64,000 nucleotides of DNA, taken from a virus. The notes under the pieces are model-generated. The model was not told the origin of the DNA. It did not search any database and was given only the letters and a program-made list of their open reading frames with translations. Position numbers and translations under genes: made by a program. Location of the stretch: the IMG/VR virus record IMGVR_UViG_3300012005_000004, positions 16,370 to 80,369 of that record. The stretch is one strand, 5' to 3'. Below, piece after piece: positions 1-64,000 of the stretch (positions within the stretch are counted from its first letter, which is position 1; the number at the start of each line of letters is the position of its first letter).

Positions 1-156
1 ATGCGTATCGACATGAATGAAGTTACAAAGCGAATCCTTGATGAAAGTACCAAGTCAAAGATCATGTTCGCCGGTAGCGGTAAGATATACAAAGATGGAG
101 TTTGCATCGTCTTTAAGAATAAGACGGTGGTAACAGTATCAGTTAAGGACAAATGA
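1..156 (+). CDS. hypothetical protein, probably truncated at window edge
   Basis: Open frame from base 1 to TGA at 154-156, overlapping the next ATG (ATGA coupling). Confidence 0.55.
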   Translation: MRIDMNEVTKRILDESTKSKIMFAGSGKIYKDGVCIVFKNKTVVTVSVKDK

Positions 157-1010
157 AACATATTCGATTCGCCAGTGACATTCACCTGGACTTTGACATC
201 GCAGCCTGGCACAAGGGGTTGCGAAGAAGTCACGGAGTGATGTGTGACATGGACATGCTCTGGTATCCAGAGCCGATGGAAGGCGATGACGAAACGACGC
301 TAGTGATTCCTGGAGACCTCTGGGTAGAGCGCAGGTTCTTGAGCCAAAAGCATCCCGCCACAAAGAAAAGCTGGATGCAAGAGCTGTCAGGACGCTTTAA
401 GTACGTTGTGTTTGTGCTTGGTAATCATGATTATTGGGGTCAAAACCTAAGCAAAGAACCAGGACGAATCAAATCGGTCATCAATGATGACAAGCTGACG
501 AATGTGTTCTTTCTAGAAAATCTGTCGATCGTTCTCGACCAGGTTAAGTTTCTCGGTGGAACGCTCTGGACAGACTTTGCTAGGCAAGATCCTCTATTGA
601 TGTTCAATGCACCAAACGTAATGAATGACTACAAGTACATTCGAAATGGCGCAAGCTTTGGGAGGTTGCACCCAAGAGACTTGCTTGCCGCTCACCTGAA
701 GACACGATCATTCATCAGTAACAATTGCGTCAAGGATGATCCAGCACAGCGTATCATGGTGGTAACTCACATGGCTCCATCATACATGTCTTATGCTAAA
801 GCTCCATTTAGCTCTAAGTACCAACCGTACTACGCTTCGGACCTATCGGACATGATCTTAGATGATTGCCAAGACGCCGAGTGGTGGCTTCATGGTCATA
901 TTCATGATCCTGCCGATTACATGATCGGAAACACCAGAGTAATGTGTAATCCACGAGGTTACTCCAGACAACAAATTAAGTGGGACCCTTTGATGAGGAT
1001 AGATCTATGA
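153..1010 (+). CDS. calcineurin-like metallophosphoesterase
   Basis: Motifs SDIH, GD, GNHD, THMAP, HGHIH, CNPRGY. Confidence 0.92.
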   Translation: MKHIRFASDIHLDFDIAAWHKGLRRSHGVMCDMDMLWYPEPMEGDDETTLVIPGDLWVERRFLSQKHPATKKSWMQELSGRFKYVVFVLGNHDYWGQNLSKEPGRIKSVINDDKLTNVFFLENLSIVLDQVKFLGGTLWTDFARQDPLLMFNAPNVMNDYKYIRNGASFGRLHPRDLLAAHLKTRSFISNNCVKDDPAQRIMVVTHMAPSYMSYAKAPFSSKYQPYYASDLSDMILDDCQDAEWWLHGHIHDPADYMIGNTRVMCNPRGYSRQQIKWDPLMRIDL

Positions 1011-1390
1011 GCACTACATTCGATAAGTTTATGGTTAAAGACCAATATGGTTCACCGCAGTATCGCTTGAATGAAAGACTGGCAACGGCTCAAGGAGTCA
1101 CCGATGAACAGCTGACGAAGCTTCGTGACTTGCACCAGCAAAAGCTTATGCTGTTTGAGCAGATGGAGCTTCTTGATCCAACTACTGAACCTGGACGGCT
1201 TAAGTCACTAGCTTTCGCGGTGGAACAGATTGAATTCGACCTGCAAGCAAATTGGAACTTTCCTCAAGATCCAAACTTTCACGAATGGTATCTGGTTCCT
1301 CATTGTAAGTGTCCGACTCTAGACAACCGCGATCGAAAGGGGACACAGTTCAAGGTCATTTCAACATTCTGTCCGATTCACGGAAAATAA
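1007..1390 (+). CDS. hypothetical phage protein with C-terminal Cys/His cluster (CKCP...CPIH)
   Basis: ATG at 1007 overlaps the upstream stop; putative Zn ligands. Confidence 0.7.
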   Translation: MSTTFDKFMVKDQYGSPQYRLNERLATAQGVTDEQLTKLRDLHQQKLMLFEQMELLDPTTEPGRLKSLAFAVEQIEFDLQANWNFPQDPNFHEWYLVPHCKCPTLDNRDRKGTQFKVISTFCPIHGK

Positions 1391-1391
1391 G

Positions 1392-1652
1392 ATGAAAATA
1401 AGATTTAGCACAATTGTGGTGTTTGTGCTTGCTGGTGTTGTTATTTTCTTAGCATGTTCTCTCTTAGCGATTTCAATCTCTATGGCATTCCATACGATCT
1501 TCACGAAGAGATCATCACCTGAGTGTAGGAATGAAATTGTTGTGTCGATCGTCAAGGCTGAGTATCGAACAGTGACGGTCAAAACGGAGTCAGGTAAGTT
1601 ATTGCGGTTAGACCAACCAACCGTTAAACCAGGAGATAAGATCTGCGTATGA
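1392..1652 (+). CDS. hypothetical membrane protein
   Basis: N-terminal hydrophobic helix; tight operon packing. Confidence 0.6.
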   Translation: MKIRFSTIVVFVLAGVVIFLACSLLAISISMAFHTIFTKRSSPECRNEIVVSIVKAEYRTVTVKTESGKLLRLDQPTVKPGDKICV

Positions 1653-1879
1653 TAGTTTATGGTTTCTTCTACAATAGCTGCATCTTTGAGAGCGCCCCAG
1701 GGCTCCAGTCCTTGCACTTAACGAAGGCTGGAGCGTATAAGGCTATGAGAGCTGATATGATCAAGGTGGCGATGGAAGACCGTGAAAATTCTCCGTATAA
1801 GTCTAAAGGTTGGACTAAAGAAAAACCAATCGATTGGCGTTCTTGGTCCATAAAGAAACTAGAGGTTCAAGATGAGTGA
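1649..1879 (+). CDS. hypothetical protein
   Basis: Overlapping start/stop with neighbours. Confidence 0.6.
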   Translation: MIVYGFFYNSCIFESAPGLQSLHLTKAGAYKAMRADMIKVAMEDRENSPYKSKGWTKEKPIDWRSWSIKKLEVQDE

Positions 1880-2123
1880 TATTCATAGACGTTCAGATGA
1901 GACTATAAGAAAAGATTCATTTTGGAACATAGCTGAACAAAACAATCGGTGTGAATATGCAGTTTGTGTCAACATCCCAGGTTTTCCAGATGCAGAAATT
2001 TTAGATGCTTATGAAGCTTGGCTAAATGAACAAAGCATAAAATACTATTTCTATTACTTCTTTATCTTTTTTAAGAATGAAGAAGACGCTATAGCATTTA
2101 ATTTACGTTGGGTATTAAGATGA
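1872..2123 (+). CDS. hypothetical protein
   Basis: C-terminal F-x-N-E-E-D-A-x-x-F-x-L-R-W motif typical of small jumbo-phage proteins. Confidence 0.65.
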   Translation: MSDIHRRSDETIRKDSFWNIAEQNNRCEYAVCVNIPGFPDAEILDAYEAWLNEQSIKYYFYYFFIFFKNEEDAIAFNLRWVLR

Positions 2124-2428
2124 AAATGAAAAGATCTAATTTTGATGTAGTTATGCGTGCGCTATCAGAATATGTTCCAGTCACACTAGGTGGTAGAGTT
2201 TATCGGCTTATCAAGGCAGGTGACCCAATAGTCGCAGTGTCTGGTGTTTTTGAATCAGATCACGACGTACTCTGCCACGTTCTTCAAATGTTCAAAAATG
2301 AAAGCAAGGCTTATGCAGAAATAACTCTTCCGGCAGATCTCACCGTTAATAACTTGATCGAGCTCGCAGATTCTTTAACCGAAGAAGATATAATTAATTG
2401 TATCTTCAGCCATGCTGGTCGAATCTAA
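2120..2428 (+). CDS. hypothetical protein
   Basis: ATGA coupling with upstream gene. Confidence 0.6.
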   Translation: MKMKRSNFDVVMRALSEYVPVTLGGRVYRLIKAGDPIVAVSGVFESDHDVLCHVLQMFKNESKAYAEITLPADLTVNNLIELADSLTEEDIINCIFSHAGRI

Positions 2429-2697
2429 TGACAGCGTACCAAGACAACTGGGAAAAGATCTTTGGAAAGAAGAAGGTAAAGCCGAAGATCATTCAACCGT
2501 TGCGATCTACCGTCGCATACTGGGATCCTGATAAGCCAGACATTGTCTCGGCTCTAAGCTCAAATGTTGACTCTTTAGATAAAGAATCTTTGATCTCCTT
2601 AGTTCGAGAGCTTGATCGACGATTCATCCAGCTTTGGGATAAGGTCTCATTTGAGCAAGAACATGGTCTTCTTGACTATGAAAAGCTGGTGAAATAA
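2428..2697 (+). CDS. hypothetical protein
   Basis: TAATG coupling; YQDNWEKIFGKK N-terminus. Confidence 0.6.
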   Translation: MTAYQDNWEKIFGKKKVKPKIIQPLRSTVAYWDPDKPDIVSALSSNVDSLDKESLISLVRELDRRFIQLWDKVSFEQEHGLLDYEKLVK

Positions 2698-2700
2698 TTG

Positions 2701-2729
2701 TGTACTTGTTGAGTTCATTGAGTTATAAT
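2701..2729 (+). promoter_or_regulatory. sigma70-like early promoter
   Basis: TGTACT-N17-TATAAT upstream of the Ter/TelA cluster. Confidence 0.7.
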
Positions 2730-2765
2730 GCTTTGTGTTAGTCCATCTAAACGGAGCGTAATAAA

Positions 2766-3794
2766 ATGAAATCAACAATGTCGTACTTTTCGACCAGCTT
2801 CATCTTCACATTGGTCGCCCTAGTATTTTGTTACTTTGTCGCGGGCATCGAAGGAGCCTTCTTGGCTGGAGTTCTAGGGATCTTAGAGACCAGCCTATCG
2901 ATGGACAACGCCGTCGTAAATTCCACGGTCCTTCGCGACATGGACCAAGTATGGAGGAAGCGTTTCCTGACTTGGGGTATGGTTATCGCCGTGTTTGGAA
3001 TGCGACTCGTGTTCCCAGTCTTGATCGTCTGGGCTACCAGCACGCTAGGCCTTGTAGAATCTGCTGTACTTCCCTTTAAAAACCCACACCTCTATGAAAC
3101 TACGCTGACGGCCGCTCATGTAAGCATCGCGGGCTTCGGTGGAACGTTCTTGCTGATGGTCTTCCTGAAGTTCTTCATCGATGATTCAAAGGAGGAACAC
3201 TGGGTACCATTCGTAGAAAGCGTCATGGTCAAGGCTGGACGTATCGAAGCAGTACAGATCATCTTGGCTCTTGCGGTGGCTGCTGTAGTTACGCTGCTGC
3301 TGCCTGCCATCGATAAGATGCAGTTTATTCAATCGGCCGTGTGGGGCATCATCGCTTACCTAGTAGTTGACGGCATCGGCGCGATCTTTGAGTCCGATGA
3401 AACTGAAGGATCAGTCGCCGCATCTGTCGCTAAGGCTGGGATCGCCTCATTCCTTTACCTCGAGATGGTTGACGCATCCTTCAGCTTTGACGGCGTAATC
3501 GGAGCGTTTGCGGTTACCAACAATGTTATCTTGATCGCGCTTGGCCTCGGGATCGGCGCCATGTTTGTCCGGTCGTTGACCTTGTTGATGGTAGACAAGA
3601 ATACTCTCGGAACCTTCCGTTACCTGGAACATGGAGCCTTCTGGTCGATCGGAGTTCTTGCCATCTGTATGTTCCTCGGCATCGTCGTTGACATCCCAGA
3701 GGTTGTCACGGGATTGTCGGCCGCGGTTATCTTGGGACTTGCTCTCGGACACTCCGTATATGCAAACCGTAAAGAGCTGGCGTTGGCCTCTTAG
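2766..3794 (+). CDS. DUF475 / TerC-related integral membrane protein
   Basis: LETSLSMDNAVVN, VFGMRLVFP, LYLEMVDASFSFDGVIGAFA, YLEHGAFW motifs; multiple TM helices. Confidence 0.9.
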   Translation: MKSTMSYFSTSFIFTLVALVFCYFVAGIEGAFLAGVLGILETSLSMDNAVVNSTVLRDMDQVWRKRFLTWGMVIAVFGMRLVFPVLIVWATSTLGLVESAVLPFKNPHLYETTLTAAHVSIAGFGGTFLLMVFLKFFIDDSKEEHWVPFVESVMVKAGRIEAVQIILALAVAAVVTLLLPAIDKMQFIQSAVWGIIAYLVVDGIGAIFESDETEGSVAASVAKAGIASFLYLEMVDASFSFDGVIGAFAVTNNVILIALGLGIGAMFVRSLTLLMVDKNTLGTFRYLEHGAFWSIGVLAICMFLGIVVDIPEVVTGLSAAVILGLALGHSVYANRKELALAS

Positions 3795-3802
3795 AGATAA
3801 AA

Positions 3803-4063
3803 ATGATACTACCTAAAGATCTTCTTGATCAAATATCGTATTATGAGTATAACACTCAACGGGTGAATCGATTCGCGACGAACACACTCACACAATCAAA
3901 ATTTATATTACATTTTAAGCAATGGTGGAAACCAAGTAAAACTATCTTCATCAATTGGTTACAGCGAACAACTCAAGACGGTGATTTATTGATTTTCGAA
4001 GAACCAGATGAAAGTAGAGAACTTAGAGATCAACTACACTTATACATTCAAGATAGAAACTAG
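3803..4063 (+). CDS. hypothetical protein
   Basis: ORF in operon context. Confidence 0.5.
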   Translation: MILPKDLLDQISYYEYNTQRVNRFATNTLTQSKFILHFKQWWKPSKTIFINWLQRTTQDGDLLIFEEPDESRELRDQLHLYIQDRN

Positions 4064-4088
4064 TTTCATAACTGTTAAGGAATAGATC

Positions 4089-5354
4089 ATGCAACCAACC
4101 CGTCTAGGTGGAGCTCCAAACCTTCAAGCTCAACCAGCATCACCGCCTGCTGCTGTAGTTGAATCGATGATGCCAGACTTTTTGACGCCAAAGACAGAAC
4201 AATCGGTTATGGTAGCACCAACGATGAGCACATCGATCACATTACCACCAAACTTCCCGGTCACCTTCCCTGAGCAAAAGATGCGGCAGATAGAAGGAGA
4301 TGTCAAGAAGTTTGACTTTGACAAGATCTCGATGCGAGACATTGCCATGATCGGAACCGAGGTCGAGCAGGAGCTTCACAAGACACTTGGTGTCTTCCTA
4401 GCGAAGATCAACCAGGGTGACCAACCAAAGCTGTTCAAGCTTGTTGAAAAGCTCAAGGATGAGGTCGACAAGGAGAACCTTGGTGAGCTTGCTGATAAGA
4501 TTCTCAACGCCCAGCCTGGCATGATCGATAAGCTCAAGGGGATGTTCAGCGCAAAGTCGCTATCAAAGGCGTCCAACAATGCGTTCGAGAACGTTCGGCT
4601 GCTGGCCGCAGGCAAGACCAAGACGCTGACCGAGGTTATCGCCAAGATGGAGCAGGAACTCGCGGTTGAGATGAACCGGCTCGAAGGAGAGGTTAAGAAC
4701 ATGGAGGCGCTTAAGAACGCGTACGTCGATCGCTTCATGGACTATGCCTACTTGACGGTTTACATGATCGGCATCCATGAAAAAGCTCAACAGTACGTTG
4801 CTGCAGTTGAAGCGCAAGGCCAAGTCGATCCTACTTTCCTCAATGACCTTCGGGCTAAGTTTCAAGCTCTGGAAAGCCGTGCATTGACCGTTGAAGGCAT
4901 GATGACGAAGCTGCCTAGTGACCAGCTCGCGATACGTCAGATCCAGAACGCCGGTGTCCAAACGCTCATGGAAACTGCGACGACATCATCGACCAGGTTT
5001 GCTTCGATCAAGATGACGCTGATTAAGATCAACGGTGCGTTGATCGTTCAAGGTGTTCAACGGTTGAGCGCTCAAGGAAAAGCTCTTGATGAAACGCTGC
5101 AAACCGTCGATCGCAAGCTGATGAATGAAGTTGTCACCGTCGCCGCAAACGCTCCTGGAGATAATCGATTGGCTCAAGCCCAACAGCTCCAACAGGTCAT
5201 CGCTGACACCAAAGCGCTCCAGGTGATCGTCGAGCAAGCACGGGTGAAGAACTCCGCACAGTTCCAGCAGGCCCGCGAGATCTTCTCTCAAGCCCGAGCT
5301 GATATGCAGCAGCTTGGAACTACCATCCGCCCAGACCAACCGCTTGGATATTAA
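4089..5354 (+). CDS. TelA/KlaA-like toxic anion resistance protein
   Basis: Long helical coiled-coil, AIRQIQN motif, Ter-cluster context. Confidence 0.7.
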   Translation: MQPTRLGGAPNLQAQPASPPAAVVESMMPDFLTPKTEQSVMVAPTMSTSITLPPNFPVTFPEQKMRQIEGDVKKFDFDKISMRDIAMIGTEVEQELHKTLGVFLAKINQGDQPKLFKLVEKLKDEVDKENLGELADKILNAQPGMIDKLKGMFSAKSLSKASNNAFENVRLLAAGKTKTLTEVIAKMEQELAVEMNRLEGEVKNMEALKNAYVDRFMDYAYLTVYMIGIHEKAQQYVAAVEAQGQVDPTFLNDLRAKFQALESRALTVEGMMTKLPSDQLAIRQIQNAGVQTLMETATTSSTRFASIKMTLIKINGALIVQGVQRLSAQGKALDETLQTVDRKLMNEVVTVAANAPGDNRLAQAQQLQQVIADTKALQVIVEQARVKNSAQFQQAREIFSQARADMQQLGTTIRPDQPLGY

Positions 5355-5356
5355 AG

Positions 5357-5542
5357 ATGACGAAGGAAGAAGTTAAAAAACATCTTGAGAATAATGAAAC
5401 ATTGGGTGGCGGTTCATGGGTATTTTCTAAAAACTGTATGAACTGCGGAGATGGCTGCTGTTATCAAGAATTTAGCGGCGTAGAAGAAGCTCTTGAAAAC
5501 ATAGGATGGTACGTTGATCTTGATGAATTAGAAGTTGTTTGA
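5357..5542 (+). CDS. small Cys-rich hypothetical protein
   Basis: CMNCGDGCC. Confidence 0.55.
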   Translation: MTKEEVKKHLENNETLGGGSWVFSKNCMNCGDGCCYQEFSGVEEALENIGWYVDLDELEVV

Positions 5543-5563
5543 TCACATAATTTAGGAAAAACT

Positions 5564-5833
5564 ATGACTTCAGAAGATATCTATCGAGCAGCTCTTATCG
5601 AGCTCGCAGATGAAGGAAATGAGAAAGCGAAATTTGCTCTCGGTATGGGATCTAGAGTTAGCGAAAACTCTAGAGAGATTCGTCCAAATGTTTCTACTGC
5701 TCTACAAAAAGCATCTGGTGAATTGACCAGAGCGCTAAGGTTGAATGGAGATGAGTGGACTAAAGAAACCGACAGAGCTGTTTCTGCTGCCCACGCCTAC
5801 TTAATGGAAGCGATGTCTCAATTAGCTAGATAG
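5564..5833 (+). CDS. hypothetical protein
   Basis: SD AGGA upstream. Confidence 0.6.
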   Translation: MTSEDIYRAALIELADEGNEKAKFALGMGSRVSENSREIRPNVSTALQKASGELTRALRLNGDEWTKETDRAVSAAHAYLMEAMSQLAR

Positions 5834-5839
5834 AGAAAC

Positions 5840-6793
5840 ATGAACGAACTCGCGGTCATCACGACTTACTACAACCCAGTTCGCTATCAAACGCGTCGCA
5901 AGAACTATGACGTTTTTATGGCGGGTATGAAGAAAGCTGGAGTGACTTGCATCACAGTCGAATGTGCGTTCGGAGATGAACCGTTTGAGCTAGAAGAATC
6001 TCCAGCTGTTATCCAGCTTCGATCTAAAACCTTGGTTTGGCAAAAAGAGAGGTTGATTAACATCGCCGCGTCCTACGTTCCAGATCATTTTAAGTATATC
6101 GCTTGGATCGATTGTGACGTCGTATTCATGAATAACAGCTGGGTAAAAGATACAATAAAGGTTCTCAAGAAGCACCAGGTGGCCCAGCTCTTCAAAACTT
6201 GTATGAGGTTGGATAAGCATGGCGACCGCACAAATGACATCTCTGAGTCCTTCGCCTCGGTGATGAGCGATCATCCAGAATATCTCAACTATGAACGGTA
6301 TGACAAGCATGGTCACACCGGTTACGCTTGGGCGATGCGCCGGGAGATCTTTGATAAGGTTGGATTATATGAAGCTGCGATCTCAGGCAGCGCAGATCAC
6401 TTCATGGCTCATGCCATCTATGATGATTACAACTTTTGCATTCAAAATGCTCTCAAGCATGATGAATTTCAGATCTCACATTTAAAGGAGTGGGGAAAGA
6501 GATTCTATGAGATAGTTAAAGGATCGCTAGGATGTGTACAAGGAGAGATCGAGCACCTTTGGCATGGAGATGCGGTTGATCGGCGGTACTTCCTCCGTAT
6601 GCATGAGATTACAGAGCTTGGATTTAATCCGTGGACAGACATAGTTTCACTTCCAGGAAAGCCTCTTGATTGGAGTCCTGGAATGAATAAACTGGGGCTA
6701 GTAAAGTACTTCGATAATTACTTTAGGGGCCGTCGAGAAGATGGAGCTAAAGAACCAGTGAGTCACCATTGTGGAGAAACTTGTGTCGTATAA
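5840..6793 (+). CDS. GT-A fold glycosyltransferase-like protein
   Basis: AWIDCDV DxD motif, WQKERLIN, GYAWA, HLWHG. Confidence 0.7.
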   Translation: MNELAVITTYYNPVRYQTRRKNYDVFMAGMKKAGVTCITVECAFGDEPFELEESPAVIQLRSKTLVWQKERLINIAASYVPDHFKYIAWIDCDVVFMNNSWVKDTIKVLKKHQVAQLFKTCMRLDKHGDRTNDISESFASVMSDHPEYLNYERYDKHGHTGYAWAMRREIFDKVGLYEAAISGSADHFMAHAIYDDYNFCIQNALKHDEFQISHLKEWGKRFYEIVKGSLGCVQGEIEHLWHGDAVDRRYFLRMHEITELGFNPWTDIVSLPGKPLDWSPGMNKLGLVKYFDNYFRGRREDGAKEPVSHHCGETCVV

Positions 6794-7595
6794 TATTCCA
6801 GAAGCACGGGCTAGCCTAGATAAGAAGTTAGATGATGTTAACGCTAACTTATCAACATTAAACTATAAGCAACGAGATAATTTCAACTCTCGCATAGCTT
6901 ACATCAGCGAAGAAGCTAAAAGGATGCTTCCTGACTTTTCGAAGAACACAGAGAGCTATCTTGCTGAAGTAGCTCCAGATTTTGTGACTGAGAAAGTACA
7001 TAAAATCTTCAAGTCGAATAGAAAGTTGCTTGGTGTTTTCAAGCGACGAAATTCTGATAACGCTCTATGGGGGCTTCACATCTCATTGAAGAGTTACCTT
7101 AATAGCTGTAAGTGGAGAGAGTTGCGTCACATGGATGACTCTATAGAGATTGTCCAGAATGAAATCAATTCTCTCAACCAGGAGCGTGTAACTCTGATCA
7201 AGACTATCAATTCACTCAGAGATTTATCAGCGTCTGGTAAAAAACCCAGCCCACGTTTGAGGCTTGCTTTAACTAAATCCTCACAAAATAATATTACTCC
7301 ATCATCAAAAGCTAGGTTGAAGAGAATCCAAGAAGAACCATCTTACCAACCTGATTATCAAGAGAATGATGATTTAGATCTGTTAAAGCTGCTCATCATT
7401 GAACAACAGATGTTCGGCCAGACAGGCACCATCGATTCGGTACACGGCGGTGGCGGAACGTTTGATGGAGGTGGAGCGTCTGGCAACTGGGACAGCGGAC
7501 CGATGACCAATCCAGGATGTAACATTGACCTCATCAGCGCGGTGGTTGGAGCTGGTGTGATCGCAACAGATGATTCATTGGGGACGTTCTCTTAG
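6771..7595 (+). CDS. hypothetical coiled-coil protein with Gly-rich GGGGTFDGGGASGNW tail
   Basis: GTG start overlapping upstream gene. Confidence 0.6.
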   Translation: MEKLVSYNIPEARASLDKKLDDVNANLSTLNYKQRDNFNSRIAYISEEAKRMLPDFSKNTESYLAEVAPDFVTEKVHKIFKSNRKLLGVFKRRNSDNALWGLHISLKSYLNSCKWRELRHMDDSIEIVQNEINSLNQERVTLIKTINSLRDLSASGKKPSPRLRLALTKSSQNNITPSSKARLKRIQEEPSYQPDYQENDDLDLLKLLIIEQQMFGQTGTIDSVHGGGGTFDGGGASGNWDSGPMTNPGCNIDLISAVVGAGVIATDDSLGTFS

Positions 7596-7653
7596 TTGTT
7601 TACACAAGGTGTGAAATGGTATAAGATGCATCTACTCACTAAGGAGAACTTGC

Positions 7654-8010
7654 ATGGATCCATTTGAAGCCACTTTGAACGAGCTACGTAATTACTTGAA
7701 ATCGCTTATGATCTCAAGTGAGCCGGTAACTAAGTTTGAGTACGGTGGTGACACCCCAGGATTTGAATTGATAACTCACTTCAAAGCGCTCTTACTTGGT
7801 GAAGATTCAGATTCTGCAGAAGTAATCTTTAAGATTCAAAAATTCTTTTCGGCACCAGATGTCTCTGTGAAATCAAATCCATCAGGTGAATTCATGATCG
7901 ATTTGCGGTGGTCAACTCAGCCACCAAACATGGATGCATTGTTAAACTTCGGCGTGGTAAATGATGGGCCATTTGCTGGTAATTTGTATTTCTCAATGTC
8001 ACGTGGTTAA
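7654..8010 (+). CDS. hypothetical protein
   Basis: Strong SD (AAGGAG), promoter-like element upstream. Confidence 0.7.
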   Translation: MDPFEATLNELRNYLKSLMISSEPVTKFEYGGDTPGFELITHFKALLLGEDSDSAEVIFKIQKFFSAPDVSVKSNPSGEFMIDLRWSTQPPNMDALLNFGVVNDGPFAGNLYFSMSRG

Positions 8011-8034
8011 CGTAGTTCAACTTAGGAGTTAATT

Positions 8035-8673
8035 ATGAGTGCTCTCACTCTCAATCTGTCAAAACCTGGCGACGTCGCCCAAAAGCTGCAACTGAACCTC
8101 AAGAAGTCTGAAGCCTTCAAGGTCAAGCTTGCTTGGGAAGGCAACACCGACCTGGACCTGCACGCCCTGTTCTGCATCAATGACGGCTCCGGCGGAAAGA
8201 TCAGCCAGCTCGAAGATATCCTTTCCACATACAACGTCAAGCGGCGCCTCGGCGGCCAAGAAGCCGGCACACTGACCAAAAATCCCGATGGCACCTTCGC
8301 AATTCACGGTGGAGCCCTCATTCACAGCGCCGACGTAGACAATGGCGACTCATCCGAAGATGAAGATGAATGGATCCGTGTCGATCCTTCCAAGATGACG
8401 ATCCCGCCCGGATCAGCCATCGAGATTCCAATCATCGCGATGATTCATCCTCAGTCTTCCGGCCGGAACTTCAGCGGCGTTCAGAATGCCAAGGTGTCCG
8501 TGGAAGATGCCAACGGGACCGTCCTCATGTCGGCGAACCTCTCAGCCCAGTTCGGTCAGTTCGTCGGTGTGCAGATGGGTTCGATCATGATTGAAGACAC
8601 CGGAACGAGCTTCGCTCAGGTTGGCGTCGGCTTCAACGAGGACTTCAACGGCGTCCTGGGCCACTTCTCCTGA
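8035..8673 (+). CDS. TerD/TerA-like stress protein
   Basis: LNLSK N-terminus, VKLAW...DLDLHAL, LIHSAD, EDEWIRVD, NFSGVQNA. Confidence 0.8.
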   Translation: MSALTLNLSKPGDVAQKLQLNLKKSEAFKVKLAWEGNTDLDLHALFCINDGSGGKISQLEDILSTYNVKRRLGGQEAGTLTKNPDGTFAIHGGALIHSADVDNGDSSEDEDEWIRVDPSKMTIPPGSAIEIPIIAMIHPQSSGRNFSGVQNAKVSVEDANGTVLMSANLSAQFGQFVGVQMGSIMIEDTGTSFAQVGVGFNEDFNGVLGHFS

Positions 8674-8674
8674 G

Positions 8675-9697
8675 ATGAAACCGACCATCATCGGCGAGAA
8701 GAAAGTAGAGGTCACCAAGGTGTTTAAGCCAACTGTGATCTCTACTCAAAGCTCGCCGGTGGAGACTCCTCCCATGAAACCGACATCATTTAAGCCGACT
8801 ACCATTCCTCAATCGGAGACAAAGCCGAATGATCCAGAGGAACCAAAGGCTTCATTTAAGCCGACCTCGTGGGAATCAAAGGTTCCTCCTCCAGAGGTAA
8901 AGCCAGTTCATCAGCCGATCGGACCTTCAAAGCTTCCTGGACAAGAGCGCCACACGTTGGATGTTTCATTTGATGAGGTCAAGAAGAAATTCATAGCCTA
9001 CGATGATGATATCATCCAAGCAACACGAGATACGCTTTGTGGTGTTATCATCGAGTCAATGGATACACAAGCCACCATGATGTTCGGCGTCAAGGTTCAA
9101 CAAAGCTACAGCATCATCGTTGACAAGTGGCTCAAGGTCCTTGAAGGCGATCAGGTTAGAACCACAGGTCGGCACGTTCAGCGATTGAAGGAAGTTCTTC
9201 AAACCGTCGCTGATTCTTTGACCGCAGGACAACCATGGTTTCGTCGTGAAACTATCCAGGGACGCTTTGATAAGGTAAAACCAGAGATAGAACAGCTTAG
9301 ACAGCTCCTTCGTACTGGTGAACAACAGCTCTCAGTGGCAAATCGAGAGCTGACCGAGTTGAAGCTGTCTACTCAGCGCTTGATTAAGGAAGCGACAGGT
9401 TACATGCTCGCGTGCGAGTACATCATACCTAAGCTTCCAGAAGACAAGGGACGTCTCTTGAATGATCGTGGTATGTCTTTGACTAAGACGATCAGCTTGC
9501 TTCAAACTCAAGCGATGAAGCTAGATCAAGATGAACAGAACATAACAGCGCTATTAACTAATATCCAGGATGGTGTGCTTATTGCCCTTCCTGCACTTTT
9601 ATCAACCGTAGCAACGGCCGTTCAAGATGAGAAGAATGACACACAGCGGTTCGTCGTTCGTGATCAATTGATGGACGTCATCCGTAAGTTAACTTAA
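8675..9697 (+). CDS. second TelA-like coiled-coil protein with N-terminal (F/M)KPT repeats
   Basis: Likely ATG at 8675 just after the TerD stop; helical C-terminal two thirds. Confidence 0.55.
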   Translation: MKPTIIGEKKVEVTKVFKPTVISTQSSPVETPPMKPTSFKPTTIPQSETKPNDPEEPKASFKPTSWESKVPPPEVKPVHQPIGPSKLPGQERHTLDVSFDEVKKKFIAYDDDIIQATRDTLCGVIIESMDTQATMMFGVKVQQSYSIIVDKWLKVLEGDQVRTTGRHVQRLKEVLQTVADSLTAGQPWFRRETIQGRFDKVKPEIEQLRQLLRTGEQQLSVANRELTELKLSTQRLIKEATGYMLACEYIIPKLPEDKGRLLNDRGMSLTKTISLLQTQAMKLDQDEQNITALLTNIQDGVLIALPALLSTVATAVQDEKNDTQRFVVRDQLMDVIRKLT

Positions 9698-9706
9698 GGA
9701 AATCAA

Positions 9707-10474
9707 ATGGCAATTACACTGAATCTTCAGAAATCCCAAGCAGCTCTGCAATTGAACTTGCAAAAGGCCGGTATCATCACACCTCCTTCCGTTGAGATGA
9801 TGTTCATCCTTGACGTCAGTGGTTCTTTTGAAACTGAGCATATCAATGGCACCACGAATGACCTGATCACACGGCTCGTTCCGTGGGGTATGACCTTTGA
9901 CCCGGACAAGAAGCTTGACTTGCTGACCTTCTCCAATGGTCCAAACTCTGTACAAAATGTAGGTCCTGTAACCGACGCCAACTATAAGGACTTTGTCAAG
10001 AAGAACATCATCAACAAGGTTGAAGGTTGGAACGGCGGAACTGACTATAGCTACGCTCTCGAAGAATCGCTGAAGGAATTTGGTTGGATCGGTGAAGGTA
10101 TCGGTGGAGCGGCGCCAGCCGAAAAACCTGGGTTCTTCGGTAAGCTCTTCAGTAAGAAGGAAACTCCAGCCATCACCGCTCCAACTTCACAGAAACGAAA
10201 GTCTCTTGTCATCTTCGTTACTGACGGTGAAAACAGCGATCGTGACCGGACCACGAAGATCCTCCAGGAATCTGAAAACCGCCATGACGGCTGCTACTTC
10301 CTCTTCATCGGCGTTGGCCATGGCAACTTCTCCTACCTCAAGCAAGCTGGAGATAAGTTTGCCAACACTGCCTTCTACGAGATCAAGGACCTGAAGAAGT
10401 TCATCAGCATGTCCGACGAGGACCTGTACGGTGAGCTGATGCAGGAAGAGCTGATGTCCTGGATGAAATCCTAA
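9707..10474 (+). CDS. vWA domain protein (TerF C-terminal/TerY-like)
   Basis: MIDAS DVSGS, GGTDY, FVTDGE, FIGVG; LNLQK N-terminus shared with the TerD-like gene. Confidence 0.88.
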   Translation: MAITLNLQKSQAALQLNLQKAGIITPPSVEMMFILDVSGSFETEHINGTTNDLITRLVPWGMTFDPDKKLDLLTFSNGPNSVQNVGPVTDANYKDFVKKNIINKVEGWNGGTDYSYALEESLKEFGWIGEGIGGAAPAEKPGFFGKLFSKKETPAITAPTSQKRKSLVIFVTDGENSDRDRTTKILQESENRHDGCYFLFIGVGHGNFSYLKQAGDKFANTAFYEIKDLKKFISMSDEDLYGELMQEELMSWMKS

Positions 10475-10674
10475 GTATGCCAGTCTCACTGATTATCCTT
10501 CACATCGTTGATGATTTTGGAAATCAGATACCGCCGTGCGATCTACCTTTTGATGTATATTGCCGGCGGTATGCTTATTTTATGGATGAGTGGTACTGGC
10601 ACGGGATGGTATTTAGATGCACACCTACTCCGTTCTAGATAGTTTCGTGGAGGATAAACATAAATAGTCCTATT

Positions 10675-11184
10675 ATGGAACTATTAAAAGAACTCATCAA
10701 AATCCGCGAAGCGAATGACGAGGTGCTGTGTGAATCAGTCACTGAGTATCTCGCCACGGTTATCGCCTACCTCAAGTCTAAGAAGCATGAGGACCTATTC
10801 AACACCGAGAAGCCGCTGATCAAGGTTGACCATCTTGCTTCGATCGTGGCCGGTCTAAGAGTTTTGTCTGACATAGAGCACCGCTCGATCCTGACCAAGG
10901 ATGACATCCACATCAACCCGAACAACTCCCACAACCTTTATGACTTCATGGACTCCTTCCCGAAGAACGGTAAGGGAACCCCAGCTTTGACTCTCAAGGT
11001 CCTCAAGGCCCTCAAGGAAGTTTCTCCTAAGACCTTCGCGTCAGAGCTTCAAAAGTTTAAGGGATTGAAGACTAAGAATGATGCCGAGCGCGGAAAGCTG
11101 ACGACCGAGCTAGAAAAGTTTGCAGCCAACGTAGGAACTATGTTCAACAAGGTTCGCTCTATCCATAATGGAGATGAGGACTAA
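10675..11184 (+). CDS. hypothetical late protein, possible internal head protein
   Basis: TAAATA just upstream; MELLKEL..IREA..LCES N-terminus. Confidence 0.7.
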   Translation: MELLKELIKIREANDEVLCESVTEYLATVIAYLKSKKHEDLFNTEKPLIKVDHLASIVAGLRVLSDIEHRSILTKDDIHINPNNSHNLYDFMDSFPKNGKGTPALTLKVLKALKEVSPKTFASELQKFKGLKTKNDAERGKLTTELEKFAANVGTMFNKVRSIHNGDED

Positions 11185-11223
11185 GGCTGATAACTAGAAC
11201 TATAATATATTTTGGAGGTCCTG

Positions 11224-11559
11224 ATGGACATTAATATAGTAGGCTTTAACGGTGAACCACTCACCGTTGCTGTAGATTACATTTCACGCCCATCTTATGG
11301 TAACTTAACACGAGTTTATAATAAAGATGGTAATAAAATGTTAGTGGGTGATTTGACCGCACATCCTCTAACGATTCGCGCCAGTGAAGAAGTATTTTCA
11401 AAATTACGATCGATGTCGCCATTTAATATTGTTTTTATCAAGGATAACCTGACGTTCCAAGTTAATAATGTATGGGAACTTGTTCAACACGAAGATGTTA
11501 AAGGATCTCGCGACTACTATTTTGAAACCTCACACGTGACAGAAGTGTTCAAAGGATGA
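11224..11559 (+). CDS. hypothetical protein
   Basis: GGAGG SD before ATG 11224. Confidence 0.65.
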   Translation: MDINIVGFNGEPLTVAVDYISRPSYGNLTRVYNKDGNKMLVGDLTAHPLTIRASEEVFSKLRSMSPFNIVFIKDNLTFQVNNVWELVQHEDVKGSRDYYFETSHVTEVFKG

Positions 11560-11641
11560 CTTAAGCAAAATCTGCAATGTCACGAGCTAGCTGCTCTTGT
11601 AACAACGACTAATTTTCACCTCACCCCTTAAAGAGAATCAC

Positions 11642-11818
11642 ATGAATAGCTACGTCAAAAATTGTCATATTATTACACGCGCTGGTGCGGTCGGGCCTTT
11701 GTTCCGACAAGAAGGCGATAAAGTTATAGCTGCTTTAGATGGCTACGCAATTATGCCAGTGGAGCAACTCCGTGAGCTGCAAGCTAAAGCTGGTGTGCCT
11801 TTAGCAGATGCAGACTAA
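11642..11818 (+). CDS. small hypothetical protein (58 aa), not in the ORF track
   Basis: MNSYVKNCH...PLADAD*, AGAG upstream. Confidence 0.5.
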   Translation: MNSYVKNCHIITRAGAVGPLFRQEGDKVIAALDGYAIMPVEQLRELQAKAGVPLADAD

Positions 11819-12016
11819 TGAGCAAAAACAATATGACCCGAATCACACTAAACGGTAGGAGAGATTCTCGGTAGTATATGTTTATGTTTTCAGAGTGATA
11901 AAGGAGCTATTTTAGCTCCTTTTATCATTTTTACTCAATATTTTCATAGCTGAATGTACTTTATGCTAGTGATGTGATACTATATCCTTCTAGAACCTTT
12001 CACCGGAATTCATAAA

Positions 12017-12433
12017 ATGAATACACAGATCGAAGACGTAGAAGCTATTACTCCTGAATCAACAACCACGGAATCAACAACCACCAATTTTTATCAAACG
12101 GTTGATGCTCCTCCACAATCCGCCGATGGCTCTTTGGATTTGATCATGACACACCTTGGATCAAAGTTTGATGATATCGGTCGCCGCGTTACAATGATTC
12201 AATACTTGCTGGAGAACGACACATTTAAGCTGGCGTCGAAGCAAACACGCAATAACCTTCTTCATGGCTTGCTCGAAGATATTGGCGTCTTTGAGGAGAT
12301 CTCAAAGGTAGCGGTTCGCTCGTTGAAAAAGATCAAGCGTGAGCGGGCCTCTGAAGATCGTTTGGATCAGCTTTTATTAATCGATCCAGATTACATCACT
12401 AGCGCCAAAGAAGATATCTCCAATGATGCTTAA
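12017..12433 (+). CDS. hypothetical protein
   Basis: Promoter-like element upstream. Confidence 0.65.
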   Translation: MNTQIEDVEAITPESTTTESTTTNFYQTVDAPPQSADGSLDLIMTHLGSKFDDIGRRVTMIQYLLENDTFKLASKQTRNNLLHGLLEDIGVFEEISKVAVRSLKKIKRERASEDRLDQLLLIDPDYITSAKEDISNDA

Positions 12434-12854
12434 AGATCTAACATACGTTAATTCACGATACCTTGCGTTCGTCTTAGATGACGCATGCAAGGCTCACCTC
12501 TTGAAAGTTTGTCCGCCGAACTTCGAGAAGGTTTATTGTGACCACGTGACGATCGCATTGAGCCCATCAGAAGAGACCTTTGAGAAAATCAAGCGCCGGT
12601 GGAATACAGAGCCTGATGTTGAAGCTTTGTTAATCGTCATCGGCGATGATATCGAAGCGTTGGTATGTACCGTTGATAAGGATAGTCAAAGATTATTCGC
12701 TCATGATAAGGGAACTTACCACGTGACGATGTCTCTGAATCCACCGCGAAAACCAGCTAACTCCAAAGAGCTAATCTCCAAGTCTGTTGGTGTCAAGCGT
12801 ATTCCATTCAAAGATCCAATAAAGTTGACCGGAAAGTTCAAATTCGTGGTATAA
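12423..12854 (+). CDS. 2H phosphoesterase (cyclic phosphodiesterase-like)
   Basis: Two HxT motifs (HVTIAL, HVTMSL) and KPANS, as in tRNA-ligase CPD domains. Confidence 0.75.
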   Translation: MMLKDLTYVNSRYLAFVLDDACKAHLLKVCPPNFEKVYCDHVTIALSPSEETFEKIKRRWNTEPDVEALLIVIGDDIEALVCTVDKDSQRLFAHDKGTYHVTMSLNPPRKPANSKELISKSVGVKRIPFKDPIKLTGKFKFVV

Positions 12855-12861
12855 TAGTAGA

Positions 12862-13365
12862 ATGATAATCATACCAACATTTACGCAATACGTGCCGATC
12901 GAGCTCTTCTTAGACCTCGATGGAGTATTTGCACACTTCGACCTCGGTCACTATGAGCTGTCTGGGAAGTGGCCTCACGAGGTTACCGACAGAGAGATGT
13001 GGAAGACCATTCACAAGGCTAAAGATTTTTTCCTTTCGCTTAAGTTCATGCCTGACGCTGAGATCCTTTGGGAATACACAAAGCAATACAACCCTAAGTT
13101 CCTGACAGGTGCTCCATCTTCAGAGCTTTCTAGGCTTCACAAGAAGCAGTGGGTAGCTGAGAAATTTGGACCTCAGTGGGAAACGATCGTGCTGCCGTCT
13201 AAGGACAAGCAAAAGTATGCAGGTCCTCACAAGGTCATCGTAGATGATCATAAGGATAACATCCAGCGTTGGACTGATGCTGGAGGCATAGGCATCTTGC
13301 ACACCGACGTTCACGTAACAATTCAACAGCTTGAAGCTCTTCGATTAACTTATCACCCGGAGTAA
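12862..13365 (+). CDS. HAD 5'(3')-deoxyribonucleotidase-like protein
   Basis: DLDGV, K..W, IVDD...NI..W...GGIGILH. Confidence 0.85.
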   Translation: MIIIPTFTQYVPIELFLDLDGVFAHFDLGHYELSGKWPHEVTDREMWKTIHKAKDFFLSLKFMPDAEILWEYTKQYNPKFLTGAPSSELSRLHKKQWVAEKFGPQWETIVLPSKDKQKYAGPHKVIVDDHKDNIQRWTDAGGIGILHTDVHVTIQQLEALRLTYHPE

Positions 13366-13367
13366 AG

Positions 13368-14525
13368 ATGAAGATTGTAGTCGTTGGAGGGATCGGTGCT
13401 GGTAAGTCGACCGTTATAGAGAAGCTTCAAACAGAGATGCTAAAGATGAATACTAGCATCGAGCCTATAAAGCCATCGGTGACTTTTTGCAGCGTTGATA
13501 AATTCGTTAGTTGGCTTTATGAAAACAGCATAGAGGTTAAGGAGTTCTTGAAGTCCTTAGGAATAAAAGATAAAGCTCAGATGTCGGACGTTGTGTTTGA
13601 AAATCCGTTTATCAAGGAAAAGCTTGAGAGCATCTGCGCCCCTTTGATCTCAAAGGAAATTAACTATTGGGTCGATCGAGAAGATTGGAAAAAGAACCAC
13701 TTGATCGTCGAATTTCCATTGCTATTTCAATATCCGGAGTACCTCGATAAGTTTGATGTGATCGTTTCAGTTACCGCTCCAATTGACGTAAGGATCGGTC
13801 GTATTAAAAATCGCAATGGGTTCTCTACTGACAAGATACTTTCAATCATAAACTCTCAACCTTTACAGCAAGACGTAGATGAGAGGGCTGACGTTGTGAT
13901 TTACAACGGATCAGATAAGCTCGATAGTGATGACATTAATATCTTGTTGAATGACATCGGAGAAGCTTATTTTAAGAAACAAGCTAGTTTAGAACATACT
14001 GATAAAGATGAATCAGATCTAAAGATCGGTATCGTTTCTGGTTCATTTGATCCCATCACCAAGGGTCACATGTGGCTGATTGATCGTGCTCTGGACATGG
14101 TGGACAAGGTCTATATCGTGATCGGAACCAACCCAGGAAAGAATAGCCTCTTCACGCAAGATGAAAAGAAGAATATGATCTGCGATTCTCTAGATAGTTT
14201 ACCTAAACATAAGCTAGAAAGAGTTCACATTAAGGTCCTTCCAGAGTCTGAGCTATTGGTGTATTACGCAAAAGAGCTTGGTGCGGCCTTCATCTTCCGT
14301 GGTCTCAGGTCTGGCATTGACTTTGAGTATGAATCTCAAATCAACATGACACAGCGAAAGCTTAATCCAGACATCGAGATAGTTTACTTGATGCCTCCAC
14401 GTGACAAGATCGAGATCAGCTCATCCTTTGTAAAAGGGCTATACAAGCTTAACGGTACCGATGAGCTGATTCAATCTTACGTTCCATATCCAGTTTATGA
14501 AGCTCTCAAGAAAAAGTTAAAATGA
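13368..14525 (+). CDS. coaE-coaD: fused dephospho-CoA kinase (N) and phosphopantetheine adenylyltransferase (C)
   Basis: GGIGAGKST P-loop, VEFPLLF; then GSFDPITKGH, RGLRSGIDFEYE, ISSSFVK. Confidence 0.9.
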   Translation: MKIVVVGGIGAGKSTVIEKLQTEMLKMNTSIEPIKPSVTFCSVDKFVSWLYENSIEVKEFLKSLGIKDKAQMSDVVFENPFIKEKLESICAPLISKEINYWVDREDWKKNHLIVEFPLLFQYPEYLDKFDVIVSVTAPIDVRIGRIKNRNGFSTDKILSIINSQPLQQDVDERADVVIYNGSDKLDSDDINILLNDIGEAYFKKQASLEHTDKDESDLKIGIVSGSFDPITKGHMWLIDRALDMVDKVYIVIGTNPGKNSLFTQDEKKNMICDSLDSLPKHKLERVHIKVLPESELLVYYAKELGAAFIFRGLRSGIDFEYESQINMTQRKLNPDIEIVYLMPPRDKIEISSSFVKGLYKLNGTDELIQSYVPYPVYEALKKKLK

Positions 14526-14992
14526 TCAAATATCACATCGGATTATTGTTTGACATCGCCCAGCTTGCTGACCACTTTTATCCCATCGTTAAGGGTCTCA
14601 CCGGTAGAGATGCGATCTACCAGAACCCAGGTGCTTCATTACGTAGCTTTGCTGTCTTCAACTGTCGTAACAGGATCGTTGAGCTACCAGAGGAAATAAC
14701 GTTAGCCTATGAAGAGTGTGTGTCTTTCATCAACGATGAGACGGTTTGGGAAACTATCGAAAAATACGCTCGCACATATCCTTATGAGCTGGTAGACAAG
14801 CTGTTCGCCATCACCGGGCCGTCTGAAGATATTAACCAAGCGATGCGAGATTTTAATGATCTTAATTGTATTCTCGACCAAGGTAGGCTTGGCAATGATG
14901 ATCAGTTCGTGCAAGCGTTGATTGACATCAAGACAAAGGCAGAAGAGTTCGCTTCTGATATTGAATCAACCTCTTCCGACTCGGTGGCTTAA
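14522..14992 (+). CDS. hypothetical protein
   Basis: Coupled in operon. Confidence 0.6.
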   Translation: MIKYHIGLLFDIAQLADHFYPIVKGLTGRDAIYQNPGASLRSFAVFNCRNRIVELPEEITLAYEECVSFINDETVWETIEKYARTYPYELVDKLFAITGPSEDINQAMRDFNDLNCILDQGRLGNDDQFVQALIDIKTKAEEFASDIESTSSDSVA

Positions 14993-15639
14993 TGAACGTA
15001 GAAGCGATACTAGCGCACAGCAAGAACTTCGTCATCGGTAAAGGCAATGGTATGCCGTGGCATCACAGCGCCGACTTCAAGAGGTTTGCAGCAATCACGA
15101 AGGGTCATGCGCTGCTGATGGGAGCTAAGACCTTCCTCGGCATCGTTGATTACTTTAAGTCAACAAAAACACAGATCTTACCAGAGAGAAAGATCTTCAT
15201 CTTAGCCGATCACAAGGGTGATCACATTCCTTTGGGACATCATGTTCACCGCCGAGGATATGGTCCAGAGTGGACACAGCTCAATAACCAGCTAATAGGA
15301 TATTGCAAGGACCTCGCACTAGACACGTCTAACCTTAACGTGGTGCTAAATGATGACGGTCCCACAAACATCATCCGTAGAATTAGCCCGATGATATGCA
15401 AGGATCAAACGCTCTTCATTGCTGGTGGGGCTAAGGTTTACCGAGAGTACCTTCCTCTAGCTTCGACGATACACGTTACCGTAATCGACACCGAAGTTCC
15501 AGAAGGTGAAGACATCGTATCGCTTCATGAAGATTCGATCGCTCTATTGAAAGATCGATCAACGTATCGAACAGAGCTAGAGAGTTATGCAGATCACAAG
15601 GGGTTGACTGCTTTCTTTCACCGATTGGAGAAAAAGTGA
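14992..15639 (+). CDS. folA: dihydrofolate reductase with central insertion
   Basis: VIGKGNGMPW, DFKRF..IT, LMGAKTF, LPER, IAGGAKVY. Confidence 0.88.
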   Translation: MNVEAILAHSKNFVIGKGNGMPWHHSADFKRFAAITKGHALLMGAKTFLGIVDYFKSTKTQILPERKIFILADHKGDHIPLGHHVHRRGYGPEWTQLNNQLIGYCKDLALDTSNLNVVLNDDGPTNIIRRISPMICKDQTLFIAGGAKVYREYLPLASTIHVTVIDTEVPEGEDIVSLHEDSIALLKDRSTYRTELESYADHKGLTAFFHRLEKK

Positions 15640-16052
15640 TGCCACCAGAAGAATTGATTGCCATATGGATCGTTAACTTAGCTAAAGAGCTAGAAGCTTC
15701 TAAAGATGAACAAGAGAGCACATTAATTAAAAATTATTATGCTCCTCATATTACTCGGCTTCTTCAAGAAGGAAGTAAAGATTCCAAAGAATTAATATTG
15801 ACTTTAATAAAAGCGCTAGATATATGCGTTAAAAGTAATGGTATTCGAGACGGTGATTTTCTAACTCATTGCACCATAAACAGGTTGGCGTATCCTAGAT
15901 CTATTAAAACCATAGACATGACGTTGAAGCTTAATAATAATCTTAAGTATTTAAGATTATTTAACGCAGGATGTACAACGGAGAAAATGAAGTTAAATTT
16001 TGTACCATCTTTAAGCCTAGAAGAGATTGCTCGATCGATCTTGATGAATTAG
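15636..16052 (+). CDS. paralog family A member 1 (hypothetical)
   Basis: YYAPHITRLL and C-terminal EEIARSILMN. Confidence 0.65.
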   Translation: MMPPEELIAIWIVNLAKELEASKDEQESTLIKNYYAPHITRLLQEGSKDSKELILTLIKALDICVKSNGIRDGDFLTHCTINRLAYPRSIKTIDMTLKLNNNLKYLRLFNAGCTTEKMKLNFVPSLSLEEIARSILMN

Positions 16053-16060
16053 GAGATGAA

Positions 16061-16471
16061 ATGTCACTTGAAATCAAGCTCACTAATGTATTAACTGATT
16101 TTATCATAGATTTACAAAAATCATACAATGATGCTGAAAGCTCTCTTTGGAAAGCATATTACGTTCCAATTCTTACAAGAATGCTTCTACAAAATCTTTC
16201 AGTTTATTCGTCTGAAGATGCATGCGAGGAAGTGAGATTTAGGCTGAGAACGATCTTGCATAATTGTAGGAAAAATGGTGCTATCTCATTCTATGTCATT
16301 GGAGACGTTAATTTCTCCCAAGATGCATTTTTAATTGAATTAGAACTTTCGAAATCAAAATATAATCGAAATGGAATTACTACTGGATCTTGGGAAATAT
16401 TTAAGATCACGGTTGTAGCTCATTCATTGAGTCAAGAAGAGAAGGCTCGTTCAATATTGTTAGGAGATTGA
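16061..16471 (+). CDS. paralog family A member 2
   Basis: SD AGGAG before ATG 16061; YYVPILTRML, EEKARSILLGD. Confidence 0.65.
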   Translation: MSLEIKLTNVLTDFIIDLQKSYNDAESSLWKAYYVPILTRMLLQNLSVYSSEDACEEVRFRLRTILHNCRKNGAISFYVIGDVNFSQDAFLIELELSKSKYNRNGITTGSWEIFKITVVAHSLSQEEKARSILLGD

Positions 16472-16472
16472 A

Positions 16473-16898
16473 ATGATTATATCAGAACAAATATCAAAAT
16501 TGATCGGTCCGTTATCTTACTTTTTAGGATATTCCATCAATGATTTAGAGCGTGATTCGTATAAGACATTCTACGTCCCTAAGATATCTAAGCTAATTCA
16601 CAGCCTGGTGGCAGTCAAAAATTCCATGCCGAATATATTATTTTTTGAAGATTTAGCCTTAACAACTATTAAAAAAGCTCTTTTTGAGACATTAAATAAA
16701 AGAAATATTCGTAGTTATAAGGTAGAACATCAACGTGGAAATGGGTACAGCTTTATCGAAGTAACTTTTGAAATGATGAATTTTCAATATTCGAGAGGTG
16801 TTCCGGGAAGAGACAGCTTTGAATCATTTTGTATCGACCTTCTCTATGAACCAACAAGCATCGATGATACGACTCGATCAATCTTGCTAGGAGACTAA
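16473..16898 (+). CDS. paralog family A member 3
   Basis: FYVPKISKLI, DDTTRSILLGD. Confidence 0.65.
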   Translation: MIISEQISKLIGPLSYFLGYSINDLERDSYKTFYVPKISKLIHSLVAVKNSMPNILFFEDLALTTIKKALFETLNKRNIRSYKVEHQRGNGYSFIEVTFEMMNFQYSRGVPGRDSFESFCIDLLYEPTSIDDTTRSILLGD

Positions 16899-16899
16899 A

Positions 16900-17298
16900 T
16901 TGAATTTACTGCATTTATTTTACTTTTTTGTCAATGACTTGAGGGCAACTGCAGGACCAGTTATAGGACATGCTACAGATATAGCTGCAAGAGATAAGGT
17001 TTGTGAAGCTTACTTACCTGGGATCTCCACCGCGCTTTTTAAGAACCTTGAAGGTTTTGAGCGTCGGAATCAGTTACAATTTATCTATGATAGGTTAAAA
17101 GATGTAATCGTTGACTTGATAAAAGTTGGTGACATTATAAGTGGTACCGTAATCTATAAAATGATACCGGATGAATTTGTTGTCATGTTGGAGCTAATTG
17201 CTCAGAATAACAACATTTTTGACCAGAACTTGACAATTTCAATGAAGAATGGAAACTTCGACTTCAATGAAACGGTAAAGTCGATCTTGCTAGGATAA
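16900..17298 (+). CDS. paralog family A member 4
   Basis: TTG start; YLPGISTAL, NETVKSILLG. Confidence 0.6.
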   Translation: MNLLHLFYFFVNDLRATAGPVIGHATDIAARDKVCEAYLPGISTALFKNLEGFERRNQLQFIYDRLKDVIVDLIKVGDIISGTVIYKMIPDEFVVMLELIAQNNNIFDQNLTISMKNGNFDFNETVKSILLG

Positions 17299-17949
17299 TC
17301 AAAGTTTAGCGAACCGTTCAAGGTCCATCCCATCTTTGTCATAGGCGAGCATCTCAGCTTGAGCAGCTACAACTCCAGCTTTTCCATGACCAAGATGTTT
17401 GTTAACGATATTGACAGCGGCCTGTAGCTCGGCTAGATTTTTGCCTAGGTGATTGACCTTAACTTCTTTGAGATGTTTAACTAAGATTAACGATAGAATT
17501 CCATCATCAACGTTCCTGATGACTAAGTATGTGCCAATATAATCTACGTGCTTTTCAATCCCTTTCAACGATGTGAATTCATTACACACGTACTTCCCAT
17601 TAACTTTTCTAGGAGAGTACTCAAATGTTATATCTCCGCTGATGTAGAAATCTCCTTTGACGGTTTTAGGGCACCCTCTCATGGTGGTAGGAGCAACCCC
17701 AGATTTGCTCTTATTAAGAGCAAAGGTAGCGTTAGCTTCTGAAAAAGTAAAAGGAAGAGCTCCATCTTCAGAAGATACCGCTATGGTCGCAAGGCACCGA
17801 ATCTCACCATCGGTAGTAAGTAAAATATCGGCAGGATTAAACTTACTTATGTCGTTATAGCTCCAGTTGGCCGACATCCACTCGACGACCTTGCGATACT
17901 TGTCCATCCAGGCCTTATCTTCTTTATCGGTGATCTCGTGTAGCTTCAT
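17299..17949 (-). CDS. paralog family B late protein (LRR-like repeats)
   Basis: FTSLKGIEKHV; C-terminal IVNKHL...AQAEM...LERFAKL. Confidence 0.75.
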   Translation of the reverse strand: MKLHEITDKEDKAWMDKYRKVVEWMSANWSYNDISKFNPADILLTTDGEIRCLATIAVSSEDGALPFTFSEANATFALNKSKSGVAPTTMRGCPKTVKGDFYISGDITFEYSPRKVNGKYVCNEFTSLKGIEKHVDYIGTYLVIRNVDDGILSLILVKHLKEVKVNHLGKNLAELQAAVNIVNKHLGHGKAGVVAAQAEMLAYDKDGMDLERFAKL

Positions 17950-18590
17950 AGTTTAGCGAACTTCGATAGGTCAAGGTCTTCATAATCTTCTAGCTCTTTC
18001 TGAGCATCTAGAACTCCAGCCCTACCTTTACCTAAATACTTGTTGACGATCTTGCACGCGGTGTCAAGCTCTTCATCTTCAGGATCATCAGCTTCGATAG
18101 ATCCTAGGCTCTTAACTAAGATAACGCTGAGAAGCCCTCCCTTAACTCGCCTGATAACTAAGGCTTCTCCGATCTTATCTACGTGCTTTTCGATACCTTT
18201 AAGCGAGGTAAATTCTAGACAGTAATAGCTTCCACCTACGCTCTTAGGAGAACCTTCAAACGAAGGTAGGTCTCCCTCGATGGTAAAGTTATCGGTGACT
18301 ATATTTGGACATCCCTTCATCGTCTTGGGTGCCATCTTAGACGTATTGACTAGCAATGAAAAATTACCACCAGCTCTCGTGAACTTGAACGGAATCTCTC
18401 CGTCATCGGTATCTATACCCAGTGACCCTTCTACGAATACCCCTGTCGGGAAGACTTTAATCTTCTGCCATATATTATCATTTGTTACTTGACCATCAGA
18501 TTCACTATCATAGGCGTGGTCAATTACCCACTTGTAGATCTCACTTCCGTTAGTGAGCTTCTTGTCTTCGGTAAGTTCTAAGAGTTTCAT
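17946..18590 (-). CDS. paralog family B late protein (LRR-like repeats)
   Basis: Clear paralog of the adjacent gene; TAAATA a few nt upstream on the minus strand. Confidence 0.75.
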   Translation of the reverse strand: MKLLELTEDKKLTNGSEIYKWVIDHAYDSESDGQVTNDNIWQKIKVFPTGVFVEGSLGIDTDDGEIPFKFTRAGGNFSLLVNTSKMAPKTMKGCPNIVTDNFTIEGDLPSFEGSPKSVGGSYYCLEFTSLKGIEKHVDKIGEALVIRRVKGGLLSVILVKSLGSIEADDPEDEELDTACKIVNKYLGKGRAGVLDAQKELEDYEDLDLSKFAKL

Positions 18591-18657
18591 GATGGTATTT
18601 ATCCTCTAAAGTTTTCCGGAGGAAACATGTGATATAATCTTCTCTCATGGAGACTAT

Positions 18658-20355
18658 ATGCAACAGCATCCTATCACATTTTTCCACAATCATTCTATAG
18701 TTCCTAGGGAACAACAAACCAGAGTGCTAGATGCGGTCCACGCGAACTGGGACAAGTACAAATATTTTGCCCTGTCTTGTCCGACCGGCGTAGGTAAAAC
18801 TTATATCGCCACAGCGATCGCTGATTCTCTCAAGAACGCTTACATCCTTACCTCGACGTTACAGCTCCAAGAGCAATATGAATCATCTTGGAAACAGCTA
18901 GTCAACCTCAAAGGACGCAGCAACTATCAATGTAACGTCAACACGAACTTTACCGTGGATGCAGCGCCGTGCGCGGCTAACATGGACCTCTATTCTGATT
19001 GCATGCAAGCTAGCCGGTGCGCTTACTATAATCAAAAGAACCTCGCCCTTAAGTCAAAAGCGATGATCACAAACCCGGTGTACATGCTATATTCTACACA
19101 TTGTGGCTTCGCTAAGGATGAGGAGTCGCCGTGGGTGAAGCGATCTGTTCTGATCATCGATGAAGCGCACAATACCGAGAATCACCTAGTCAGCTTTGCC
19201 GAATCAGACGTAGATCCACAAGCGTATCACGATGAGTTTGGTTGTGAAACAGATCACTTTAAGTTTACCGGAGATCAACTTACTGACTATATGATGGTAG
19301 TCGAGATCAAGGAGATCTTGCTCGAAAAGCAAGAGGAGATGAAGGCCGAGATCGACAACCAATTTCCTGCAGCCAAGATGCTTGGTATTGACGTTAAGAC
19401 GTGGGCTAGGGGGTTTTCGGTTAAGGCTGCGGAGAAGGTACAAAAGCTTCAGGCTAGAGCAAATAAGCTTGACAAGGCCATCCAACCTCTCAAGATCTTC
19501 TTCAACACTCATTCTACTCCGGAGGAGCTGTCGCGCCGGTGGTTAGTTGAGAAGGTTGCTGACAAGAACGTATTGAAGCTCGCTCCTGTTTATGGGGACT
19601 TTCTCTTCCAAGAGTACTACGGTACCTTGGCAGACAAGTTTGTGTTCCTCTCAGCTACTCTTGGAACTAAGAAAGAATTTGCTAAGGAGATTGGGATCAA
19701 GGAATCTGAGCTCTTCTTCATCGAGACGGATTCTCCATTCCCTCCTCAAAATAGTCCGATCATCATCTCTCCGATGATAAAGCTCTCGAAGGAAGTTTAT
19801 GAGTCTAACGTTAAGAAGGTTGGACCGTTGATCGATGAGATCTTGAATTTCCATAACGGAGAACGAGGGATCATCCACTCCGTCACATATGATCTTCAAA
19901 AACACATCTTTAATGGTGTCACACCTCTAAATAGAAAGAGGCTCTTATGCCGCGACATGGATACATTAAATGGAGTGGTTAGTAAGAGTGTGTATCCGAA
20001 GAAATACTCTAACCAAGAGCTTCTTAGCTTACACGAGGCAAAACCAGATAATGTGCTGCTGTCTCCGTCGATGATGGAAGGTGTTGACTTACATGATGAT
20101 CTTTCGGCTTTTCAGGTTATCATCAAGCTACCCTGGGCTAACCTGGGAGACATAAGGATCCGCACCAAGTCTAACCTCGACGGAGACTGGTACGCAAATA
20201 AGATGTGGCTGAGCATCCTTCAAGCTTCAGGGCGAAGCACGCGTCATGAGACTGATCGGTCGATGACGTATATCTTGGACGCTAATTTTAAGTACTTCTA
20301 TAACCAGTGGAAATCGAAGCTACCAGATTGGTTCAAGCAAAGGATAGTATTTTAA
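18658..20355 (+). CDS. DinG/XPD (Rad3)-family SF2 helicase with Fe-S cluster
   Basis: PTGVGKT, LKGRSNYQC with three further Cys, DEAH, SAT, EGVD, QASGRSTR. Confidence 0.92.
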   Translation: MQQHPITFFHNHSIVPREQQTRVLDAVHANWDKYKYFALSCPTGVGKTYIATAIADSLKNAYILTSTLQLQEQYESSWKQLVNLKGRSNYQCNVNTNFTVDAAPCAANMDLYSDCMQASRCAYYNQKNLALKSKAMITNPVYMLYSTHCGFAKDEESPWVKRSVLIIDEAHNTENHLVSFAESDVDPQAYHDEFGCETDHFKFTGDQLTDYMMVVEIKEILLEKQEEMKAEIDNQFPAAKMLGIDVKTWARGFSVKAAEKVQKLQARANKLDKAIQPLKIFFNTHSTPEELSRRWLVEKVADKNVLKLAPVYGDFLFQEYYGTLADKFVFLSATLGTKKEFAKEIGIKESELFFIETDSPFPPQNSPIIISPMIKLSKEVYESNVKKVGPLIDEILNFHNGERGIIHSVTYDLQKHIFNGVTPLNRKRLLCRDMDTLNGVVSKSVYPKKYSNQELLSLHEAKPDNVLLSPSMMEGVDLHDDLSAFQVIIKLPWANLGDIRIRTKSNLDGDWYANKMWLSILQASGRSTRHETDRSMTYILDANFKYFYNQWKSKLPDWFKQRIVF

Positions 20356-20364
20356 GGTAACATC

Positions 20365-20847
20365 ATGGATAGCATGCAGTTCGTCGACAGCCTGAGGAAG
20401 ATCCCGGAGGTTGTGACCGTCGCTAACGTGATGAACATCCCGATCTCCACCAAGCTGTTTGTTTTTATTAACACCCAGAAGAACCTAATCTTAGTCGAAG
20501 GAACGGTTATTGCGTTAAATCACCATACGGCAGATGGTCTTCCAGACATCTTGATCACGATGGAGTTTACGATCAATGGGTTACCACACGCATCAACCTT
20601 GGTTCTTGGTCAAACATATAACGGTTGGACCGACAAGATCGGAGATGAGGGAGACAACCTTAATAGAGTATTCTTAACTAAGGCGGCTGCGTTGAGATAC
20701 TTTGAGGACATCTCCTTCGTAAATGATATAAAAACACTAGAACGATCTAGAAGCATTCATGGATTGATAAGCCGATTGCTCCACCAAGCCAATCATCCAA
20801 GAGGTGCTGGGGGATCTCCTAGTGATAGGGATCAAAAGAAAGATTGA
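20365..20847 (+). CDS. hypothetical protein
   Basis: SD AAGG upstream. Confidence 0.6.
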   Translation: MDSMQFVDSLRKIPEVVTVANVMNIPISTKLFVFINTQKNLILVEGTVIALNHHTADGLPDILITMEFTINGLPHASTLVLGQTYNGWTDKIGDEGDNLNRVFLTKAAALRYFEDISFVNDIKTLERSRSIHGLISRLLHQANHPRGAGGSPSDRDQKKD

Positions 20848-21045
20848 TAATTTGAAATATCAAATTGTTACTAAAAATAATTGTTTACATGAGGTACTGG
20901 AATGATTATAATGAGTTCCTTGGTAAAGCACTTCCGATACACAAGTTACACTTCCAATAAGGAACTTCTCATAATCAAAGATCTTGCTAAAGATCTAGGA
21001 TGCTCAGTCCCAAAAATAAAGAAACACAATGAGACCTAGTACAAA

Positions 21046-21492
21046 ATGAGATTTTATTCGACCGAGTATGTACTGACAAGTAATAATAAAGAGCAAAAGT
21101 TCAACGGAAATATTTGGGCTCCAAGCTTTGAGGCGGCCACCGAGTTGGCAATCCTTCGTAACATCAATGAACGGGTCCTTGGAGTAGTATCTGGTTATCC
21201 AGGCTTCGATCCTTGTCCACTCCCTTCTACTTTTTACAAAAACCGTGATTTGATCGAATGCACCCACGTCCTCGTGTTTTACGGTTGGCTAGCATCAAAA
21301 GCCAAGGCAGCAGACTGCGATTCACTTCTAAATGATCACGGTGCTATCCACGAGATCCTCCACGAAATGCACCATCCTAATTTCTACTCTTTTAGACAAG
21401 AAGTTATGGACATGCTGATCAAGCTTGAAGAGTCTATTCCTGGGTTAAAAACATACATAGGTGTTAAAAATCACAATAAAGTTACTGAGTAG
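21046..21492 (+). CDS. hypothetical protein
   Basis: Downstream of promoter 20884-20912. Confidence 0.6.
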   Translation: MRFYSTEYVLTSNNKEQKFNGNIWAPSFEAATELAILRNINERVLGVVSGYPGFDPCPLPSTFYKNRDLIECTHVLVFYGWLASKAKAADCDSLLNDHGAIHEILHEMHHPNFYSFRQEVMDMLIKLEESIPGLKTYIGVKNHNKVTE

Positions 21493-21668
21493 TAATTTAA
21501 GATAGCAAGAATGTGTTTATTTTACACATTCTTGCATTTTTATGTGATAGTCGGTTTACTTTTGATACCGTGTGATATACTATTACTCCATAGAAGTTGA
21601 ACACGAGAGAGGAGAGCTCACAAGGTGATCCTAATTTTATAACCAATGAATAATCAGGAGTAACATTC

Positions 21669-22202
21669 ATGGACAAGCAACATCAAGATGGTCGCAATGA
21701 TTTCAAGTTTGGAACATCAAAACCAAATAAGCGTGATTTCTACAATGTGGTCGTGATCGCTCCAAATGGAACCGTGATCGATGAACATCAATGGAAAAAG
21801 GTCGCCGGTAACAAAGAAGGCGGAGATCTCCGCAAAGCGCTGAAGGTTGAAGGTTGGACCCCAGTTCGGGTCTTTGACGAAACCGCGTATGAAGCGTCGC
21901 GTTCAGAATTCCGCGATCAAAACAAGAGGTCTACCCAGGAATCTCGTCAATCGGTTATTCAGCAAGCTTTCATTGACGCTGAAGTTGAATATCATCCGCG
22001 GATTGAAAGCGCCCTCCGCATCGTTCTTCAGCTGATGGATCCATCACAAGAAAAGCGGACAGTTACTACTCTTCGTAATGTAGTTCGTTCCATCGATGCC
22101 GGTATGTCTGAAGATGCTCGGGCCAAGGGTAAGACTAAGGTCTCCAAGGGAACCACCAAGACGGTTGAAAGCGCCGCGCAGGTCGAAACTACGCAATCGT
22201 AA
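21669..22202 (+). CDS. hypothetical early protein
   Basis: AGGAG SD; promoter-like element near 21555. Confidence 0.7.
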   Translation: MDKQHQDGRNDFKFGTSKPNKRDFYNVVVIAPNGTVIDEHQWKKVAGNKEGGDLRKALKVEGWTPVRVFDETAYEASRSEFRDQNKRSTQESRQSVIQQAFIDAEVEYHPRIESALRIVLQLMDPSQEKRTVTTLRNVVRSIDAGMSEDARAKGKTKVSKGTTKTVESAAQVETTQS

Positions 22203-22264
22203 ATACCAGCAGGCTGTAAAATGGCGTACCAAAAATTGGTACGCCATTTTTATATGCGAAATTA

Positions 22265-24634
22265 TTACAAGAGAGTCCAGACTCTAACCCAGTCTAGCTC
22301 AAATGAATTTCCCTGGCCCTGCGGGGTGTTGTTGGTGTCTGGTATACCAGACGTGCTTAACGGACCATTCCCAAACCACAGCTGGAACAAAAGGTACATC
22401 GGGTTATTATAGTTGCAAGAAGTCCGATGATACTCTCTTCCATCCATGTAGAAGATCAGCGTGTTAGAATCCCAGTGCATACCCCAGATGTGGAACGCAT
22501 CTCCCCAGCGCTGCAACCCAAGGTTGGTGTCCTTACCCTTAACGTAATCCAGCCGATTTGTGGGTCCACCGCCACCTGGTTGCCAGACGGTAGTCGTGAA
22601 GTCGGTGACGTTGTAGCTAGAGTCCGTGTACAACCCATCTCCGTTACCGTAGGCCTCCATCATGTCAATCTCGTCATTCGGGTAATTCGGTCCGTCATTA
22701 AACAGCCAGAATGCTGGGAAGATTCCTTTTCCCTTCAATAGCTTACCATTCCACTCTACATAACCATGGAGCATGTTAAATGATCCTGGAGTGCTCATCT
22801 CACGACGGAAGAATTGATTCGGGGTGATGTTTGTATTTGGAAGTGATGAATCAACCAGCGGCCACAGTCGCGCAACGGTCCGCACTACAGGAGGGCTAAC
22901 TGATGTATCGGTGTATGAGGTTGTGTCATAGTTAACCATCGTGTAGTTATTCATGTGATTGAGGTCCCACACGCTAGTGTTCAACACCGAATCAAATTCA
23001 TCTCTAAACGCAATGTTTCCATATAGCGAAGTAGTGTTAACTAAATTACCACCAGAGTCGAGCAAGAACGGCCGCGCTGCTCCAGATGGAGCTGGGGCTG
23101 GTGTAGGTGCTGTTGGAGTCGGGACTGGAGATGTTGTAGGAGATGGCACCGGTGAAGACGAAGCTATTCCCCATACCCTGACGTACATGATCTCAAAAGA
23201 ATTACCTTTGCCAGTTAAAACCGGAGCCGCTGTTGGATCCCCAGACGCCGAACCAAGCCAAACATCAAGCAAGACATACATAGGCTTCGAGAAGTATCCA
23301 TCATTCAGGTAGGTCGGTCCGATTTGCGCACCGTCAAAGTAGAACCTAATTTCATTAGCATCCCAGTGTACCGCGTACTTGTGGAACCCAGCCGAGAGGT
23401 CAACCGCTGGTAAGAAATCTGTAAGCTTGTACGCGTAGGGAACCTCATGGTAGCTGTAATCAGCGTTGGCCTTGTGAAGCGTGATTCCATAATTATTAGG
23501 ATGGAGGCTTCCATCTGACCAACCGCTCGACGGCCCTCCTCCAGAATAAGCTTCCATGATGTCAATCTCTGGGCGATCATTTGTCGGATGAGCATAAAGC
23601 CAGAAAGCTGGCCAAACGGCGTTACCGATATTTAACTTCGCTTCACACTCAAAGTAACCATAAAGCTGTTCAAACTTTCCATCGGTGTTGATCGTCCGAT
23701 TTTCCTTTTCGTAAGGTTGCTCAGCCCAGATCTTCAAAGATCCACCTTCAACGGTGTAGTTATTCTTTGTATTGACAGGCATGTACCAGTCTTGCAAGAT
23801 CCACTTAGCAGGATCGACGATTCCAGCTTCAAATTCATCCTGGAAAGTCATCGCTGTATACCTAGACGCTGACTGACCGTAAGGACCAATTCCTACAGGC
23901 GAAGGTGTAGGTGCTGGGGTTGGTGTCGGTCCTGGGCTCGGTGTCGGAGTAGGTGACGGAGTAGGTGCTGGGGTTGGTGTCGTCGGAGTAGGCGCTGGCG
24001 TCGGTCCTGGTCCTGGGGTTGGTGTCGTCGGAGTAGGCGCTGGCGTCGGTCCTGGTCCTGGGGTTGGTGACGGAGTAGGCGCTGGCGTTGGTGTCGCCGA
24101 CACGGGTGGAACAGACGGAGAAAAGATAGGGCTGGGAACAGGGACGGAGACAGGAGCTACGATCGGCGGTGGCAGCGCCAACGCGTTAAATTTTAACGGC
24201 GACGGTTTTTCAACGTTATTCTTCTGAGTATACATGACCGTGATCATTGAGTACCCGACCGTGTTTGCACCTCCAACTTGAGTATAGATCGTTCCGCTAA
24301 GGCCACCAGGCGCATCAGGTGGAACCGAAGACATATTATACAGGTTGGTTGGAGTGAACGGTATGTCAACCCGTCCGATGAATGAGCTCGGGATCGGTTG
24401 CGTGTATTCATTTCCTCCTGGTGTGACTCCAATAGAGATGAAACCACCTCCATCAAACGGAATGGGAACGTCACAAAGGAGATGAAGGATTTGGGATCCT
24501 ACAGGAACCATAATGTTTACTGCTGGCGCTTGCGGCGTCAGAGATGCCACTTGAGATAAAACAACTAACCCAGTATTATCTTGGGGTAAATTGTCAGCGC
24601 GAATTGTTCCTACCCGTACCGGATCTTGTTTCAT
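22265..24634 (-). CDS. virion-associated protein with two GH16 (beta-glucanase-like) domains and Pro/Thr linkers
   Basis: WPAFWL...EIDIME and FPAFWL...EIDMME catalytic motifs; FQDEF/FRDEF domain starts. Confidence 0.88.
23905..24100 (-). repeat. coding tandem repeats ([15 protein letters not shown] linker)
   Basis: About 45-bp direct repeat GGGGTTGGTGTCGTCGGAGTAGGCGCTGGCGTCGGTCCTGGTCCT, twice, plus partial copies. Confidence 0.85.
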
Positions 24635-24649
24635 ATCTTATATAATTTG

Positions 24650-25309
24650 TTAGTTAACTACACTAAACAGAAAGATGTAGTTTACATCGATTAGATCATC
24701 TGGATCATTGTCTAAAACCGATAGAGTTACCTTCAGCTTAATTTGACGACCCTGATAAATTATCTCAACGGCCATAGGATGTTCTATCCCACCGTCGAAG
24801 CAGAATGGAAGTTCATCCTTCAGACATTCATTGCAAACTAGATACTTTTCTGTTGAATCCTTGACTCTATCGAGTAGACGTTGGCTAAGATCGCTGAAGA
24901 AATTTTCCCGTAAGATAGGCTTCGCCACGATGTTACCGTTCGCATCATGTAGGTTATTTCCGCACTCGATTACCTCAACCAAAGTTTTTCCGATAACGTC
25001 TTTTTCTTGGAGACCAAAAATTTTAAGTCCCGTTCTATTTAAGTGAGTGATTTTTCCAGAAGAGTCCATGATGATTAGACCTTCCCTCAACTTAGCTGAG
25101 ATCGATGTCAGACTTTTACGAGCTGTCTTACATTCCTTAGAGATCTTTTCACTTAGCTTACTAGACATCTCTTGAGTTTGACGCACAGCTTCTTCTAAAT
25201 CTCTACCGATCTTCTCAACTTCAGCTAATTTATCTTTGATTTCATTGCGGTGAGCCTCTAGCTTCTCGGCCGGCAAAGCCGCCGCAGGTGACTTTGAGTT
25301 AAAGAACAT
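24650..25309 (-). CDS. coiled-coil plus PAS-domain protein
   Basis: LREGLIIMDSSGKITHLNRTGLKIFGLQEKDVIGKTL is a PAS N-terminal signature. Confidence 0.75.
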   Translation of the reverse strand: MFFNSKSPAAALPAEKLEAHRNEIKDKLAEVEKIGRDLEEAVRQTQEMSSKLSEKISKECKTARKSLTSISAKLREGLIIMDSSGKITHLNRTGLKIFGLQEKDVIGKTLVEVIECGNNLHDANGNIVAKPILRENFFSDLSQRLLDRVKDSTEKYLVCNECLKDELPFCFDGGIEHPMAVEIIYQGRQIKLKVTLSVLDNDPDDLIDVNYIFLFSVVN

Positions 25310-25329
25310 AGGAGTTTCCTCTTTTGATA

Positions 25330-25620
25330 TTACAGTTTGGCGCCGATTGTTGCGATCAATACTCGTAGCTCTGTTAGAGCTTGAACTACGCTAATTTGAC
25401 CTTCCTGATACTTGTCTATGACAGTTAGTAGGTCTTTACGATCTTCTTCGATCTGCTTCTGAAACATCTCAACAAGTTGCTTTTGTTCTTTCTTGAGCTC
25501 TATTTCCCTACGAATATATACGTATACACTACCACCAGCGAGAAATAGCAAGATGGCCATGATGGCTGGATTGCCAGCAGCCAAGATCGGCGCGAGCAGC
25601 TCGTGGATGAAGCTTTCCAT
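25330..25620 (-). CDS. single-TM coiled-coil membrane protein (holin-like)
   Basis: One hydrophobic helix then charged coiled-coil; late TAAATA upstream. Confidence 0.6.
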   Translation of the reverse strand: MESFIHELLAPILAAGNPAIMAILLFLAGGSVYVYIRREIELKKEQKQLVEMFQKQIEEDRKDLLTVIDKYQEGQISVVQALTELRVLIATIGAKL

Positions 25621-25850
25621 TTGTTATCCTTCGTTTATTGGTACAGATAAGCTATTTACAAAAAATTTCATAACTCTTTTGAATTTTTCATTTCTTTTAT
25701 AGGAAAGATAGATTACAATAGACTCGTACACTCGAATTTGGTGAAGTAGTTCACCCACACACCTCGGCTCTAACGAGCTTGCCAATGGCACGGTGGTAGT
25801 TACACTGCTGCTCGTAGTAAAGTTCTACAAACAAACCTAAAGGAAATTAG

Positions 25851-27839
25851 ATGGGCAAACTTCTTGAACGTTTCATGACGGACCTAGGCGGACGATCAAC
25901 AGATGATCTAATCCCACTCGAAGATTATCTCGAGCTCTGTAAGACAACCCCAGCAGTTTACGCATCTCCAGCTCAGCGTATGCTTAAGGCTATCGGTGAT
26001 CCAATCACGATCGACACGCGCAACGACACCCGGCTGGCCAAGGTGTTCGGCAACAAGATCATCCGTCAGTATCCAGCATTCAAGGATTTCTACGGCATGG
26101 AAGACGCGATCGAAAACATCGTGTCGTACTTCAAACACTCCGCTCAGGGTCTTGAAGAATCTAAGCAGATCCTGTACTTGCTTGGACCGGTCGGCGGCGG
26201 TAAATCGTCTTTGGCTGAAAAGCTAAAAGCTTTGATGGAAGATGTTCCGGTCTACATTCTCTGCACCCATGAAAAGGAAAAGAAGAACGAACACAGCACC
26301 GTCGAGAAATTTACCACTGAAGTATCTCCGGTCTTTGAAAATCCGCTCGGGTTGTTCCACGGAAAAGAATCGTACGTTACGATGCTCGCCGAAGAATATG
26401 ACATCCCAAAAACCGCGATTCGTACCATCCCATCGCCGTGGGCTGTTAAGAAGCTCGAAAGCTACGGCTATGATTTCTCAAAGTTCTATGTCAAGAAGAT
26501 CTATCCAAGCCGTCTTCGTCAAGAATGTATCGCTCGGGTTGAACCAGGCGATGAAAACAACCAGGATGTTTCTTCAATGGTCGGCGAGCTTAACATCCGC
26601 ATGCTCGAAAAGTTTGACCAGGATCACCCCTACGCTTACACCTTCTCGGGTGGATTGAACAAGGGTAATAATGGCTTGGTCGAAATGGTTGAAATGTTCA
26701 AGACCCCGATCAAGATGTTGAATCCTCTGCTGACGGCCACGCAAGATCGTAACTACACCGGTACGAAGCCGATTGGTTCGATTCCGTTTGACGGCATCAT
26801 CATGGCTCACTCGAACGAATCTGAATGGTCGCAGTTTAAGAATAACAAGACAAACGAAGCGTTCCTCGATCGCGTCTACGTTGTTCACGTTCCATATTGC
26901 ACACGGGTCAATGAAGAAATTTCGATTTACAAAAAGCTATTAGCTCACTCTGAACTGTTCAAGGCGCCTTGTGCTCCTGGAACTCTCGAGTTCCTCGCGC
27001 AATTCTGCGTTATGTCTCGTCTTGAAGAGCCTGGCAACTCAACTCTGTACTCAAAGATGCGAGTCTACAACGGCGAAAACGTCAAGAACGATGATCCGAA
27101 GGCTAAGCCTATCCAAGAATACAAGGATGCGGCCGGAGTCAACGAAGGCATGAAGGGTTTGTCAACTCGTTTTGCCTTCAAGATCCTCTCGAAGACGTTC
27201 AACTTTGACACCGAAGAAGTTGCGGCAAATCCGATCCACCTGATGTATGTCCTCAAGACGTCCATCGCCCACGAGCAATTTGACAGCGAAAAGAATGATG
27301 CGCTGTTGGAAAATCTCGACGGTGTGCTGTCGGACAAGTACATGGAGTTCCTCGAGAAGGATATCCGCGCATCGTTCCTGGATTCATTCCAGGACCTCTG
27401 CCAAAATGTCTTCGAGAACTACTTTTACTACGCCGATGCGTGGGTTCAGGACCAGGAGTTCCGCGATGCAGATACAGGCGTCATGCTTGATCGGCCGGCC
27501 ATCAACGCCGAGCTGGAGAAGATCGAGAAGCCTGCCGGCATCTCTAACCCGAAGGACTTCCGTAATGACATCACGAACTTTGTGATCCGTTATAAGTCTG
27601 ATCATGGTGGTCAGCTGCCGAAGTGGGATTCTTTCGCTAAGATGCGGGACGTGATCGAGAAGAAAGTTTTGGCTTCGACGGATGAGATCCTTCCGGTCAT
27701 CTCATTTGCACCGAAGCGCTCGGAGCAAGACCAGAAGAAACATGAGCAGTTTGTTGGAAAGATGGCGGCGCGCGGTTACACCGAACGCCAAACTCGATTC
27801 CTTTGCGAATGGTTCATGCGTTCCAGGAAAGCGTCGTAA
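25851..27839 (+). CDS. prkA: PrkA/YeaG family AAA+ ATPase / serine kinase
   Basis: KQILYLLGPVGGGKSSLAE, EPGDENNQD, HSNESEW, GLSTRFAFK. Confidence 0.96.
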   Translation: MGKLLERFMTDLGGRSTDDLIPLEDYLELCKTTPAVYASPAQRMLKAIGDPITIDTRNDTRLAKVFGNKIIRQYPAFKDFYGMEDAIENIVSYFKHSAQGLEESKQILYLLGPVGGGKSSLAEKLKALMEDVPVYILCTHEKEKKNEHSTVEKFTTEVSPVFENPLGLFHGKESYVTMLAEEYDIPKTAIRTIPSPWAVKKLESYGYDFSKFYVKKIYPSRLRQECIARVEPGDENNQDVSSMVGELNIRMLEKFDQDHPYAYTFSGGLNKGNNGLVEMVEMFKTPIKMLNPLLTATQDRNYTGTKPIGSIPFDGIIMAHSNESEWSQFKNNKTNEAFLDRVYVVHVPYCTRVNEEISIYKKLLAHSELFKAPCAPGTLEFLAQFCVMSRLEEPGNSTLYSKMRVYNGENVKNDDPKAKPIQEYKDAAGVNEGMKGLSTRFAFKILSKTFNFDTEEVAANPIHLMYVLKTSIAHEQFDSEKNDALLENLDGVLSDKYMEFLEKDIRASFLDSFQDLCQNVFENYFYYADAWVQDQEFRDADTGVMLDRPAINAELEKIEKPAGISNPKDFRNDITNFVIRYKSDHGGQLPKWDSFAKMRDVIEKKVLASTDEILPVISFAPKRSEQDQKKHEQFVGKMAARGYTERQTRFLCEWFMRSRKAS

Positions 27840-28006
27840 TGAATAGCCGAGAGATGTTTGAGCAGTCATTCAAGCGTCCCTCGGACTATTTTAGGTTGAC
27901 AGCCGAGCATCAATGGGAAATTGATGCTCGGCTTGGAATCCTAGATTGGGACGGGAAGAACTTGACAGAAGAAGATCATCTTAGATTTAGAAAACATTAT
28001 GAATGA
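27839..28006 (+). CDS. small hypothetical protein
   Basis: TAATG coupling; QWEIDARLGILDW. Confidence 0.6.
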   Translation: MNSREMFEQSFKRPSDYFRLTAEHQWEIDARLGILDWDGKNLTEEDHLRFRKHYE

Positions 28007-28647
28007 GCAAATGGAGAGTATTTTACTCTCCATTATTTTTAGAGAACATGAAAAATATAAAGATCATATCAGGGGGTCAAACAGGGGCCGACCTAGCTGG
28101 GTTGTGGGTAGCAAAGTTATTTGGATTACAGACAGGAGGGATGGCTCCTAAGGGATGGAAGACGCTGATAGGTTCAATGCCTCAGCTTGAAACCCTATTT
28201 CAAATGGGAGAGTCCGCAAGCGGATATCATGGCAGAACATTAGAAAATTGCGAGATGTCTGACATAACGCTGATCTTTGCATCTAATATTAAGTCGCCAG
28301 GTACCAAGCTAACTCTTCACCATTGTGTCAAGAACAAGATTCACTATCAAATCTTTGCGTTCGGAGACGATGCGGTTACTGCATCAGATCAAGCACTAGG
28401 AAGATTAGTAACAGTTTTGCAAAATCAACTTGCGGTGAATGAAGATTCGATCATTAACATCGCGGGTAATTCAACCTCGACATCCTCACAGACCTTCAAG
28501 TTTACATTTCTCTTGTTGTGTAAAGCTTTTGAGCAAGTTCTCAGATTTAAACCAGAGCAGCTGAAGAATCATGGTATAGATAAGGTAGAGGCGATGGCAC
28601 GAGACCGCTATGATCAATCAACTTTTGATTTTCTTACAAAAGTGTGA
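28003..28647 (+). CDS. SLOG-superfamily protein (putative molybdenum carrier family)
   Basis: KIISGGQTGAD, GGMAPKGW, RT..N..SD.TL, INIAGN. Confidence 0.82.
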   Translation: MSKWRVFYSPLFLENMKNIKIISGGQTGADLAGLWVAKLFGLQTGGMAPKGWKTLIGSMPQLETLFQMGESASGYHGRTLENCEMSDITLIFASNIKSPGTKLTLHHCVKNKIHYQIFAFGDDAVTASDQALGRLVTVLQNQLAVNEDSIINIAGNSTSTSSQTFKFTFLLLCKAFEQVLRFKPEQLKNHGIDKVEAMARDRYDQSTFDFLTKV

Positions 28648-28728
28648 GCGGTGAGATCAAAATTTCTTTTAGTATCTTTTTGAGAAGATCTATATTAGAA
28701 TAGATCTAATCATGGAGAATTCAAGGAA

Positions 28729-29490
28729 ATGAAGGATAATAACTCAAAGCTTCTCGGATTCAATGTTGCACAAGCTGCCTCTCAGTTTCGCTTGATGCAG
28801 CATCACGAATTGGTTAGCTACATCTTTCGCTCGAATGGTGTTGAGGATTACCTTGATTATTTCAATGCCCACAATCCATCTAGCGATATCCCATATCACA
28901 ATAAGTACCACACTTATTGTATGGCATTGAATGTCTATGAGGCTTCTCTCTATTACAATCTTTCTATAGAAGCTCGACGAGCTCTTCTAGTTGCCGCATT
29001 ATTTCACGATTATGATCATTCTGGTGGACGCAAAACTGACGACATAAACGTCGCCATAGCCGCAAATAACCTGGTTGATGCTCATAAACAGCTTGTAGAA
29101 ATATACCGAACTCAACCGGTCTCCGACGTCGGAGACCACTTCGCTCACTTAACTCCAAAAGAGCTCATTGATGCGATTGAGACGTTGCTTATTACTAAAT
29201 ACCCCTATGATGGACCTCCAGTCACGATGCTTCAAAAGATCATTCGTGATGCGGACTTGATGCAAGTATACGAAGAAGATGCTGATCGTCTGCGACAGCA
29301 ATTTCTCGGTCTAAAGGCTGAGATGGAGCTTACGCGCGGACCCTTTACACCAGAACAATGGGGCGATGGATGTCGTGATTTTAACGATGCTACCGTCTGG
29401 CATACCCAGTGGGCCCAGGACAAGGCGGTCGCCTTGGACCAAAAGGCTTGCACGGAACATCTTAGAAATTTATTGATAGGAAACAAATGA
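28729..29490 (+). CDS. HD-domain phosphohydrolase
   Basis: PYHNKYH, AALFHDYDH, IIRDAD. Confidence 0.85.
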   Translation: MKDNNSKLLGFNVAQAASQFRLMQHHELVSYIFRSNGVEDYLDYFNAHNPSSDIPYHNKYHTYCMALNVYEASLYYNLSIEARRALLVAALFHDYDHSGGRKTDDINVAIAANNLVDAHKQLVEIYRTQPVSDVGDHFAHLTPKELIDAIETLLITKYPYDGPPVTMLQKIIRDADLMQVYEEDADRLRQQFLGLKAEMELTRGPFTPEQWGDGCRDFNDATVWHTQWAQDKAVALDQKACTEHLRNLLIGNK

Positions 29491-30872
29491 GCATCGTCAT
29501 CAATGATAAGCGTAAAGTAACAAGGGATCGCACGTCTGAAAATCGGGCTCGTTTCCTTCGACGCATCAAGGGAACCATCAAGGAACAGATGAATGATATC
29601 ATCGGTGGAAAATCTCTCAAGGAGATGGACAAGACCGGTGGTAACATAAAGGTTAATCGAAAAACGATAACCGAGCCTCAGATCTGGCACACCGACGGAG
29701 GTAACGTCGATCGCGTCTTGCCTGGAAATGATCAATATGTTCCAGGAGATACCATCCAGAAACCACGCCAAGGCGGAGGTCAAGGACGCGGCAAGAATGC
29801 AAGCGATGGTCCAAACTCTGAAGATGATTTTGTGATTGAGCTGTCTCCTAAGGAATTCATGGATTATTTCTTTGAAGACCTAGAGCTGCCAGACATGATG
29901 AAAACCCAGCTGACGAAGATCAAGGAATATAAGCGTGAAAATGCTGGATTCCAAACAGATGGATCTCCGAATCGGCTGTCGGTCATTCGATCTTACAAAC
30001 AATCTTTCGCGCGCCGAATGATGATGAATGGAGTCTTCAAAGATCGCATCGCTATTCTCAACGAGCTACTTTACGTATTGACAAACTCGGAGATGCTAGC
30101 GGTGAAAATGATATCACTTCCACTTACGATTGATATCAAAGAAGCTGTGATCGAGACCGATAAGCTGCCTGAACGTGGAACATTTGAGCATGATCTTTTA
30201 GTCGCTACTGTCCAAGCTGAGATAGATCATTTGCACTTCAAGTGCGAGAACATGGCGATGTTCGAAGAGATGGACATGCGCTATAGAACTGTTATTAAGC
30301 GTGAGATTCCGATCGCACACGCTACCATGATGATGATCATGGATAACTCAGGATCGATGGGTGAGAAGGAAAAGACGATCGCTAGGAAGTTCTTCTGGTT
30401 GCTATACTCCTTCCTGGTCCGCGCATACGAGAAAGTTGACATGGTATTCATCTCACACACCACCGAAGCATCTGAGATGACCGAAGAAGAATTCTTTAAC
30501 ACTCGCGAGAACGGTGGAACTATCGTATCTTCAGCTTTGGATCTCACTAACGAGATCATCCAGAAGCGTCTGTTAAATAAGACTAACATCTATGTTGCTC
30601 AAGTTTCTGATGGTGACAATGTAGATTCTGACAATGACACTTGCATTGACATTCTTACCGATCAAATCCTCCCAAACATTCGCTACATGGCTTATGTTCA
30701 GGTAGATGATTATCATGGAGATGAAAATGCAAATGTCTATGGGAAAGGTTTATGGAGAGCTTATAAGTCGATCTCAGATACTAACTCGCGGTTGCAGATA
30801 AAACGCGTGCAAGATGAAAATAACATCTACCCTGTCTTCAGGGATTTGTTCAAAAAGAAAGAAACATCATAA
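29487..30872 (+). CDS. yeaH: YeaH/YhbH (DUF444) vWA protein
   Basis: NRARFLRR, PGNDQY..GD, FEDLELP, MDNSGSM, GGTIVSSAL, SDGDN. Confidence 0.93.
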   Translation: MSIVINDKRKVTRDRTSENRARFLRRIKGTIKEQMNDIIGGKSLKEMDKTGGNIKVNRKTITEPQIWHTDGGNVDRVLPGNDQYVPGDTIQKPRQGGGQGRGKNASDGPNSEDDFVIELSPKEFMDYFFEDLELPDMMKTQLTKIKEYKRENAGFQTDGSPNRLSVIRSYKQSFARRMMMNGVFKDRIAILNELLYVLTNSEMLAVKMISLPLTIDIKEAVIETDKLPERGTFEHDLLVATVQAEIDHLHFKCENMAMFEEMDMRYRTVIKREIPIAHATMMMIMDNSGSMGEKEKTIARKFFWLLYSFLVRAYEKVDMVFISHTTEASEMTEEEFFNTRENGGTIVSSALDLTNEIIQKRLLNKTNIYVAQVSDGDNVDSDNDTCIDILTDQILPNIRYMAYVQVDDYHGDENANVYGKGLWRAYKSISDTNSRLQIKRVQDENNIYPVFRDLFKKKETS

Positions 30873-31081
30873 TGAAAGTCAAAGTAGAGATTAAGTACCC
30901 ACGGTTCGCGGTTCAGTTTGGAAGACAGATCGCCTTTGGACAGATCTACAAAGATGGTGCATTGTTCTTTGACGGATCAATCGCTCAAATTTTAGAGGTT
31001 GTTAAAGTGCAAGACTTTGAGATCGAGAACGCGCAGGAGATTCTTGACCTTATAGTTCGACTCCACGGGTTTGCTTGCTAA
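30872..31081 (+). CDS. hypothetical protein
   Basis: TAATG coupling. Confidence 0.55.
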   Translation: MKVKVEIKYPRFAVQFGRQIAFGQIYKDGALFFDGSIAQILEVVKVQDFEIENAQEILDLIVRLHGFAC

Positions 31082-31090
31082 AAGGCAGAG

Positions 31091-31606
31091 ATGAAACTCT
31101 CAACGATTTGGCATCTTCTCGCCTTAGCGACGGCTGCTGGTTTAGTAGCAATTTGCTATCCAGAACCTACTAAGAAACCAGAGCTTAAGCAAGTGGTTTC
31201 TACCACCTTAACTAAGGTCCCTGGAGTCTCTGAAGGTATAGAGCTGTACATAGACACCAAGACCATCGAAGATTTTGTTGATTCAAAGTCCTCAGTTCGA
31301 CACGCTGTAGTGGTGTACTATTTTACAACACCACTTGTCATTAGAGGTAAGGATGTTTATTACATGCAAAAAGATGCTTTTTATGCATGTGATGATAATC
31401 TCTTCTTAAACGGTGATATAATCTTCTATGACAAGGCCGCCAGCCAGCTTTTCAAAGGACCAACTGGTGTCGGTGTTGAAAAACCAGAGAAGGATACAAA
31501 CTCAGAGGTTGAGATGAAATTTATCTGTGGCTCCAATGTTACAAAGAAGTCAGCTCCAAAGAGCTCAATCGGCCCAATAAAGCCACTTAATCACATTTAC
31601 ATTTAA
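31091..31606 (+). CDS. exported or membrane-anchored hypothetical protein
   Basis: Signal-like N-terminus; paired Cys. Confidence 0.6.
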   Translation: MKLSTIWHLLALATAAGLVAICYPEPTKKPELKQVVSTTLTKVPGVSEGIELYIDTKTIEDFVDSKSSVRHAVVVYYFTTPLVIRGKDVYYMQKDAFYACDDNLFLNGDIIFYDKAASQLFKGPTGVGVEKPEKDTNSEVEMKFICGSNVTKKSAPKSSIGPIKPLNHIYI

Positions 31607-31617
31607 GGAGCATTAAC

Positions 31618-33162
31618 TTGTCCGAAGATAAACTATTATTCAAGGCCGGTGATGATTGGACGTTTGAGATGCTCGATAAGATCTGGACCGAGATCGAGAT
31701 CATCGCTAAGGAAGAGCTGCGAATTCCTTATTACAAACCACAGATTGAAGTTATCACAGCACGACAGATGCTTGATGCTTATACCTCTGTCGGTATGCCA
31801 ACATACTACAAACACTGGTCATACGGTAAGGAATTTGTCCAAAGCGAGAAGCAGTATCTCAATGGACAGATGGGTCTCGCTTACGAGATTGTCATTAACT
31901 CTGACCCATGCATCGCTTACCTGATGGAAGAAAACAATGCCCTGATGCAAACCTTGGTCATGGCTCACGCTTCAGTCGGCCACGCGGCGGTTTTCACGAA
32001 CAACTACCTATTCCGCCAGAACACAGACGCGTCGGCGATCGTAGATTATCTCAACTTTGCTAGGGATTACCTGAAAAAGTGCGAGGAAAAGTATGGCTTT
32101 GATGAGGTAGAAGGTGTACTAGATGCATGCCATGCGTTATCGAACTACGGTGTCGATAAGTACAAGCGTCCACCAAAGATTTCGGCTGACAAAGAAGCTA
32201 AGAAAGCGATGGAGCGCTTTGAGCGCGAATTTGCTGACTACGATCCGATCTGGGCTAAGATCGGAAAACGGAAGGCTGATGCTAAGGATGTAAATCCTGT
32301 CACTGATACTAAGCTTGCTGAATCACAGGAAAACATCCTCTATTTTATCGAGAAAAATGCTCCACACCTTCCAGGTTGGAAACGTGAGGTCATCCGCATC
32401 GTACGGAAGATCAGTCATTATTTCTCACCGCAGCGTGCCACCAAGGTTCTGAATGAAGGGTACGCATCATTCACCCACTTCTACATTATGAATCGACTTC
32501 ATGAGAAGGGTTTCATCGACGGTGGTTCGATGATTGAATTCTTCGCTAGCCACAGCGGAGTTCTAACTCAACATAAATTTTCACAGTTCAACCCGTACAA
32601 GCTTGGTTTTTCGATCTTCATGGACATCAAGAGGATGGGTGAGGATCCAACCGATGAAGATCGATTATACTTTCCTGACCTTGCTGGAAAAGACTGGGTC
32701 ACCGAGATTAACTATGCGATGAAGAACTTCAAGGATGAAACATTTATCCTTCAGTACCTATCTCCAAAGGTCGCTCGAGACATGCAGTTGTTCGTAATTA
32801 ACTCAGAGTCGACAGGAGCTACACAATACGGCGTAACCGAGATCAGTAACCTTGAGGGTTTTGAAACTTTGCGTAAGAAATTGGCCGCACAGTTCGCGAT
32901 GGAAAATATCATCCCCGACATCCAAATTTCAAACGTTGATTACAAGCGCTCACGAAAGCTTACTCTTGAGCACCTGGTTAAGAACGGGAAGCCAATCAAT
33001 ATTGATGATACTCGTCGCGTTGTCCAACACGTCGCCGATCTGTGGGAATACTCAGTCACGCTAGATACCTTCGAATATGACAAGGAAGATGATGCAACCA
33101 AGCTTCACATCACAGCCCTTGGAAAATACTCAATGAAATCATATGAAGAAACCCACAGTTAA
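31618..33162 (+). CDS. ycgB: SpoVR/YcgB family protein
   Basis: GMPTYYKHWSYGK, LAYEIVINSDPCIAYLMEEN, TKVLNEGYAS, NPYKLG. Confidence 0.95.
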   Translation: MSEDKLLFKAGDDWTFEMLDKIWTEIEIIAKEELRIPYYKPQIEVITARQMLDAYTSVGMPTYYKHWSYGKEFVQSEKQYLNGQMGLAYEIVINSDPCIAYLMEENNALMQTLVMAHASVGHAAVFTNNYLFRQNTDASAIVDYLNFARDYLKKCEEKYGFDEVEGVLDACHALSNYGVDKYKRPPKISADKEAKKAMERFEREFADYDPIWAKIGKRKADAKDVNPVTDTKLAESQENILYFIEKNAPHLPGWKREVIRIVRKISHYFSPQRATKVLNEGYASFTHFYIMNRLHEKGFIDGGSMIEFFASHSGVLTQHKFSQFNPYKLGFSIFMDIKRMGEDPTDEDRLYFPDLAGKDWVTEINYAMKNFKDETFILQYLSPKVARDMQLFVINSESTGATQYGVTEISNLEGFETLRKKLAAQFAMENIIPDIQISNVDYKRSRKLTLEHLVKNGKPINIDDTRRVVQHVADLWEYSVTLDTFEYDKEDDATKLHITALGKYSMKSYEETHS

Positions 33163-33634
33163 CTTTCTACGTCAATTACTGTGCGGACTTTTACATAATG
33201 AGTGGAAGTTCATTCGCAATATCTACGGTGATGAAATTATAGCTGCTGGATGGCGGCGCAGCATTTGGCGGTGCCAACGCTGCGGGAAGCATAAGTATGA
33301 GAAGGAGCTTCATACCACCGGAGAGATCTCTGGATATATAAGGTACCGATATCCAGAAGATAATGAGTTTGAAGTCTTGTTTCCAGAGCAAGCACACGAA
33401 GGAGTTGATGAAGATGTCTTCGCCACATTTAAGGTAGATGATCTTCCAAAAGAAGATCTTGAAGAATGGTATAGGGAAGGAGCTTATGTCATCTTTAACG
33501 TCGACGATGGAACGCTTAGCTTCTTGAAAAGATATTGGACACAAGAAGAGATCGATGAGATAAATCGTCGAGGTGATGAGCTTTATAAAAAGATGCAAAC
33601 TGTATTCAAAACCCACCCAGAGTGCGAGGATTGA
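33143..33634 (+). CDS. hypothetical protein with N-terminal Zn-ribbon
   Basis: C..LH.W...CQRCGK. Confidence 0.6.
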   Translation: MKKPTVNFLRQLLCGLLHNEWKFIRNIYGDEIIAAGWRRSIWRCQRCGKHKYEKELHTTGEISGYIRYRYPEDNEFEVLFPEQAHEGVDEDVFATFKVDDLPKEDLEEWYREGAYVIFNVDDGTLSFLKRYWTQEEIDEINRRGDELYKKMQTVFKTHPECED

Positions 33635-33766
33635 AAATACTCGTGACTGCTATGATTGAGAAAATACTCATTAAGATGTTAACAATAACATTCTTTACGT
33701 TAGTAACATGTCTCATCATCGGGGATTCGTTCCTAATATATTCAATGATACTGTACGGAGTAAAAA

Positions 33767-33982
33767 ATGGCATGTAAACGTTGCACGGACCTTGCTGTGC
33801 AAACCAACGGAGATGCTGGAGATTTTTGCTCTTGTGTGAAATCTATCTCCAGGCTGGTTGAAATACCGAAGTCTAAGATCTACCTTCAATTGGTCCAATC
33901 ATTCATCGAAAACGCCGTCACGCTAGATGAAAACGACATTAAATCGCTGAAACAGCTTTGTAAGGACGGACTCAGTGACTGA
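33767..33982 (+). CDS. small hypothetical protein
   Basis: GGAG SD; CKRC...CSC. Confidence 0.55.
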   Translation: MACKRCTDLAVQTNGDAGDFCSCVKSISRLVEIPKSKIYLQLVQSFIENAVTLDENDIKSLKQLCKDGLSD

Positions 33983-34790
33983 ACGTTTCTTAATGTGTAA
34001 GCCCAAGTGGTTTTCAGTAAACTACGTCATCAACCCGTGGATGGATGGTAACATTTCTAGCGTGGTCTCTGCTGATGCCATGTCTCAATGGACCACGCTG
34101 CAAAAAGCTATAGCTAAGCTGGCTGAAGTGGTAGGCATCAACCAAGCTAAGAGTTTGCCTGACATGGTCTTCACTGCCAACGCAGCTTTAGTTCGAGATG
34201 GCAAGGCTATATTATCTCGATTCAAACACCCAGAACGTCAAGGAGAAGAAAAGCTATTCAGTGACCTGCTTCTCAACCAGGGATTTCAAGTTCTATGGTT
34301 ACCTAATGGCGTTCCATTTGAGGGGGCCGGTGACGCGCTATTTTGCACTCGACACCCAAGCTTGTTGTGGATGGGGTATGGACACCGAACTGATGCGATG
34401 GCCTCATTTTACATCGGTGATTATTTAAAGTGCGCGGTCGTACCGCTTAAGCTGATAGACGATCGCTTCTATCACCTTGACACATGCTTCTGTCCTCTCA
34501 AAAATGGAGAGCTGCTCTATTATCCACCAGCCTTTGACGAAGAGTCACTCCAGAAGATCAGGGCAATGATCCCAATGGATCAGCGGATCATCGTGTCTGA
34601 AGAAGATGCGCTAAACTTCGCTTGTAATGCAGTTAACATAGATACAAATATTTTTCTCAACAAAGCGTCAGATGAACTAGTTGAGAACTTGACTAGTCGA
34701 GGTTATGTTGTCAAACAACTTCCGCTGACAGAGTTCATCAAGGCTGGTGGATCTGCTAAGTGCTTAACGCTTCGTCTCACAGAAAACTAA
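33975..34790 (+). CDS. pentein-fold amidinotransferase / arginine dihydrolase-like enzyme
   Basis: YVINPWM, PDMVFTAN, FEGAGD, FYHLDTC, GGSAKCLT. Confidence 0.9.
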   Translation: MTERFLMCKPKWFSVNYVINPWMDGNISSVVSADAMSQWTTLQKAIAKLAEVVGINQAKSLPDMVFTANAALVRDGKAILSRFKHPERQGEEKLFSDLLLNQGFQVLWLPNGVPFEGAGDALFCTRHPSLLWMGYGHRTDAMASFYIGDYLKCAVVPLKLIDDRFYHLDTCFCPLKNGELLYYPPAFDEESLQKIRAMIPMDQRIIVSEEDALNFACNAVNIDTNIFLNKASDELVENLTSRGYVVKQLPLTEFIKAGGSAKCLTLRLTEN

Positions 34791-34908
34791 AACTGCATTC
34801 TTTCTCTTTTTCACAGCTCTAATGAAAGAGCAGTGAAAACTTGTTCACAATCTAGGAGAACAATGATATAATTTCTCCATCGATAGAGAAACTTTGGAGA
34901 ATTCCGCA

Positions 34909-37527
34909 ATGAGGCTACATCAGAATGATCACGGTTTTGAATCTCAGCTGCCGACCGATGAATATGAAGCTGGCATTGAATTTTCACAAAAGATGGTCAC
35001 GATCTTGTCCGACCATATCTACAAGGACAAGATCCTCGCGGTGATCCGTGAGCTCAGCTGCAACGCCTATGACTCCATGGTTGAAGCTGGCAAGAAGGAT
35101 TGCCCATTTAAGATGCACCTTCCGACTCGCATGGATCCAACCTTCTATGTAGAAGATAATGGTGTTGGGCTGGACCCATTGGTCCTCCCACGCGTCTACT
35201 TGACGTACGGGCACTCAACCAAAACCGATAATGATGAAGCGATCGGAGCTCTCGGCCTCGGGTCTAAGTCTCCATTTGCTTACACAAAATCTTCCTTCAT
35301 CGTCCGTAATCGCTGGAACGGCGTAGAGTATTCCTACTTGGTTTACTACAACGCGCAAGGTAAGCCTGCGATGTCAAAGGTCGGAGAAGAAGTTACCGAT
35401 CGAGGCAACGGACTGCGCGCCGAGTTTGCGGTCAAGCCTCAAGACATCTCCGCATTCTTTGATCGTACCGATCGTTTTTTCAAGTATTGGAAGAACACTC
35501 TTCCAGATTTCGTTGGTCAGGACACTAAGCGAGTCTTACATTCTAAGATCGATAAGGTCATCGACGGTGGTAGCTGGTACTTAGAAAACCGCGGAGCTGA
35601 TAGCGATTTCAAGGGGGCAATCGCTATCATGGGAAACATCCAATATCCCATCGAAGCTGATTCGATCCCAAATTTACCCGAAGAGCTGAAAGTAGTCGCT
35701 CAAAACTCCTTCGTGATTGAATTTCCGCTTGGATCTCTAGCTTTCCAGCCCTCGCGCGAAGCCTTATCATTTGATGATTTTACAAACAAGAGCTTGATCG
35801 CTCGCCTCGAAGAGGTTCGCCTATCAATGGGAGATACATTCAAGGCACAGATCTTTAAGAAGGGTCAAACGCAGCTGCAATTCCGTAAGAATTTCACTTT
35901 CAAGCTCAATGAGTTTGCTCGGATTATCAGGAGGGAAACTATTTCTTCTGCTCGATATGACAACCAAATTTATTGGGCCGTAAAGTTTCTGCTTAACCGT
36001 ACCCACGTCGATTCGGTAACCTATGATAAGTATGAATACAGCATCGACGGATTGCTGAATAATGTTCACTACGTAGTACGAGATGGTCACCAACAGTTCG
36101 CGATTATCTCTGAAACCACACGAGGTAAGAATGCTAGGATCTGGCTATCTAATGCTACATCATTGACGTTCTCTGCAAAACAAGATGTTCCATATGATGA
36201 GATTTATCCTGGTCCAAATATTGCTAGCCGAAAGATCAAACAAAACGAAAAGGTAACATTTGATTGGATCCCATCGTTAGTTCCAAACCGCAAGAACGCA
36301 GCTGAGTATAGCAATGTCCAACGGGTAGTTATGTCCGGTAAGTTTGACGTGGTAACTAACAATCGACTGATGCTTGACTCTCCAGAAGCAACCTTTGTCA
36401 TCAATGATGAAGGTGGCCCTGGTGAGAGCAAGTATAAAGCTTATATCAAGTCCCATCATCGTGGTCCACAACAGTATTTCTTCGTTAAGCACATCACGAA
36501 GGACATCTCTATCGTTGAGCTTACTCAGAAAGTTGCTTCGTTCATCGAAGACAATGGGATGAAAGGCGCATCTATCGAGTTTACTAGCAACCTTGAAGAT
36601 TATCGTCCGGTGCTTGATAAGGTTAAGAAGAATCGCGGCACCATCAAGCTTTACGTGCGAGAGTTCAAATTTTACCCAACTATCAAGAAGCCATTTCAGC
36701 TTAGCGTTGGCCGTAAGACGGAGGTTGGCCGCGGGGATATGCCTCGGCATCAAGATGAACACACTCAAACCATCTTTGAGTGGGATGTTCTGAAGAATGC
36801 AAAGTTGCCATGGCTTTACTTGCGTAAAACTCGGTCTAAGGTTGAAGCTAATGAAGACACCAAGGCTAATCAACGTTCATTTATAACGCACAATAAAGAT
36901 GCGGTAATTCTTGCCTTGACCAAAGGTTTATTGGAAGATGTCGAGCATGAGGTGTTGCAAGATCCTCATCATAAGACGGTAGATAACCTTCCAGTTACAT
37001 TCAACAAATATACCGTTCTAGTTCTCACCGACGGTCACATCAAAGAGCTGCAGAAGAAGGGTATCAAGATGGTAGGACTTTATGACCATGTTAATGCTAA
37101 GGTCGCTGAGATGTTTAAAGCTCATGATTTTCGTAAGGACCTAGAGCATGACGCGATGATGGATAATCAAACGGTTATCAATGGCTTATATAACAGGATG
37201 GCGCCAGCTACTCGGCGGGGACTGTTAACTCGAGTTGAACCTGAAGTCCCTAGCGCTGAATCACTGATGTTGTCAATGCTCAAGAACTACGATGACTACT
37301 TAAACGCTCCTAAGAATAATACTGAGAGCTACGAGATGGTTGCCCTGTATCAATATTTCGTTGATATGTACAGTGCTGGAGTTAGCAACAGCAAGTCAGC
37401 ACGAACCATTGATGAAAAAGTTAAAGACAGGTATCCGATCTTAAAGTATATGTCTATCAACAATTTAGATAAAAATGGAGTAGATATCCTTCTAGATTAC
37501 GCATCTATGGTTGAAAATAACTGTTGA
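34909..37527 (+). CDS. rIIA: rIIA-like protein (N-terminal GHKL ATPase)
   Basis: IRELSCNAYD, VEDNGVG, STK, GALGLGSKSPFAY; SD GGAG favours ATG 34909. Confidence 0.9.
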   Translation: MRLHQNDHGFESQLPTDEYEAGIEFSQKMVTILSDHIYKDKILAVIRELSCNAYDSMVEAGKKDCPFKMHLPTRMDPTFYVEDNGVGLDPLVLPRVYLTYGHSTKTDNDEAIGALGLGSKSPFAYTKSSFIVRNRWNGVEYSYLVYYNAQGKPAMSKVGEEVTDRGNGLRAEFAVKPQDISAFFDRTDRFFKYWKNTLPDFVGQDTKRVLHSKIDKVIDGGSWYLENRGADSDFKGAIAIMGNIQYPIEADSIPNLPEELKVVAQNSFVIEFPLGSLAFQPSREALSFDDFTNKSLIARLEEVRLSMGDTFKAQIFKKGQTQLQFRKNFTFKLNEFARIIRRETISSARYDNQIYWAVKFLLNRTHVDSVTYDKYEYSIDGLLNNVHYVVRDGHQQFAIISETTRGKNARIWLSNATSLTFSAKQDVPYDEIYPGPNIASRKIKQNEKVTFDWIPSLVPNRKNAAEYSNVQRVVMSGKFDVVTNNRLMLDSPEATFVINDEGGPGESKYKAYIKSHHRGPQQYFFVKHITKDISIVELTQKVASFIEDNGMKGASIEFTSNLEDYRPVLDKVKKNRGTIKLYVREFKFYPTIKKPFQLSVGRKTEVGRGDMPRHQDEHTQTIFEWDVLKNAKLPWLYLRKTRSKVEANEDTKANQRSFITHNKDAVILALTKGLLEDVEHEVLQDPHHKTVDNLPVTFNKYTVLVLTDGHIKELQKKGIKMVGLYDHVNAKVAEMFKAHDFRKDLEHDAMMDNQTVINGLYNRMAPATRRGLLTRVEPEVPSAESLMLSMLKNYDDYLNAPKNNTESYEMVALYQYFVDMYSAGVSNSKSARTIDEKVKDRYPILKYMSINNLDKNGVDILLDYASMVENNC

Positions 37528-37587
37528 TATCATATACATTTCTCCTAGATCTGGTTATAATAAGAATCATACCACATAGGAGGTTCA

Positions 37588-37956
37588 ATGATTGCTTATC
37601 AACCTAAAACCATATTGGTAGTAGATGATAATATAGATTTAATTGCTTCAGCTGTTAATTTACTTAAAAATCATGGTTACGAGACCATCACAGCAGAGAA
37701 CGCCGCTGAAGCATTGAATATCATAGAATCTGGTAAACACGTTGATCTCATCTTCACTGATGTGGTAATGCCAGGGAATGTCTGTAGCGTCGAGATGGCT
37801 GCTCGGGCCAGATACATCTATCCGCATATCAAGGTTATCTTTACGAGCGGGTATAGAGATACTTTAAAGATGCTGCTTGAAGATGAGGTGTTTCTGTTGA
37901 AACCCTATGAGTTTAACTCAATGCTCAAAACTATAGAAGATGTTCTCAACAGCTAA
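37588..37956 (+). CDS. stand-alone CheY-like response regulator receiver
   Basis: ILVVDD, FTDVVMP, TSGY, LKP; own promoter 37533-37561. Confidence 0.92.
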   Translation: MIAYQPKTILVVDDNIDLIASAVNLLKNHGYETITAENAAEALNIIESGKHVDLIFTDVVMPGNVCSVEMAARARYIYPHIKVIFTSGYRDTLKMLLEDEVFLLKPYEFNSMLKTIEDVLNS

Positions 37957-38039
37957 CTTCACTTTTTTGTTTACACTTCGTGGATGTTGAGATATAATGT
38001 CTATATTAAATTTTTCAACAACCTCGGAGGCGAACCGAA

Positions 38040-39425
38040 ATGAGTAACGAGATCTACTACACCAGCCATGATGGTGGTGCTACGCTCTTTATGGACGGAA
38101 AGCTGAAGTCAATCTCCAGCGATCACCCAAATTTCATGAAGATCATGAGCGCTCTCAAGGCAAAGTCATATGACTTGGCCATCAAGCTCATGGACATGGT
38201 AGGAACCATCAATGATATTGGATCAAATGTTTCCAAGAAGTTTGTTGGTCGTAGAGTTTTTGTCGAAGGTGAAACGGTTTACTTCACGGATGAAAATGGC
38301 AAACATCATGTCTTGCACGGTACTCTTGTTGATCGCATCATCGATGATATCGGTAAGCCATCTGGACAAAAATATGCAGATGCTCTCTTGGCTCTTCAAG
38401 ATAACATCATGCGCAACACTCGCAAGGATATTCGCGAAGAGCTGTATGAGTTCTTAATGTCTGGAAAGACGCCGATCACGATGGATGGTTGCTTCCTGGC
38501 TTACAAGAAGGTAAAGGCTGCAAACAAGCAAGGTCAATACCTTGACATCTACTCTGGAACTATGGATAACGCGCCTGGTAAGATTCCGCGTATGGATCCA
38601 AAAGATGTCGACGCAGATCGGTACCGAGAATGCTCTCGAGGACTGCATTTCTGTTCTCGTGGTTATTTGAGTCACTATGGAAATGGAGATGGAGATGATT
38701 CATCTGTAGTTATGGTGGTGAAGGTCAATCCAAAGGATGTGTTTGCAATTCCTACGGATTATTCATTCCAAAAAGGTCGGGCATCTGAATATTATGTGGT
38801 AGGTATGGTTAATAAGGGACACGATCTTTCCAAAAGTGACGTGTTCAAGGATTCTTTTATCGATGAAGATAGCAAGGAAGCTTCGGCACCGAATGTTACA
38901 TTCAAGGCGCCTCTCAAGGCTGGCTTGCAAACTGTTGGCGAAAGCTATGGTTTGATCAACGATGGAAAATGCTTGGTCATCGAACAGAACGGAAAATATG
39001 TTCCAGTTAGATCAGCTTCATTCACCGGTAAGGTAGATGCTCCTGGTGCCGATCAAGTGAAGCATCGGTTGGGTAAGGTTATCATGGAGATGTTTGAATT
39101 GGCTTCATTTGAAGTTACGAGTGACCTTACTCTTGAACAAGTTGGTGGCGATTCGCTAGATGCGGTAGAGCTAGTTATGGCGATCGAAGATGAGTTTGAG
39201 ATTGAGATCTCCGATGATGATGCTGAAAAATTCCACACGTCAATGGATATTCTTAACTATCTGCTCAAGGTGAATAAGATCTTTCCACCGAATAAGTATT
39301 CTTATGTTGATGTTCTTGGAACTCCAGTTACCGGAGAACCGAAACTCATGTCATTTGAAACGAAGTCGGTTCGTCAGTCAGTAAAAGAAGCAGTACAAAA
39401 AGCTCAAGGATCTGTTAAGAGTTAA
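38040..39425 (+). CDS. rIIB: rIIB-like protein with inserted acyl carrier protein domain
   Basis: PITMDGCFLAYKKV, ECSRGLH, VKVNPKDVFAIP (rIIB); GGDSLDAVELVMAIEDEFEIEISDDDAEK (ACP). Confidence 0.9.
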   Translation: MSNEIYYTSHDGGATLFMDGKLKSISSDHPNFMKIMSALKAKSYDLAIKLMDMVGTINDIGSNVSKKFVGRRVFVEGETVYFTDENGKHHVLHGTLVDRIIDDIGKPSGQKYADALLALQDNIMRNTRKDIREELYEFLMSGKTPITMDGCFLAYKKVKAANKQGQYLDIYSGTMDNAPGKIPRMDPKDVDADRYRECSRGLHFCSRGYLSHYGNGDGDDSSVVMVVKVNPKDVFAIPTDYSFQKGRASEYYVVGMVNKGHDLSKSDVFKDSFIDEDSKEASAPNVTFKAPLKAGLQTVGESYGLINDGKCLVIEQNGKYVPVRSASFTGKVDAPGADQVKHRLGKVIMEMFELASFEVTSDLTLEQVGGDSLDAVELVMAIEDEFEIEISDDDAEKFHTSMDILNYLLKVNKIFPPNKYSYVDVLGTPVTGEPKLMSFETKSVRQSVKEAVQKAQGSVKS

Positions 39426-39455
39426 GTCGAAGAATGCCTCCCTTCGGTTTTACTC

Positions 39456-39490
39456 AGAGAGATCGAAGAAATTCGATCTCTCTTCTTTTG
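39456..39490 (+). terminator. intrinsic terminator
   Basis: AGAGAGATCGAA-GAAA-TTCGATCTCTCT followed by a T-rich tract. Confidence 0.75.
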
Positions 39491-39531
39491 AGCTAAGGTA
39501 AATAAATAGATAAACCAGAAAGGCGGACAAT

Positions 39532-40212
<681 letters not shown>

Positions 40213-40377
40213 GTAACTTGGTGGATATATGTGTATACATGTTCATAGATGTTTGTTATAATGATCTTAGTACTTAAGTAATTAAAAAGAGGTTTAAAAT
40301 GTATTCTTTACAATTTTCTTAGTGTAAATCCAACGTGTATTTAGCGTTAAAAACTTTCAAATGAAAGGTTACACCTC

Positions 40378-42498
40378 ATGCAACGGATTTATAAGGATAA
40401 TGCCGTGTTGCGAGGCATTATCGAAAACACCATGGATGCGATCATCGTCATTAACGATGATAATAAAGTAGTAGAATGGAACAAGTATGCCACTGATTTA
40501 TTTGGATATACCCAAGATGAAGCTATCGGTAGATCATTATCTTCTCTGATTATACCAGATACGTTCATTCCTCACCATGAGGCATGCGTTAATCGAGCTG
40601 TCCAAAATCAAAAAGATCATTGTTATCTTAGAACTGAGATGGATGCACGCAGAAAAGATGGTTGTAAGCTCAAAATTGAGCTTACAGTTTCTCAGATAAC
40701 TCTAAAAGATCAAAGCGGAATAAAGAATAGTTTGTTTAGCGTAGCAATACGTGATATCACAGTTCAAAAGAATAGTCAAGACCGTGTGATTCGCCAAGCT
40801 TCTCTTTTAGATCTTTCGCGTGATGGTATCTATGTTATTGATAAAGATCAGAGGTTGACTTGGTGGAATAAGGGGGCTGAGCTGCTCTACGGATATTCCA
40901 CTGATGAAGCTATCGGTCATATAGCTTATGAATTGTTACAAACAGATTACCCACTAAGTGGTAGGAATGCCTTTGAAGAGATCTTTCAAACACTTCTACA
41001 TTCTGGTTCTTGGGAAGGGGAGTTGACGCAACTCACAAAAGACGGTAATCGCGTTACAGTTCTCAGCCGTTGGGTACTTGATATCGAATATGATGAAGTG
41101 TTAATAACTAATACCAATATCACAGAGCTAAAACGAAATCAAGAAAAAATCGAATATCTCGCTACGCATGATGATCTCACTGGTTTGCCAAACCGTCGGT
41201 TGCTAGAAGATAGAATAAACCATGCGATAATCCAATGTGAACGAAATGGTGGTCACGTTGGTGTTCTATTCTTAGACCTTGATCGTTTCAAGATCATAAA
41301 TGATTCGCTTGGTCATGACATGGGAGATAAACTACTCAATGAGGTTAGTCAAAGATTAGTCAAATCAGTGAGACGTGAAGATACCGTAGCTCGTCTAGGT
41401 GGAGATGAATTTGTAGTAGTTCTTGAGAATGTATCAAATATTGAAGATATAGCTGAGATCTCTTCCAAGATACTGAATTCTATTCAACAACCTATTTCAT
41501 TGGGAGAAGGTGCTGGGAAGAGCATCTCAATCAACACTAGCATTGGTGGTTCCGTCTACCCAAAAGATGGCCTAGACGTTATCACATTGATGAGGAACGC
41601 TGATTTAGCTATGTATAAGTCTAAAGAATATGAAATGGGGGCATTTCGTTTCTACAGCCCAGAGATGAATGAGTTAGTTCTTCAACGACTGACAAATGAA
41701 AATAATTTAAGAAAAGCATTGAATAATGAAGAATTCATTCTCCATTTTCAACCGAAGATCTGTAGCGCAGAAGGGCGTACCACCGGTGTTGAAGCATTGA
41801 TTCGATGGAACCACCCAGAAAAGGGTTTAATCATGCCATCTGAATTTATTGGATTAGCTGAAGAGATCGGGTTAATCAATAAAATTGGTGAGTGGGCTCT
41901 ATACGCAGCGTGCGAGCAAAATAAAGCATGGCAAAATATGGGATTGCCTCTCATACAGATGTCAGTAAACTTGTCAGTGCACCAGCTCACGCCAAATTTA
42001 GTTAACATCGTATCAAAAGCGTTGAAAATGTCTGGCTTAGATCCAAAGTGGTTAGACCTAGAAGTTACCGAATCTGCTGCGATGAAAGATGTAGACATGA
42101 CGATTGAAACCTTAGGTAAACTTCGAAAGCTTGGTGTGTCAATCTCTATCGATGATTTTGGAACTGGATATTCATCTCTAGAATATCTTAAAAAGATGCC
42201 GTTAGATAACTTGAAGATTGATCAATCATTTGTTAGTGGCATTCCAACAGATTCTAATGACCTTTGTATCGTGGCTGCAATCATTGGTCTGGCTCATAAC
42301 ATGAAGCTACGAGTGATCGCTGAAGGAGTGACATCTAAAGAACAAGTTGCGTTCTTAGACACACACAAATGTGATGAGATGCAGGGTTACCTATTCAGCC
42401 GTCCAGTGACAGCTGAGGACGTAGAGCAAAGGTTGATCGGTCAAGTTTGGAGCTACCCATACCAAGGAAATCATGAACTACGAACGTGCGATGATTGA
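40378..42498 (+). CDS. PAS-PAS-GGDEF-EAL diguanylate cyclase/phosphodiesterase
   Basis: HDDLTGLPNR, RRED I-site, GGDEF, EALIRW, DDFGTGYSS, IAEGV. Confidence 0.96.
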   Translation: MQRIYKDNAVLRGIIENTMDAIIVINDDNKVVEWNKYATDLFGYTQDEAIGRSLSSLIIPDTFIPHHEACVNRAVQNQKDHCYLRTEMDARRKDGCKLKIELTVSQITLKDQSGIKNSLFSVAIRDITVQKNSQDRVIRQASLLDLSRDGIYVIDKDQRLTWWNKGAELLYGYSTDEAIGHIAYELLQTDYPLSGRNAFEEIFQTLLHSGSWEGELTQLTKDGNRVTVLSRWVLDIEYDEVLITNTNITELKRNQEKIEYLATHDDLTGLPNRRLLEDRINHAIIQCERNGGHVGVLFLDLDRFKIINDSLGHDMGDKLLNEVSQRLVKSVRREDTVARLGGDEFVVVLENVSNIEDIAEISSKILNSIQQPISLGEGAGKSISINTSIGGSVYPKDGLDVITLMRNADLAMYKSKEYEMGAFRFYSPEMNELVLQRLTNENNLRKALNNEEFILHFQPKICSAEGRTTGVEALIRWNHPEKGLIMPSEFIGLAEEIGLINKIGEWALYAACEQNKAWQNMGLPLIQMSVNLSVHQLTPNLVNIVSKALKMSGLDPKWLDLEVTESAAMKDVDMTIETLGKLRKLGVSISIDDFGTGYSSLEYLKKMPLDNLKIDQSFVSGIPTDSNDLCIVAAIIGLAHNMKLRVIAEGVTSKEQVAFLDTHKCDEMQGYLFSRPVTAEDVEQRLIGQVWSYPYQGNHELRTCDD

Positions 42499-42602
42499 TA
42501 ATCTTTTAACATTACTTCGAGATAGTCAACGAAGGGCTGGAGATGTAGAGTGGGCTCGGCGACGAGATAAGTTAATCGCCGAGCTGCTTGAAACTAAACG
42601 AT

Positions 42603-43271
42603 CTATTTCTTGCTCTTCAACGAAGCTTGAGGAGAAGTAAGTTTCTTTGGCTTCAGTGAAGCAGCTCCTTTAGGCGGGTGTTGCTTCGCTAATGCGTCTT
42701 CCTCCTTCTGATGCTGTGGCTTTGGTGGAATGAATCTTCCTTCTGCATCAATGTGAGGTGATGAATATTTAAAACGTTCGCCACCTAATGCAGTTGCAAC
42801 AACCAAATTTACCTTAGCGTATTTTCTACCTGCCATCTTATAAACGGTCAATCTGTGGTGACCATCTAGTATGCAAAGGTCTCCACCGTTTCCACCCTTA
42901 GGTAGGTCTATCGAATAAACAACTTCGGGTAAATCTTCATCTTTAACGTTCTTATTCTTGTCAACCAAGCTAAGAAGACGATTTTTTTGGACTGATGATT
43001 GGGCTCGCCCTAGCTCCTTGAGAGGAACAAGAACAACTCTTCTCTTGGTATGTCCTCCTGAGATGATTGACTTAGGGCGCTTAAAGAATGCGCTAAGGTC
43101 GATCTCTTCACCATCTACGCCATCAAACCATTGACGGTGCTCATCAGCTGCAGGGTGGCTCTTGATGGCGATCTTAACTTGCTCGATCTCATCTGATGTC
43201 AGCTTAACGGCGTGCTGTTTGATCGCTTCCTCGGCTCTCCAGCCCTCTGATAGATAGTTCTTGAATGACAT
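42603..43271 (-). CDS. ParB/Srx-like domain late protein
   Basis: ILDGHHRL motif; MSFKNYLSEG N-terminus. Confidence 0.7.
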   Translation of the reverse strand: MSFKNYLSEGWRAEEAIKQHAVKLTSDEIEQVKIAIKSHPAADEHRQWFDGVDGEEIDLSAFFKRPKSIISGGHTKRRVVLVPLKELGRAQSSVQKNRLLSLVDKNKNVKDEDLPEVVYSIDLPKGGNGGDLCILDGHHRLTVYKMAGRKYAKVNLVVATALGGERFKYSSPHIDAEGRFIPPKPQHQKEEDALAKQHPPKGAASLKPKKLTSPQASLKSKK

Positions 43272-43272
43272 G

Positions 43273-44064
43273 TTATGGCTCCGCGAAGTCTTCTAGTCCA
43301 GCTTCGATCAGCTCATTTTGAGCTTCTAAAACTGAGATCTTACCCTTGTTATTTTTAGGACCGACATATTTGTTAATGATCGCCACCGCATCAATTAAAT
43401 CTTGAGAGTTATGATACTTAACCTCATCTTTTTTTAGCAAGGGTGTGTTATAGCGGCCTTTGACCCATGAATCATCTATAGCGACGCTAGTTAATCCTTC
43501 GATCAATAATAGACCTAAGATGTTTGACTTAATCGGATTTCCACCGATCCAAATAGAGCTGTTAATTCGATGGATGTGCTTGTGAATATCCTTGAGAGAA
43601 GTAAACTTATTACCAGAGATCCTGAGCTCTTTACCAAATTCTTTGGGGGCTCCTACAAAATCTGTTAGTAGATTGTTTGAGATGTTCATGCCACCATTTG
43701 GTAGCTTATCTGGAGCACCCTTCCAAGAGCTGATCTTATTGTTTCGAACGTTATAATAGTTTCCTGTAAATTTTGCAGGACCACCCGTCAGATCTTTGAG
43801 CTCTTGATCCATACAGATCAGGTAGCTGTTGAAGCTAAACATCCTCGGAAAATTCTTAAGACTAGTCACATTACCTTCTGCTGAAAATACTCCGTGACAC
43901 AGCGCAAATGGAACCTCGACATGTCCGTCTACTGATAAAGTTACATTAGCGTTTGCGATGATCTCTCCGTCTTGCACCATGCACTTGATCAAGTGATTAT
44001 CGCTGATAAATTTGGTGGCGCCGCGGTCCGCGGCTGATTCGACTAAGATTTGAGAGATTTTCAT
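43273..44064 (-). CDS. paralog family B late protein (LRR-like)
   Basis: Start MKISQILVES after TAAATA; N.LT...GAP repeats; IINKYV...EAQNELIEAGLEDFA tail. Confidence 0.75.
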   Translation of the reverse strand: MKISQILVESAADRGATKFISDNHLIKCMVQDGEIIANANVTLSVDGHVEVPFALCHGVFSAEGNVTSLKNFPRMFSFNSYLICMDQELKDLTGGPAKFTGNYYNVRNNKISSWKGAPDKLPNGGMNISNNLLTDFVGAPKEFGKELRISGNKFTSLKDIHKHIHRINSSIWIGGNPIKSNILGLLLIEGLTSVAIDDSWVKGRYNTPLLKKDEVKYHNSQDLIDAVAIINKYVGPKNNKGKISVLEAQNELIEAGLEDFAEP

Positions 44065-44159
44065 AGCTGTATTTATTTTATCATTAGTTGTCACCAACTA
44101 ATGATGTACTTTTCTAGAGATTTAAGTTATAATTAAATTATGTTTAATTGGAGGACTAG

Positions 44160-44387
44160 ATGCTGAGAGTTATAGGAGACAAGGCTGAGGCTGTTAGCGA
44201 GGCCAGATTGTTGTCAAAAACCATCCCGGGGATCCGCTTGTACGTAACGTCGAGCGGAAGTCTTCTCCTCACAGAGGAAGATCGACCTGAGCTCCGTGAA
44301 ATACCATTTAATGATGTTAGCATTCGTGCGATCCGAGAATATGATGTTGAATACATGGAAGAAGTCCCAGAATCAGAAAGAGTTTAA
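44160..44387 (+). CDS. hypothetical early protein
   Basis: Promoter 44105-44133; GGAGG SD. Confidence 0.65.
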   Translation: MLRVIGDKAEAVSEARLLSKTIPGIRLYVTSSGSLLLTEEDRPELREIPFNDVSIRAIREYDVEYMEEVPESERV

Positions 44388-44390
44388 ATT

Positions 44391-44582
44391 ATGAATATTA
44401 TAAAGTATCCGTACCCACGTGAAAAGATGATAGCTCCATTGATCATCGAGCAACCCAAGACGATCGATGAGATGATCACCGATGCTAAAAAGCTAGTTGC
44501 AGCTCACGGCATGCCTGTTTCCTTTGAGTACCGAGGAGCTACCATTATGGTAAGTAAAGGTCAAGCTTCTCAAAATGAATAA
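44391..44582 (+). CDS. hypothetical protein
   Basis: Operon context. Confidence 0.5.
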   Translation: MNIIKYPYPREKMIAPLIIEQPKTIDEMITDAKKLVAAHGMPVSFEYRGATIMVSKGQASQNE

Positions 44583-44596
44583 ATTTTTGAATTTAA

Positions 44597-44625
44597 TTTA
44601 CAAACTCAAAAAGTTAGTTTATAAT
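44597..44625 (+). promoter_or_regulatory. sigma70-like early promoter for Ro60
   Basis: TTTACA-N17-TATAAT. Confidence 0.8.
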
Positions 44626-44711
44626 TCTCCTTCACGCTTAAGCTAGTGTGTTGAATAGTGGCGCTGATCCATTGAAGGATCACAATTCCCTAACTGAAAG
44701 GTAATAAAAAC

Positions 44712-46148
44712 ATGAAGACCAACGCAAAGGCAGTAAACAACCGTCGCACCGAAGGTGGTGCACGTGCATCGGCGATCACGCCGGAACAAGAGCTGCGCCG
44801 TCAAGTAATGGCACTGATGCTGTGGGAAAATGGCGGACAGACAGAAAAGAATGTCGCATCGCTGATCCCGAAGTGTCGGCCAGAGTTCGTGGCCGCGTGC
44901 GCGTTCGAAGCTCGCACGAAGATGAAGCTGCGCCACGTTCCGCTGTTCATCGCGCGCGAGATGGCTCGGCACCCAGAGCACAAGTCCCTGGTGGGTAAGT
45001 TGCTGCCTGACCTGATCAACCGTGCCGATGAGATCAATGAGTTCATGGCGATCTACTGGAAGAACGGTAAGACCCCGATCTCGGCGCAAGTCAAGAAGGG
45101 TTTGGCCGCAGCTTTCAAGAAGTTCGGTCCGTATGCGCTGGCGAAGTACAATAAGACCGACATGGCCATCAAGATGCGTGATGTGATGTTCTTGACTCAC
45201 GCTAAGCCTGCCGATGCTCCTGGTGACAAGTACACCAAGGAAGTTCGTAAGGCTGAACGTGCTGGACAAAAGGCTCGTCAGCTGACCAAGGGCGAAAAGC
45301 TGTTCTCGGACTTGATCAATGACAAGCTGGAAACTCCTGACACATGGGAAACCAACCTGTCGGCTGGTGCAGACAAGAAGGAAACGTTTGAACGATTGAT
45401 GTCTGAAAACAAGCTGGGTGCATTGGCATTCATTCGTAACCTGCGGAACATGGTTCAGGCTGGTGTGAGCCGGCAGGCTATGAAGGAGTACGGAGCCAAG
45501 GTAAACTTGGAATACGTGCTGCCGTTCCGGTTCTTGTCAGCAGCTCGTCAAGTTCCAGGAATGGAAGACCTGTTGGAGCCGATGATGTTGCGTTGCCTGG
45601 AAGGTCAACCGAAGCTGCCGGGTAAGACCGTGCTGATTCTCGACACTTCTGGTTCGATGCACGCCGGAATCTCGGGCAAGTCTGACCTGACTCGTTTGGA
45701 CACGGCCGCAGCGCTGGCGATCTTGGTTCGTGAAATTTGCGAAGATGTCGTCATCTACTGTACCGCAGGTTCGGATGGAGCACGTCGTCACGCTACCATG
45801 CAGATCCCAGCACGTCGTGGATTTGCGCTGGCGGATTACATCCGTAGCAATGAAGTTCAAGGCAAGATCGGTGGTGGCGGTATCTTCTTGAAGCAGTGCC
45901 TGGACTTCGTGGAAATGAACGAAAAGACGGCAGACCGCGTGATCACGTTGACCGACGAGATCGACTGCGATGACAAGGCGTCTCCGGAGGGAGCTTCGAC
46001 TTTCGGTGAGAACAACTACATCATCAACGTCGCTACGCAGGCTAACGGTATCGCGTACTCGAAGTTCACGCACATCAACGGTTGGAGCGAAGCTGTAATC
46101 GACTTCATCCGCGTGCTTGAAGAAGACCAAGCGGCTGAATTGCAGTAA
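44712..46148 (+). CDS. rsr: Ro60/Rsr TROVE-vWA RNA-binding protein
   Basis: LAKY, L.TPDTWET.LS, ALAFIRNLRN, LPFRFLSA, vWA DTSGSM, GWSE. Confidence 0.93.
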   Translation: MKTNAKAVNNRRTEGGARASAITPEQELRRQVMALMLWENGGQTEKNVASLIPKCRPEFVAACAFEARTKMKLRHVPLFIAREMARHPEHKSLVGKLLPDLINRADEINEFMAIYWKNGKTPISAQVKKGLAAAFKKFGPYALAKYNKTDMAIKMRDVMFLTHAKPADAPGDKYTKEVRKAERAGQKARQLTKGEKLFSDLINDKLETPDTWETNLSAGADKKETFERLMSENKLGALAFIRNLRNMVQAGVSRQAMKEYGAKVNLEYVLPFRFLSAARQVPGMEDLLEPMMLRCLEGQPKLPGKTVLILDTSGSMHAGISGKSDLTRLDTAAALAILVREICEDVVIYCTAGSDGARRHATMQIPARRGFALADYIRSNEVQGKIGGGGIFLKQCLDFVEMNEKTADRVITLTDEIDCDDKASPEGASTFGENNYIINVATQANGIAYSKFTHINGWSEAVIDFIRVLEEDQAAELQ

Positions 46149-46232
46149 TGTTTTACGCATGGCACATGCGTACAAGTCCCCTGGATAAGAGATGGAATGT
46201 GCTAACAGAGGTCGGTTTACCATTCACCTCTT

Positions 46233-46366
46233 GGATGTGTAGCTCAGGTTGGTAGAGCGTCTAGTAGGAAAGCCCGGACGTTGATCCCATGTGGAAGCGC
46301 ATGGAGTAGTCGCGGTGTAGCAAGTACAAATGAAGGTCGCAGGTTCGACGCCTGCCACATCCGCCA
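46233..46366 (+). ncRNA. tRNA-like RNA (134 nt) with anticodon arm replaced by a long hairpin
   Basis: Acceptor GGATGTG/CACATCC+GCCA, D arm GCTC-AGGTTGGTA-GAGC, T arm GCAGG-TTCGACG-CCTGC; about 80 nt between D and T arms. Confidence 0.8.
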
Positions 46367-46368
46367 AA

Positions 46369-46608
46369 ATGAAACGAATTAGCACTTTATTGTTGAATCG
46401 AGTAATTGATAGCGTTCACCATCGAGCTTTTCGAGGGTATCCTACCTATTATGAAGAAATAAAGATCTTAGAGCTCCTAAAGGATGCACGTGAACTTATG
46501 AACAAGCATGATAAAGATAGAAGTAAAGTTGATTTAATCGCTCACGTTGTTCTAATCGGTGTTCTAGCTTTATCCGGTGTTATTGTAACCTACTCACTAT
46601 TTCGCTAA
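46369..46608 (+). CDS. small membrane protein
   Basis: C-terminal TM; ATG just after the tRNA-like CCA. Confidence 0.5.
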   Translation: MKRISTLLLNRVIDSVHHRAFRGYPTYYEEIKILELLKDARELMNKHDKDRSKVDLIAHVVLIGVLALSGVIVTYSLFR

Positions 46609-46844
46609 TGATGACCGATAAAGATATTCAATTCTTGAAAGAGCAGGTAAAGAATGGTGAGAACGTGTGTTATATCGATGATGACGGTAAGCGTCTTTTA
46701 GTATCCTCTGTGAATCTAAACTGGGTAGAATTCCCAGATGAACCAGATCTAAAAGAACCAGCCGCCATGCTAGTTGGTAGCGTTCCTGTAGCTTTATTGA
46801 ACGTTGAGCTGAGTTCTTTCATGAAATTGGTACCTCTAAAATAA
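46608..46844 (+). CDS. hypothetical protein
   Basis: TAATG coupling. Confidence 0.55.
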   Translation: MMTDKDIQFLKEQVKNGENVCYIDDDGKRLLVSSVNLNWVEFPDEPDLKEPAAMLVGSVPVALLNVELSSFMKLVPLK

Positions 46845-46857
46845 TTTCATAAAGTAG

Positions 46858-46886
46858 TTTACTTTTCTAGAAAGACAAGATATAAT
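46858..46886 (+). promoter_or_regulatory. sigma70-like promoter driving small RNAs
   Basis: TTTACT-N17-TATAAT; no ORF immediately downstream. Confidence 0.8.
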
Positions 46887-46900
46887 ACTTCCATAGCATA

Positions 46901-46975
46901 AATTCTTAAGTAAGAGCGATCTTAGTAGAGATACACTGTTAACATTAGCAGTACTAAGGCTCTTACTTAAGAATT
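46901..46975 (+). ncRNA. hairpin small RNA
   Basis: Perfect 17-bp stem 46901-46917/46959-46975 plus inner CTTAGTA/TACTAAG. Confidence 0.6.
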
Positions 46976-47040
46976 CAGGTGGCGTAGATAACGGTTACTT
47001 CACTTCCAAAGAAACCAACCGTTCTCGCTTAGTTCCCCTG
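46976..47040 (+). ncRNA. candidate minimal Y-RNA-like hairpin
   Basis: CAGG/CCTG closing, bulged GCG/CGC, AACGGTT/AACCGTT helix, TTC/GAA cap; near rsr. Confidence 0.5.
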
Positions 47041-47046
47041 TAATAT

Positions 47047-47126
47047 GGTTCCGTAGCTCAATGTTAGAGCGCCTGGTCCCTTTGCGGACAGGAGATAGTG
47101 GAGTTCAAATCTCTCTCGGATCCACC
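47047..47126 (+). tRNA. atypical tRNA-like gene (extended anticodon stem, 6-nt loop CTTTGC)
   Basis: GGTTCCG/CGGATCC acceptor with T-T mismatch, D arm GCTC/GAGC, TTCAAAT loop. Confidence 0.6.
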
Positions 47127-47167
47127 TAAATTTGTAATTTTTGTGAAGTCTTATAAATAAACCTGTT

Positions 47168-47263
47168 ATGAAAAACTTTGTTTCCTTACTGTCGCTTAGT
47201 TATTGGTCATTGTCCTACCTTGGACAAGGCCTTGATGTACCGACTGAAGGATGGGATTTGTAG
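47168..47263 (+). CDS. putative Leu/Ser-rich leader peptide (31 aa)
   Basis: MKNFVSLLSLSYWSLSYLGQGLDVPTEGWDL* directly after TATAAATA; overlaps alternative hairpins. Confidence 0.55.
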   Translation: MKNFVSLLSLSYWSLSYLGQGLDVPTEGWDL

Positions 47264-47291
47264 GAACCCACAAAGATTCAGCAGGTTTATC

Positions 47292-47319
47292 AAGGCTCCG
47301 CAAGGGGCCTTAATTGTTT
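47292..47319 (+). terminator. terminator-like hairpin (attenuator candidate)
   Basis: AAGGCTCC-GCAA-GGGGCCTT then AATTGTTT; weak U-tract. Confidence 0.55.
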
Positions 47320-47422
47320 CTGGAGATAGAAAATGGATTGTGATCATGGATATCTTCTGGGCAATGGTTTGGGTGTTGTGGATAGCGATGATAGCTTCGC
47401 TGATCAGCACTGATTAAAATAT

Positions 47423-47505
47423 CTTCGACTGGCTAATACAAACTGGCACAGTTAGCGTCCTCAAAAGTCGCGCCTCTATCGGTTCGAATCCGATGTCGAA
47501 GACCA
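47423..47505 (+). tRNA. tRNA-Leu(CAA), short variable arm, long D loop
   Basis: CTTCGAC/GTCGAAG+ACCA; loop CTCAAAA; ATCGG-TTCGAAT-CCGAT. Confidence 0.8.
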
Positions 47506-47516
47506 AAGTAGTATAT

Positions 47517-47607
47517 GGATCTCGCAAGTAAGGATGGGTGGTCCCGTCAGCCGGCTGTAACCCGGTTCCTATTAGGCAAGGCGTTCAACTCGACCCGAGA
47601 TCCACCA
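47517..47607 (+). tRNA. atypical tRNA-Tyr(GTA), 8-bp acceptor, 6-bp D stem
   Basis: GGATCTCG/CGAGATCC+ACCA; GATGGG-TGGT-CCCGTC; GCCGG-CTGTAAC-CCGGT. Confidence 0.75.
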
Positions 47608-47611
47608 AAAT

Positions 47612-47696
47612 GTATCAGTAGACCCTTAAGGAGAGGGGACAGTCTGTAAAACTGTTGGCTTTGCCCTGCTAGGATCGTTACCTAGATGATGCACCA
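47612..47696 (+). tRNA. tRNA-Tyr(GTA)
   Basis: ACAGT-CTGTAAA-ACTGT; T loop ATCGTTA; ACCA end. Confidence 0.85.
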
Positions 47697-47720
47697 AGAA
47701 GTATGTTATAATGGGATTAT

Positions 47721-47810
47721 GGAAGATAGCGTCTAAGGTAGACAAACGGCTTTGAACACCGTCGCCAACACCTCAGTAGGGTTGTCAGTTCGATTCTGGT
47801 CTCTTCCGCC
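47721..47810 (+). tRNA. tRNA-Ser(TGA), 8/4 fold
   Basis: GGAAGATA/TCTCTTCC, loop TTTGAAC, long V arm, TCAG-TTCGATT-CTGG. Confidence 0.8.
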
Positions 47811-47861
47811 TGTGAACCTTTTTACCACTTTGTATAAATACATGTTTCGAAAGAGACATGT

Positions 47862-48542
47862 ATGCAAAGACAAGCTTCACGTAGAAAGTATCATTACATT
47901 TACAAGACCATTTGTTTAGTGAGTAACCGATACTACATCGGAATGCATTCTACCGATGATCTTGATGATGGATATGTAGGTTCTGGGAAACGATTATGGC
48001 ATTCAATCCGTAAACATGGGTTAGAAAAACATAAATGTGAAATTTTAGAATTTTTAGATTCAAGAGAAAAACTTAAGATTCGTGAACGAGAGATCGTTAA
48101 TGAAGATTTCCTTAAAGATCCTCAATGCATGAATCTGACGTTGGGTGGTGGGTGTGGATGGGATTATACAAATTCAGTATTAACCGACGAACAAAGAACT
48201 AAAGCTGGAAAAGCTGGTGGATATGCTAATAGAACATTTGAGCAACGATCAGCTGCTGGTAAAATAGGTGGTAAGATTGGAGGAGTACTAACCTGGTTAA
48301 AGAATAGAGAACAAGCTGAAGCATATAGGAAAATAGCTATTAAAATCGCTACATTACCAGAAAACATAGAAAAAAGAAAAATCACCTTTATGAAAATGAA
48401 TCATCAAAAAGGAGAAAAGAATTCTCAATTTGGTACAAAATGGATTCATAATGATGATTTGAAACTTAGTAAAAAGTGCAATAAGAATGATCTATTAGAT
48501 CATTTAGAAAATGGTTGGAAGCTTGGAAGAAAGATAAAATAG
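47862..48542 (+). CDS. GIY-YIG homing endonuclease (Seg-like) in tRNA cluster
   Basis: YIYKTI...YYIGMH, YVGSG, N-L..GG, GEKNSQFGT; AT-rich; TATAAATA upstream. Confidence 0.85.
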   Translation: MQRQASRRKYHYIYKTICLVSNRYYIGMHSTDDLDDGYVGSGKRLWHSIRKHGLEKHKCEILEFLDSREKLKIREREIVNEDFLKDPQCMNLTLGGGCGWDYTNSVLTDEQRTKAGKAGGYANRTFEQRSAAGKIGGKIGGVLTWLKNREQAEAYRKIAIKIATLPENIEKRKITFMKMNHQKGEKNSQFGTKWIHNDDLKLSKKCNKNDLLDHLENGWKLGRKIK

Positions 48543-48613
48543 GTCACTGATGTAGTGATAGCATGACAGTCTCCAAAACTGTTTGTCAGAGTTTGATTCT
48601 CTGGTGGCCTGCC
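48541..48613 (+). tRNA. tRNA-Trp(CCA)
   Basis: AGGTCAC/GTGGCCT; ACAGT-CTCCAAA-ACTGT. Confidence 0.85.
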
Positions 48614-48619
48614 GTTATT

Positions 48620-48708
48620 GGAAGTGTATTGTGCCAGGTGGCACAGATGGTTTGCTAAACCATTGGGCTCAGTTAATGGGCCGGGTTCGAGTCCCTGCGC
48701 TTCCGCCA
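48620..48708 (+). tRNA. tRNA-Ser(GCT), 9/3 fold
   Basis: GGAAGTGTA/TGCGCTTCC, D TGTGCC-AGGT-GGCACA, ATGGT-TTGCTAA-ACCAT, GGG-TTCGAGT-CCC, GCCA. Confidence 0.85.
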
Positions 48709-48783
48709 GTTGGTTGACCGCATGACCGTTCCGGTAAGTAAGATCAAAGGTCGTTAATATTGACACCAACATTTAAGAAGTAT

Positions 48784-48870
48784 GCCCGAGTGGTGAAATG
48801 GTATCCACAGAAGACTTAAAATCTTCCGGCTGTAATGGCCATACCGGTTCGAGTCCGGTCTCGGGCACCA
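48784..48870 (+). tRNA. tRNA-Leu(TAA)
   Basis: Canonical class II cloverleaf, loop CTTAAAA, ACCA. Confidence 0.93.
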
Positions 48871-48872
48871 TT

Positions 48873-48959
48873 GGAAGTTAAACTGCGTAGGACGCAGCGC
48901 TGCCTCGAAAACAGTAGGACTCAGTAATGGGTTGAGTTTCGATTACTCTTTCTTCCGCC
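48873..48959 (+). tRNA. tRNA-Ser(CGA), 8/4 fold
   Basis: D CTGCGT-AGG-ACGCAG, loop CTCGAAA, GAGT-TTCGATT-ACTC; acceptor has two U-U mismatches. Confidence 0.75.
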
Positions 48960-48967
48960 GACCTCAT

Positions 48968-49054
48968 GCACCTATGGCGGAACTGGTAGACGCGCAAGAT
49001 TGAGGGTCTTGTGTCCGAAAGGACGTGGGAGTTCGAATCTCCCTAGGTGCACCA
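48968..49054 (+). tRNA. tRNA-Leu(GAG)
   Basis: Canonical; CAAGA-TTGAGGG-TCTTG; ACCA. Confidence 0.93.
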
Positions 49055-49069
49055 AGTAATATCACACTT

Positions 49070-49158
49070 CCCCGTGTGGACAAATTGGTAAAGTTGCCGC
49101 ACTCAGACTGCGGAGCCGCGAAAGCGTATTGTCGGTTCGAACCCGACCATGGGGACCA
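49070..49158 (+). tRNA. tRNA-Leu(CAG)
   Basis: CCGCA-CTCAGAC-TGCGG; ACCA. Confidence 0.9.
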
Positions 49159-49217
49159 GTTGAAATAGTTTTACTTTGTAGTGAAAGCATGGTATAATTT
49201 TCTTTTAGGAGAAAAAC

Positions 49218-49646
49218 ATGTTTGAAGCTTACAATGGCGACAAGGACAAGTTGGTGAAGTTTAATGGAGTAGCAGCTCAAAAGATTCTTGATAAGTTTGC
49301 GAGCTCCAATGTTGTTAGTAACCCAGGTCTTCAAAAATTTACTTTTGATGATTTTAAGGTCGGTGAATTCACAGCATCATTTAGCTACTTCTTCGATCGT
49401 CAAAAAGGAATTGACTTCTTAAAGTGTGGTGACAAGATGTATGTTCATGATCAATGGGTTAAGACAGAAACTTTCTCAGGAGTTCAAGTCTCCATTGGAG
49501 AATCATTTCCTCAACTAGCTGATGATATCAAGAAGGCATTTCCAGATCTTGGATTTAACATCATCTTCATCAAGGAGCTAGGTTTGAGGATGCAAGTTAG
49601 CGCAGGAGAGATCTACAACATCGAACGTTTTAAAGAAATTAAGTAG
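49218..49646 (+). CDS. hypothetical early protein
   Basis: Promoter 49170-49198; AGGAG SD. Confidence 0.7.
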   Translation: MFEAYNGDKDKLVKFNGVAAQKILDKFASSNVVSNPGLQKFTFDDFKVGEFTASFSYFFDRQKGIDFLKCGDKMYVHDQWVKTETFSGVQVSIGESFPQLADDIKKAFPDLGFNIIFIKELGLRMQVSAGEIYNIERFKEIK

Positions 49647-49653
49647 CATTAAT

Positions 49654-49735
49654 GGGATTGTGGCTAATACAAATCGGCACAGTTATCAGGTTTAGAACCT
49701 GAGCCTTTGAGGGTTCGAATCCCTCCAGTCCTACC
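49654..49735 (+). tRNA. tRNA-Leu(TAG), short variable arm
   Basis: TCAGG-TTTAGAA-CCTGA; D region nearly identical to Leu(CAA) at 47423. Confidence 0.85.
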
Positions 49736-50128
49736 GATCACAAAGCTGACCTATCGCTGAGGTGTAAAAATTCTTAGAGAAATCTAAGTTGTAAACCCTT
49801 AGAGGAAAGTCGGGGCTACAAAGAGCAGGGATTGTCGCTCTGTGGAAGTAAGAGGTGTTGATTGAAAACTACCCTGAGGTCTGAAAAGGCAACAGGCTCT
49901 CGCAATCATCACTAGATATCAGATCTGTGTGGTAACAGCACAAACAACCTCGTATCCTCGCTTACGTTATACCACAACGACTCCGTAGCAAGCCAAACAG
50001 GTACCGTTGACGTTGCTGGCCGAGGTACCGGGTTGGTGCAGCCGAAAGGCACGAGGGTGTATGGCAACCCACACCGTCGTAGACGAATGATAGGATAAAA
50101 CAGAACTCCGCTTACGGGCTTTGTGATC
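49736..50128 (+). ncRNA. rnpB: RNase P RNA (bacterial type A-like)
   Basis: P1 GATCACAAAGC/GCTTTGTGATC; GAGGAAAGTCGGGGCT (49802-49817), TAGACGAATGA, ACAGAACTCCGCTTA (50100-50114); P4 pairing retained. Confidence 0.9.
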
Positions 50129-50131
50129 AAT

Positions 50132-50219
50132 ATGTCGACTTAACATGGTCTGAACATGGCCACGGGCAGGTGATACTTCCCGTGGTGTGGGCAATACGTG
50201 GAGGAGCCTTAATCGACAT
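50132..50219 (+). ncRNA. unclassified rod-shaped small RNA candidate
   Basis: ATGTCGA/TCGACAT closing; CCACGGG/CCCGTGG apical stem; GC-rich intergenic. Confidence 0.45.
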
Positions 50220-50275
50220 TTTAGAGTTTACACCTCGATTAAATTGAGATATAATGATTTTTTGAGGAGAACATC

Positions 50276-50614
50276 TTGAGAAATCATACTGATAGGTTTA
50301 CGCTGTGTTTTGATGAGTCTGGTCAAGTTTCCGTCGGCTCGCTAGATAAAATTGATGAGATGTTAAGATCTTATGGATCAAAGGGTCTCAAGGAAGATGG
50401 AAAATATAGCCATCATTTTGAAATTTCGCAAGAGTTTCGTAAAGGTAAAAAGATAGAAGGGTGTTTAACCTTTCCGAACTATGTTTTAACTGATATGAAA
50501 AAGTCAGACATGGGAGAGGTTCTTCTCAAGCTTCTAGGTCTTGGAGCCAAGACAGTTTTTATCGTTGAAACGGAAGATACCGTGAATGATGTGCAAGTGA
50601 ATACACGTTGGTAA
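50276..50614 (+). CDS. hypothetical early protein
   Basis: Promoter 50227-50255; GAGGAG SD; TTG start. Confidence 0.65.
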   Translation: MRNHTDRFTLCFDESGQVSVGSLDKIDEMLRSYGSKGLKEDGKYSHHFEISQEFRKGKKIEGCLTFPNYVLTDMKKSDMGEVLLKLLGLGAKTVFIVETEDTVNDVQVNTRW

Positions 50615-50618
50615 TTTT

Positions 50619-50710
50619 GGAAGAGTTCCCAGGAAGGTTCCTGGTGCTGTTTGGAATACAGTTGCAGTGGTCACAAGCCGCTGACGGATCGACACCGTAC
50701 TTTTCCTCCC
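50619..50710 (+). tRNA. tRNA-Ser(GGA), 8/4 fold
   Basis: GGAAGAGT/ACTTTTCC, D CCAGGA-AGGT-TCCTGG, GCTGT-TTGGAAT-ACAGT, ACGG-ATCGACA-CCGT. Confidence 0.82.
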
Positions 50711-50715
50711 ACAAT

Positions 50716-50801
50716 GGGGCTGTGATGTAAGACAAACCCGGTACAGTCAGCAGATTTAAATCCTGCCATTTTTACGAGTTCGAATCTCGTCAGCCCTACC
50801 A
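50716..50801 (+). tRNA. second tRNA-Leu(TAA), short variable arm
   Basis: GGGGCTG/CAGCCCT+ACCA, loop TTTAAAT, ACGAG-TTCGAAT-CTCGT. Confidence 0.78.
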
Positions 50802-50833
50802 TCAATAAATAGCTCCTTACCGGAGCTATTTTT

Positions 50834-51379
50834 ATGAAGATCACCGAAGTACTAATCAGCCACAAGGATGCCCCCGCAGGCTTCAAGGGTCTGGGATCGA
50901 CCAAGATGCTAGCTAAAAAGCTAAAATTCTCCGATGGCCGCCCAGTCGAATACACGATCGGTAATAGCACCATGTATGATAGGAGTAACCCGAAAAAGAA
51001 GGGACTGTTGATAAACATCTCATTTCCAACTAAAGAAGGTCCGGTGCGGGCTAATACTTATGGTATGGGTTACAACAATACTGGATATGATCACTATCAC
51101 TCTTCTCCTGTTGAAAAAACCGCGATTGACAAGGAAACGTTAAAGAAGGTGATCCCAGCAGTTCACAAGCGTATTGAAGCTCTTCACCCACCAAAAGGTG
51201 ATGTTACTAACGATGAATTTCGAGACTTTGACAACAAGGTAGGTAATGTGATCTATAAGTGCCTTCGTGGTTATGAGATCTTGTCTAAGTATATCGTTAA
51301 AGGTGGCGGTAGAGCTAGTATGATCGATGCCCAAGACGAGCTTAACGATAAAGATTTGGAAGATTACGTTGACTTTTGA
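50834..51379 (+). CDS. late protein sharing the family B C-terminal motif
   Basis: TAAATA upstream; MKITEVL; ILSKYI...GRASMIDAQDEL...LEDYV. Confidence 0.7.
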   Translation: MKITEVLISHKDAPAGFKGLGSTKMLAKKLKFSDGRPVEYTIGNSTMYDRSNPKKKGLLINISFPTKEGPVRANTYGMGYNNTGYDHYHSSPVEKTAIDKETLKKVIPAVHKRIEALHPPKGDVTNDEFRDFDNKVGNVIYKCLRGYEILSKYIVKGGGRASMIDAQDELNDKDLEDYVDF

Positions 51380-51443
51380 TCGTACAAAGTAGTTTACATT
51401 TCTCGAAGATTGAGTTATAATCTACTCAACATAGGAGCGGATT

Positions 51444-51821
51444 ATGAATCAGCTTATTTCTTTCCTCAGGAACAAGACCAAGAACCAATGGATCAAGGTA
51501 GGAAACTTTGATATCTATGTTCGACACGGCCATCATTATATAGACAGCAAGGTAATAACTACCTTTGACATCGCCAACATCGAAAATCGAGTAGAAGCTG
51601 AGCGTGGCAAAGGTAAGTTCAAGTTAATTCTTGCCGAGCTACAACAGATCCTCGAGATAGATAAAGATCTCCGAGGAGACATCAAGGGAATTTTTATCGA
51701 GAGTGTGTTAAATCCGCAATTGATCGAATCTCTTCCGAAGCTCGGTTTTAGGTTAGTCGGCGATACAAATCCTCCATCTTTCTTTCGACCAGTCGCTTAC
51801 GCGATGGTGCCTTCATTATGA
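51444..51821 (+). CDS. hypothetical protein, possible GNAT fold
   Basis: IANI...ERGKG, VLNP.L...L.KLGF. Confidence 0.55.
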   Translation: MNQLISFLRNKTKNQWIKVGNFDIYVRHGHHYIDSKVITTFDIANIENRVEAERGKGKFKLILAELQQILEIDKDLRGDIKGIFIESVLNPQLIESLPKLGFRLVGDTNPPSFFRPVAYAMVPSL

Positions 51822-52009
51822 CATTTGATACTATACCAGAAGATCATGTGCTATCTTATCATTGCTCGTGTGGAGGTAGCATCGTTGAGAGCGGTCCCGG
51901 ACAATGGGAATGTGATTCTTGTCCATGGGATTCTAGCAAACCAGAAACACAGGAGCTCATCTTAGATCTTATTGAAGATGAAGACTATCTCTTAGAGGAT
52001 CCAACATGA
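51818..52009 (+). CDS. small Zn-ribbon protein
   Basis: CSCGG...WECDSC. Confidence 0.55.
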   Translation: MTFDTIPEDHVLSYHCSCGGSIVESGPGQWECDSCPWDSSKPETQELILDLIEDEDYLLEDPT

Positions 52010-52260
52010 ACCACGCAACTGCTTTCCTTGTATTAGCTGTGATCATCGTATTGCTTTTTGGCTGTTATTGGTGGACCGGTGGAAAATGATACGAGCTACA
52101 ATTCAAGAGTATCGAGGAGATTCTCCTTCATCGAAGGAATTTGTTCGAAATTTTAACACCAAGGAAGAATTGGATTCTTGGGTAAAACGATCTAAACACC
52201 CAGTATTGTCGATCAAGGTAATTAAGATTGAAGACGAAGAGATGAAAGGTTAAGAAATAC

Positions 52261-52335
52261 GGGCTGTTAGCACAGTGGTTAGTGCAATGGACTCCAAACC
52301 CATTGACGGGAGTTCGATTCTCTCACGGCTCGCCA
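52261..52335 (+). tRNA. tRNA-Trp(CCA)
   Basis: GGGCTGT/ACGGCTC+GCCA; loop CTCCAAA. Confidence 0.88.
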
Positions 52336-52350
52336 GAACATTATAAAGGG

Positions 52351-52650
52351 ATGATCATGATTAGGCCAATTGAAAAGATCTATGGTGCGACTAGTCGCAG
52401 CAAATTGACCATCACCCCAAAACAAGTCACAATGAGGATTCGCGTTGGGGCTTCGGATGAAGAGCGTGAACGAACTGAAAAGTTCTTCGCGACGATCGCC
52501 GAAAAGGTGGTTGAAGTCCCGAAGACAATTCGGGGAAATTTAGCTAAGCATGAACCTAGCGATACGCTTTACATCGTAATGAAGAATGAAGCAGGAGATT
52601 TTTCAGAGCGATTTTTTGAAACTGAGATCAAGCCAAAACAAGCAGCTTGA
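52351..52650 (+). CDS. hypothetical protein
   Basis: Start moved downstream of the tRNA. Confidence 0.6.
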   Translation: MIMIRPIEKIYGATSRSKLTITPKQVTMRIRVGASDEERERTEKFFATIAEKVVEVPKTIRGNLAKHEPSDTLYIVMKNEAGDFSERFFETEIKPKQAA

Positions 52651-52702
52651 ACAGTCACCATGACATGTCGTCGGGTGTAAATCTACGTACAGGAGATTTT
52701 TA

Positions 52703-53314
52703 ATGTCACGAAATCAACGAAACAGCGGGGCAACCACCAAGGGATGGATCTTGGCTACGCTTATGGCGGAGCTCGGCAAGAGTCATCCACGTCTTTCAGC
52801 AGTCCAAATTGGAAATATACTCAATATTCCAGCAGATACGATTCGCTGGCATCTCAAGGAGCTTAGGGATGAAGGTCTAGTTCTCAGGGAGAATTCTCCA
52901 GTTAATTCAACTTCCTTCGTTTACTGGGCTCCGTCGAATCCAGGAGCTTTGGGTGCTCAACCTGCTGTTGACGTAGCTTCTCCACCTAAAGCCACCGTCG
53001 AGCCTTGGCCATATCCAGAAAAAGATAAGGCTATCAAGGGAGCTGGCGCAAACTTTCCACCTCCTGCGCGGCCTGCACCACCGATGCCAGCCGTCAAACC
53101 ATCTAAGATTCGCACGCCAAACTCTACTACAGTTGATGCTCTCAAGGAAGCTGATAGATTGGTAGCAGCAAAGAAGGCAGCAGATGAGAGTGCAGCAGAT
53201 GAGAGTTCTGATGAAGCTACGATCAAATTTTCAATCAGCGGAACTTCGATCGAAGTTACTCTCTCAGAAGCAGCTTCGATCTTTAATAAGCTGAAGCCGA
53301 TCTTTGCCAGGTAG
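52703..53314 (+). CDS. winged-helix DNA-binding protein
   Basis: LSAVQIGNILNIPADTIRWHLKELRDEGLV. Confidence 0.75.
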   Translation: MSRNQRNSGATTKGWILATLMAELGKSHPRLSAVQIGNILNIPADTIRWHLKELRDEGLVLRENSPVNSTSFVYWAPSNPGALGAQPAVDVASPPKATVEPWPYPEKDKAIKGAGANFPPPARPAPPMPAVKPSKIRTPNSTTVDALKEADRLVAAKKAADESAADESSDEATIKFSISGTSIEVTLSEAASIFNKLKPIFAR

Positions 53315-53344
53315 AAAAATGGGAGCTAATTAGCTCCCATTTTT
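53315..53344. terminator. bidirectional intrinsic terminator
   Basis: AAAAATGGGAGCTAATTAGCTCCCATTTT between convergent genes. Confidence 0.85.
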
Positions 53345-53835
53345 CAATTTAGCGATTCGCTATCTTTTGCTGCGTATCTGAGATTAGTTACTACTCGAGC
53401 ACACCAGCCTCTCCCAAAGGTTGGGAAGGTTGAGATCTTAGTAAAAAAGTTAAGACGCTCGGCCAAGAACCTGATCAATACTAAGTGAACTTCCATCTTA
53501 CTATATGAGTCTTGACTAATCTGACCCCAGTGTCCATCATCTGCTACACCTACTGCTCGCTGAAGCATGCGAATAGCGGTGCTGACACCATGATTCACTC
53601 CAGCATCAAAGACTTGAAAGTTTACCGATGGATCTAAGTGCTGTCCGCAAGGCTCCCAATAGTCACGAAGATAGATCGCTTTTGCTCCATCTCGTGTCAG
53701 ATCTTTAATGTTAATATTTGGATATTGACGCTTAGAAATCCCCCAATTAGTCTCTCCGCCAGGGTCTTGTGGATGATTAACATAGCCCCCTTCGTTCCCC
53801 AACAACCGATCAAATGCCTGGTCAAATGTAATCAT
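53344..53835 (-). CDS. GH108 lysozyme (endolysin) with PG-binding domain
   Basis: EGGYVNHPQDPGGETNWGIS, FDAGVNHG, FGRGW; late promoter. Confidence 0.92.
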   Translation of the reverse strand: MITFDQAFDRLLGNEGGYVNHPQDPGGETNWGISKRQYPNINIKDLTRDGAKAIYLRDYWEPCGQHLDPSVNFQVFDAGVNHGVSTAIRMLQRAVGVADDGHWGQISQDSYSKMEVHLVLIRFLAERLNFFTKISTFPTFGRGWCARVVTNLRYAAKDSESLN

Positions 53836-53949
53836 AAAGTCCTCAAAGATGCTATTTATTTGAGTTTACAACAAGAATTGGCTATGTTATAATGAATTGT
53901 CCATTGCTTTCCTGGACTCCCAAACTCTAACTTTTAAGGAAAAGTTACA

Positions 53950-55191
53950 ATGAGTGACCAACAACCAAGTGCTCGAATGAAGATTGAAGGGCTGCTTACC
54001 AAGCAGCCATCGAAGTGGCTTTCTACAGGAGAGATCGCAGAATCATTACCTGACGTAAAACGTTCCATGATCTATGTCACTATCAGTCATTTGGCCACCA
54101 AGTCAAATCGTCTGGTTCGTCGAAAGCGATCTGGAGAAAGCGGCGGGTATGAATACCAGATCTCTGCTGCTGTGAATCCAGAAGATCAACCAAGATCTGT
54201 AAATGGGTATGGGTGGACACACGATGAAAAGATCGCCTTCACCACCGCCTACATGAAGCTCAAGAAAGAGCGATCTTATTTGGCTACATCGGAGGTGATT
54301 CGGGAGGCACAGAAAGCTCTACCAGTCGAGAAACAACGACGATACATCACCAAGACCGCGAATCTTCCTTGGCTCGATCATTATATCCTTCAAGTTAAGG
54401 AAATTGAGAATATCAATCGTGAGAGACAACAACGATCGGATAAGCTTGCTGAAAAAGCTGGTTATCAGCCTATCGGCAGAGAATCTGTACCAGCAATAGT
54501 ACCACTTCAATTTGCGAAAGGTGCTAGACATCCTGGAGAGCTTCCTCCAGAAAAGCCAGTTGAGACGCCATTAGTTGAACCAGTAAAACAAGCGGTCCTG
54601 CCTAAGGAGCCAGAACCAGTTCTTATTCCTCTTGAGATTAGTTCTCTGGCTACTGATGCGCTGATTGAAGAGCTGAGTAAGCGAGCATCTTCGATCTTGC
54701 AAAAGGTTTTGTCGCAGACGATCATTGAAGTTTTCAAGTCTCCTCAAGTCCGAGAAGCTTTGACCATTAAGGTCAACGTCAATGTCAACCAGCGTCAAGA
54801 AGCTCGCCGGACCGATGACGTTCCTCCAGTCCATGACGTTCCACCTGAAACTATACGGCCTAAACATGATCCTCAACCGTTTCAAGTAGATAAGCCGAAG
54901 CTTAAGAAGATCTTGGTGGTTGGGCTGATCAACTCTCAGATTCGTGAGATCGAGAAAGAATTTCAAGATACCCTTGACATTCGATTCTGGAGGACAGATG
55001 AGCACACTAACATGTTGAAGTCGAAAGCCGGCCAAGCTGATTACACCATCTTGGTTGCAGATTTTGTTAGCCATTCTCACCAGGAGATCTTGAATACTTT
55101 GGGTGTTAAGTTCATTAGACACTCCGGTGGTATGACGAAGCTTAAGGACTTGCTCACCGGTATCTACGTTAATGAATCTCTACCAAAGTAA
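53950..55191 (+). CDS. N-terminal wHTH protein with C-terminal DUF2325-like domain
   Basis: LSTGEIAESL HTH; ILVVGL...ADY..L.ADFVSH. Confidence 0.6.
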   Translation: MSDQQPSARMKIEGLLTKQPSKWLSTGEIAESLPDVKRSMIYVTISHLATKSNRLVRRKRSGESGGYEYQISAAVNPEDQPRSVNGYGWTHDEKIAFTTAYMKLKKERSYLATSEVIREAQKALPVEKQRRYITKTANLPWLDHYILQVKEIENINRERQQRSDKLAEKAGYQPIGRESVPAIVPLQFAKGARHPGELPPEKPVETPLVEPVKQAVLPKEPEPVLIPLEISSLATDALIEELSKRASSILQKVLSQTIIEVFKSPQVREALTIKVNVNVNQRQEARRTDDVPPVHDVPPETIRPKHDPQPFQVDKPKLKKILVVGLINSQIREIEKEFQDTLDIRFWRTDEHTNMLKSKAGQADYTILVADFVSHSHQEILNTLGVKFIRHSGGMTKLKDLLTGIYVNESLPK

Positions 55192-55283
55192 GTAATATTT
55201 TGGCATCACCTAAGAGAAGTGAGCAGTAATGTTTACTTCTCTTTTCTTTTGTGTTAGAATATTTTATTCTAGGAACACACTCG

Positions 55284-55589
55284 ATGCCGTGGATAACAAA
55301 CAGAATTTTCAAGATACGATTTTTGAAGCAAGGTAAAAATAGTGAAGATCATACGATACAATTTGAGATAGCAGATACTGGTCGCATTGAATTTTATAAA
55401 GAGATCGAATACTTTTTAGCGTCTTGCATCAACGCTGATGCATTCATTGCTAAGTGTGAGAGCATCATTGATGACTCTGGAGAAGCTACCGAGCTTGAAA
55501 TCGAGATCTCTGGATCCCAAGGAAAGTTGATGCAGGTGTTAAACCAACATGGGCCGGAGCTGAGCAAGCATTCGGTTAGTTTTAAATGA
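55284..55589 (+). CDS. hypothetical protein
   Basis: AGGA SD before ATG 55284. Confidence 0.55.
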   Translation: MPWITNRIFKIRFLKQGKNSEDHTIQFEIADTGRIEFYKEIEYFLASCINADAFIAKCESIIDDSGEATELEIEISGSQGKLMQVLNQHGPELSKHSVSFK

Positions 55590-56137
55590 TAGAAGAGATT
55601 AAGGTAATATTTCTAGACATCGATGGAGTTATTAACTCATTACGCTCATTTACCGCGTTCAAACCTTATAACCCAGAAGATGATCTCGAGCTAGAAACCA
55701 TCGCTACATGTGATCCTGTTTCTGTTAAGTTAATCAATATGATCGTCGAGCAGACCAAGGCTAAGATCGTCGTATCATCTTCTCACCGAATTTACTTTCA
55801 CTCAAGGTATGCTTCTCGATTTCAAGAGACGTCCTTCTTAGGATTTGACCTAGACAAGCTTCAGCTGTATATCTCCTCACTTGGAATTTTTGGTGAAGTC
55901 ATCGACGCAACTCCTATCTTTGATGGTGAGAAGAGGGGTGAAGAGGTAAATGGATGGTTAAATGAATTTCCAGCAAAATTTCCTTTATATGCGTTGAGTC
56001 GGTATGCCATCTTTGATGATACCACAGACTTTCTAGCAGAGCAAGCGTCAAAGCTAGTTCTATCTACTTTTGATAATGGGTTTTCAATCGACAACTACAA
56101 GCGAGCGTTATTGATCTTAGGAGATGACATTGCCTGA
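55586..56137 (+). CDS. HAD phosphatase, Swiss-Army-Knife RNA-repair type
   Basis: FLDIDGV, IVVSSS, RGEEV..WL, YAIFDD. Confidence 0.82.
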   Translation: MIEEIKVIFLDIDGVINSLRSFTAFKPYNPEDDLELETIATCDPVSVKLINMIVEQTKAKIVVSSSHRIYFHSRYASRFQETSFLGFDLDKLQLYISSLGIFGEVIDATPIFDGEKRGEEVNGWLNEFPAKFPLYALSRYAIFDDTTDFLAEQASKLVLSTFDNGFSIDNYKRALLILGDDIA

Positions 56138-57059
56138 AGGCCCAGAAGTTAAGCGTTGCTCTGAGGTTCTCAGTGACGTTATCAGCGGAAAATCCTTGAC
56201 TTCGATTAAGTTGATTAGCGGGAAGATTAGTCGAGGTGTCAACGATCTAGAGAAACTTCAACTTCCAGCTAAGGTTTTAAGCGTGTTCACGAAGGGGAAG
56301 GTGATCTTCATAAGGCTTGCCGGAGATTACTCTATCATCTCAACTCTCGGTATGTCTGGGTGGTGGTACCCACCGCTTGAAACGATCAACCCATTATTAA
56401 TGAGCCAAGCTTATTACTCAAAGGTAATTGACACGATCAATAAAGCTGAGCAGCACACCAGATTATCGCTCAACATGGATGACGGAACCCAAGTAAATTA
56501 CATCGACCCGCGCAATTTTGGTAACTTTTTCGTGGTAACGCAAGATGAATTCCAAGCGAGAGTAAACTTGCTCGGCGTCGACCTACTCAATAACGTAAGC
56601 TACATTGGTCTTCCAAATGGGATCGATTGGTTTTCAACTTGCTTGTCAAAGAAGAAGTACTCGAAGAAACCGATCGCTGAGGTGTTACTCGATCAATCGC
56701 TGATCGCTGGAATTGGTAACATCTATCGATCCGAATCGCTCTACCTAGCCGGAATAGACCCAAATCGTGAAGCTGGAAGCTTATCTCAAGATCAATGCTT
56801 AAAACTCATTAAGGCCGTTGATATGGTCCTCGAGCTCGCGTATCAAGGACGAGGTCGAATGGTCTATCCGATCAATGATGTTATAGATTTTTTAACTATT
56901 GAGATGGCTCAAAAGTTAAGGGGATCCATGCCAGGAAACACTACGGCCGTTAATGGACACCTAGTGTATGGACACGCGGAAGACGTTATGGGGAATGAAG
57001 TGCTTCGATCGCCCATCGGTTCAAGGACAGCCTGGTGGGTTCCTGCAGTGCAGACATAA
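56130..57059 (+). CDS. Fpg/Nei DNA glycosylase, zincless finger
   Basis: (M)PEGPEV with TTG start at 56130, KGK, LGMSG, DPRNFG, H2TH LLDQ..IAGIGNIY. Confidence 0.9.
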   Translation: MPEGPEVKRCSEVLSDVISGKSLTSIKLISGKISRGVNDLEKLQLPAKVLSVFTKGKVIFIRLAGDYSIISTLGMSGWWYPPLETINPLLMSQAYYSKVIDTINKAEQHTRLSLNMDDGTQVNYIDPRNFGNFFVVTQDEFQARVNLLGVDLLNNVSYIGLPNGIDWFSTCLSKKKYSKKPIAEVLLDQSLIAGIGNIYRSESLYLAGIDPNREAGSLSQDQCLKLIKAVDMVLELAYQGRGRMVYPINDVIDFLTIEMAQKLRGSMPGNTTAVNGHLVYGHAEDVMGNEVLRSPIGSRTAWWVPAVQT

Positions 57060-57082
57060 ATACCAAAAACAAGGAGCATTTT

Positions 57083-57754
57083 ATGTCTCATGAAATAGAT
57101 TCGTTAATCGTGTACGTTCACGGTGCTTTTGCTTCAAAGCGTAGCTGGAATTTTATCCAAAAGCAGGTAAACCGATCTATTAGAAATAAGGCAACGCACG
57201 CCGAGATATTCTTTGAGTATGATCTTCAAGAGCAAGATGCATTTGTAATTTTGGTTAACTTAGTAGAATCAATTAGATCATCTATTAAGATAAAGAAGCC
57301 TCGCAAGGTTATCTTGGTAGGCCATTCATTTGGCGGAGTTCTCTGTGTTGCGGCATCTCGAGAGCTAGATCATGATCGAGAGCTTAATATTGATAGCGCA
57401 GCTATAACGATGTCAGCTCCATTTAACGGAGCGAAGATCGCATCAATAGTTACTATGTTTACTCCTAGCTCTACGTTCTTCATGAACATCAGTCATAATA
57501 GCCAGTTTATGTGGAATTTCAAGCACAAAAAGCTAACGTGTCCAACTCATTCATTCGTGACTACCCAAGGAAGGGTTAAGTGGATAGCTGGAGAGAATGA
57601 TGGAGTGGTCACTCTAGAGTCACAGCTTCACTTCAAGTTAGACCCATTGAATACCATAGATGTAATAGATGTAAATCACTTTGAGATCCTCCTGAGTGAT
57701 AACGTGGCAGCTCGGATAGTTTCAGAAGTTATTCCTATAAAGGTAGCAGCATGA
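57083..57754 (+). CDS. alpha/beta hydrolase (lipase/esterase-like)
   Basis: VHG, GHSFGG, NDGVV, NHF; TAAATA and AGGAG before ATG 57083. Confidence 0.85.
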   Translation: MSHEIDSLIVYVHGAFASKRSWNFIQKQVNRSIRNKATHAEIFFEYDLQEQDAFVILVNLVESIRSSIKIKKPRKVILVGHSFGGVLCVAASRELDHDRELNIDSAAITMSAPFNGAKIASIVTMFTPSSTFFMNISHNSQFMWNFKHKKLTCPTHSFVTTQGRVKWIAGENDGVVTLESQLHFKLDPLNTIDVIDVNHFEILLSDNVAARIVSEVIPIKVAA

Positions 57755-58041
57755 ACAAATACTCAACATCACTTGCAATTTTTGCTCAAGCTCCAGCAAT
57801 GAGTATTGACCAGGAGCTTACCGTTAAGCTTAAGGTTCTGTCGGAACAGAAGGATGATGTGAAATCAGACCAGGTACTTGAGATCCTTGATCTCGGAGCC
57901 AGATATTCAATGATGAGCGAGTTTGCGATGCGGGCTCTTGACGAGCTGTGGTACATAATGATCAAAGATGAAGGTAAGACAGAGGAACAAGCTAGGTTGG
58001 AAGCTGAGCCAAGACGCAAGGCTCATGAGGCTAGCGAATAA
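57751..58041 (+). CDS. hypothetical protein
   Basis: ATGA coupling. Confidence 0.55.
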   Translation: MNKYSTSLAIFAQAPAMSIDQELTVKLKVLSEQKDDVKSDQVLEILDLGARYSMMSEFAMRALDELWYIMIKDEGKTEEQARLEAEPRRKAHEASE

Positions 58042-58049
58042 ATATTAGT

Positions 58050-58380
58050 TCATGATTGTGTGGGAAGGTAACTTCTCGAATGTCAATTTGAATGTAGTTT
58101 GGACAAGGGTTCGATTCCCTTCACCTCCACCGCGTTTTTAAGTTTTTAATGGGGGTGCCCTGGTTTCGACAGGCTAAGCTAGAAGAGAATACAATCCGGT
58201 AGGCGATGACCGTTAATCAAGCAAACGTTTAAATGCAAATGAAGCATTTTTTGGAAAGTTCGCTCTCGTAGCGTAGTTTCCACGAGGTTAACCACCTTGT
58301 CTCCGAACGGTTGAGGGAGCAACGCTCTCTTAGGGGTTTTAGCCGGTAGTCCTATCAACAGAATGAAACCGGCGCCAACG
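58050..58380 (+). ncRNA. ssrA: circularly permuted (two-piece) tmRNA; ends approximate
   Basis: T arm and CACCTCC-ACC (to 58131) precede the 5' end GGGGGTG...TTCGAC (58151); G3-U70 pair; tag ANEAFFGKFALVA* at 58235-58276. Confidence 0.9.
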
Positions 58381-58384
58381 CATT

Positions 58385-58413
58385 AAAAATGCCCCATAAT
58401 TTGGGGCATTTTT
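58385..58413 (+). terminator. intrinsic terminator
   Basis: AAAAATGCCCCA-TAATT-TGGGGCATTTTT. Confidence 0.85.
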
Positions 58414-58556
58414 ATGTCAAAAATATTTTCACTAGGAAATGATACTTTCAAGAAAAATAAGAATATAATTTCTTTTCTGGTTATCCCTCACGTTAATTTT
58501 CGTATCAGGAGACTCTTCAATGAAGATCACATTGGCAATAAAACTCATAATCCAAG

Positions 58557-59003
58557 ATGAAGAACCGTGCATTCAAGAACAAGCTTTACGCAACTTATGC
58601 TTCAATCAAACCAGAAATTAAGAAAGCAATAACAACACCCTTCATCGAAGTTACAAAAATCCAACAACCAATCACCAAAGTAGCAAACCCATTTGATCTT
58701 CTCTTCAAAGATCTTCAACCTATCACTGAGATAGTAGAAGTAGTAGATCCAGATGCAGCCCCAAAAAAGCGTGGTCGCCCACGCAAACCTACCGCCGAGG
58801 ACGGTTCTATCCTTAACCGAACCGATGATTCAGAAGAAGAACCCCGAGAGATCACTTCTTGGATGAAGAATCGTATGATCGAAGAGTTTCGTCGAGCTTA
58901 TATCGTCAATCAAGATCCCATCCAACCTACCATAGAAAAGATAGCTAAGCGATATCGTCTAACTTATCTTCAAGTTCATCTCACCATCGAACCTCAACTA
59001 TAG
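58557..59003 (+). CDS. AT-hook / HTH-containing hypothetical DNA-binding protein
   Basis: KKRGRPRKP; TIEKIAKRYRLT. Confidence 0.6.
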   Translation: MKNRAFKNKLYATYASIKPEIKKAITTPFIEVTKIQQPITKVANPFDLLFKDLQPITEIVEVVDPDAAPKKRGRPRKPTAEDGSILNRTDDSEEEPREITSWMKNRMIEEFRRAYIVNQDPIQPTIEKIAKRYRLTYLQVHLTIEPQL

Positions 59004-59060
59004 TTTACTTAGCTTTCATTTGATGTTATAATGATTCAATGTATATTATAAGGAAATAAC

Positions 59061-59378
59061 ATGAAAACGGTCGTCTCGGTTGTGGGTGGAATCATTGCAG
59101 TTTTGGCTTTGATTTTCCTGCTAAACTTATTTGGGTTTATGAATTTTCAATTTTTTGCTCCAAAGGTTGAAGCTGTTCGGCGTGCAACTTACGAGCAAAG
59201 CCAAGCGTACAATGAAGGGATGGTTCGAGATTTAGAGAACCTAAAGATGGAATATGAATCTGCTGATGATATGCATAAGGCTGGTCTTCGTAGCGTAATC
59301 ATGCATCGGTTCTCTTCTTATCATGGTCAGCTTCCAAGTGATCTTCAATCTTTCTACTTTCAGCTTAAAGGAAACTAA
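59061..59378 (+). CDS. single-TM membrane protein
   Basis: N-terminal TM; promoter 59004-59032. Confidence 0.7.
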   Translation: MKTVVSVVGGIIAVLALIFLLNLFGFMNFQFFAPKVEAVRRATYEQSQAYNEGMVRDLENLKMEYESADDMHKAGLRSVIMHRFSSYHGQLPSDLQSFYFQLKGN

Positions 59379-59864
59379 ATGAAAGCTCTAACTCTTGGAA
59401 TTTGTAGCGCTCTGCTGCTATCGGCGTGTGATCATCAACCAAGTTCTGATGAAGTTCAACGCCATCAGCAAGAGATGATCTCGCAAGAATCAAATTCTCA
59501 AGTTGGTATGCCAGCGATCACCAACTTTCAAGAAAAGAGAATGGCTAAGATGATCCTTGAGCTTCGTGATAAAGCGATCACCACGTTCACATATACGCAA
59601 GACATGAACGGAAAGCTTCATAAGCTTTGCGATTCGGTCGGGTATGGTCTGCCTTATGCAACTCAATATACAAACCCTCAACGGATTGATTACAATACAC
59701 ATGGATCAATTACGTTGCCTCAGGCAGATCCCAATGGGCTGTTCTCGCCGCCATCAGCAGATGGAACTTGGGTTTTGTGCGTTGATCCGGCTACAAAGAA
59801 ATCAATGCCAATTTATGTGGAGCCTCGGGTAATCGTTAGTCCATTTGCTTTAGGAGAAAAGTAG
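59379..59864 (+). CDS. lipoprotein
   Basis: Lipobox LLSAC; GYGLPYATQYTNP, PQADPNGLF. Confidence 0.8.
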   Translation: MKALTLGICSALLLSACDHQPSSDEVQRHQQEMISQESNSQVGMPAITNFQEKRMAKMILELRDKAITTFTYTQDMNGKLHKLCDSVGYGLPYATQYTNPQRIDYNTHGSITLPQADPNGLFSPPSADGTWVLCVDPATKKSMPIYVEPRVIVSPFALGEK

Positions 59865-59882
59865 TAGTAACATAAATAGGAT

Positions 59883-60716
59883 ATGAACTTCATATCCTTT
59901 CTCCAAGAATCTTTCCTGCTAGAAGGAGGAGCCGCGATTAAAGGCTCCTCCAAAATTACGCAGGTTGAAGCCCGCCATGTCATTCCAGACTTAATCTCCA
60001 AAATTTCCAAAGTTACTGAAGTTGATCCTGAGAAGATCAAATCTGTAGGTTCGGCTGGTCATAAACCAGCCGACACCGACCTCTCAGGAGATATTGACAT
60101 CGCGATCGAATGTGGAGTTGAGATCGTCAAGAAAGCTTTACCTGAACTTGCGTTTGACGGTGAGAACTTTAAGGCGATGTCAGCCATCAATGTTTATTCA
60201 TTCGCCACTAAGATAAATGACAAGATAGTCCAAGTCGATCTAGTTCCTGTTGAAAATATTAACTTTGCTACTTGGTCTTTCATCTCAGATGAAGACGATC
60301 TCGCTAAGGGATTAAAGGGAGCCCAACGGAACGAAGTTATCTTTGCTGTAACAAAGCATGCAAACCTAAAGAATGTCAAGAATGACAAGGGAGATGTTGT
60401 TGAGCTAGACAGATACTTCTTCGACTTAAGTAAAGGTTTGATGAAGGGACACCAAACTCGATACAATTCAAAGGGTAAGTTAACTAAGAACTTTACCACT
60501 ACGAGTAAGGAGCTGGTGTCCGATGATCCCGAGAAGATCGCTAAGATCTTGTTTGGAAAGAAAGCTAAAGCCTCGAAGCTAGTAACATTTGATCAAGTTT
60601 GGGAAGCGATACATTCTCCAGATTTTCCATTCAAACATGAGCTAGAAAAGATCGTAAAGATGGCGAAGGTGGGGATTGAGAAGAAAAATCTCAAAGTCCC
60701 CGATGTATTGCTTTAA
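59883..60716 (+). CDS. Pol-beta-superfamily nucleotidyltransferase, late
   Basis: VGS...SGDIDIA, VQVDL; TAAATA directly upstream. Confidence 0.75.
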   Translation: MNFISFLQESFLLEGGAAIKGSSKITQVEARHVIPDLISKISKVTEVDPEKIKSVGSAGHKPADTDLSGDIDIAIECGVEIVKKALPELAFDGENFKAMSAINVYSFATKINDKIVQVDLVPVENINFATWSFISDEDDLAKGLKGAQRNEVIFAVTKHANLKNVKNDKGDVVELDRYFFDLSKGLMKGHQTRYNSKGKLTKNFTTTSKELVSDDPEKIAKILFGKKAKASKLVTFDQVWEAIHSPDFPFKHELEKIVKMAKVGIEKKNLKVPDVLL

Positions 60717-62017
60717 AAAACGTTGATCATCGCTCTAGATGTTTTAAGAGGTACATCACCAATCACTAAGTATGGATATCTTATTCCGCTGCCGCTAACA
60801 GTTGTCCAATTGATAGTAAAGCTCTGAGAGAAGTCAAACTGGAATGCTCCTTGAGAATTGAATGTAGCTGACGATGAACATCTACCTATCCCAGATGATG
60901 TAGATGATGCTCCTACCATTGTTGTATCTGTTGTATTACCATCTGGCACATAATGAGATATCAGCTCCTGACCGCGGTTATCAGTTCCAGCGATCGACAT
61001 ATTTGAATTAGCATTTAATGTAGCAAATCCAGTAGTTACGCTCGCATAATTTGTTGTTCCAGAAGACGTATTACCGCTAGTCATAAAGAATTGGGCTACC
61101 GGTTTCACGCCAGGAGTTGATATAGTTTGAACACCTGTAGATCCTGGTTCTGTAATCGTTCCAAATGAAAATGTAGCAGTTCCTCCAAGAGCTACATAAC
61201 CCACCATGCAAGTTGTTGCTGCTGACTTACACTTATAAAATACGCTGAAGCTAGTAGACCCTAATGCTGTAACTGTTCCCAGCATATCTAAGAAATCTCC
61301 GTTGTATCCGATCTTCGGTATGCACGCGCCTTGATACTCAATATTTTTAGTTAATCGACTTGCTTCTGGAGTTTCCCAATAGGAACAGCAAGCTTGTTGA
61401 GATGCGCTTGTCCCAACGCAAAAACCTAACCCTAAAGCACCACCAGTATCTGGGCTAGTAGTTCCATCATTTTGTGGACCGGTGACGAAGATCAATGCTT
61501 TTGGTTGAAACCCAACAGAGTAAGTTTGTGTTGTTCCTTGATCTCCAGTATTTGCTAAAAATGTGCCGGCTTGGGCAGTGATACTAGATCCACCAATTGC
61601 CATGAAATTAATCTGAACGTTTGAATAGTTAAATGTTGTTGGTAACGCCCTGGTTACGTTAATCGTAAATCCATCGGAATCCATTGATGAAAAATCTGCA
61701 TCCATAACATAAGCACCATCATATGGATTTCTCCACAAGATACAGCGATCATTTTGAATACCATTTTCAGCACCATTTACGTGATAATTAAGAGCAGAGA
61801 TTTCACAGAACCTAGCTGTGCTAGAAGAAGCAGCACCAAAGAATCTCATCAATTGATGCCCAGGATCTGAGTTATTATCAGCAGGAATTGGATCAGTTAT
61901 AGAATAGTACTGGCTCCAGAAGATAACTACTTTTGGGGTAAACCCAACTCCAGTTATCGACTGATTGCCAGTACCAGACCTTAATATAAAATTACCAACC
62001 TTAGTTAACGTAGTCAT
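60713..62017 (-). CDS. virion fibre-associated beta-rich protein
   Basis: Three repeats of G.Q.I..VGF.PK; Gly/Ser/Thr rich. Confidence 0.65.
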   Translation of the reverse strand: MTTLTKVGNFILRSGTGNQSITGVGFTPKVVIFWSQYYSITDPIPADNNSDPGHQLMRFFGAASSSTARFCEISALNYHVNGAENGIQNDRCILWRNPYDGAYVMDADFSSMDSDGFTINVTRALPTTFNYSNVQINFMAIGGSSITAQAGTFLANTGDQGTTQTYSVGFQPKALIFVTGPQNDGTTSPDTGGALGLGFCVGTSASQQACCSYWETPEASRLTKNIEYQGACIPKIGYNGDFLDMLGTVTALGSTSFSVFYKCKSAATTCMVGYVALGGTATFSFGTITEPGSTGVQTISTPGVKPVAQFFMTSGNTSSGTTNYASVTTGFATLNANSNMSIAGTDNRGQELISHYVPDGNTTDTTMVGASSTSSGIGRCSSSATFNSQGAFQFDFSQSFTINWTTVSGSGIRYPYLVIGDVPLKTSRAMINVF

Positions 62018-64000
62018 TAATAACCTCTAGAGAACGCGATGACATCATATTTACCATCATCAGAGTTCACAACAAGACCGATATAGTCTGTCTTGCTTGG
62101 AGTTGTAGATAATGTAACTACGTCAACGTCCGTTCCAAGACGAACAGCGGCGCCCCATGCTAAAGTACGACTACCGGTCGCATCTTGCTTCAACCTTAAT
62201 AAGACTTTTTGACCATTTGTTCCACCAGAGAAGTTAATCGTGATATTCCCGGTTAGCGTTATGACGAATACATCATTATTTGTTGCATTTAATGTTAATG
62301 ATGAAGCGAAGGTGGTCGTTGTAGTTCTGTATCCAGGACCAGTAGGACCAGTTGCTCCAGAAGTTCCTGTAGGACCAGTTGGACCAGCAACCGTTGAAGC
62401 TGCTCCTGTAGACCCCGTAGATCCAGTTGGACCAGTTGGACCAGCAACCGTTGAAGCTGCTCCAGTTGGACCGTTCGTACCTGTAGGACCTGTAGCACCA
62501 GTTCCACCAGTATTACCAGTCGGACCAGTAGCTCCAACAGGACCAGTAGCACCTATAGTACCAGTATTACCAGTAGGACCAGTAGCACCTTTTGGACCAG
62601 TAACCTGAGAATCTGCTCCTGTTGGTCCTGTGATACCTGGCCCGGTTGGTCCTGGTGTGCTTGAAACTGGCCCAGTAGATCCAGTCGGACCAGTAGTACC
62701 TGTCGGGCCGGTAACGCTTGGGCCTGTTTGTCCTGTTGGTCCTGTAACTTGAGATGCAGCACCAGTAGGTCCAGTTACACTTGGGCCTGTTGCTCCAACA
62801 TTACCGGTCGCGCCTGTAGGCCCAGTTGGTCCTGTCATACCGGTAGGTCCAGTAGCACCTGTTAATCCTGTTGGTCCTGTAACGCTTGGACCCGTCGGAC
62901 CCACCACGGTCGATGCAGCTCCTGTAGGTCCTGTTGGGCCTGTAACGCTTGGGCCTGTTTGACCGGTTGGTCCGGTGACAAAGCTTGCAGCTCCTGTTGG
63001 GCCAGTCGGACCGCTACCAGCTCCAGTAGGACCAACAACACCAGTAGGACCGGTTGATCCTGTTGGACCAGTTACACTGGGTCCAGTTTGGCCAGTTGGG
63101 CCTGTAACTTGAGATGCAGCACCAGTAGGACCAGTCACGCTCGGGCCCGTAGGACCAGTCATACCAATAGATCCTGTTGGGCCAGTTACACCGGTAGGTC
63201 CCATTGGGCCAGTTGTTCCAGTGAGTCCAATAGATCCCGTCGGTCCAGTTACTCCAGTAGGTCCTGTTGCTCCTATAACTCCAGTAGGACCGGTTGCACC
63301 AAATCCACCTGTTGTTCCAGTCGGGCCAGTAGCACCTTTAGGTCCAGTTGGACCAGTTACGGTCGATGCAGCACCGGTAGCTCCTGTTGCTCCTGTTGGG
63401 CCAGTTACACCAGCAGCTCCTGTCGGACCTGTAATAGTTGAGTCGGCACCAGTAGGACCAGTCGGGCCACCAAATTGTCCAGGAGGACCAACTGAGCCAG
63501 TAGGTCCAGTTGGACCAGGATCTCCAGCTCCAGTCGGGCCTGTTGCTCCATCAAATCCGCGCAATCCAGTTGGACCAGGAGCACCTGTTGGACCGTCAGT
63601 TCCGTTCAAACCCGTGGGGCCAGTAGGACCGTCAAATCCTCGAATACCAGCAGGGCCGGTTGGACCGACATTACCAGCCGGGCCAGTAACATTAGAATCA
63701 GCTCCAGAAGCTCCTGTGGGGCCAGTTACAGTCGATGCCGCTCCTGTTGCGCCAGTGGGACCAGTTGATCCGAGTCCTGTAGGACCAGTTACGGTCGATG
63801 CAGCACCAGTTGGACCTGTTGGTCCCTTGAGTCCGGATGGGCCAGTTAAACCTTGAATTCCTGTTGGACCAGTTACTCCTGTTGGACCAGTTACCGTCGA
63901 AGCAGCACCGGTGGGTCCAGTTACGCTAGGTCCTGTTGGACCTACCACCGTTGAATAAGATCCTGTTGGACCAGTAGGACCACCGAATTATACTGTAGGA
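62017..64000 (-). CDS. collagen-like fibre protein (start lies beyond window)
   Basis: Hundreds of G-P-T/G-A-T triplets; C-terminal [13 protein letters not shown] domain. Confidence 0.88.

Follow-up and report, generated by a model that had tools for sequence, protein, structure and literature searches.

The open reading frame at positions 38,040–39,425 (+ strand, stop codon included) of the analyzed window, i.e., the whole 64,000-nucleotide stretch of viral DNA examined here, encodes a true rIIB protein of 461 aa (referred to as P0001) that is syntenic with rIIA and an HNH gene, and within which a complete acyl carrier protein (ACP) domain is inserted. The same combination of domains recurs elsewhere among rIIB proteins. 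Our preferred reading, to which we assign a probability of roughly 40%, is that the domain is a flexibly tethered adaptor, which the host AcpS probably converts to the holo form and which docks rIIB onto an ACP-recognising partner.

The window corresponds to the 3′-terminal 64 kb of an IMG/VR virus record of 80,369 bases, which CheckV estimates to be ~22% complete, and which is therefore taken to be a fragment of a giant phage. Two soil-metagenome runs (referred to as X1 and X2) were found to contain the window, and no RNA run was listed among the public runs containing it.

An acyl carrier domain inserted into rIIB

The identity of P0001 as an rIIB protein follows from its family profile, its rIIB-like predicted fold, and the presence of rIIA nearby on the same strand. 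Specifically, aa 12–261 match the rIIB family PHROG 609 (E 1.8e-51), four further rIIB PHROGs match as well, and the precomputed Pfam annotation of the protein in a public protein collection combines PF26926 (Phage_T4_rIIB) with PF00550. In a Foldseek search of BFVD with the P0001 model, the matches (E 1e-16 to 8e-23) were rIIB proteins from many different phages, and the predicted structure resembles the rIIB models of Aeromonas, Acinetobacter, Pectobacterium, and RB43 phages. P0001 shares with T4 RIIB a homologous core and a position beside rIIA in the same orientation, but differs from it in its internal ACP and in a β subdomain and tail that are specific to its subfamily; in addition, rIIA and rIIB are separated by a receiver-domain gene in the window.

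The layout of the protein was derived from alignments with relatives and from an AlphaFold model (overall pLDDT 90.4, pTM 0.82). The rIIB body (aa 1–325; 38,040–39,014, +), comprising an N-terminal region, the conserved core, and a small C-terminal β subdomain, aligns with ACP-less relatives up to ~aa 325 and is modeled with a pLDDT mostly above 90. It is followed by a variable and predicted flexible linker (aa 326–337; 39,015–39,050, +; pLDDT <50 at aa 330–333), which shows 0% identity to the corresponding linker of P0002, the sole homologue of the same layout, known only as a protein. The AcpP-like domain itself spans aa 338–412 (39,051–39,275, +; pLDDT 72–88), after which a second linker (aa 413–420; 39,276–39,299, +; pLDDT <50 at aa 415–418) leads into the conserved rIIB C-terminal tail (aa 421–461; 39,300–39,422, +). 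This tail is common to the ACP-less relatives, is 76% identical between P0001 and P0002, and is modeled with a pLDDT of 92–98.

Most of the 13 aligned relatives are 355–370 aa long and end in the same tail (VD.IGTPV...MS.ETKSVR.AVK.AV). In P0001 and P0002, the ACP is situated between the small β subdomain (SYGL..DGK..V..G..VPV) and this tail, at a point where the relatives have a short variable loop only. The earlier note had remarked that the frame stays open for ~50 aa beyond the domain, and the 49 residues concerned indeed turned out to be a genuine rIIB tail. Since these residues correspond to the conserved tail of ACP-less relatives, the domain is rightly described as inserted.

The presence of an ACP domain within rIIB, as the earlier note had claimed, was borne out by Pfam, NCBIfam, PDB, and fold matches. 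In P0001, aa 348–407 match the Pfam PP-binding family (PF00550; E 4e-9), scoring 37 bits where 20.8 are required, and aa 339–410 match the NCBIfam acyl_carrier models from end to end (positions 3–73 of 77 in TIGR00517). The equivalog cut-offs for AcpP were missed (55.9 vs. 70.45 for TIGR00517, and 59.5 vs. 106 for NF002149), and by these profile scores the domain is classified as AcpP-like rather than as an AcpP equivalog. A PDB sequence search with the domain retrieved ACPs only, with Aquifex 2ehs at E 4.5e-12 and E. coli AcpP (1l0h/6n3p) at E ~1e-10. When superposed on solved ACPs, the domain model yielded TM scores of 0.82–0.88 and an rmsd of 1.4–1.6 Å at ~42% identity, with VIA Z scores of 10–12.5 against ACPs, and the predicted structure is accordingly that of a four-helix ACP fold. 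The domain is strongly acidic (pI 4.05, net charge –14), and its helix II (DSLDAVELVMAIEDEF) shares all but 3 of 16 residues with that of E. coli AcpP. Moreover, the TCG codon at 39,153–39,155 (+), where the attachment serine had been placed by the earlier note, reads directly as Ser372 of the motif GGDSLD, which aligns with the DSLD motif of solved ACPs and makes this residue the canonical phosphopantetheine attachment serine.

Compared with AcpP (TIGR00517; PF00550), the domain thus has the full-length four-helix fold, the DSLD serine motif, a pI of ~4, and ~42% identity in common. It differs from AcpP in being embedded in a 461-aa protein instead of being a free protein of 8–9 kDa, in falling below all AcpP equivalog cut-offs, in having a one-residue deletion in loop I, and in not standing free among fab genes, since the record lacks genes for ketosynthases, acyltransferases, and AMP-binding proteins. 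Stand-alone phage ACPs belong to the same family (PHROG 5934, E 3.6e-13; PHROG 4154, E 5.9e-7) and are likewise phage-borne, with no established role, but they are separate genes, whereas the domain in the window is part of rIIB.

An assembly chimera or frameshift artefact joining an ACP gene to rIIB, which the earlier note had offered as grounds for discarding its own reading, is barely credible: although the window is a metagenomic contig and the Logan contig of run X1 breaks inside the gene at 39,032–39,048, that break is due to a 19-base Nextera adapter sequence in which the contig ends, a Logan contig from run X2, 14,737 bases in length, spans 38,607–40,300 and thereby both junctions with zero differences, the tail past the domain is in frame and conserved, and the GC content stays flat across the carrier domain. 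Because the record may itself derive from runs X1 and X2, independent evidence has to come from P0002, which stems from another assembly, is 62% identical to P0001, and has the same architecture with the same two junctions.

The fold of the rIIB core was approached with a model of the ACP-less relative P0004 (pLDDT 95). A Foldseek search of the PDB with this core found nothing, and the highest Z obtained with VIA-align was only 5.3, i.e., no clear match to a solved fold. At E values up to 10, the only Pfam family found on the rIIB core was DUF7666 (in 23 of 97 members), and no catalytic family appeared. Proteins with an ADP-ribosyltransferase fold made up ~16 of the top 50 weak VIA rows (P0004 ~110–284, corresponding to ~aa 115–290 of the window protein), including Arr, Scabin, PARP13, pertussis, cholera-like and diphtheria toxins, and CC0527. 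Since neither Foldseek nor Pfam gives support, a predicted core fold resembling that of ADP-ribosyltransferases is a weak lead only.

Gene neighborhood and CoA-related genes

The rIIB gene is preceded by rIIA (34,894–37,527, +; 877 aa; PHROG 612 RIIA, E 6e-95) and followed by an HNH endonuclease gene (39,532–40,182, +; Pfam HNH, E 2.5e-13). This rIIA–rIIB–HNH order is common to the nearest viral relatives (loci L002–L005), in all of which HNH copies of 59–60% identity are also located 3′ of rIIB. Between rIIA and rIIB, the window carries a stand-alone response-regulator receiver gene (37,588–37,956, +; Pfam Response_reg, E 2.9e-13), for which tblastn against these four relatives gave no match; in L004 and L005, rIIA ends ~125 bases before rIIB.

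A consensus scan pointed to a promoter-like site (TTTACA-17-TATAAT, 11/12) at 37,970–37,998 (+), located 41 bases 5′ of the rIIB start codon, and a terminator-like hairpin of 12 pairs followed by a T-run was found at 39,456–39,493 (+), starting 31 bases past the rIIB stop codon; both are pattern matches only. Further along, a PAS-PAS-GGDEF-EAL gene is located at 40,378–42,498, 1 kb downstream. Upstream of rIIA, the phage carries a set of genes on the + strand encoding PrkA (25,851–27,839), a cpYpsA SLOG protein (28,003–28,647), DUF444/YeaH (29,487–30,872), and SpoVR (31,618–33,162). This set (25,851–33,162 as a whole) corresponds to the yeaG-yeaH-ycgB stress module of bacteria and is followed by an arginine dihydrolase/DDAH-like gene at 33,975–34,790.

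Enzymes that act on ACPs were sought throughout the 80-kb record (~22% complete), and no gene for a PPTase, an AMP-binding or acyl-ACP synthetase-type protein, a PlsC-type acyltransferase, or a ketosynthase was found. Likewise, the genomes of four complete giant-phage relatives contain no PP-binding domain anywhere, and when 80 related viral loci were searched with two home-made HMMs up to 6 kb from rIIB, no free ACP gene was detected. The absence of ACP enzymes from the record, together with the carrier-less complete relatives, makes it more likely that the partner or the modifying enzyme is the host's. As the record covers 22% of the genome, a phage PPTase or ACP-using enzyme may nevertheless be encoded elsewhere in it.

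The window also encodes a CoaE-CoaD fusion (13,368–14,525, +), i.e., a dephospho-CoA kinase joined to a phosphopantetheine adenylyltransferase, of which both halves score above their NCBIfam equivalog cut-offs. On the basis of this gene together with the ACP domain, the earlier note had suggested a phage CoA/ACP circuit. A CoaE-CoaD fusion of 41% identity is nevertheless kept in the complete giant-phage relatives G001 and G002 (loci L091 and L092), whose rIIB lacks an ACP and whose genomes lack any PP-binding domain. The CoaE-CoaD fusion and the ACP insert are thus not co-inherited, the former being a trait of the phage group rather than a companion of the insert, and the idea of a circuit was rejected.

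Recurrence and modular turnover of rIIB–ACP fusions

Searches of protein collections with P0001, its C-terminal part, and P0157 yielded 13 proteins in which an rIIB core and an ACP domain occur together, so that the domain-architecture check proposed in the earlier note revealed a recurrent combination, present in ~3 of 120 and ~9 of 120 rIIB clusters among those listed in two of the searches. No description of such a fusion was found in the literature, in agreement with what the earlier note had stated. The fusions fall into four layouts, with the ACP either inserted before the tail (layout 1: P0001 and P0002), appended after the tail (layout 2: P0042), situated between the N-terminal region and the core (layout 3: P0157, P0218, P0272–P0275, and P0313), or situated after the core with or without further sequence (layout 4: P0315, P0339, and P0347). 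The serine motif DSLD is present in 12 of the 13, and P0347 has Glu at the serine position (GGDELD).

In a quickly built maximum-likelihood tree of 122 rIIB cores, at least three changes are required to account for the first five fusions. The clade of P0001 and P0002 (support 99) is sister to the ACP-less P0003–P0005, and a viral contig (L084) encodes a protein that is 76% identical to P0157 and has no ACP module. The existence of such close ACP-less sisters indicates that the module has been gained or lost several times. The strongly supported branches of the tree, taken alone, are compatible with a single origin of the fusions, but the different insertion points argue against it.

The fused ACPs resemble free ACPs (best local identity 51–67%) more closely than they do the fused ACPs of other layouts (38–51%, over at least 63 aligned residues). 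Within layout 3, the ACPs are 49–68% identical; in its two most distant members, the ACP is 54% and 49% identical vs. 45% for the core and far exceeds the adjacent linker in identity. In the closer members, identity in the ACP equals or exceeds that in this linker. Between P0001 and P0002, the ACP is 35% identical vs. 72–76% for core and tail, P0002 has an extra loop insertion in its ACP, and helix II is the best conserved part of the domain (61% identity).

None of the three fused forms found a match covering at least 80% of its length among 50,697 phage records, and tblastn of the C-terminal 200 aa of P0001 against phage records gave no match either, although the low-complexity filter may mask the acidic helix. 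Furthermore, no relative of P0042 was found in IMG/VR, and an ESM Atlas search by features gave no usable match. The nearest cellular ACPs are mostly 39–51% identical over the domain and scattered across many phyla. Given this distance and taxonomic scatter, the carrier domain is regarded as old rather than as a recent capture from a host, and neither its donor nor the host of the phage can be named.

Other accessory domains were also encountered on rIIB cores (P0318, P0320, P0333, P0349, P0368, P0373, P0385, and Atlas clusters), comprising fusions to HTH (HTH_23, HTH_28, HTH_38, and CENP-B_N), Myb-like, and zinc-ribbon domains, so that this family carries several kinds of small accessory module, the ACP among them. 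Conversely, AcpP-like domains occur on proteins other than rIIB (P0121, P0122, and P0149; loci L088 and L089 at 5563–6444). Among such proteins are a Sel1-repeat protein with a 20-residue helix II stretch identical to that of the window domain, a membrane protein with an ACP-like domain in which DELD replaces DSLD, and, in two 250-kb phages, a protein that matches the MazG-like pyrophosphatase family PHROG 1247.

Possible roles of the carrier domain

In previous work, RIIA and RIIB were shown to be required to overcome RexAB exclusion, and RIIB by itself was found to be toxic to E. coli and to trigger a CARD-gasdermin defence (PMC10312443; PMC13716836). The mechanism by which rII acts on RexAB and by which RIIB triggers the gasdermin system has been called unclear (PMC10312443), and rIIB was treated as a transcription factor in one comparative study (PMC7824862).

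The gene encodes an orthologue of the rIIB that related giant soil phages carry without an ACP, and a complete AcpP-type domain is inserted in its naturally variable loop between β subdomain and tail, tethered by two short, predicted flexible linkers. In the adaptor reading that we favor, the host AcpS would probably convert Ser372 to the holo form, and the almost unchanged recognition helix II would then dock rIIB, with rIIA along, onto an ACP-recognising protein. The most plausible partners would be membrane-associated ACP clients of the host, and docking onto them might localise or tune the rII complex, with the carriage of fatty acids as such probably being secondary.

The varied position of the module among the fusions and the low-confidence linkers are better accommodated by a tethered adaptor than by a carrier serving one fixed active site, and the Glu at the serine position in P0347 indicates that at least one lineage can do without carrier chemistry. 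Together with the lack of phage ACP enzymes, these features favor a docking or adaptor role over carrier chemistry, although the serine in 12 of the 13 fusions would also be in keeping with the prosthetic group, or acyl chemistry, being truly required. Of the roles put forward in the earlier note, anchoring or regulation of rIIB through phosphopantetheinylation and a decoy for ACP-binding host factors both retain some plausibility. Known systems in which an ACP is docked via helix II as an adaptor, i.e., MukB-AcpP of E. coli, NFS1-ISD11-ACP, and NDUFAB1 of complex I, can serve as a model only, and solved complexes of these very systems (9gm6, 5usr, and 6zr2) are among the fold matches of the window domain. 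The comparison is by analogy only, since in these systems the ACP is a separate subunit and its acyl-Ppant arm is usually inside the partner.

A carrier acting in cis is a rather unlikely alternative, in which the rIIB core would itself be an enzyme or ligand-binding domain acting on the Ppant-bound group or on the ACP. The fusions would then constitute Rosetta-stone evidence for a use of ACP or acyl-ACP by rIIB in general, with ACP-less rIIBs using host AcpP in trans, and independent fusions of the same two domains are indeed classic evidence of a direct functional link. The wide retention of the serine is in line with such a role, as are the invariant polar and Cys/His residues of the core (C198, H203, R247, S249, and E250, plus a DN.PG motif), and a core that resembles no solved fold clearly could have an activity that has escaped recognition. 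However, varied module placement on long flexible tethers indicates no single fixed geometry, the serine has given way to Glu in one lineage, and even the permissive Pfam search placed the core in no catalytic family. A complex prediction of the rIIB body and tail with the ACP domain scored 0.01, which gives no verdict either way.

Quite unlikely, in our view, is a decoy or mimic, i.e., a domain that imitates host AcpP in order to titrate or mislead an ACP-binding host factor (e.g., the regulators SpoT or MukB, or a defence sensor) rather than to localise rIIB. Such mimicry would suit the AcpP-like acidity of the domain, the near identity to AcpP of helix II, i.e., the surface used by ACP partners, and the existence of a variant with an acidic residue in place of the serine (P0347). 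AcpP is generally among the most abundant proteins of the cell, so that a decoy acting stoichiometrically while tethered to rIIB could compete only weakly. Moreover, mimicry offers no reason for repeated fusion to rIIB rather than a stand-alone form, and free phage ACPs do exist (PHROG 5934).

Less likely again is a tolerated passenger, i.e., an ACP that landed in a permissive loop and is drifting there with little or no function. All relatives have a variable loop where the domain is inserted, close relatives lack the domain, and the complete relatives are without any ACP. The faster evolution of the ACP in the window lineage (35% vs. 72–76% elsewhere in the protein), along with the extra loop insertion in P0002, could moreover reflect relaxed constraint. 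Against drift stand the open frame and a predicted fold that is intact when compared to solved ACPs, the serine and helix II kept in both P0001 and P0002, and the presence of the same domain type in at least three other rIIB layouts, with 49–68% identity within one clade; repeated ACPs are not expected of random passengers.

Beyond the fused forms, rIIB proteins in general might act via host ACP, with ACP-less rIIBs, including that of T4, binding holo- or acyl-AcpP in trans. We regard this broader partnership as doubtful, but if true, it would offer the first molecular handle on how rII protects from Rex-type abortive infection.

Finally, the window provides a clean natural experiment, in which an ACP-bearing gene can be set against ~60%-identical relatives lacking the module, 55%-identical ACP-less relatives with conserved synteny, and carrier-less complete relatives. 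The rII genes are among the most famous in genetics, and the repeated fusion to rIIB, at different positions, of a domain with a well-understood surface and chemistry makes it possible to test whether rII is linked to the ACP network of the host.

What the first reader, a model, noticed from the sequence alone, without database searches (positions are those of the whole stretch)
44597..50219. Ro60-anchored RNA island: a phage-built tRNA supply and quality-control system
Seen in under 6 kb: Ro60, two tRNA-like RNAs with altered anticodon arms, several hairpin RNAs, a leader peptide with alternative hairpins, a tRNA set limited to Leu/Ser/Tyr/Trp, and RNase P RNA; a permuted tmRNA lies 8 kb on. 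Established: Rsr/Y RNA handle damaged structured RNA. Inference: a coordinated system that senses tRNA loss, supplies structurally deviant nuclease-resistant tRNAs, matures them with its own ribozyme and offers decoys.
Basis: partly seen in the sequence, partly recalled or inferred. Interest (0 to 1): 0.85.

Follow-up and report, generated by a model that had tools for sequence, protein, structure and literature searches.

The report
Jumbo-phage island of RNA genes
Six kilobases of an uncultured soil giant phage do hold a Ro60 protein with its partner Y RNA, about a dozen partly odd-shaped tRNA genes behind a codon-matched 'test peptide' switch, and the phage's own RNase P ribozyme, but these look like separate modules that assort independently in other phages, not one proven anti-defence machine.

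Summary
The window is a fragment of a jumbo phage (rIIA/rIIB, about 22% complete).

It holds:
- a full-length Ro60 gene;
- one canonical short Y RNA (46976-47040; 56 bits with a model built without it);
- a tRNA-shaped RNA with a 74-nt arm in place of its anticodon arm;
- a tRNA-Lys-like element;
- a Leu/Ser/Tyr/Trp tRNA block with several non-canonical folds;
- a 393-nt class-A-type RNase P RNA;
- a two-piece tmRNA 8 kb further on.

The RNase P RNA belongs to a covarying clade of phage P RNAs. A 31-codon leader ORF has 13 consecutive Ser/Leu/Tyr/Trp codons that sample all eight anticodons behind it, and its RNA folds as terminator or antiterminator.

The "one coordinated system" reading is only partly supported. 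The island has at least three separately promoted units. None of 32 other Ro60 phage records has a P RNA. The nearest P RNA relatives lack Ro60 or carry it about 50 kb away. Decoy and nuclease-resistance roles are untested.

I found no paper on phage RNase P RNAs or on leader-gated tRNA arrays. This scan has already noted both, and phage Ro60 with partner RNAs, on other DNA.

The parts
44597..44625 (+). Promoter-like TTTACA-N17-TATAAT ahead of Ro60
   Evidence: 11/12 match. It is one of 9 exact copies of TTTACW-N17-TATAAT, all on the + strand, against 0.01 expected.
44655..44693 (+). Weak Y-stem-like element in the Ro60 5' leader (GTGGCG ... ATTCCC)
   Evidence: Only 10 bits, E about 2, with the Y RNA models. 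It sits where Y RNAs lie in other phages. Suggestive only.
44712..46148 (+). Ro60/TROVE protein, 478 aa
   Evidence: Relatives occur in 33 IMG/VR loci and 87 GenBank phage records.
46233..46366 (+). tRNA-shaped RNA: 7-bp acceptor stem, D and T arms, G73+CCA, and a 74-nt arm in place of the anticodon arm
   Evidence: Rfam tRNA 38.6 bits; ARAGORN with introns allowed. YrlA model scores only 20.7 bits, mostly on the D arm. No relatives found.
46858..46886 (+). Promoter-like TTTACT-N17-TATAAT ahead of the hairpin and Y RNA unit
46901..46975 (+). Long near-perfect hairpin directly 5' of the Y RNA (inferred RNase III-type processing or stabilising stem)
   Evidence: -32.2 kcal/mol, z -7.8, 0/200 shuffles.
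46976..47040 (+). Short Y RNA (YrlB-like, no tRNA module), the probable Ro60 ligand
   Evidence: 56.4 bits, E 2e-13, with model R2 built from 20 other phages. All invariant columns are kept. 12 of 14 pairs covary, 0/500 shuffles. blastn hit to L008.
47047..47126 (+). tRNA-Lys(UUU)-like element with lengthened anticodon stem, 6 nt after the Y RNA
   Evidence: Rfam tRNA 28.4 bits (gathering score 29); ARAGORN low threshold; fold.
47168..47263 (+). 31-codon leader ORF; codons 6-18 are all Ser/Leu/Tyr/Trp
   Evidence: Only LSYW run of 9 or more in six frames of the window; a run of 13 or more in 1 of 200 shuffles. It samples all 8 downstream anticodon classes (P about 0.036).
47228..47311 (+). Attenuator RNA: region 2 (47228-47241), region 3 (47284-47297), terminator hairpin 47292-47311 with a weak U tract
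   Evidence: The full leader folds as 1:2 plus terminator. Without region 1 it folds as 2:3 and the terminator is lost. Terminator scan hit.
47423..47505 (+). tRNA-Leu(CAA)-like, A73+CCA, unusual D region without G18G19
   Evidence: Paralogue of 49654-49736 with an identical 25-nt D region and compensatory changes in the acceptor, anticodon and T stems. ARAGORN at -ps90 misread it as tta.
47517..47607 (+). tRNA(GUA) on a tRNA-Sec-like scaffold (8-bp acceptor stem, 6-bp D stem with 4-nt loop)
   Evidence: Fold. Weak tRNA-Sec hit, 18.3 bits, E 0.5. Not called by ARAGORN.
47612..47696 (+). tRNA-Tyr(GUA), class II, non-standard T loop
   Evidence: ARAGORN low threshold; fold.
47721..47810 (+). tRNA-Ser(UGA), class II, G73
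   Evidence: ARAGORN low threshold; Rfam tRNA 20.4 bits, E 0.1.
47862..48542 (+). GIY-YIG homing endonuclease inside the tRNA block
   Evidence: phrog_314 7.9e-33; Pfam SegE_GIY-YIG weak. Homologues in L108 and L114.
48541..49158 (+). Canonical block: tRNA-Trp(CCA), Ser(GCU, 8/4 fold), Leu(UAA), Leu(GAG), Leu(CAG)
   Evidence: ARAGORN default settings and Rfam above the gathering score. Ser(GCU) hits the tRNA-Sec model at 51.4 bits.
49170..49198 (+). Promoter-like TTTACT-N17-TATAAT ahead of the ORF142, tRNA and RNase P unit
49218..49646 (+). ORF of 142 aa, no family, pI 5.9
   Evidence: No hits in Pfam, PHROGs or NCBIfam, and no homologues in related loci.
49654..49735 (+). tRNA-Leu(UAG)-like, A73+CC, abutting the P RNA
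   Evidence: Rfam tRNA 38.9 bits; paralogue alignment.
49736..50128 (+). RNase P RNA, class-A-derived, with a remodelled specificity domain
   Evidence: RF00010 72.9 bits, E 5e-21, model 1-367. It belongs to a clade of 9 phage sequences in which all 11 P1 pairs and the P2/P3 pairs show compensatory changes.
52261..52335 (+). Second tRNA-Trp(CCA), outside the finding
58038..58367 (+). Two-piece (permuted) tmRNA, tag ANEAFFGKFALVA
   Evidence: RF04321 123.4 bits, RF01850 116.2 bits, ARAGORN. No SmpB in the record.

Best explanation
The stretch is a genuine RNA-gene island of a jumbo phage. It is built from separate modules that share one theme, making and policing tRNA-like RNAs, but that are promoted separately and inherited independently.

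Module 1: a strong phage promoter drives Ro60. Behind it lies a tRNA-shaped RNA that at least serves as an RNase P / 3'-processing signal in that transcript.

Module 2: a second promoter drives a long hairpin, a 65-nt Y RNA and a tRNA-Lys-like element. The hairpin and the tRNA-like element probably define the Y RNA's ends. The Y RNA binds Ro60, as YrlA/YrlB bind Rsr. The same transcript then meets a trp-operon-style attenuator. A 31-codon leader contains 13 consecutive Ser/Leu/Tyr/Trp codons. If ribosomes stall there, region 2 pairs with region 3, the terminator cannot form, and RNA polymerase runs into the nine Leu/Ser/Tyr/Trp tRNA genes. This would explain why the block holds only those isotypes.

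Module 3: a third promoter drives an ORF, a tRNA-Leu(UAG)-like gene and, 2 nt behind its ACC end, a 393-nt RNase P RNA. tRNA processing releases the P RNA. It presumably assembles with the host RnpA protein and adds pre-tRNA 5'-cleavage capacity.

Shown here: the identities, conservation and covariation of Ro60, the Y RNA and the P RNA; the codon match and alternative folds of the leader. Inferred: Ro60 binding, ribozyme activity, attenuation and processing.
For: - Phage identity: rIIA, rIIB, homing endonuclease, endolysin; IMG/VR virus record.
- Ro60.
- Y RNA: the 5' motif and the 3' TTGTTCCC motif recur 1-4 times on the Ro60 strand in nearly all 30 related loci. An independent model gives 56.4 bits, and 12 of 14 pairs covary.
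- P RNA: CR-I, CR-IV, CR-V and CGGGTTG (the GGU motif) are invariant across a 9-member phage clade. All 11 P1 pairs show compensatory changes.
- P RNAs embedded in tRNA arrays recur in large phage genomes, including 463-kb, 385-kb DTR, 369-kb DTR and 169-kb DTR records, and often sit 0-6 nt from flanking tRNAs.
- Separate units: five of the nine TTTACW-N17-TATAAT sites lie inside the island.
- Leader.
- Functional odd tRNAs: paralogue covariation, and discriminator bases fit the anticodons.
- Independent assortment.
Against: - There are no RNA data; only DNA runs hold the stretch.
- The leader ORF has no Shine-Dalgarno sequence and the terminator's U tract is weak.
- No close relative exists to test conservation of the leader. 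None was seen in the G063 or G071 loci.
- The P RNA scores below Rfam's gathering score, and its specificity domain could not be matched to the T-loop-reading elements.
- No rnpA is in the record.
- Ro60 and P RNA do co-occur more often than chance would suggest among P RNA-bearing phages. They lie within 10 kb in G039 and in the same genome in G049, G070 and G071. Some functional link is therefore not excluded.
Confidence: 0.6

Rival explanations
1. One reading: one coordinated counter-defence system. The attenuator senses tRNA loss caused by host anticodon nucleases. The phage then supplies structurally deviant, nuclease-resistant tRNAs and matures them with a ribozyme whose specificity domain is tuned to them. 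It also offers tRNA-like decoys, with Ro60/Y RNA clearing the damaged RNAs.
For: - All parts lie within 6 kb on one strand.
- The leader matches the tRNA block.
- Several tRNAs deviate exactly in the anticodon arm or the elbow.
- The P RNA specificity domain is remodelled in the whole clade.
- Ro60 and P RNA co-occur in 4 other phage genomes, and lie within 10 kb in G039.
- A HAD domain of 'Swiss army knife' RNA-repair proteins lies 5.5 kb on.
Against: - The units are separately promoted.
- 0 of 32 Ro60 phage records have a P RNA.
- G063, the closest P RNA relative, is a complete genome without TROVE.
- No RNA ligase, RtcB, CCA-adding enzyme or nuclease inhibitor is recognisable.
- The Leu/Ser/Tyr/Trp set matches no anticodon nuclease specificity that I could document.
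- Resistance and decoy functions rest on shape alone.
Confidence: 0.12
2. The co-location has no functional meaning. RNA genes pile up in one permissive, highly transcribed region and are shuffled by homing endonucleases. The leader ORF is a chance or small-membrane-peptide ORF, and the odd tRNA-like elements are decaying tRNA genes or mere processing punctuation.
For: - A homing endonuclease sits in the block.
- About a quarter of Ro60 loci lie in tRNA arrays of quite different content.
- No homologue of the leader or of the 46233 RNA was found anywhere.
- z-scores of several tRNA-like folds are unremarkable.
Against: - A 13-codon LSYW run occurs in 1 of 200 shuffles. It also covers all 8 anticodon classes (P about 0.036) and sits directly before the block with terminator/antiterminator folds.
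- The paralogue pair shows compensatory changes in three stems.
- Discriminator bases fit the anticodons.
Confidence: 0.2
3. The RNase P RNA, tmRNA and tRNAs are host DNA (a mis-binned or chimeric contig), or a recently captured, decaying host rnpB.
For: - The window also has bacterial-looking genes: PAS-GGDEF-EAL, Fpg, PrkA/DUF444/SpoVR.
- Many 334-bit P RNAs in IMG/VR sit at the ends of small contigs and are probably host flank.
Against: - rIIA/rIIB, a homing endonuclease and an endolysin flank the island. One promoter motif runs through the whole window.
- The P RNA is far from any bacterial-type score. It clusters with P RNAs of eight other virus records, three of which are 99-385 kb (two with terminal repeats), and the helices covary.
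Confidence: 0.03

Closest known systems
Rsr/Ro60 with YrlA/YrlB Y RNAs of bacteria and mycobacteriophages (Chen et al. 2014, PMC4201824; Rfam RF02553); Thermus phage phiLo Ro60 (PMC12135203)
   Same: - A full-length TROVE protein.
- A Y RNA on the same strand within 1 kb that carries the GNCG(A/U)AG-type 5' motif and a conserved internal loop.
- tRNA-like RNAs beside it.
- Chen et al. already list 22 phages with such RNAs.
   Different: - The only canonical Y RNA here is the short form, and it lies downstream of Ro60. In most related phage loci the Y RNAs lie just upstream.
- No permuted YrlA is present.
- Instead there are stand-alone tRNA-shaped RNAs, one with an open acceptor stem and CCA.
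Bacterial class A RNase P RNA (Rfam RF00010; E. coli M1 RNA)
   Same: The P1-P4 core, CR-I, CR-IV, CR-V, the GGU motif for the CCA end, and overall length.
   Different: - It is encoded by a phage, 2 nt behind a tRNA.
- It scores below the gathering score.
- The specificity domain is remodelled, and is nearly absent in clade members of 200-260 nt.
- No protein subunit gene is in the record.
Leader-peptide transcription attenuators (trp, leu, his; multivalent thr and ilvGMEDA; pheST)
   Same: A short ORF with a run of regulatory codons, then mutually exclusive 1:2, 2:3 and 3:4 helices ending in a terminator.
   Different: - It gates tRNA genes, not biosynthetic or synthetase genes.
- It is four-valent (Ser/Leu/Tyr/Trp).
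- It has no Shine-Dalgarno sequence, and its U tract is weak.
Phage tRNA clusters with tmRNA and Ro (mycobacteriophage Bxz1-type, cited via Pedulla 2003 in PMC4201824; T4 tRNA region with stable RNAs C and D, from my own knowledge)
   Same: tRNA genes, stable small RNAs, homing endonucleases, tmRNA and Ro co-located in a large phage.
   Different: I know of no RNase P RNA or leader attenuator reported for those phages.
8/4 'allo-tRNA'-type serine tRNAs (Mukai et al. 2017, PMC5389517)
   Same: tRNA-Ser(GCU) at 48620-48708 has an 8-bp acceptor stem and a 4-bp T stem and hits the tRNA-Sec model. The abstract listing reads 'Certain bacteria and their' before it is cut off; that phages use 8/4 Ser tRNAs is from my own memory of the paper.
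   Different: Here it sits with further deviant scaffolds: a GUA tRNA with a Sec-like D arm, and Leu tRNAs lacking G18G19.

Membership tests
Ro60/TROVE (PF05731) | TROVE domain scoring over Pfam's cut-off | tested here: met
   46.2 bits against a cut-off of 23; phrog_850 1.8e-33.
Ro60/TROVE (PF05731) | Full-length ring plus vWA architecture like solved Ro60 proteins | tested here: met
   Residues 13-471 align to 23-484 of 9l5y/9kop, E 6.5e-22. MIDAS residues were not inspected.
Ro60/TROVE (PF05731) | Binds a Y RNA | not testable with these tools
   A conserved Y RNA is encoded 830 nt downstream. Binding itself is inferred.
Bacterial/phage Y RNA, short (YrlB-like) form | Conserved 5' GTGGCG(A/T)AG...TTACTTC motif, 3' TTGTTCCC motif, and two covarying helices | tested here: met
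   All invariant columns are kept. 56.4 bits with a model built without the window. Covariation is significant, 0/500 shuffles.
YrlA (Rfam RF02553) | Score over the gathering score (69 bits), with a permuted tRNA module inside the Y stem | tested here: not met
   The best hit in the record is 20.7 bits at 46190-46290, carried by the D arm, with many non-standard pairs. Long forms in relatives score 27-48 bits.
Bacterial RNase P RNA class A (RF00010) | Score over the gathering score (100 bits) | tested here: not met
   72.9 bits, E 5e-21, but the alignment is end to end, 1-367.
Bacterial RNase P RNA class A (RF00010) | Catalytic core: P1-P4, CR-I, CR-IV, CR-V | tested here: met
   GAGGAAAGTC, TAGACGAATG and ACAGAAC..GCTTAC are present and invariant across the clade. 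P1, P2 and P3 covary.
Bacterial RNase P RNA class A (RF00010) | L15 GGU motif that pairs with the tRNA CCA end | tested here: met
   CGGGTTG is invariant in all 9 sequences. Most island tRNAs encode CCA.
Bacterial RNase P RNA class A (RF00010) | Specificity domain with T-loop-reading elements (CR-II/III, P10-P12) | tested here: inconclusive
   The model's middle part is unaligned. Only two blocks flanking it are shared with G063. It is absent in the 200-260-nt clade members.
Bacterial RNase P RNA class A (RF00010) | Pre-tRNA 5' cleavage activity | not testable with these tools
   Needs an in vitro assay or complementation.
Leader-peptide attenuator | Short ORF with a run of regulatory codons | tested here: met
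   13 consecutive S/L/Y/W codons; a run that long occurs in 1 of 200 shuffles.
Leader-peptide attenuator | Terminator with a mutually exclusive antiterminator that overlaps the ORF | tested here: met
   Folds with and without region 1; terminator scan hit. The U tract is weak.
Leader-peptide attenuator | Conserved in relatives | tested here: inconclusive
   No close relative of the island exists in the collections. No analogue was seen in the G063 or G071 loci.
Two-piece tmRNA (RF04321 / RF01850) | Score over the gathering score, and a tag reading frame | tested here: met
   123.4 and 116.2 bits; ARAGORN tag ANEAFFGKFALVA.
8/4 serine tRNA (allo-tRNA-like) | 8-bp acceptor stem, 4-bp T stem, long variable arm | tested here: met
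   ARAGORN drawing; tRNA-Sec model 51.4 bits against a gathering score of 47.

The most novel reading that the evidence does not exclude
The island is a self-regulating phage tRNA supply chain. A ribosome-stall sensor (the four-valent leader attenuator) switches on a block of structurally unorthodox Leu/Ser/Tyr/Trp tRNAs. A phage ribozyme with a rebuilt specificity domain is specialised to mature those tRNAs. A Ro60 particle uses both a classical Y RNA and a CCA-ended, possibly chargeable, tRNA/Y-RNA hybrid to police or sequester them. Together these would give the phage translation capacity that is independent of the host and resistant to its defences.
Probability: 0.12. Interest if true: 0.9.

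Novelty: new variant of a known kind. Interest (0 to 1): 0.66.

Why it matters
RNase P RNA is regarded as a cellular housekeeping ribozyme. A covarying clade of phage-encoded versions, some stripped to about 200 nt and punctuated by tRNAs, gives natural minimal ribozymes. It also raises the question of why a virus needs its own tRNA 5'-maturase.

A leader-peptide attenuator that gates tRNA genes would extend trp-type attenuation from sensing amino-acid supply to sensing decoding capacity. It is directly testable with reporters.

The island also places a classical Ro60/Y RNA pair beside stand-alone tRNA mimics. That is a useful natural case for asking what Ro60 does during infection. I found none of this in the searched literature, although this scan has met the same two features in other phages.

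Tried and rejected
- Expression: no RNA holder is listed for 44600-50200, only soil DNA runs that may be the source.
- Relatives of the island: blastn of 44-53 kb against 33 Ro60 loci matched only the Ro60 CDS and the 65-nt Y RNA. A metagenome scan gave no Ro60 closer than 56%. A degenerate pattern for the 46233 RNA found nothing.
- YrlA model on the 46233 RNA: 20.7 bits, driven by the D arm, so rejected as a member. The GGTGTAG motif on its arm is too short to be significant; I estimate about 30 chance matches to the 7-mer class in 128 kb.
- Cultured phages: the window's P RNA has no GenBank phage match. Another phage P RNA matched only unannotated fecal contigs, a Salmonella record, and 'Microcystis phage MaAM05' in a region of bacterial-type genes. 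Ralstonia phage RsoM2USA, the best cultured Ro60 relative, has no P RNA.
- Partner genes not found in the 80-kb record: rnpA, SmpB, RtcB, CCA-adding enzyme, RNA ligase.
- ORF142 as a phage RNase P protein: acidic (pI 5.9), no family, not conserved.
- Leader analogues: no comparable LSYW leader in 1.1 Mb of other loci, and no block-matched ORFs in the G063, G070 or G071 loci.
- ARAGORN low-threshold calls judged to be artefacts: 'tRNA-Phe with 878-nt intron', 'tRNA-Arg(tcg)' on the minus strand, and 'tRNA-Stop(tta)', which I re-read as CAA.
- Literature: nine searches found no paper on phage-encoded RNase P RNA or on attenuator-gated tRNA operons. PMC8172020 reports only tRNAs and tmRNA in megaphages by Rfam.

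Full report
CONTEXT

The window is bases 16370-80369 of an 80,369-bp IMG/VR virus record that CheckV rates 22% complete. That implies a genome of roughly 360 kb. Phage identity is secure:
- rIIA (34894-37527) and rIIB (38040-39425), a GIY-YIG homing endonuclease and an endolysin;
- a promoter-like motif, TTTACW-N17-TATAAT, that occurs nine times, always on the + strand, against 0.01 expected.

The bacterial-looking genes are PAS-GGDEF-EAL, PrkA/DUF444/SpoVR and Fpg. They sit between these phage markers, so I reject host contamination.

OBSERVATION

Ro60 is real. ORF 44712-46148 has a TROVE domain and matches phrog_850. It aligns end to end with the solved TROVE protein 9l5y/9kop.

The two tRNA-like RNAs are real.
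- 46233-46363 scores 38.6 bits on the Rfam tRNA model. About 70 nt replace the anticodon arm, and the RNA ends in G+CCA.
- 47047-47123 scores 28.4 bits and has a lengthened anticodon stem.

The RNase P RNA is at 49738-50130 by Rfam. It scores 72.9 bits, below the gathering score of 100, with E 5e-21 and the full model aligned. By the P1 pairing it runs 49736-50128. The two-piece tmRNA is at 58038-58367.

The tRNA inventory of the whole 80-kb record is as follows.
- Called at default settings: Trp x2, Ser(GCU), Leu(UAA), Leu(GAG), Leu(CAG).
- Called at lower thresholds: Ser(UGA), two GUA tRNAs, Leu(CAA)-like, Leu(UAG)-like and the Lys(UUU)-like element.

The caveat is that 'limited to Leu/Ser/Tyr/Trp' describes one block in a fifth of a genome.

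THE Ro60 PARTNER RNA

A Ro60 search of IMG/VR gave 33 loci at 34-68% identity. Nearly all of them carry 1-4 RNAs on the Ro60 strand, usually just upstream of the gene. These RNAs begin GTGGCG(A/T)AG..CGGTTACTTC and end ..TTGTTCCC. They come in two forms:
- a short hairpin form;
- a long form that holds a T arm, a closed acceptor-like stem and a D arm. This is the YrlA architecture of Chen et al. 2014 (PMC4201824), and it scores 27-48 bits on RF02553.

The window has exactly one member, the short form, at 46976-47040.
- A covariance model built from 20 other phages, without the window, scores it 56.4 bits, E 2e-13. The next hit in 64 kb is 10.9 bits.
- On the 21-sequence alignment, 12 of 14 pairs show compensatory changes and 92% of cells pair. 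No shuffle out of 500 matches this.

A 39-nt element in the Ro60 5' leader (44655-44693) has the GTGGCG and ATTCCC ends. It scores only 10 bits, so it is suggestive at most.

The Y RNA is preceded by a roughly 30-bp hairpin (z -7.8). The tRNA-Lys-like element follows 6 nt after it. I infer that these two elements define the Y RNA's ends through RNase III-type and RNase P cleavage.

THE 46233 RNA

This RNA has a perfect tRNA frame. Its long arm carries GGTGTAG on the strand leading to the T arm and CGTCTAGT on the other strand. That recalls the Y stem in rotated order.

The evidence against a Y RNA identity is stronger:
- the conserved GTTCCC loop is not kept;
- the arm folds no better than shuffles (z -1.6);
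- RF02553 gives 20.7 bits, carried by the D arm;
- no relative was found.

I treat it as a tRNA-shaped RNA of unknown role. I put the chance that it binds Ro60 at about 30%. At the least it is a processing signal between Ro60 and the small ORF that starts 3 nt after its CCA.

THE RNase P RNA

It keeps CR-I, CR-IV, CR-V and the CGGGTTG (GGU) motif that pairs with the tRNA CCA end.

It is not an orphan.
- A CR-I pattern found 37 IMG/VR contigs, and 35 of 36 scored positive with RF00010.
- Some of these are 334-bit copies at the ends of small contigs, which are probably host flank.
- Many others lie inside large phage genomes: 463 kb, 385 kb DTR, 369 kb DTR, 268 kb, 169 kb DTR and others. They sit within tRNA arrays, often 0-6 nt from tRNAs on one or both sides.

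The window's RNA is closest to that of G063, a 385-kb DTR phage that shares rIIA at 42% identity. Two lineage-specific blocks retrieved seven more contigs. All score below the gathering score and span 200-440 nt.

In the nine-sequence alignment, all 11 P1 pairs and the P2 and P3 pairs show compensatory changes, while the core motifs are invariant. This is a selected, structured RNA.

The specificity domain is remodelled, and in some clade members it is almost gone. I could not place the T-loop-reading elements.

No rnpA is in the record, so the host protein is the presumed partner.

As in G063, the gene starts 2 nt after a tRNA-Leu 3' end. tRNA processing would therefore release it.

THE LEADER

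ORF 47168-47263 encodes 31 residues. Codons 6-18 are all Ser, Leu, Tyr or Trp.
- This is the only such run of 9 or more in six frames of the window. A run of 13 or more appeared in 1 of 200 shuffles.
- The 13 codons include at least one cognate codon for each of the eight anticodons in the block behind it: CAA, GUA, UGA, CCA, GCU, UAA, GAG and CAG. Given 13 LSYW codons, P is about 0.036.
- The full leader folds so that the run pairs with 47222-47252, and a terminator hairpin forms at 47292-47311.
- With the run removed, as under a stalled ribosome, 47228-47241 pairs with 47284-47297 and the terminator is lost.

This is the classical attenuator logic applied to tRNA genes. It would explain why the block is sorted by isotype.

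Its weaknesses are the lack of a Shine-Dalgarno sequence, a poor U tract, and the absence of any relative in which to test conservation.

THE ODD tRNAs

47423-47505 and 49654-49736 share an identical 25-nt D region that lacks G18G19. Their acceptor, anticodon and T stems differ by compensatory changes. Their anticodon loops read CAA and UAG, and both have A73.

Ser(GCU) has an 8/4 fold and hits the tRNA-Sec model. Mukai et al. 2017 (PMC5389517) describe the 8/4 fold; that phages use it is from my memory of the paper.

All discriminator bases fit the anticodons. These look like working tRNAs. Whether they resist nucleases is unknown.

IS IT ONE SYSTEM?

Three of the phage's promoter motifs stand before Ro60 (44597), before the hairpin and Y RNA (46858), and before the ORF142, tRNA and P RNA unit (49170). 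Two more follow at 50227 and 51393.

The comparative evidence:
- none of 32 other Ro60 phage records has a P RNA, nor has Ralstonia phage RsoM2USA;
- of 17 larger P RNA-bearing records, two have TROVE;
- one of these, G039, repeats the layout: Ro60-like gene, 3 kb, then a tRNA array with the P RNA;
- within the window's own P RNA clade, G070 and G071 have TROVE 49 and 54 kb from the P RNA, and the complete G063 has none.

The two genes therefore co-occur in tRNA-rich giant phages but are not syntenic.

About a quarter of the Ro60 loci lie in tRNA arrays. That pairing has been known since the Bxz1-type mycobacteriophages. No RNA ligase, RtcB or CCA-adding enzyme is in the record. Only a HAD domain of the RNA-repair 'Swiss army knife' type lies 5.5 kb further on.

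I conclude that the modules share a theme and a processing logic, but not a demonstrated common mechanism.

KNOWN OR NEW

Known in print:
- Ro60 with Y RNAs in phages (PMC4201824, PMC12135203, PMC7824862);
- 8/4 tRNAs (PMC5389517; their use by phages is from my memory of that paper);
- tmRNAs in huge phages (PMC8172020).

Not found in any of nine literature searches: phage RNase P RNAs and leader-gated tRNA arrays.

Earlier notes of this scan report phage P RNAs, such attenuators and phage Ro60 partner RNAs on other DNA. This island is therefore a further, unusually compact instance and not a first sighting.

Noticed in passing
window 20884, 37970, 44597, 46858, 49170, 50227, 51393, 53865, 59004 (all + strand): There are nine exact copies of TTTACW-N17-TATAAT against 0.01 expected. 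This is a phage promoter class, and five of the nine lie in the RNA island.
   Followed up: partly
window 38040-39425: The rIIB homologue carries a C-terminal phosphopantetheine-binding (acyl carrier) domain.
   Followed up: no
window 25851-33162 and 40378-42498: A PrkA / DUF444 / SpoVR triad and a 706-aa PAS-GGDEF-EAL protein are encoded by the phage.
   Followed up: no
L103 (G039:C1:1-16000): A complete 169-kb DTR phage repeats the layout. It has a Ro60-like gene at 1223-2890 and a 22-tRNA array at 5793-11506, with an RNase P RNA at 10407-10724 between tRNA-Gln and tRNA-Val.
   Followed up: partly
L118-L120 (G071, G073, G072): These are miniature phage RNase P RNAs of about 200-260 nt. They keep the core and have almost no specificity domain.
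   Followed up: partly
L087, L095-L097, L101 and others: Phage RNase P RNAs are flanked by tRNA genes at 0-6 nt on one or both sides, so tRNA processing would set both ends of the ribozyme.
   Followed up: partly
L107 (MW495066.1 111323-119417): The GenBank record 'Microcystis phage MaAM05' holds fabI, engB, mtgA and glyS around an RNase P-like match. This stretch looks bacterial.
   Followed up: no
window 55586-57059: A HAD domain of 'Swiss army knife' RNA-repair proteins is followed by an Fpg/Nei glycosylase, between the island and the tmRNA.
   Followed up: no
window 46369-46844: Two small ORFs of about 79 and 78 aa have no family. The first probably starts 3 nt after the CCA of the 46233 RNA, not at the ATG inside its T arm.
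   Followed up: no
L002-L031: In many Ro60 phages the last Y RNA ends about 10-15 nt before the Ro60 start codon. Y RNAs there would be cut from the Ro60 mRNA leader.
   Followed up: partly

Follow-up and report, generated by a model that had tools for sequence, protein, structure and literature searches.

The window, that is, the whole 64,000-nucleotide stretch of DNA analyzed here, runs from position 16370 to position 80369 of a virus record of 80,369 nt. CheckV estimates this record to be 22% complete, which makes it a jumbo-phage fragment. Its DNA relatives among cultured phages are limited to Brevundimonas jumbo phages, with 70-74% identity across 7-11% of a 2-kb query. The 80-kb record contains a single TROVE match, the Ro60 gene (ORF 44712-46148), whose product is 34-68% identical to the proteins of 33 related viral loci. 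At 84 nt past the stop codon of this gene, and on the same strand, begins the RNA gene that is the subject of this report (termed here the 46233 RNA), which agrees with the earlier note in placing it just downstream of Ro60; a consensus scan, the only method applied to this point, called no terminator-like site on the plus strand between the two. About 600 nt farther downstream stands a canonical stem-loop Y RNA. A profile HMM of 23 canonical 5′ strands (nhmmer) has its top window match there (46975-47010, E 2.3e-8), and the best window match of the canonical 3′-strand HMM is at 47017-47039 (E 4.5). The five small ORFs near the 46233 RNA gave no matches in tblastn searches against all loci, and no conserved protein neighbours were found. 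The same phage encodes a permuted tmRNA (58038-58367), and its ordinary tRNAs have an encoded CCA as well; the RtcB and CCA-adding enzyme families were not found in the 80-kb fragment, at its 22% completeness. More odd tRNA-like genes were seen at 47047-47808, and a contig comparison returned the source DNA plus one relative piece at 47044-47129 only. The features discussed below are collected in Table 1.

Table 1. Positions of the RNA and protein features considered (window coordinates unless stated otherwise).
Feature	Position	Strand	Basis or remark
Promoter-like site 5′ of Ro60, TTTACA-17-TATAAT	44597..44625	+	11/12, consensus match only
Ro60 (TROVE) gene, 478 aa	44712..46148	+	Pfam TROVE E 5e-12, 46.2 bits vs cut-off 23
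tRNA-shaped, anticodon-less RNA gene (46233 RNA), 134 nt, CCA encoded	46233..46366	+	Sequence, descriptor scan, homologues L272/L296
Acceptor stem 5′ strand, GGATGTG	46233..46239	+	7/7 Watson-Crick with 46356-46362 CACATCC
D arm, GCTC-AGGTTGGTA-GAGC	46242..46258	+	Identical in L272 and L296
5′ linker (G26, then ..GTAGGAAAGC)	46259..46273	+	GTAGG(G)AAAGC core kept in L272/L296
Stem S1 5′ strand, CCGGAC	46274..46279	+	Pairs with 46309-46315 around bulged G 46312
Internal loop, long side, GTTGATC	46280..46286	+	G(N)TTGA(W)C conserved in L272/L296
Distal hairpin S2, CCATGTG-GAAG-CGCATGG	46287..46304	+	MFE fold
Internal loop, short side, AGTA	46305..46308	+	A(T)GTA conserved in L272/L296
Stem S1 3′ strand with bulged G, GTC-G-CGG	46309..46315	+	Fold, homologue check
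3′ linker (TGTAGCAAGTAC + 6 nt)	46316..46333	+	First 12 nt identical in 3/3 homologues
Variable loop AGGTC and T arm GCAGG-TTCGACG-CCTGC	46334..46355	+	Identical in L272; one T-loop change in L296
Acceptor 3′ strand CACATCC, discriminator G (46363), CCA (46364-46366)	46356..46366	+	Sequence
Stem-loop Y RNA, canonical Ro-type module, without internal tRNA-like part	46975..47039	+	nhmmer, fold
crAss001 tRNA-order units	L299 4154-4297 and 4408-4547		After gp96

The earlier note had described at this place a tRNA body with perfect acceptor, D and T arms and an encoded CCA, and direct reading of 46233-46366 bears this out. The acceptor 5′ strand is followed by TA and the D arm, the T arm proper is found at 46339-46355, and the bases of the tRNA tertiary contacts, whose positions are textbook knowledge, are all present (U8, A14, G15/C48, G18G19, U54U55C56, A58, G53:C61). 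The chance of a 7/7 Watson-Crick acceptor at the required place is ~6e-5, and N-CCA then follows. By the features that define a tRNA (Rfam RF00005), the RNA has the 7-bp acceptor, the D arm, the T arm and the discriminator plus CCA, whereas the 5-bp anticodon stem, the 7-nt loop and the anticodon are missing and no anticodon-stem partner is present for the 5′ linker. The D-to-T insert is 80 nt long (46259-46338; the descriptor scan gives gap 80 with acceptor 7/7), compared with 23 nt in a class I tRNA, which leaves 57 nt extra, as had been estimated. The hairpin proposed for this insert (CCG-GAC...CCATGTG-GAAG-CGCATGG...GTC-G-CGG) is both the MFE and the centroid fold of 46274-46315 (-15.5 kcal/mol, z -1.94, 9/200 shuffles as good); in it a stem of 6 bp, from which one G bulges out, leads through a 7/4-nt internal loop to a 7-bp distal stem closed by a GAAG loop. 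By thermodynamics alone the fold of the whole RNA is weak (z -1.57), and the MFE z-scores of 15 arms, from the 46233 RNA and related inserts, average -0.64 with none significant.

The lack of an anticodon stem, also claimed earlier, is reflected in the behavior of the standard tools: ARAGORN with default settings calls nothing at 46233-46366, and the Rfam tRNA model gives no match on the RNA at its gathering threshold or at E<=10. With introns allowed, ARAGORN reports a tRNA-Ser(GGA) with a 35-nt intron, as would be expected if an ordinary tRNA gene carried an intron or insertion that is removed to leave a decoding tRNA. In that model, though, two of the five anticodon-stem pairs are mismatched and a 26-nt “variable arm” is unpaired, and since the program also accepted 671 of 767 arbitrary deletion variants, its call is uninformative for this RNA. 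Moreover, the conservation described below spans the “intron” and includes no anticodon, and it is established that a self-splicing group I intron takes up more than the 57 nt that are extra here. We consider an interrupted decoding tRNA very improbable and have rejected it on the mismatched stem and the indiscriminate deletion calls; splicing to a normal tRNA, the outcome that the earlier note named as contrary to its reading, has no support from either the intron model or the deletion series.

Two homologues from metagenomes and MAGs provide the evidence that the 46233 RNA is a gene. The first (L272) came from a scan by pattern in which each prokaryote species was represented by one genome and which was mostly noise: the pattern was too loose, most of its 120 rows are chance matches, and only L253 and L272 passed the acceptor test. 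The second (L296, a variant) was returned by a metagenome scan for a conserved 11-mer plus the T arm, together with L297, which has the sequence of L272. RNAalifold on a MAFFT alignment (A1) recovered the acceptor, D and T arms only, and the interior fold from another alignment (A3) was implausible because MAFFT had shifted the S1 columns by one; S1 and S2 were therefore checked sequence by sequence with a script. In this check the D and T arms, the GTAGG(G)AAAGC linker, both loop strands, the bulged G and the 12-nt 3′ linker are kept. S1 has compensatory double changes at two of its six pairs (C-G to G-C and C-G to U-A), S2 gives way, in the same position, to a helix that differs in sequence and length (CTTGG-7 nt-CCAAG / CTAAG), and in the acceptor six of seven pairs are changed on both sides with none broken. 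All three RNAs, and also the L024 unit discussed below, have an encoded CCA, while the discriminator is G in the 46233 RNA versus U in L272 and L296. Taken together, we are highly confident that the 46233 RNA is a real, conserved, tRNA-shaped non-coding RNA. As judged from the sequences, selection seems to keep the shape of this RNA type and no acceptor identity set.

The homology stops at the tRNA-like ends, with unrelated flanks on both sides. The RNA is the only DNA-level match of the window to the 12-kb piece of G001 that contains the homologue (79% over 123 nt), and the Ro60 proteins of the window and G001 are 27% identical. In G001 the homologue is directly followed by two units with Ro-type motifs (GTAGACAGTTACTTC), and the TROVE gene is on another contig. 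Patterns for further close homologues returned 0 and 0 in viral contigs, blastn of the RNA against 50,697 phage records gave only a D-arm match to a tRNA-Gly, and an HMM of this RNA type, run over all collected loci, found only L272, its copies, and L296.

A comparison with the Rfam YrlA model, suggested earlier as a check, did not identify the RNA: the locus scores 20.7 bits (E 0.15) against a gathering score of 69, and the match covers a different span (46190-46290), in which the D arm of the 46233 RNA is aligned with the D arm of the model. This weak match could mean that the tRNA look is accidental, with the D arm left from a decayed YrlA and the T arm taken from the next tandem unit, or that the gene is a dying pseudogene. 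Upstream of the RNA, AGGTC...CACCTC-TTG-GATGTG can be read by eye as a possible vestigial T arm plus closed acceptor hairpin (5/6 pairs), and a D arm followed by a T arm at ~+100 also occurs across unit borders in the tandem arrays L015, L030, and L144. Those tandem-array cases, however, have no acceptor complementarity, and here a 7/7 acceptor and G-CCA are found exactly at the end of the T arm. In L272 and L296 the upstream flank is unrelated and has no complement to the acceptor strand, whereas six double changes have left the pairing with the distant 3′ strand intact. The bounding of the homology by the tRNA-like ends removes the decayed-YrlA origin of the D arm, and we regard an accidental resemblance or a pseudogene as highly unlikely.

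A further explanation is that the 46233 RNA serves mainly as a processing signal, where RNase P and 3′ nucleases would part the Ro60 message from a downstream small-ORF message and the RNA would have no further role. The RNA does lie between two plus-strand ORFs with no terminator-like site called after Ro60, and the in-frame ATG of the next ORF (46369) is 2 nt past the CCA. Bare punctuation, on the other hand, needs no conserved 80-nt arm, and it is the arm loops, the bulged G and the 12-nt linker that are kept between the homologues while flanks and neighbour genes are not. We consider this explanation improbable.

The Ro60 neighborhood suggests a comparison with YrlA (Rfam RF02553), the Y RNA described as circularly-permuted-tRNA-like and as one that “lacks a free CCA end” in the accessible text of Chen 2014 (PMC4201824) and Wang 2018 (bioRxiv 10.1101/312249). 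Like YrlA, the 46233 RNA is a small RNA adjoining Ro60 on the same strand, with D and T arms, an acceptor-type stem, the tertiary-contact bases, and a long irregular stem at the anticodon position that carries the Ro60 site in YrlA and would carry it here. The distance of 84 nt on the plus strand is well within the ~4 kb from a Ro60 orthologue, on the same strand, that the accessible text of Chen 2014 (PMC4201824) uses for YrlA, and the D and T stem-loops have the conserved tRNA nucleotides. The order of the parts is different. YrlA runs from the 5′ strand of the Ro stem through the T arm, a closed acceptor hairpin and the D arm to the 3′ strand, while the 46233 RNA runs from the acceptor 5′ strand through the D arm, the long arm and the T arm to the acceptor 3′ strand and G-CCA, so that the acceptor is open and a loop closes off the distal stem.

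To survey the rotated form, we scanned the 33 Ro60 loci for a T arm, a hairpin and a D arm. Among the 40 candidates, 23 were recognized by eye as canonical rotated units, in 19 of the 33 related loci plus phage Gurke (L015 and L032 were excluded as near-duplicates, L006 was omitted, and the remaining candidates are tandem tRNAs). Their flanks read ..GTGGCGTAGA-(stem)-TTACTTC.. on the 5′ side of the T arm and (stem)-TCGCYTGTTCCC.. on the 3′ side of the D arm, and the layout in the 19 loci is that published for YrlA, as far as it is given in the accessible parts of Chen 2014 (PMC4201824) and Wang 2018 (bioRxiv 10.1101/312249). A relative of the window Ro60 is encoded in 72 cultured-phage records; rotated units are present in phages Tenjo, RHph_TM61, and CcrColossus, and rotated units adjoining Ro60 are annotated as “tRNA-Ser”.

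When the parts were sought in tRNA order instead, with a long gap between the D and T arms and a 7-bp acceptor at the ends, the scan matched, besides the window, L024 and L031/L032. The L024 unit has a 7/7 acceptor, an 87-nt arm and ACCA, and is located ~90 nt upstream of Ro60. The arm of this unit runs stem / GGCGATTCC / TCTCCC-GCGA-GGGAGA / CGGTGTAGA / stem / TACTTC and is a canonical Ro-type module with the outer stem capped by a tetraloop. L082, L101, and L107 each have two or three copies, with the one closest to Ro60 lying ~30 nt upstream of it, whereas the tRNA-order units of L095 and L104 are downstream of it. In crAss001, an unannotated 900-nt gap after the TROVE gene gp96 contains two tRNA-order Y units, the first of which is 87.5% identical to the L104 unit with a compensatory change in the stem, and in the 6.9-Mb bacterial genome G002 a unit of this order is found 150 nt upstream of a TROVE ORF. 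L031 has the rotated and the tRNA-order form in one locus. YrlA-like Y RNAs in true tRNA order do exist: with clear Ro-type motifs in units beside Ro60, the permuted Y RNA with tRNA ends proposed in the earlier note is a real and recurring design. The accessible text of Chen 2014 (PMC4201824), Wang 2018 (bioRxiv 10.1101/312249), and papers on the phiLo Ro60, crAss001, and jumbo phages describes rotated or stem-loop Y RNAs or none, and the full text that could be searched yielded no description of Y RNAs in tRNA order. The TROVE gene of crAss001 has been reported as one of the early genes (Shkoporov 2021, in the text accessible).

Whether the 46233 RNA itself belongs with these units can be judged against the layout of an informal group consisting of L024, L031/32, L082, L095, L101, L104, L107, crAss001, and G002, namely, a linker, a 6-9-bp stem, an asymmetric loop, a distal helix closed by CC/GG, and a terminal loop. 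The RNA has this layout, with an open 7-bp acceptor, D and T arms, and an arm of stem, asymmetric loop and capped helix in the 65-90-nt range of the group, and it has the context of an adjoining Ro60 gene on the same strand. The short internal loop (AGTA) together with the preceding GG gives GG-N-GTAG, as in L024, L104, and crAss001; the long side (46280-46286) resembles the ..TTGATCC / ..TGTTCC strand of canonical units; and the loop strands GG-N-GTAG and ..TGATCC/..TGTTCC together match those of L024, L104, crAss001, and phage Gurke. What it lacks is TTACTT(C/A) on the 3′ side of the arm stem, which is present in 14/14 other aligned units; the place of TTACTTC in other Y-type units is taken by the 3′ linker. 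An HMM of 16 group arms finds no match in the 46233 RNA, its best window match being the 46975 Y RNA (E 0.0033), and the nhmmer HMMs of the canonical 5′ and 3′ Ro-binding strands from the 23 units gave no match to the RNA, even with the RNA as the whole search space. The 5′-strand HMM, though, missed 9/9 of the Y-motif tRNA-order loci and is thus insensitive. YrlA has a GNCGAAN0-1G-type Ro60-binding motif on the strand that runs inward from the RNA terminus, and its counterpart in related phages is GGCGTAGA; the 46233 RNA has GGAGTAG (46303-46309) and GGTGTAG (46314-46320), and the strand HMM has no match in it. For this RNA in particular, the proposal of a permuted Y RNA with tRNA ends stands in its tRNA order, its ends and the recurrence of the design beside Ro60, and falls short in the silent strand HMMs and the missing TTACTT.

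RNAs in tRNA order with a long insert are not confined to Ro60 loci. A D-arm...T-arm pattern with a 70-98-nt gap was found in at least 124 viral stretches; among the matches listed, the acceptor pairs 7/7 in 53 of 107 D..T candidates (chance expectation ~0.1%), and over all loci there are at least 54 distinct 7/7-acceptor sequences of tRNA order. Sorted by eye, they include a Y-motif class (..GYG..-stem-TTACTT), another with a true anticodon arm plus an insert of ~60 nt in the variable region, an “ACAGCAA” class, and singletons. The Y-motif class adjoins Ro60 on the same strand in L082, L095, L101, L104, and L107 (5/8 contigs, among the matches listed), and in the other three (L041, L045, L105) TROVE was not found in fragments that are 12-70% complete. 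The informal ACAGCAA class (L068, L069, L074, L079, L085 and others) has an A-rich linker, a 6-bp hairpin with a TGYTTG loop and then ACAGCAA, and 0/5 of its records have TROVE among the matches listed.

These RNAs raise the alternative of a Ro60-independent tRNA shell, where the arm would bind another partner or the RNA would be a decoy or inhibitor of a host or phage tRNA-directed enzyme, and the nearness of Ro60 would come from the clustering of tRNA-like genes. The abundance of long-insert RNAs without Ro60, including the ACAGCAA class, is in line with it, as are the further odd tRNA-like genes in 47047-47808 and the negative result with the Ro-binding-strand HMMs. By eye, the A-rich linker, the stem and ..AGCAA.. 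are common to the 46233 RNA and the ACAGCAA class; the former has GAAAGC, ..G(Y)TTGA.. and GTAGCAA where the class has its motifs, and it is like this Ro60-less class in its TGTAGCAAGTAC linker and in its ATG(Y)TTG stretch as well. The HMM of 13 arms of the class, however, finds no match in the 46233 RNA either. The alternative also draws on RNA1 of phage T5 (AY543070.1 30501-30644), annotated as “tRNA-like stable RNA with unknown functions”, which is encoded by a phage within a tRNA cluster and resembles the 46233 RNA in its ~140 nt, its acceptor-type stem, its T arm, and a long insert at the place of the anticodon arm, but differs in its Leu-type D arm and extra arm. We know of no link between RNA1 and Ro60, and the T5 record is not among the 43 of 72 Ro60-bearing phage records in the matches listed. 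Against a Ro60-independent role, both independent contexts of the 46233 RNA type are Y-RNA arrays, and the distal arm has the arrangement of CC/GG, GG-N-GTAG and TTGATCC that is seen in Ro-linked units. We therefore treat it as the most serious competitor, possible and yet distinctly less probable than a place in the Ro60/Y-RNA system.

On balance, our preferred explanation, which we favor by a modest measure, is that the 46233 RNA belongs to the Ro60/Y-RNA system as a stable non-coding RNA of tRNA shape, of the YrlA kind with its parts in normal tRNA order. Position and architecture only lead us to put binding to the phage Ro60 at slightly better than even. The RNA would be transcribed together with, or just after, Ro60, its 5′ end would be cut by host RNase P, and its 3′ end would be trimmed back to the encoded CCA. 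It is established that bacterial RNase P and the 3′ trimming of CCA-encoding precursors are directed by a 7-bp acceptor, a T arm and CCA, and from the presence of these parts the processing by RNase P can be soundly inferred. The tRNA body may provide processing, tRNA-type modification and stability, and the distal arm, through its CC/GG pair and its GG-N-GUAG and UUGAUCC loop strands, may dock with the Ro60 ring of the phage. With the elbow and the acceptor end of its tRNA part left exposed, the RNA could then recruit or decoy a tRNA-handling factor, which is the role proposed for the tRNA-like domain of YrlA. The suggestion in the earlier note that the RNA is perhaps chargeable is disfavored: acceptor stem and discriminator are not conserved, with six of seven acceptor pairs and the discriminator differing between homologues that are 79% identical, so specific aminoacylation appears unlikely from the sequences.

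Three known systems help to place this design. YrlA of M. smegmatis, a Ro60-bound Y RNA with a 7-bp acceptor stem, is cleaved by RNase P and acquires CCA in vivo, according to the accessible text of Chen 2014 (PMC4201824), so that a Y RNA with open tRNA ends is already on record, its 5′ end made by RNase P and its 3′ end carrying CCA, as expected for the 46233 RNA. There the open acceptor arises from the cutting of a closed loop into two pieces of 82 and 65 nt, whereas the 46233 RNA is encoded as one continuous RNA in tRNA order and no internal cut is needed. In tmRNA, too, one tRNA-like RNP RNA occurs in both gene orders, as a one-piece and as a two-piece (permuted) form, although its business is ribosome rescue with alanine charging and without Ro60. 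The engineered “tRNA scaffold” for recombinant RNA also has a cargo hairpin in place of the anticodon arm, with a body that gives processing and stability; it is man-made and serves as an analogy only for why such a design might work.

The purpose of the tRNA-like half of bacterial Y RNAs has been a standing question since 2014, and Y RNAs in tRNA order set beside rotated ones offer a simple contrast: the rotated, closed-acceptor form of YrlA excludes several tRNA pathways, while a free CCA-ended acceptor changes the possible partners (RNase P, CCA-adding enzyme, EF-Tu, synthetases, and 3′-end-sensing nucleases). With the design present in the cultured crAss001 and beside a bacterial Ro60, it is accessible at the bench without the uncultured phage, and the occurrence of both forms in single loci such as L031 makes the permutation event itself accessible to study. 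Since tRNA-order genes are invisible to ARAGORN and Rfam, and rotated units are called “tRNA-Ser”, phage tRNA counts and Y RNA censuses are biased. A broader and more speculative idea, which we hold as doubtful, is that some Ro60 partners are members of the tRNA pool in everything except decoding (single-piece, matured by RNase P, CCA-ended, and tRNA-modified), so that Ro60 rings would be carried to or shielded from tRNA machines, with the rotated YrlA as a secondary permutation derived from a tRNA-order ancestor, or the reverse. If this is true, such Y RNAs may meet the CCA-adding enzyme, synthetases or EF-Tu, and Ro60 rings may be carried to, or shielded from, ribosomes, tRNA repair enzymes, and anticodon-nuclease defences.

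Canonical and tRNA-like RNAs stand side by side downstream of the tRNA-shaped RNA gene that follows Ro60. A canonical stem-loop Y RNA is separated by only 6-7 nt from a tRNA-like gene whose Rfam tRNA score lies slightly below the 29-bit gathering score, and the same adjacency of Y strand and tRNA-like part recurs in a relative (a contig, run X5, from a separate study). The 3′ end of this Y RNA may be set via RNase P by the adjoining tRNA-like part. Three further tRNA-like genes follow, with acceptor stems of 6-8 bp; a recognisable D arm is absent from at least one of them, ARAGORN makes no call on any, and Rfam gives 18-20 bits or no score. The tRNA beyond them, which does score in Rfam, is likewise absent from the ARAGORN output. 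On the other side of Ro60, a small hairpin (..GTGGCGCTGATCC-ATTGAA-GGATCACAATTCCC..) bears a weak resemblance to the Ro-type module and is not among the matches of the strand HMMs (profiles of the canonical Ro-binding strands).

Features of the window and of related loci
Feature	Location	Details
Small hairpin	window 44640-44700	directly upstream of Ro60
Canonical stem-loop Y RNA	window 46975-47039	
tRNA-like gene	window 47047-47123	over-long anticodon stem-loop; Rfam tRNA 28.4 bits
tRNA-like gene	window 47421-47506	acceptor stem, T arm, CCA or near-CCA end
tRNA-like gene	window 47517-47605	acceptor stem, T arm, CCA or near-CCA end
tRNA-like gene	window 47721-47808	acceptor stem, T arm, CCA or near-CCA end
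tRNA	window 49654-49733	Rfam 38.9 bits
Permuted (two-piece) tmRNA, phage-encoded	window 58038-58367	Rfam tmRNA_permuted 123 bits, beta_tmRNA 116 bits
crAss001 array	L299 3880-4786	unannotated gap after TROVE gp96; MH675552.1 about 95,960-96,870
crAss001 tRNA-order Y unit, first	L299 4154-4297	
crAss001 tRNA-order Y unit, second	L299 4408-4547	8-bp acceptor stem, degenerate D arm
Bacterial tRNA-order Y unit	L291 2583-2710, − strand	G002; 7/7 acceptor, A-CCG end
"tRNA-Ser" on rotated YrlA unit	L036 3397-3471 (Gurke)	GenBank annotation
"tRNA-Ser" on rotated YrlA unit	L003 1997-2068	ARAGORN

The permuted tmRNA carries the tag peptide ANEAFFGKFALVA (ARAGORN). Among its protein genes, the phage encodes a PrkA/DUF444/SpoVR set and a PAS-GGDEF-EAL protein (25851-33162 and 40378-42498), TerC/DUF475, a fused CoaE-cytidylyltransferase and, at 55586-56137, a HAD domain known from "Swiss Army Knife" RNA repair proteins.

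Mixed arrays also occur beside other TROVE genes. The crAss001 gap holds two stem-loop Y-type units, recognised by eye, together with two tRNA-order Y units. In the 6.9-Mb bacterial genome G002, the tRNA-order Y unit is located 150 nt upstream of a 532-aa TROVE ORF, and the interval contains a stem-loop Y-type unit.

Two other groups carry long inserts. In the ACAGCAA-type tRNA-order RNAs (L068, L069, L074, L079, L085, L090, L120, L123, L128, L134, L154, L157), the arm consists, in this order, of an A-rich linker, a hairpin whose 6-bp stem is capped by a TGYTTG loop, and ACAGCAA; none of the five records searched has a TROVE gene. The same module is also found in rotated, YrlA-like order (L165, L166, L168), with ends GGATCAGTTCAGCA.../...GTTGATCC. 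The second group consists of near-identical tRNA genes (L047, L067, L072, L073, L088, L109, L116, L119, L122, L135, L136, L138, L153, L155) with acceptor GCCGTCA/TGGCGGC, a normal-looking anticodon arm followed by a ~60-nt insert in the variable region, and no CCA.

The "tRNA-Ser" calls in phage Gurke and in L003, a related locus, cover the 5′ strand and T arm of rotated YrlA units; therefore, some phage tRNA-Ser genes adjoining Ro60 are Y RNAs.

Follow-up and report, generated by a model that had tools for sequence, protein, structure and literature searches.

A predicted codon-matched leader-peptide attenuator upstream of the tRNA genes of a giant soil phage

In front of the tRNA genes of a very large soil phage we identified a 31-codon open reading frame (ORF) in which 13 consecutive codons specify only Ser, Leu, Tyr and Trp, the four amino acids for which all downstream tRNA(-like) genes carry anticodons, and which is followed by overlapping, mutually exclusive RNA hairpins. 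We read this element as a multivalent leader-peptide transcription attenuator, through which the phage may make these tRNAs only when ribosomes run short of them, although on present sequence evidence we consider this about as likely as not. Such trp operon-style control has not been described for tRNA genes, and we found no published account of it. The window analysed is a stretch of 64,000 nt, positions 16,370 to 80,369 of the 80,369-base IMG/VR virus record IMGVR_UViG_3300012005_000004, which CheckV rates as 22% complete, so that it represents a fragment of a much larger genome. The same phage was present in three soil-metagenome DNA runs of a single study, two of which may be its source, without sequence variants in the element, and no RNA dataset was listed among the sequencing runs containing it.

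The element lies in an island of RNA genes, which also contains a TROVE/Ro60 gene (44712–46148), tRNA-like RNAs at 46233–46363 and 47047–47123, a Y-like RNA, many tRNA genes, an RNase P RNA-like gene (49738–50130, 72.9 bits, below the Rfam cut-off) and a permuted tmRNA (58038–58332). The small proteins encoded at 46608–46844 and 49218–49646 had no relatives in a search of viral contigs. The features of the element and its surroundings, with the hairpins named by the role they would have in an attenuator, are as follows:

46858–46886, + strand: likely promoter of the operon (TTTACT-N17-TATAAT), the last phage-type promoter before the tRNA genes.
47127–47167, + strand: AU-rich 5′ region of the leader without a Shine-Dalgarno (SD) sequence, which can pair with 47253–47289 and could thus act as an extra anti-antiterminator that also sequesters the start codon.
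47168–47263, + strand: leader ORF, 31 codons plus TAG stop (MKNFVSLLSLSYWSLSYLGQGLDVPTEGWDL).
47183–47221, + strand: thirteen consecutive putative control codons, codons 6–18 (SLLSLSYWSLSYL).
47183–47251, + strand: hairpin 1:2 (anti-antiterminator), with the control codons as its 5′ arm.
47229–47296, + strand: hairpin 2:3 (antiterminator), 8+3+5 bp plus an apical stem.
47292–47311, + strand: hairpin 3:4 (terminator-like), 8 bp with a GCAA loop.
47312–47321, + strand: weak T tract AATTGTTTCT.
47322–47413, + strand: SD sequence GGAGA plus a 26-codon ORF, between the hairpin and the first tRNA.
47422–47810, + strand: first tRNA block, with A Leu-CAA (47422–47505), B GUA on an 8/4 scaffold (47517–47607), C Tyr-GUA (47612–47696) and D Ser-UGA (47721–47810).
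48541–49158, + strand: second tRNA block, behind the GIY-YIG gene, with Trp-CCA, Ser-GCU, Leu-UAA, Leu-GAG and Leu-CAG.

An earlier note on this sequence had described the 31-aa ORF with its 13-codon run in varied synonyms, the match to the downstream tRNA set, and a pairing that excludes a terminator hairpin, and this observation was confirmed in our analysis. The 13 codons use 11 different codons and form the longest Ser/Leu/Tyr/Trp run in all six frames of the record, the next longest being 8, and only 1 of 200 second-order Markov genomes reached 13 anywhere, whereas these codons make up 19.7% of the codons in the long ORFs of the phage. Among the 1,038 small ATG ORFs of the record the leader ORF scored 7.45, against 4.72 for the runner-up. 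When the same score was applied to 180 tRNA blocks of other phages, the real maximum was 5.15, and one of 900 set-swapped control blocks reached the value seen here. Locally the run corresponds to a chance of roughly 1e-5, although a scan of very many windows can throw up a coincidence of that size.

The amino acid set is fixed independently by the tRNA genes. ARAGORN and Rfam identified Trp-CCA, Ser-GCU, Leu-UAA, Leu-GAG, Leu-CAG, a tRNA at 49654–49733 and a second Trp-CCA, while relaxed ARAGORN settings, folding and an alignment added several non-canonical genes, namely A to D as listed above, E (49653–49735, anticodon UAG), Ser-GGA with 8/4 geometry (50619–50706) and F (50716–50798, anticodon UAA). 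The 13 tRNA(-like) genes downstream of the leader thus carry the anticodons CAA, GUA, GUA, UGA, CCA, GCU, UAA, GAG, CAG, UAG, GGA, UAA and CCA, all for Leu, Ser, Tyr or Trp. No other tRNA was found in the record, but as the record is a fragment, other tRNAs may exist elsewhere in the genome. The leader codons are read by 9 of the 10 distinct anticodons of the island, which is only mildly informative (P about 0.08, given 13 such codons). A relaxed pattern search for the unusual tRNA B gave only chance hits in coding DNA.

The + strand of 47130–47330 folds at −63.5 kcal/mol (z −4.1), while the − strand folds 15 kcal/mol worse (z −2.6). The pairings given in the earlier note, GCCTTGAT (47229–36) with ATCAAGGC (47289–96), extended by ACC/GGT and CTGAA/TTCAG, are correct and form hairpin 2:3 (−28.3 kcal/mol, z −5.65). 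This hairpin shares AAGGC (47292–96) with the terminator-like hairpin 3:4 (−12.8 kcal/mol), as AAGGC can pair with either GCCUU 47229–33 or GCCUU 47307–11, and is hence mutually exclusive with it. We additionally identified hairpin 1:2 (−26.3 kcal/mol, z −4.71), which overlaps the control codons and shares segment 2 with hairpin 2:3. The region from the AUG to 47311 (47168–47311) folds as 1:2 plus 3:4, whereas 47222–47320 alone folds as 2:3 without the terminator, and growing-chain folds showed 1:2 formed by 47255 and kept thereafter. This is the energy ordering expected of an attenuator, with 1:2 plus 3:4 being more stable than 2:3, and 2:3 more stable than 3:4. Between the leader and the tRNA genes the putative terminator combines a good 8 bp stem and a GNRA loop with a poor T tract, with a T-tail score of 1.1, or 2.4 if the stem is extended, compared to 3.5 for another terminator of this phage and 3.4–4.9 for the terminator of the analogous leader described below.

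The effect of ribosome position was modelled by masking. With no ribosome, or with a ribosome at the stop codon, the terminator hairpin had a probability of 0.8, whereas a ribosome stalled with its A site at 47198–47216 (codons 11–17), with the RNA upstream of it unavailable, gave the antiterminator at 0.47–0.98 and the terminator at 0.14 or less. Stalls at the first control codons gave a mixture and a stall at G19 gave the terminator, neither favouring the antiterminator. When only the 28 nt ribosome footprint was masked, the AU-rich region 47127–47165 paired with 47253–47289, capturing segment 3, and the terminator persisted at 0.8 for every stall position. The switch therefore works in silico only if this helix is prevented, for example by a second initiating or queued ribosome, by the difficulty of closing a helix around a ribosome, or by kinetics.

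The phage has a sharply over-represented promoter motif, TTTAC[AT]-N17-TATAAT, with 17 hits at up to one mismatch against 1.1 expected, of which 15 are on the + strand. Copies are located at 44597 (before the Ro60 gene), 46858, 49170, 50227 and further on, with none between 46886 and 49170, and a generic promoter scan found none between 47311 and 47422. Nine tRNA genes (47422–49158) therefore appear to be reachable only from the promoter at 46858–86, through the hairpin at 47292–47311, and the leader ORF lies on the same strand between this promoter and the tRNA genes. The hairpin cannot be an unconditional stop if those genes are expressed. The sequence TATAAATA (47152–59), which the earlier note placed ahead of the ORF, is not a convincing promoter, as it has no acceptable −35 sequence and does not fit the motif of the phage, and a leaderless start from it remains pure speculation. 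Alternatively, the hairpin may simply be the unconditional end of the upstream Y-like/tRNA-like RNA unit, with the tRNAs driven by an unrecognised downstream promoter, since the hairpin follows the small RNA genes and promoters of phage-encoded or modified polymerases could escape a σ70 scan; the absence of a promoter-like site between 47311 and 47422 in both scans, and a T tract which is weak for a constitutive terminator, make this improbable.

Translation of the leader ORF is not supported by a ribosome binding signal, as the duplex energy upstream of ATG 47168 is +1.5, against −6.4 for the ORF at 47333 and −7.3 for that at 49218, and the start has only an AU-rich upstream region and AUG-AAA. 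About half of the crude ORF calls of the phage have an SD sequence, against a fifth of random sites. The ORF could also be an ordinary small protein gene with its own 3′ hairpin, with a Ser/Leu-rich N-terminal half and an acidic tail, where the peptide rather than its translation rate is the product. Small ORFs are common between phage tRNA genes, with many seen in two other phage sequences (designated L115 and G009), and the peptide is moderately hydrophobic and then acidic, loosely resembling small membrane peptides. However, next to the missing SD sequence, neither the leader nor the neighbouring small ORFs matched a family in Pfam or PHROGs, the ORF has no relatives in the sequence sets searched, and the mean hydropathy of residues 4–19 is only about 1.1 (calculated by hand with Kyte-Doolittle values), which is too low for a typical membrane helix. 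This reading does not explain the alternative hairpins or the exact match to the tRNA set, and we consider it improbable. A type I toxin mRNA was rejected based on the same hydropathy and the absence of a promoter-like site for an antisense RNA on the − strand at 47100–47400.

A further possibility is that the element is a structured non-coding spacer or stable small RNA of the island, forming a rod of about 160–185 nt that ends in a stabilising or processing hairpin, perhaps as an RNase III/E substrate which helps to release the neighbouring tRNA-like RNA and tRNAs, with the ORF and its codon run being coincidental. The minimum free energy structure is indeed a long rod (47127/47157 to 47289) plus a 3′ hairpin, the island is rich in structured RNAs, and the missing SD sequence, the weak T tract and the lack of a general excess of codon-matched leaders in other phages are consistent with this. 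It does, however, leave the unique codon run, matched to the tRNA set, to chance, and does not explain why two mutually exclusive hairpins, each with z below −4.5, share segment 2, and the analogous leader described below has the same layout with canonical signals; we consider it less likely than attenuation, but more likely than the other alternatives. There was no Rfam match of the element to YrlA, 6S RNA, T-box, other riboswitches or any other family. Specifically for a Ro60-bound bacterial Y RNA, there was no YrlA hit within 44000–60000 at E-values up to 1, and the stretch conserved among Ro60 loci is 46969–47039 and not this element.

No homologue of the element was found in 114 Ro60-bearing loci, in four tRNA-sharing phages or in 50,697 phage records, with blastn and nhmmer searches of 46150–47860 and 47127–47420 against the 50,697 phage records, 33 + 80 Ro60-bearing loci and the loci L115 and L116–118 returning nothing for the element, which left no basis for a covariation test. 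The earlier note had suggested asking whether leader codons follow tRNA content in related phages. A search of viral contigs for the D arm plus anticodon loop of tRNA B identified three contigs, two of which (G001, 197 kb, and G003) are the same phage, sharing only a few proteins with the present phage at 30–40% identity. The single tRNA array of G001 encodes Val, Val, Ser, B, Tyr, Leu, Gly, Leu, Asn, Asn and four Pro tRNAs. About 400 nt upstream on the same strand (locus L118, leader 5902–6078, viral contig IMGVR_UViG_3300023208_000003) we found a promoter-like site (L118:5807–5834), an SD sequence, a 38-codon ORF (5902–6018, MNKQAISTIVNPSYSLGGLGYAPVLASSNPTNSRNSFL) and a strong terminator (6043–6078). 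In this ORF, 12 consecutive codons and 24 of the last 29 belong to {V,S,Y,L,G,N,P}, exactly the set of that array, and its last codons (6000–6013) pair with the 5′ arm of the terminator (−21.3). Masking a ribosome at the stop codon gave the terminator, and masking at V10, Y14 or L25 gave the antiterminator, although at Y21 the terminator remained. A second promoter-like site (6200–6227) lies between terminator and array, and a search for relatives of the gene neighbouring this leader found only the same phage.

This leader differs from the element described here by its SD sequence, its strong terminator and a simpler three-segment layout, and the two share no sequence similarity. Its ORF ranks third of 2,282 small ORFs of the whole record, but recurrence is limited, as about 270 tRNA blocks in other phages showed no excess of such leaders: none was seen over set-swapped or rank-based controls in 180 blocks of Ro60-bearing loci or in 66 blocks of four other giant phages, and no such leader was seen in L115 or in the contig G002, where a Lys-rich 13-codon ORF before tRNA-Gln/Lys proved to be an off-frame reading of a Lys/Glu-rich protein tail. 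After that many comparisons the codon match of G001 alone is not significant, and its weight comes from the canonical attenuator wiring which accompanies it.

The interpretation in the earlier note, that stalling on depleted tRNAs switches on the phage tRNA operon by trp/his-type logic, is therefore partly supported, and with hairpin 1:2, the promoter layout and the analogous leader the architecture fits trp/his/ilv-type logic better than was apparent from that note. In our model, host RNA polymerase starts at 46858–86 and would transcribe a hairpin RNA, a Y-like RNA and a tRNA-like RNA, followed by the leader, where a ribosome would begin the ORF at 47168. If Ser, Leu, Tyr and Trp codons are decoded quickly, or if no ribosome loads, segment 1 (47183–47215) would pair with segment 2 (47222–47251), allowing hairpin 47292–47311 to form, where most transcripts would end or be delayed. 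If the ribosome stalls in the 13-codon run for want of charged tRNA, best at codons 11–17, segment 1 would be covered, and segment 2 would pair with 47276–47296 and take AAGGC away from the terminator stem, so that polymerase runs on into the tRNA genes for exactly those codons. More of these tRNAs would then shut the switch again, giving negative feedback. Of this model, the ORF, the codon run and its rarity, the three overlapping hairpins and the promoter layout were demonstrated by our sequence analysis, whereas translation of the ORF, termination at the hairpin and stall-dependent read-through are inferred, making the model plausible but unproven.

The closest known mechanisms are the multivalent leaders of enterobacterial amino acid operons, such as ilvGMEDA (Ile/Leu/Val) and thr (Thr/Ile), in which a short ORF carries a dense run of codons for several amino acids, followed by overlapping 1:2, 2:3 and 3:4 hairpins with termination as the default without a stalled ribosome. 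In the phage element the genes proposed to be regulated are tRNA genes rather than biosynthetic genes, the signal would be the decoding capacity for four amino acids as read by 9–10 isoacceptors, the SD sequence is absent, the T tract is weak, an extra 5′ partner for segment 3 is present, and the stop codon lies in the antiterminator loop rather than at segment 2. The trp, his and phe leaders (pheL is treated in PMC3082878) and the pheST attenuator use the same ribosome-stalling logic, and pheST shows that a component of the translation apparatus can be controlled in this way, but these leaders use a single amino acid, are chromosomal, and none is known to control tRNA genes. Our literature searches found no paper joining tRNA arrays or operons to leader-peptide attenuation. 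The Anabaena trn operon, a long accessory tRNA array located on a bacterial plasmid, is also kept low and induced when translation is impaired, but via the transcriptional repressor TrcR (PMC8421152, PMC10272220), and the words attenuation, leader peptide and terminator do not occur in PMC8421152. In T-box riboswitches the choice between terminator and antiterminator also reports tRNA status, but these bind uncharged tRNA directly and do not require translation.

Phage tRNA genes are usually discussed as codon usage helpers or, more recently, as replacements for host tRNAs cut by defence nucleases (PMC10264068, PMC11464382, PMC11555353), and such answers to tRNA-cutting defences are well documented (PMC12673091, PMC13096335), which gives a sensor of this kind a plausible use, while how expression of phage tRNAs is controlled is hardly known. 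A more speculative reading, which we consider rather unlikely but cannot exclude, is that the leader is the sensor of a counter-defence circuit, measuring through ribosome speed the supply of class II tRNAs (Leu, Ser, Tyr) and of tRNA-Trp during infection, and opening transcription of a replacement set when a host tRNA nuclease or shut-off has depleted them. Several members of that set have non-canonical shapes (8/4 scaffolds, Leu anticodons on short-variable-arm bodies, and altered T loops) which could escape the nuclease, and this would represent a feedback-controlled tRNA supply embedded in a Ro60/Y RNA/RNase P/tmRNA island. A leader peptide that reads out decoding speed for exactly the codons served by the array would be a direct, self-correcting gauge of the tRNA pool and, if real, a compact natural sensor of isoacceptor availability, which would extend one of the classic bacterial control mechanisms from amino acid supply to tRNA supply.

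The promoter motif of the phage, TTTAC[AT]-N17-TATAAT, was strongly over-represented in the window, with 17 hits against 1.1 expected, and was almost always located on the + strand. The 17 sites include those at positions 44597, 46858, 49170, 50227, 51393, 53865 and 59004, and a TGTAC[AT] variant of this motif is used by a distant phage of 197 kb (G001). In the latter phage, a second and more canonical codon-matched putative leader, with predicted terminator and antiterminator, was found upstream of its only tRNA array (L118:5807-6227, corresponding to G001:194264-194684), followed by a 44-codon basic ORF with a Shine-Dalgarno (SD) sequence and a second promoter-like site before the array is reached.

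In the window, the region 47322-47417 between the terminator-like hairpin and the first tRNA gene contains a 26-codon Asp-rich ORF (47333-47413) with an ideal SD sequence, and overlapping with this a 23-codon, very hydrophobic ORF (47346-47417, MDIFWAMVWVLWIAMIASLISTD), neither of which gave a family match. Further upstream, the stretch 46969-47039, located just upstream of the tRNA-like gene, was the only part of the region 46150-47860 with blastn matches in other Ro60-bearing phage loci (L007, L019, L024, L026 and L010), which fits a conserved Y-RNA-like element.

Several of the tRNA genes displayed unusual architectures. Three related tRNA genes (47422-47505, 49653-49735 and 50716-50798) have Leu anticodons (CAA, UAG and UAA, respectively), and share a long D region (GGCTAATACAAA..GGCACAG) with only a short variable region, which is unlike canonical tRNA-Leu; an 88%-identical relative is located in a complete 106-kb viral contig (L115:7536-7614). 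The tRNA at 47517-47607 has a Tyr anticodon (GUA) on a scaffold consisting of an 8-bp acceptor stem, a 6-bp D-stem and a 4-bp T-stem, with an 8-nt linker between acceptor and D-stem, and sits next to a normal tRNA-Tyr. This tRNA is conserved at 83% identity in three other viral contigs (L118:6876-6971, L122 and L123), where it is located inside their tRNA arrays.

Other genes and RNAs detected in the same phage fragment were the following:
40378-42498, a gene encoding a 706-aa PAS-PAS-GGDEF-EAL protein, which is the domain set of cyclic-di-GMP turnover enzymes.
47862-48542, a GIY-YIG homing-endonuclease-type gene (SegE-like, based on a weak match) inserted in the tRNA array, with its stop codon overlapping the start of tRNA-Trp.
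49738-50130, an RNase P RNA-like gene scoring 72.9 bits, which is below the Rfam cut-off of 100.
58038-58332, a permuted (two-piece type) tmRNA.
62017-63948, − strand, a gene encoding a 643-aa protein with collagen triple-helix repeats.

All 13 tRNA and tRNA-like genes of the record (47422-52335 in the window) have anticodons for Leu, Ser or Tyr, which are the bacterial class II tRNAs with a long variable arm, or for Trp. Such a restricted set, as inferred from the anticodons alone, suggests the replacement of a specific group of host tRNAs, which may for example follow attack by a nuclease that reads the variable arm or loop.
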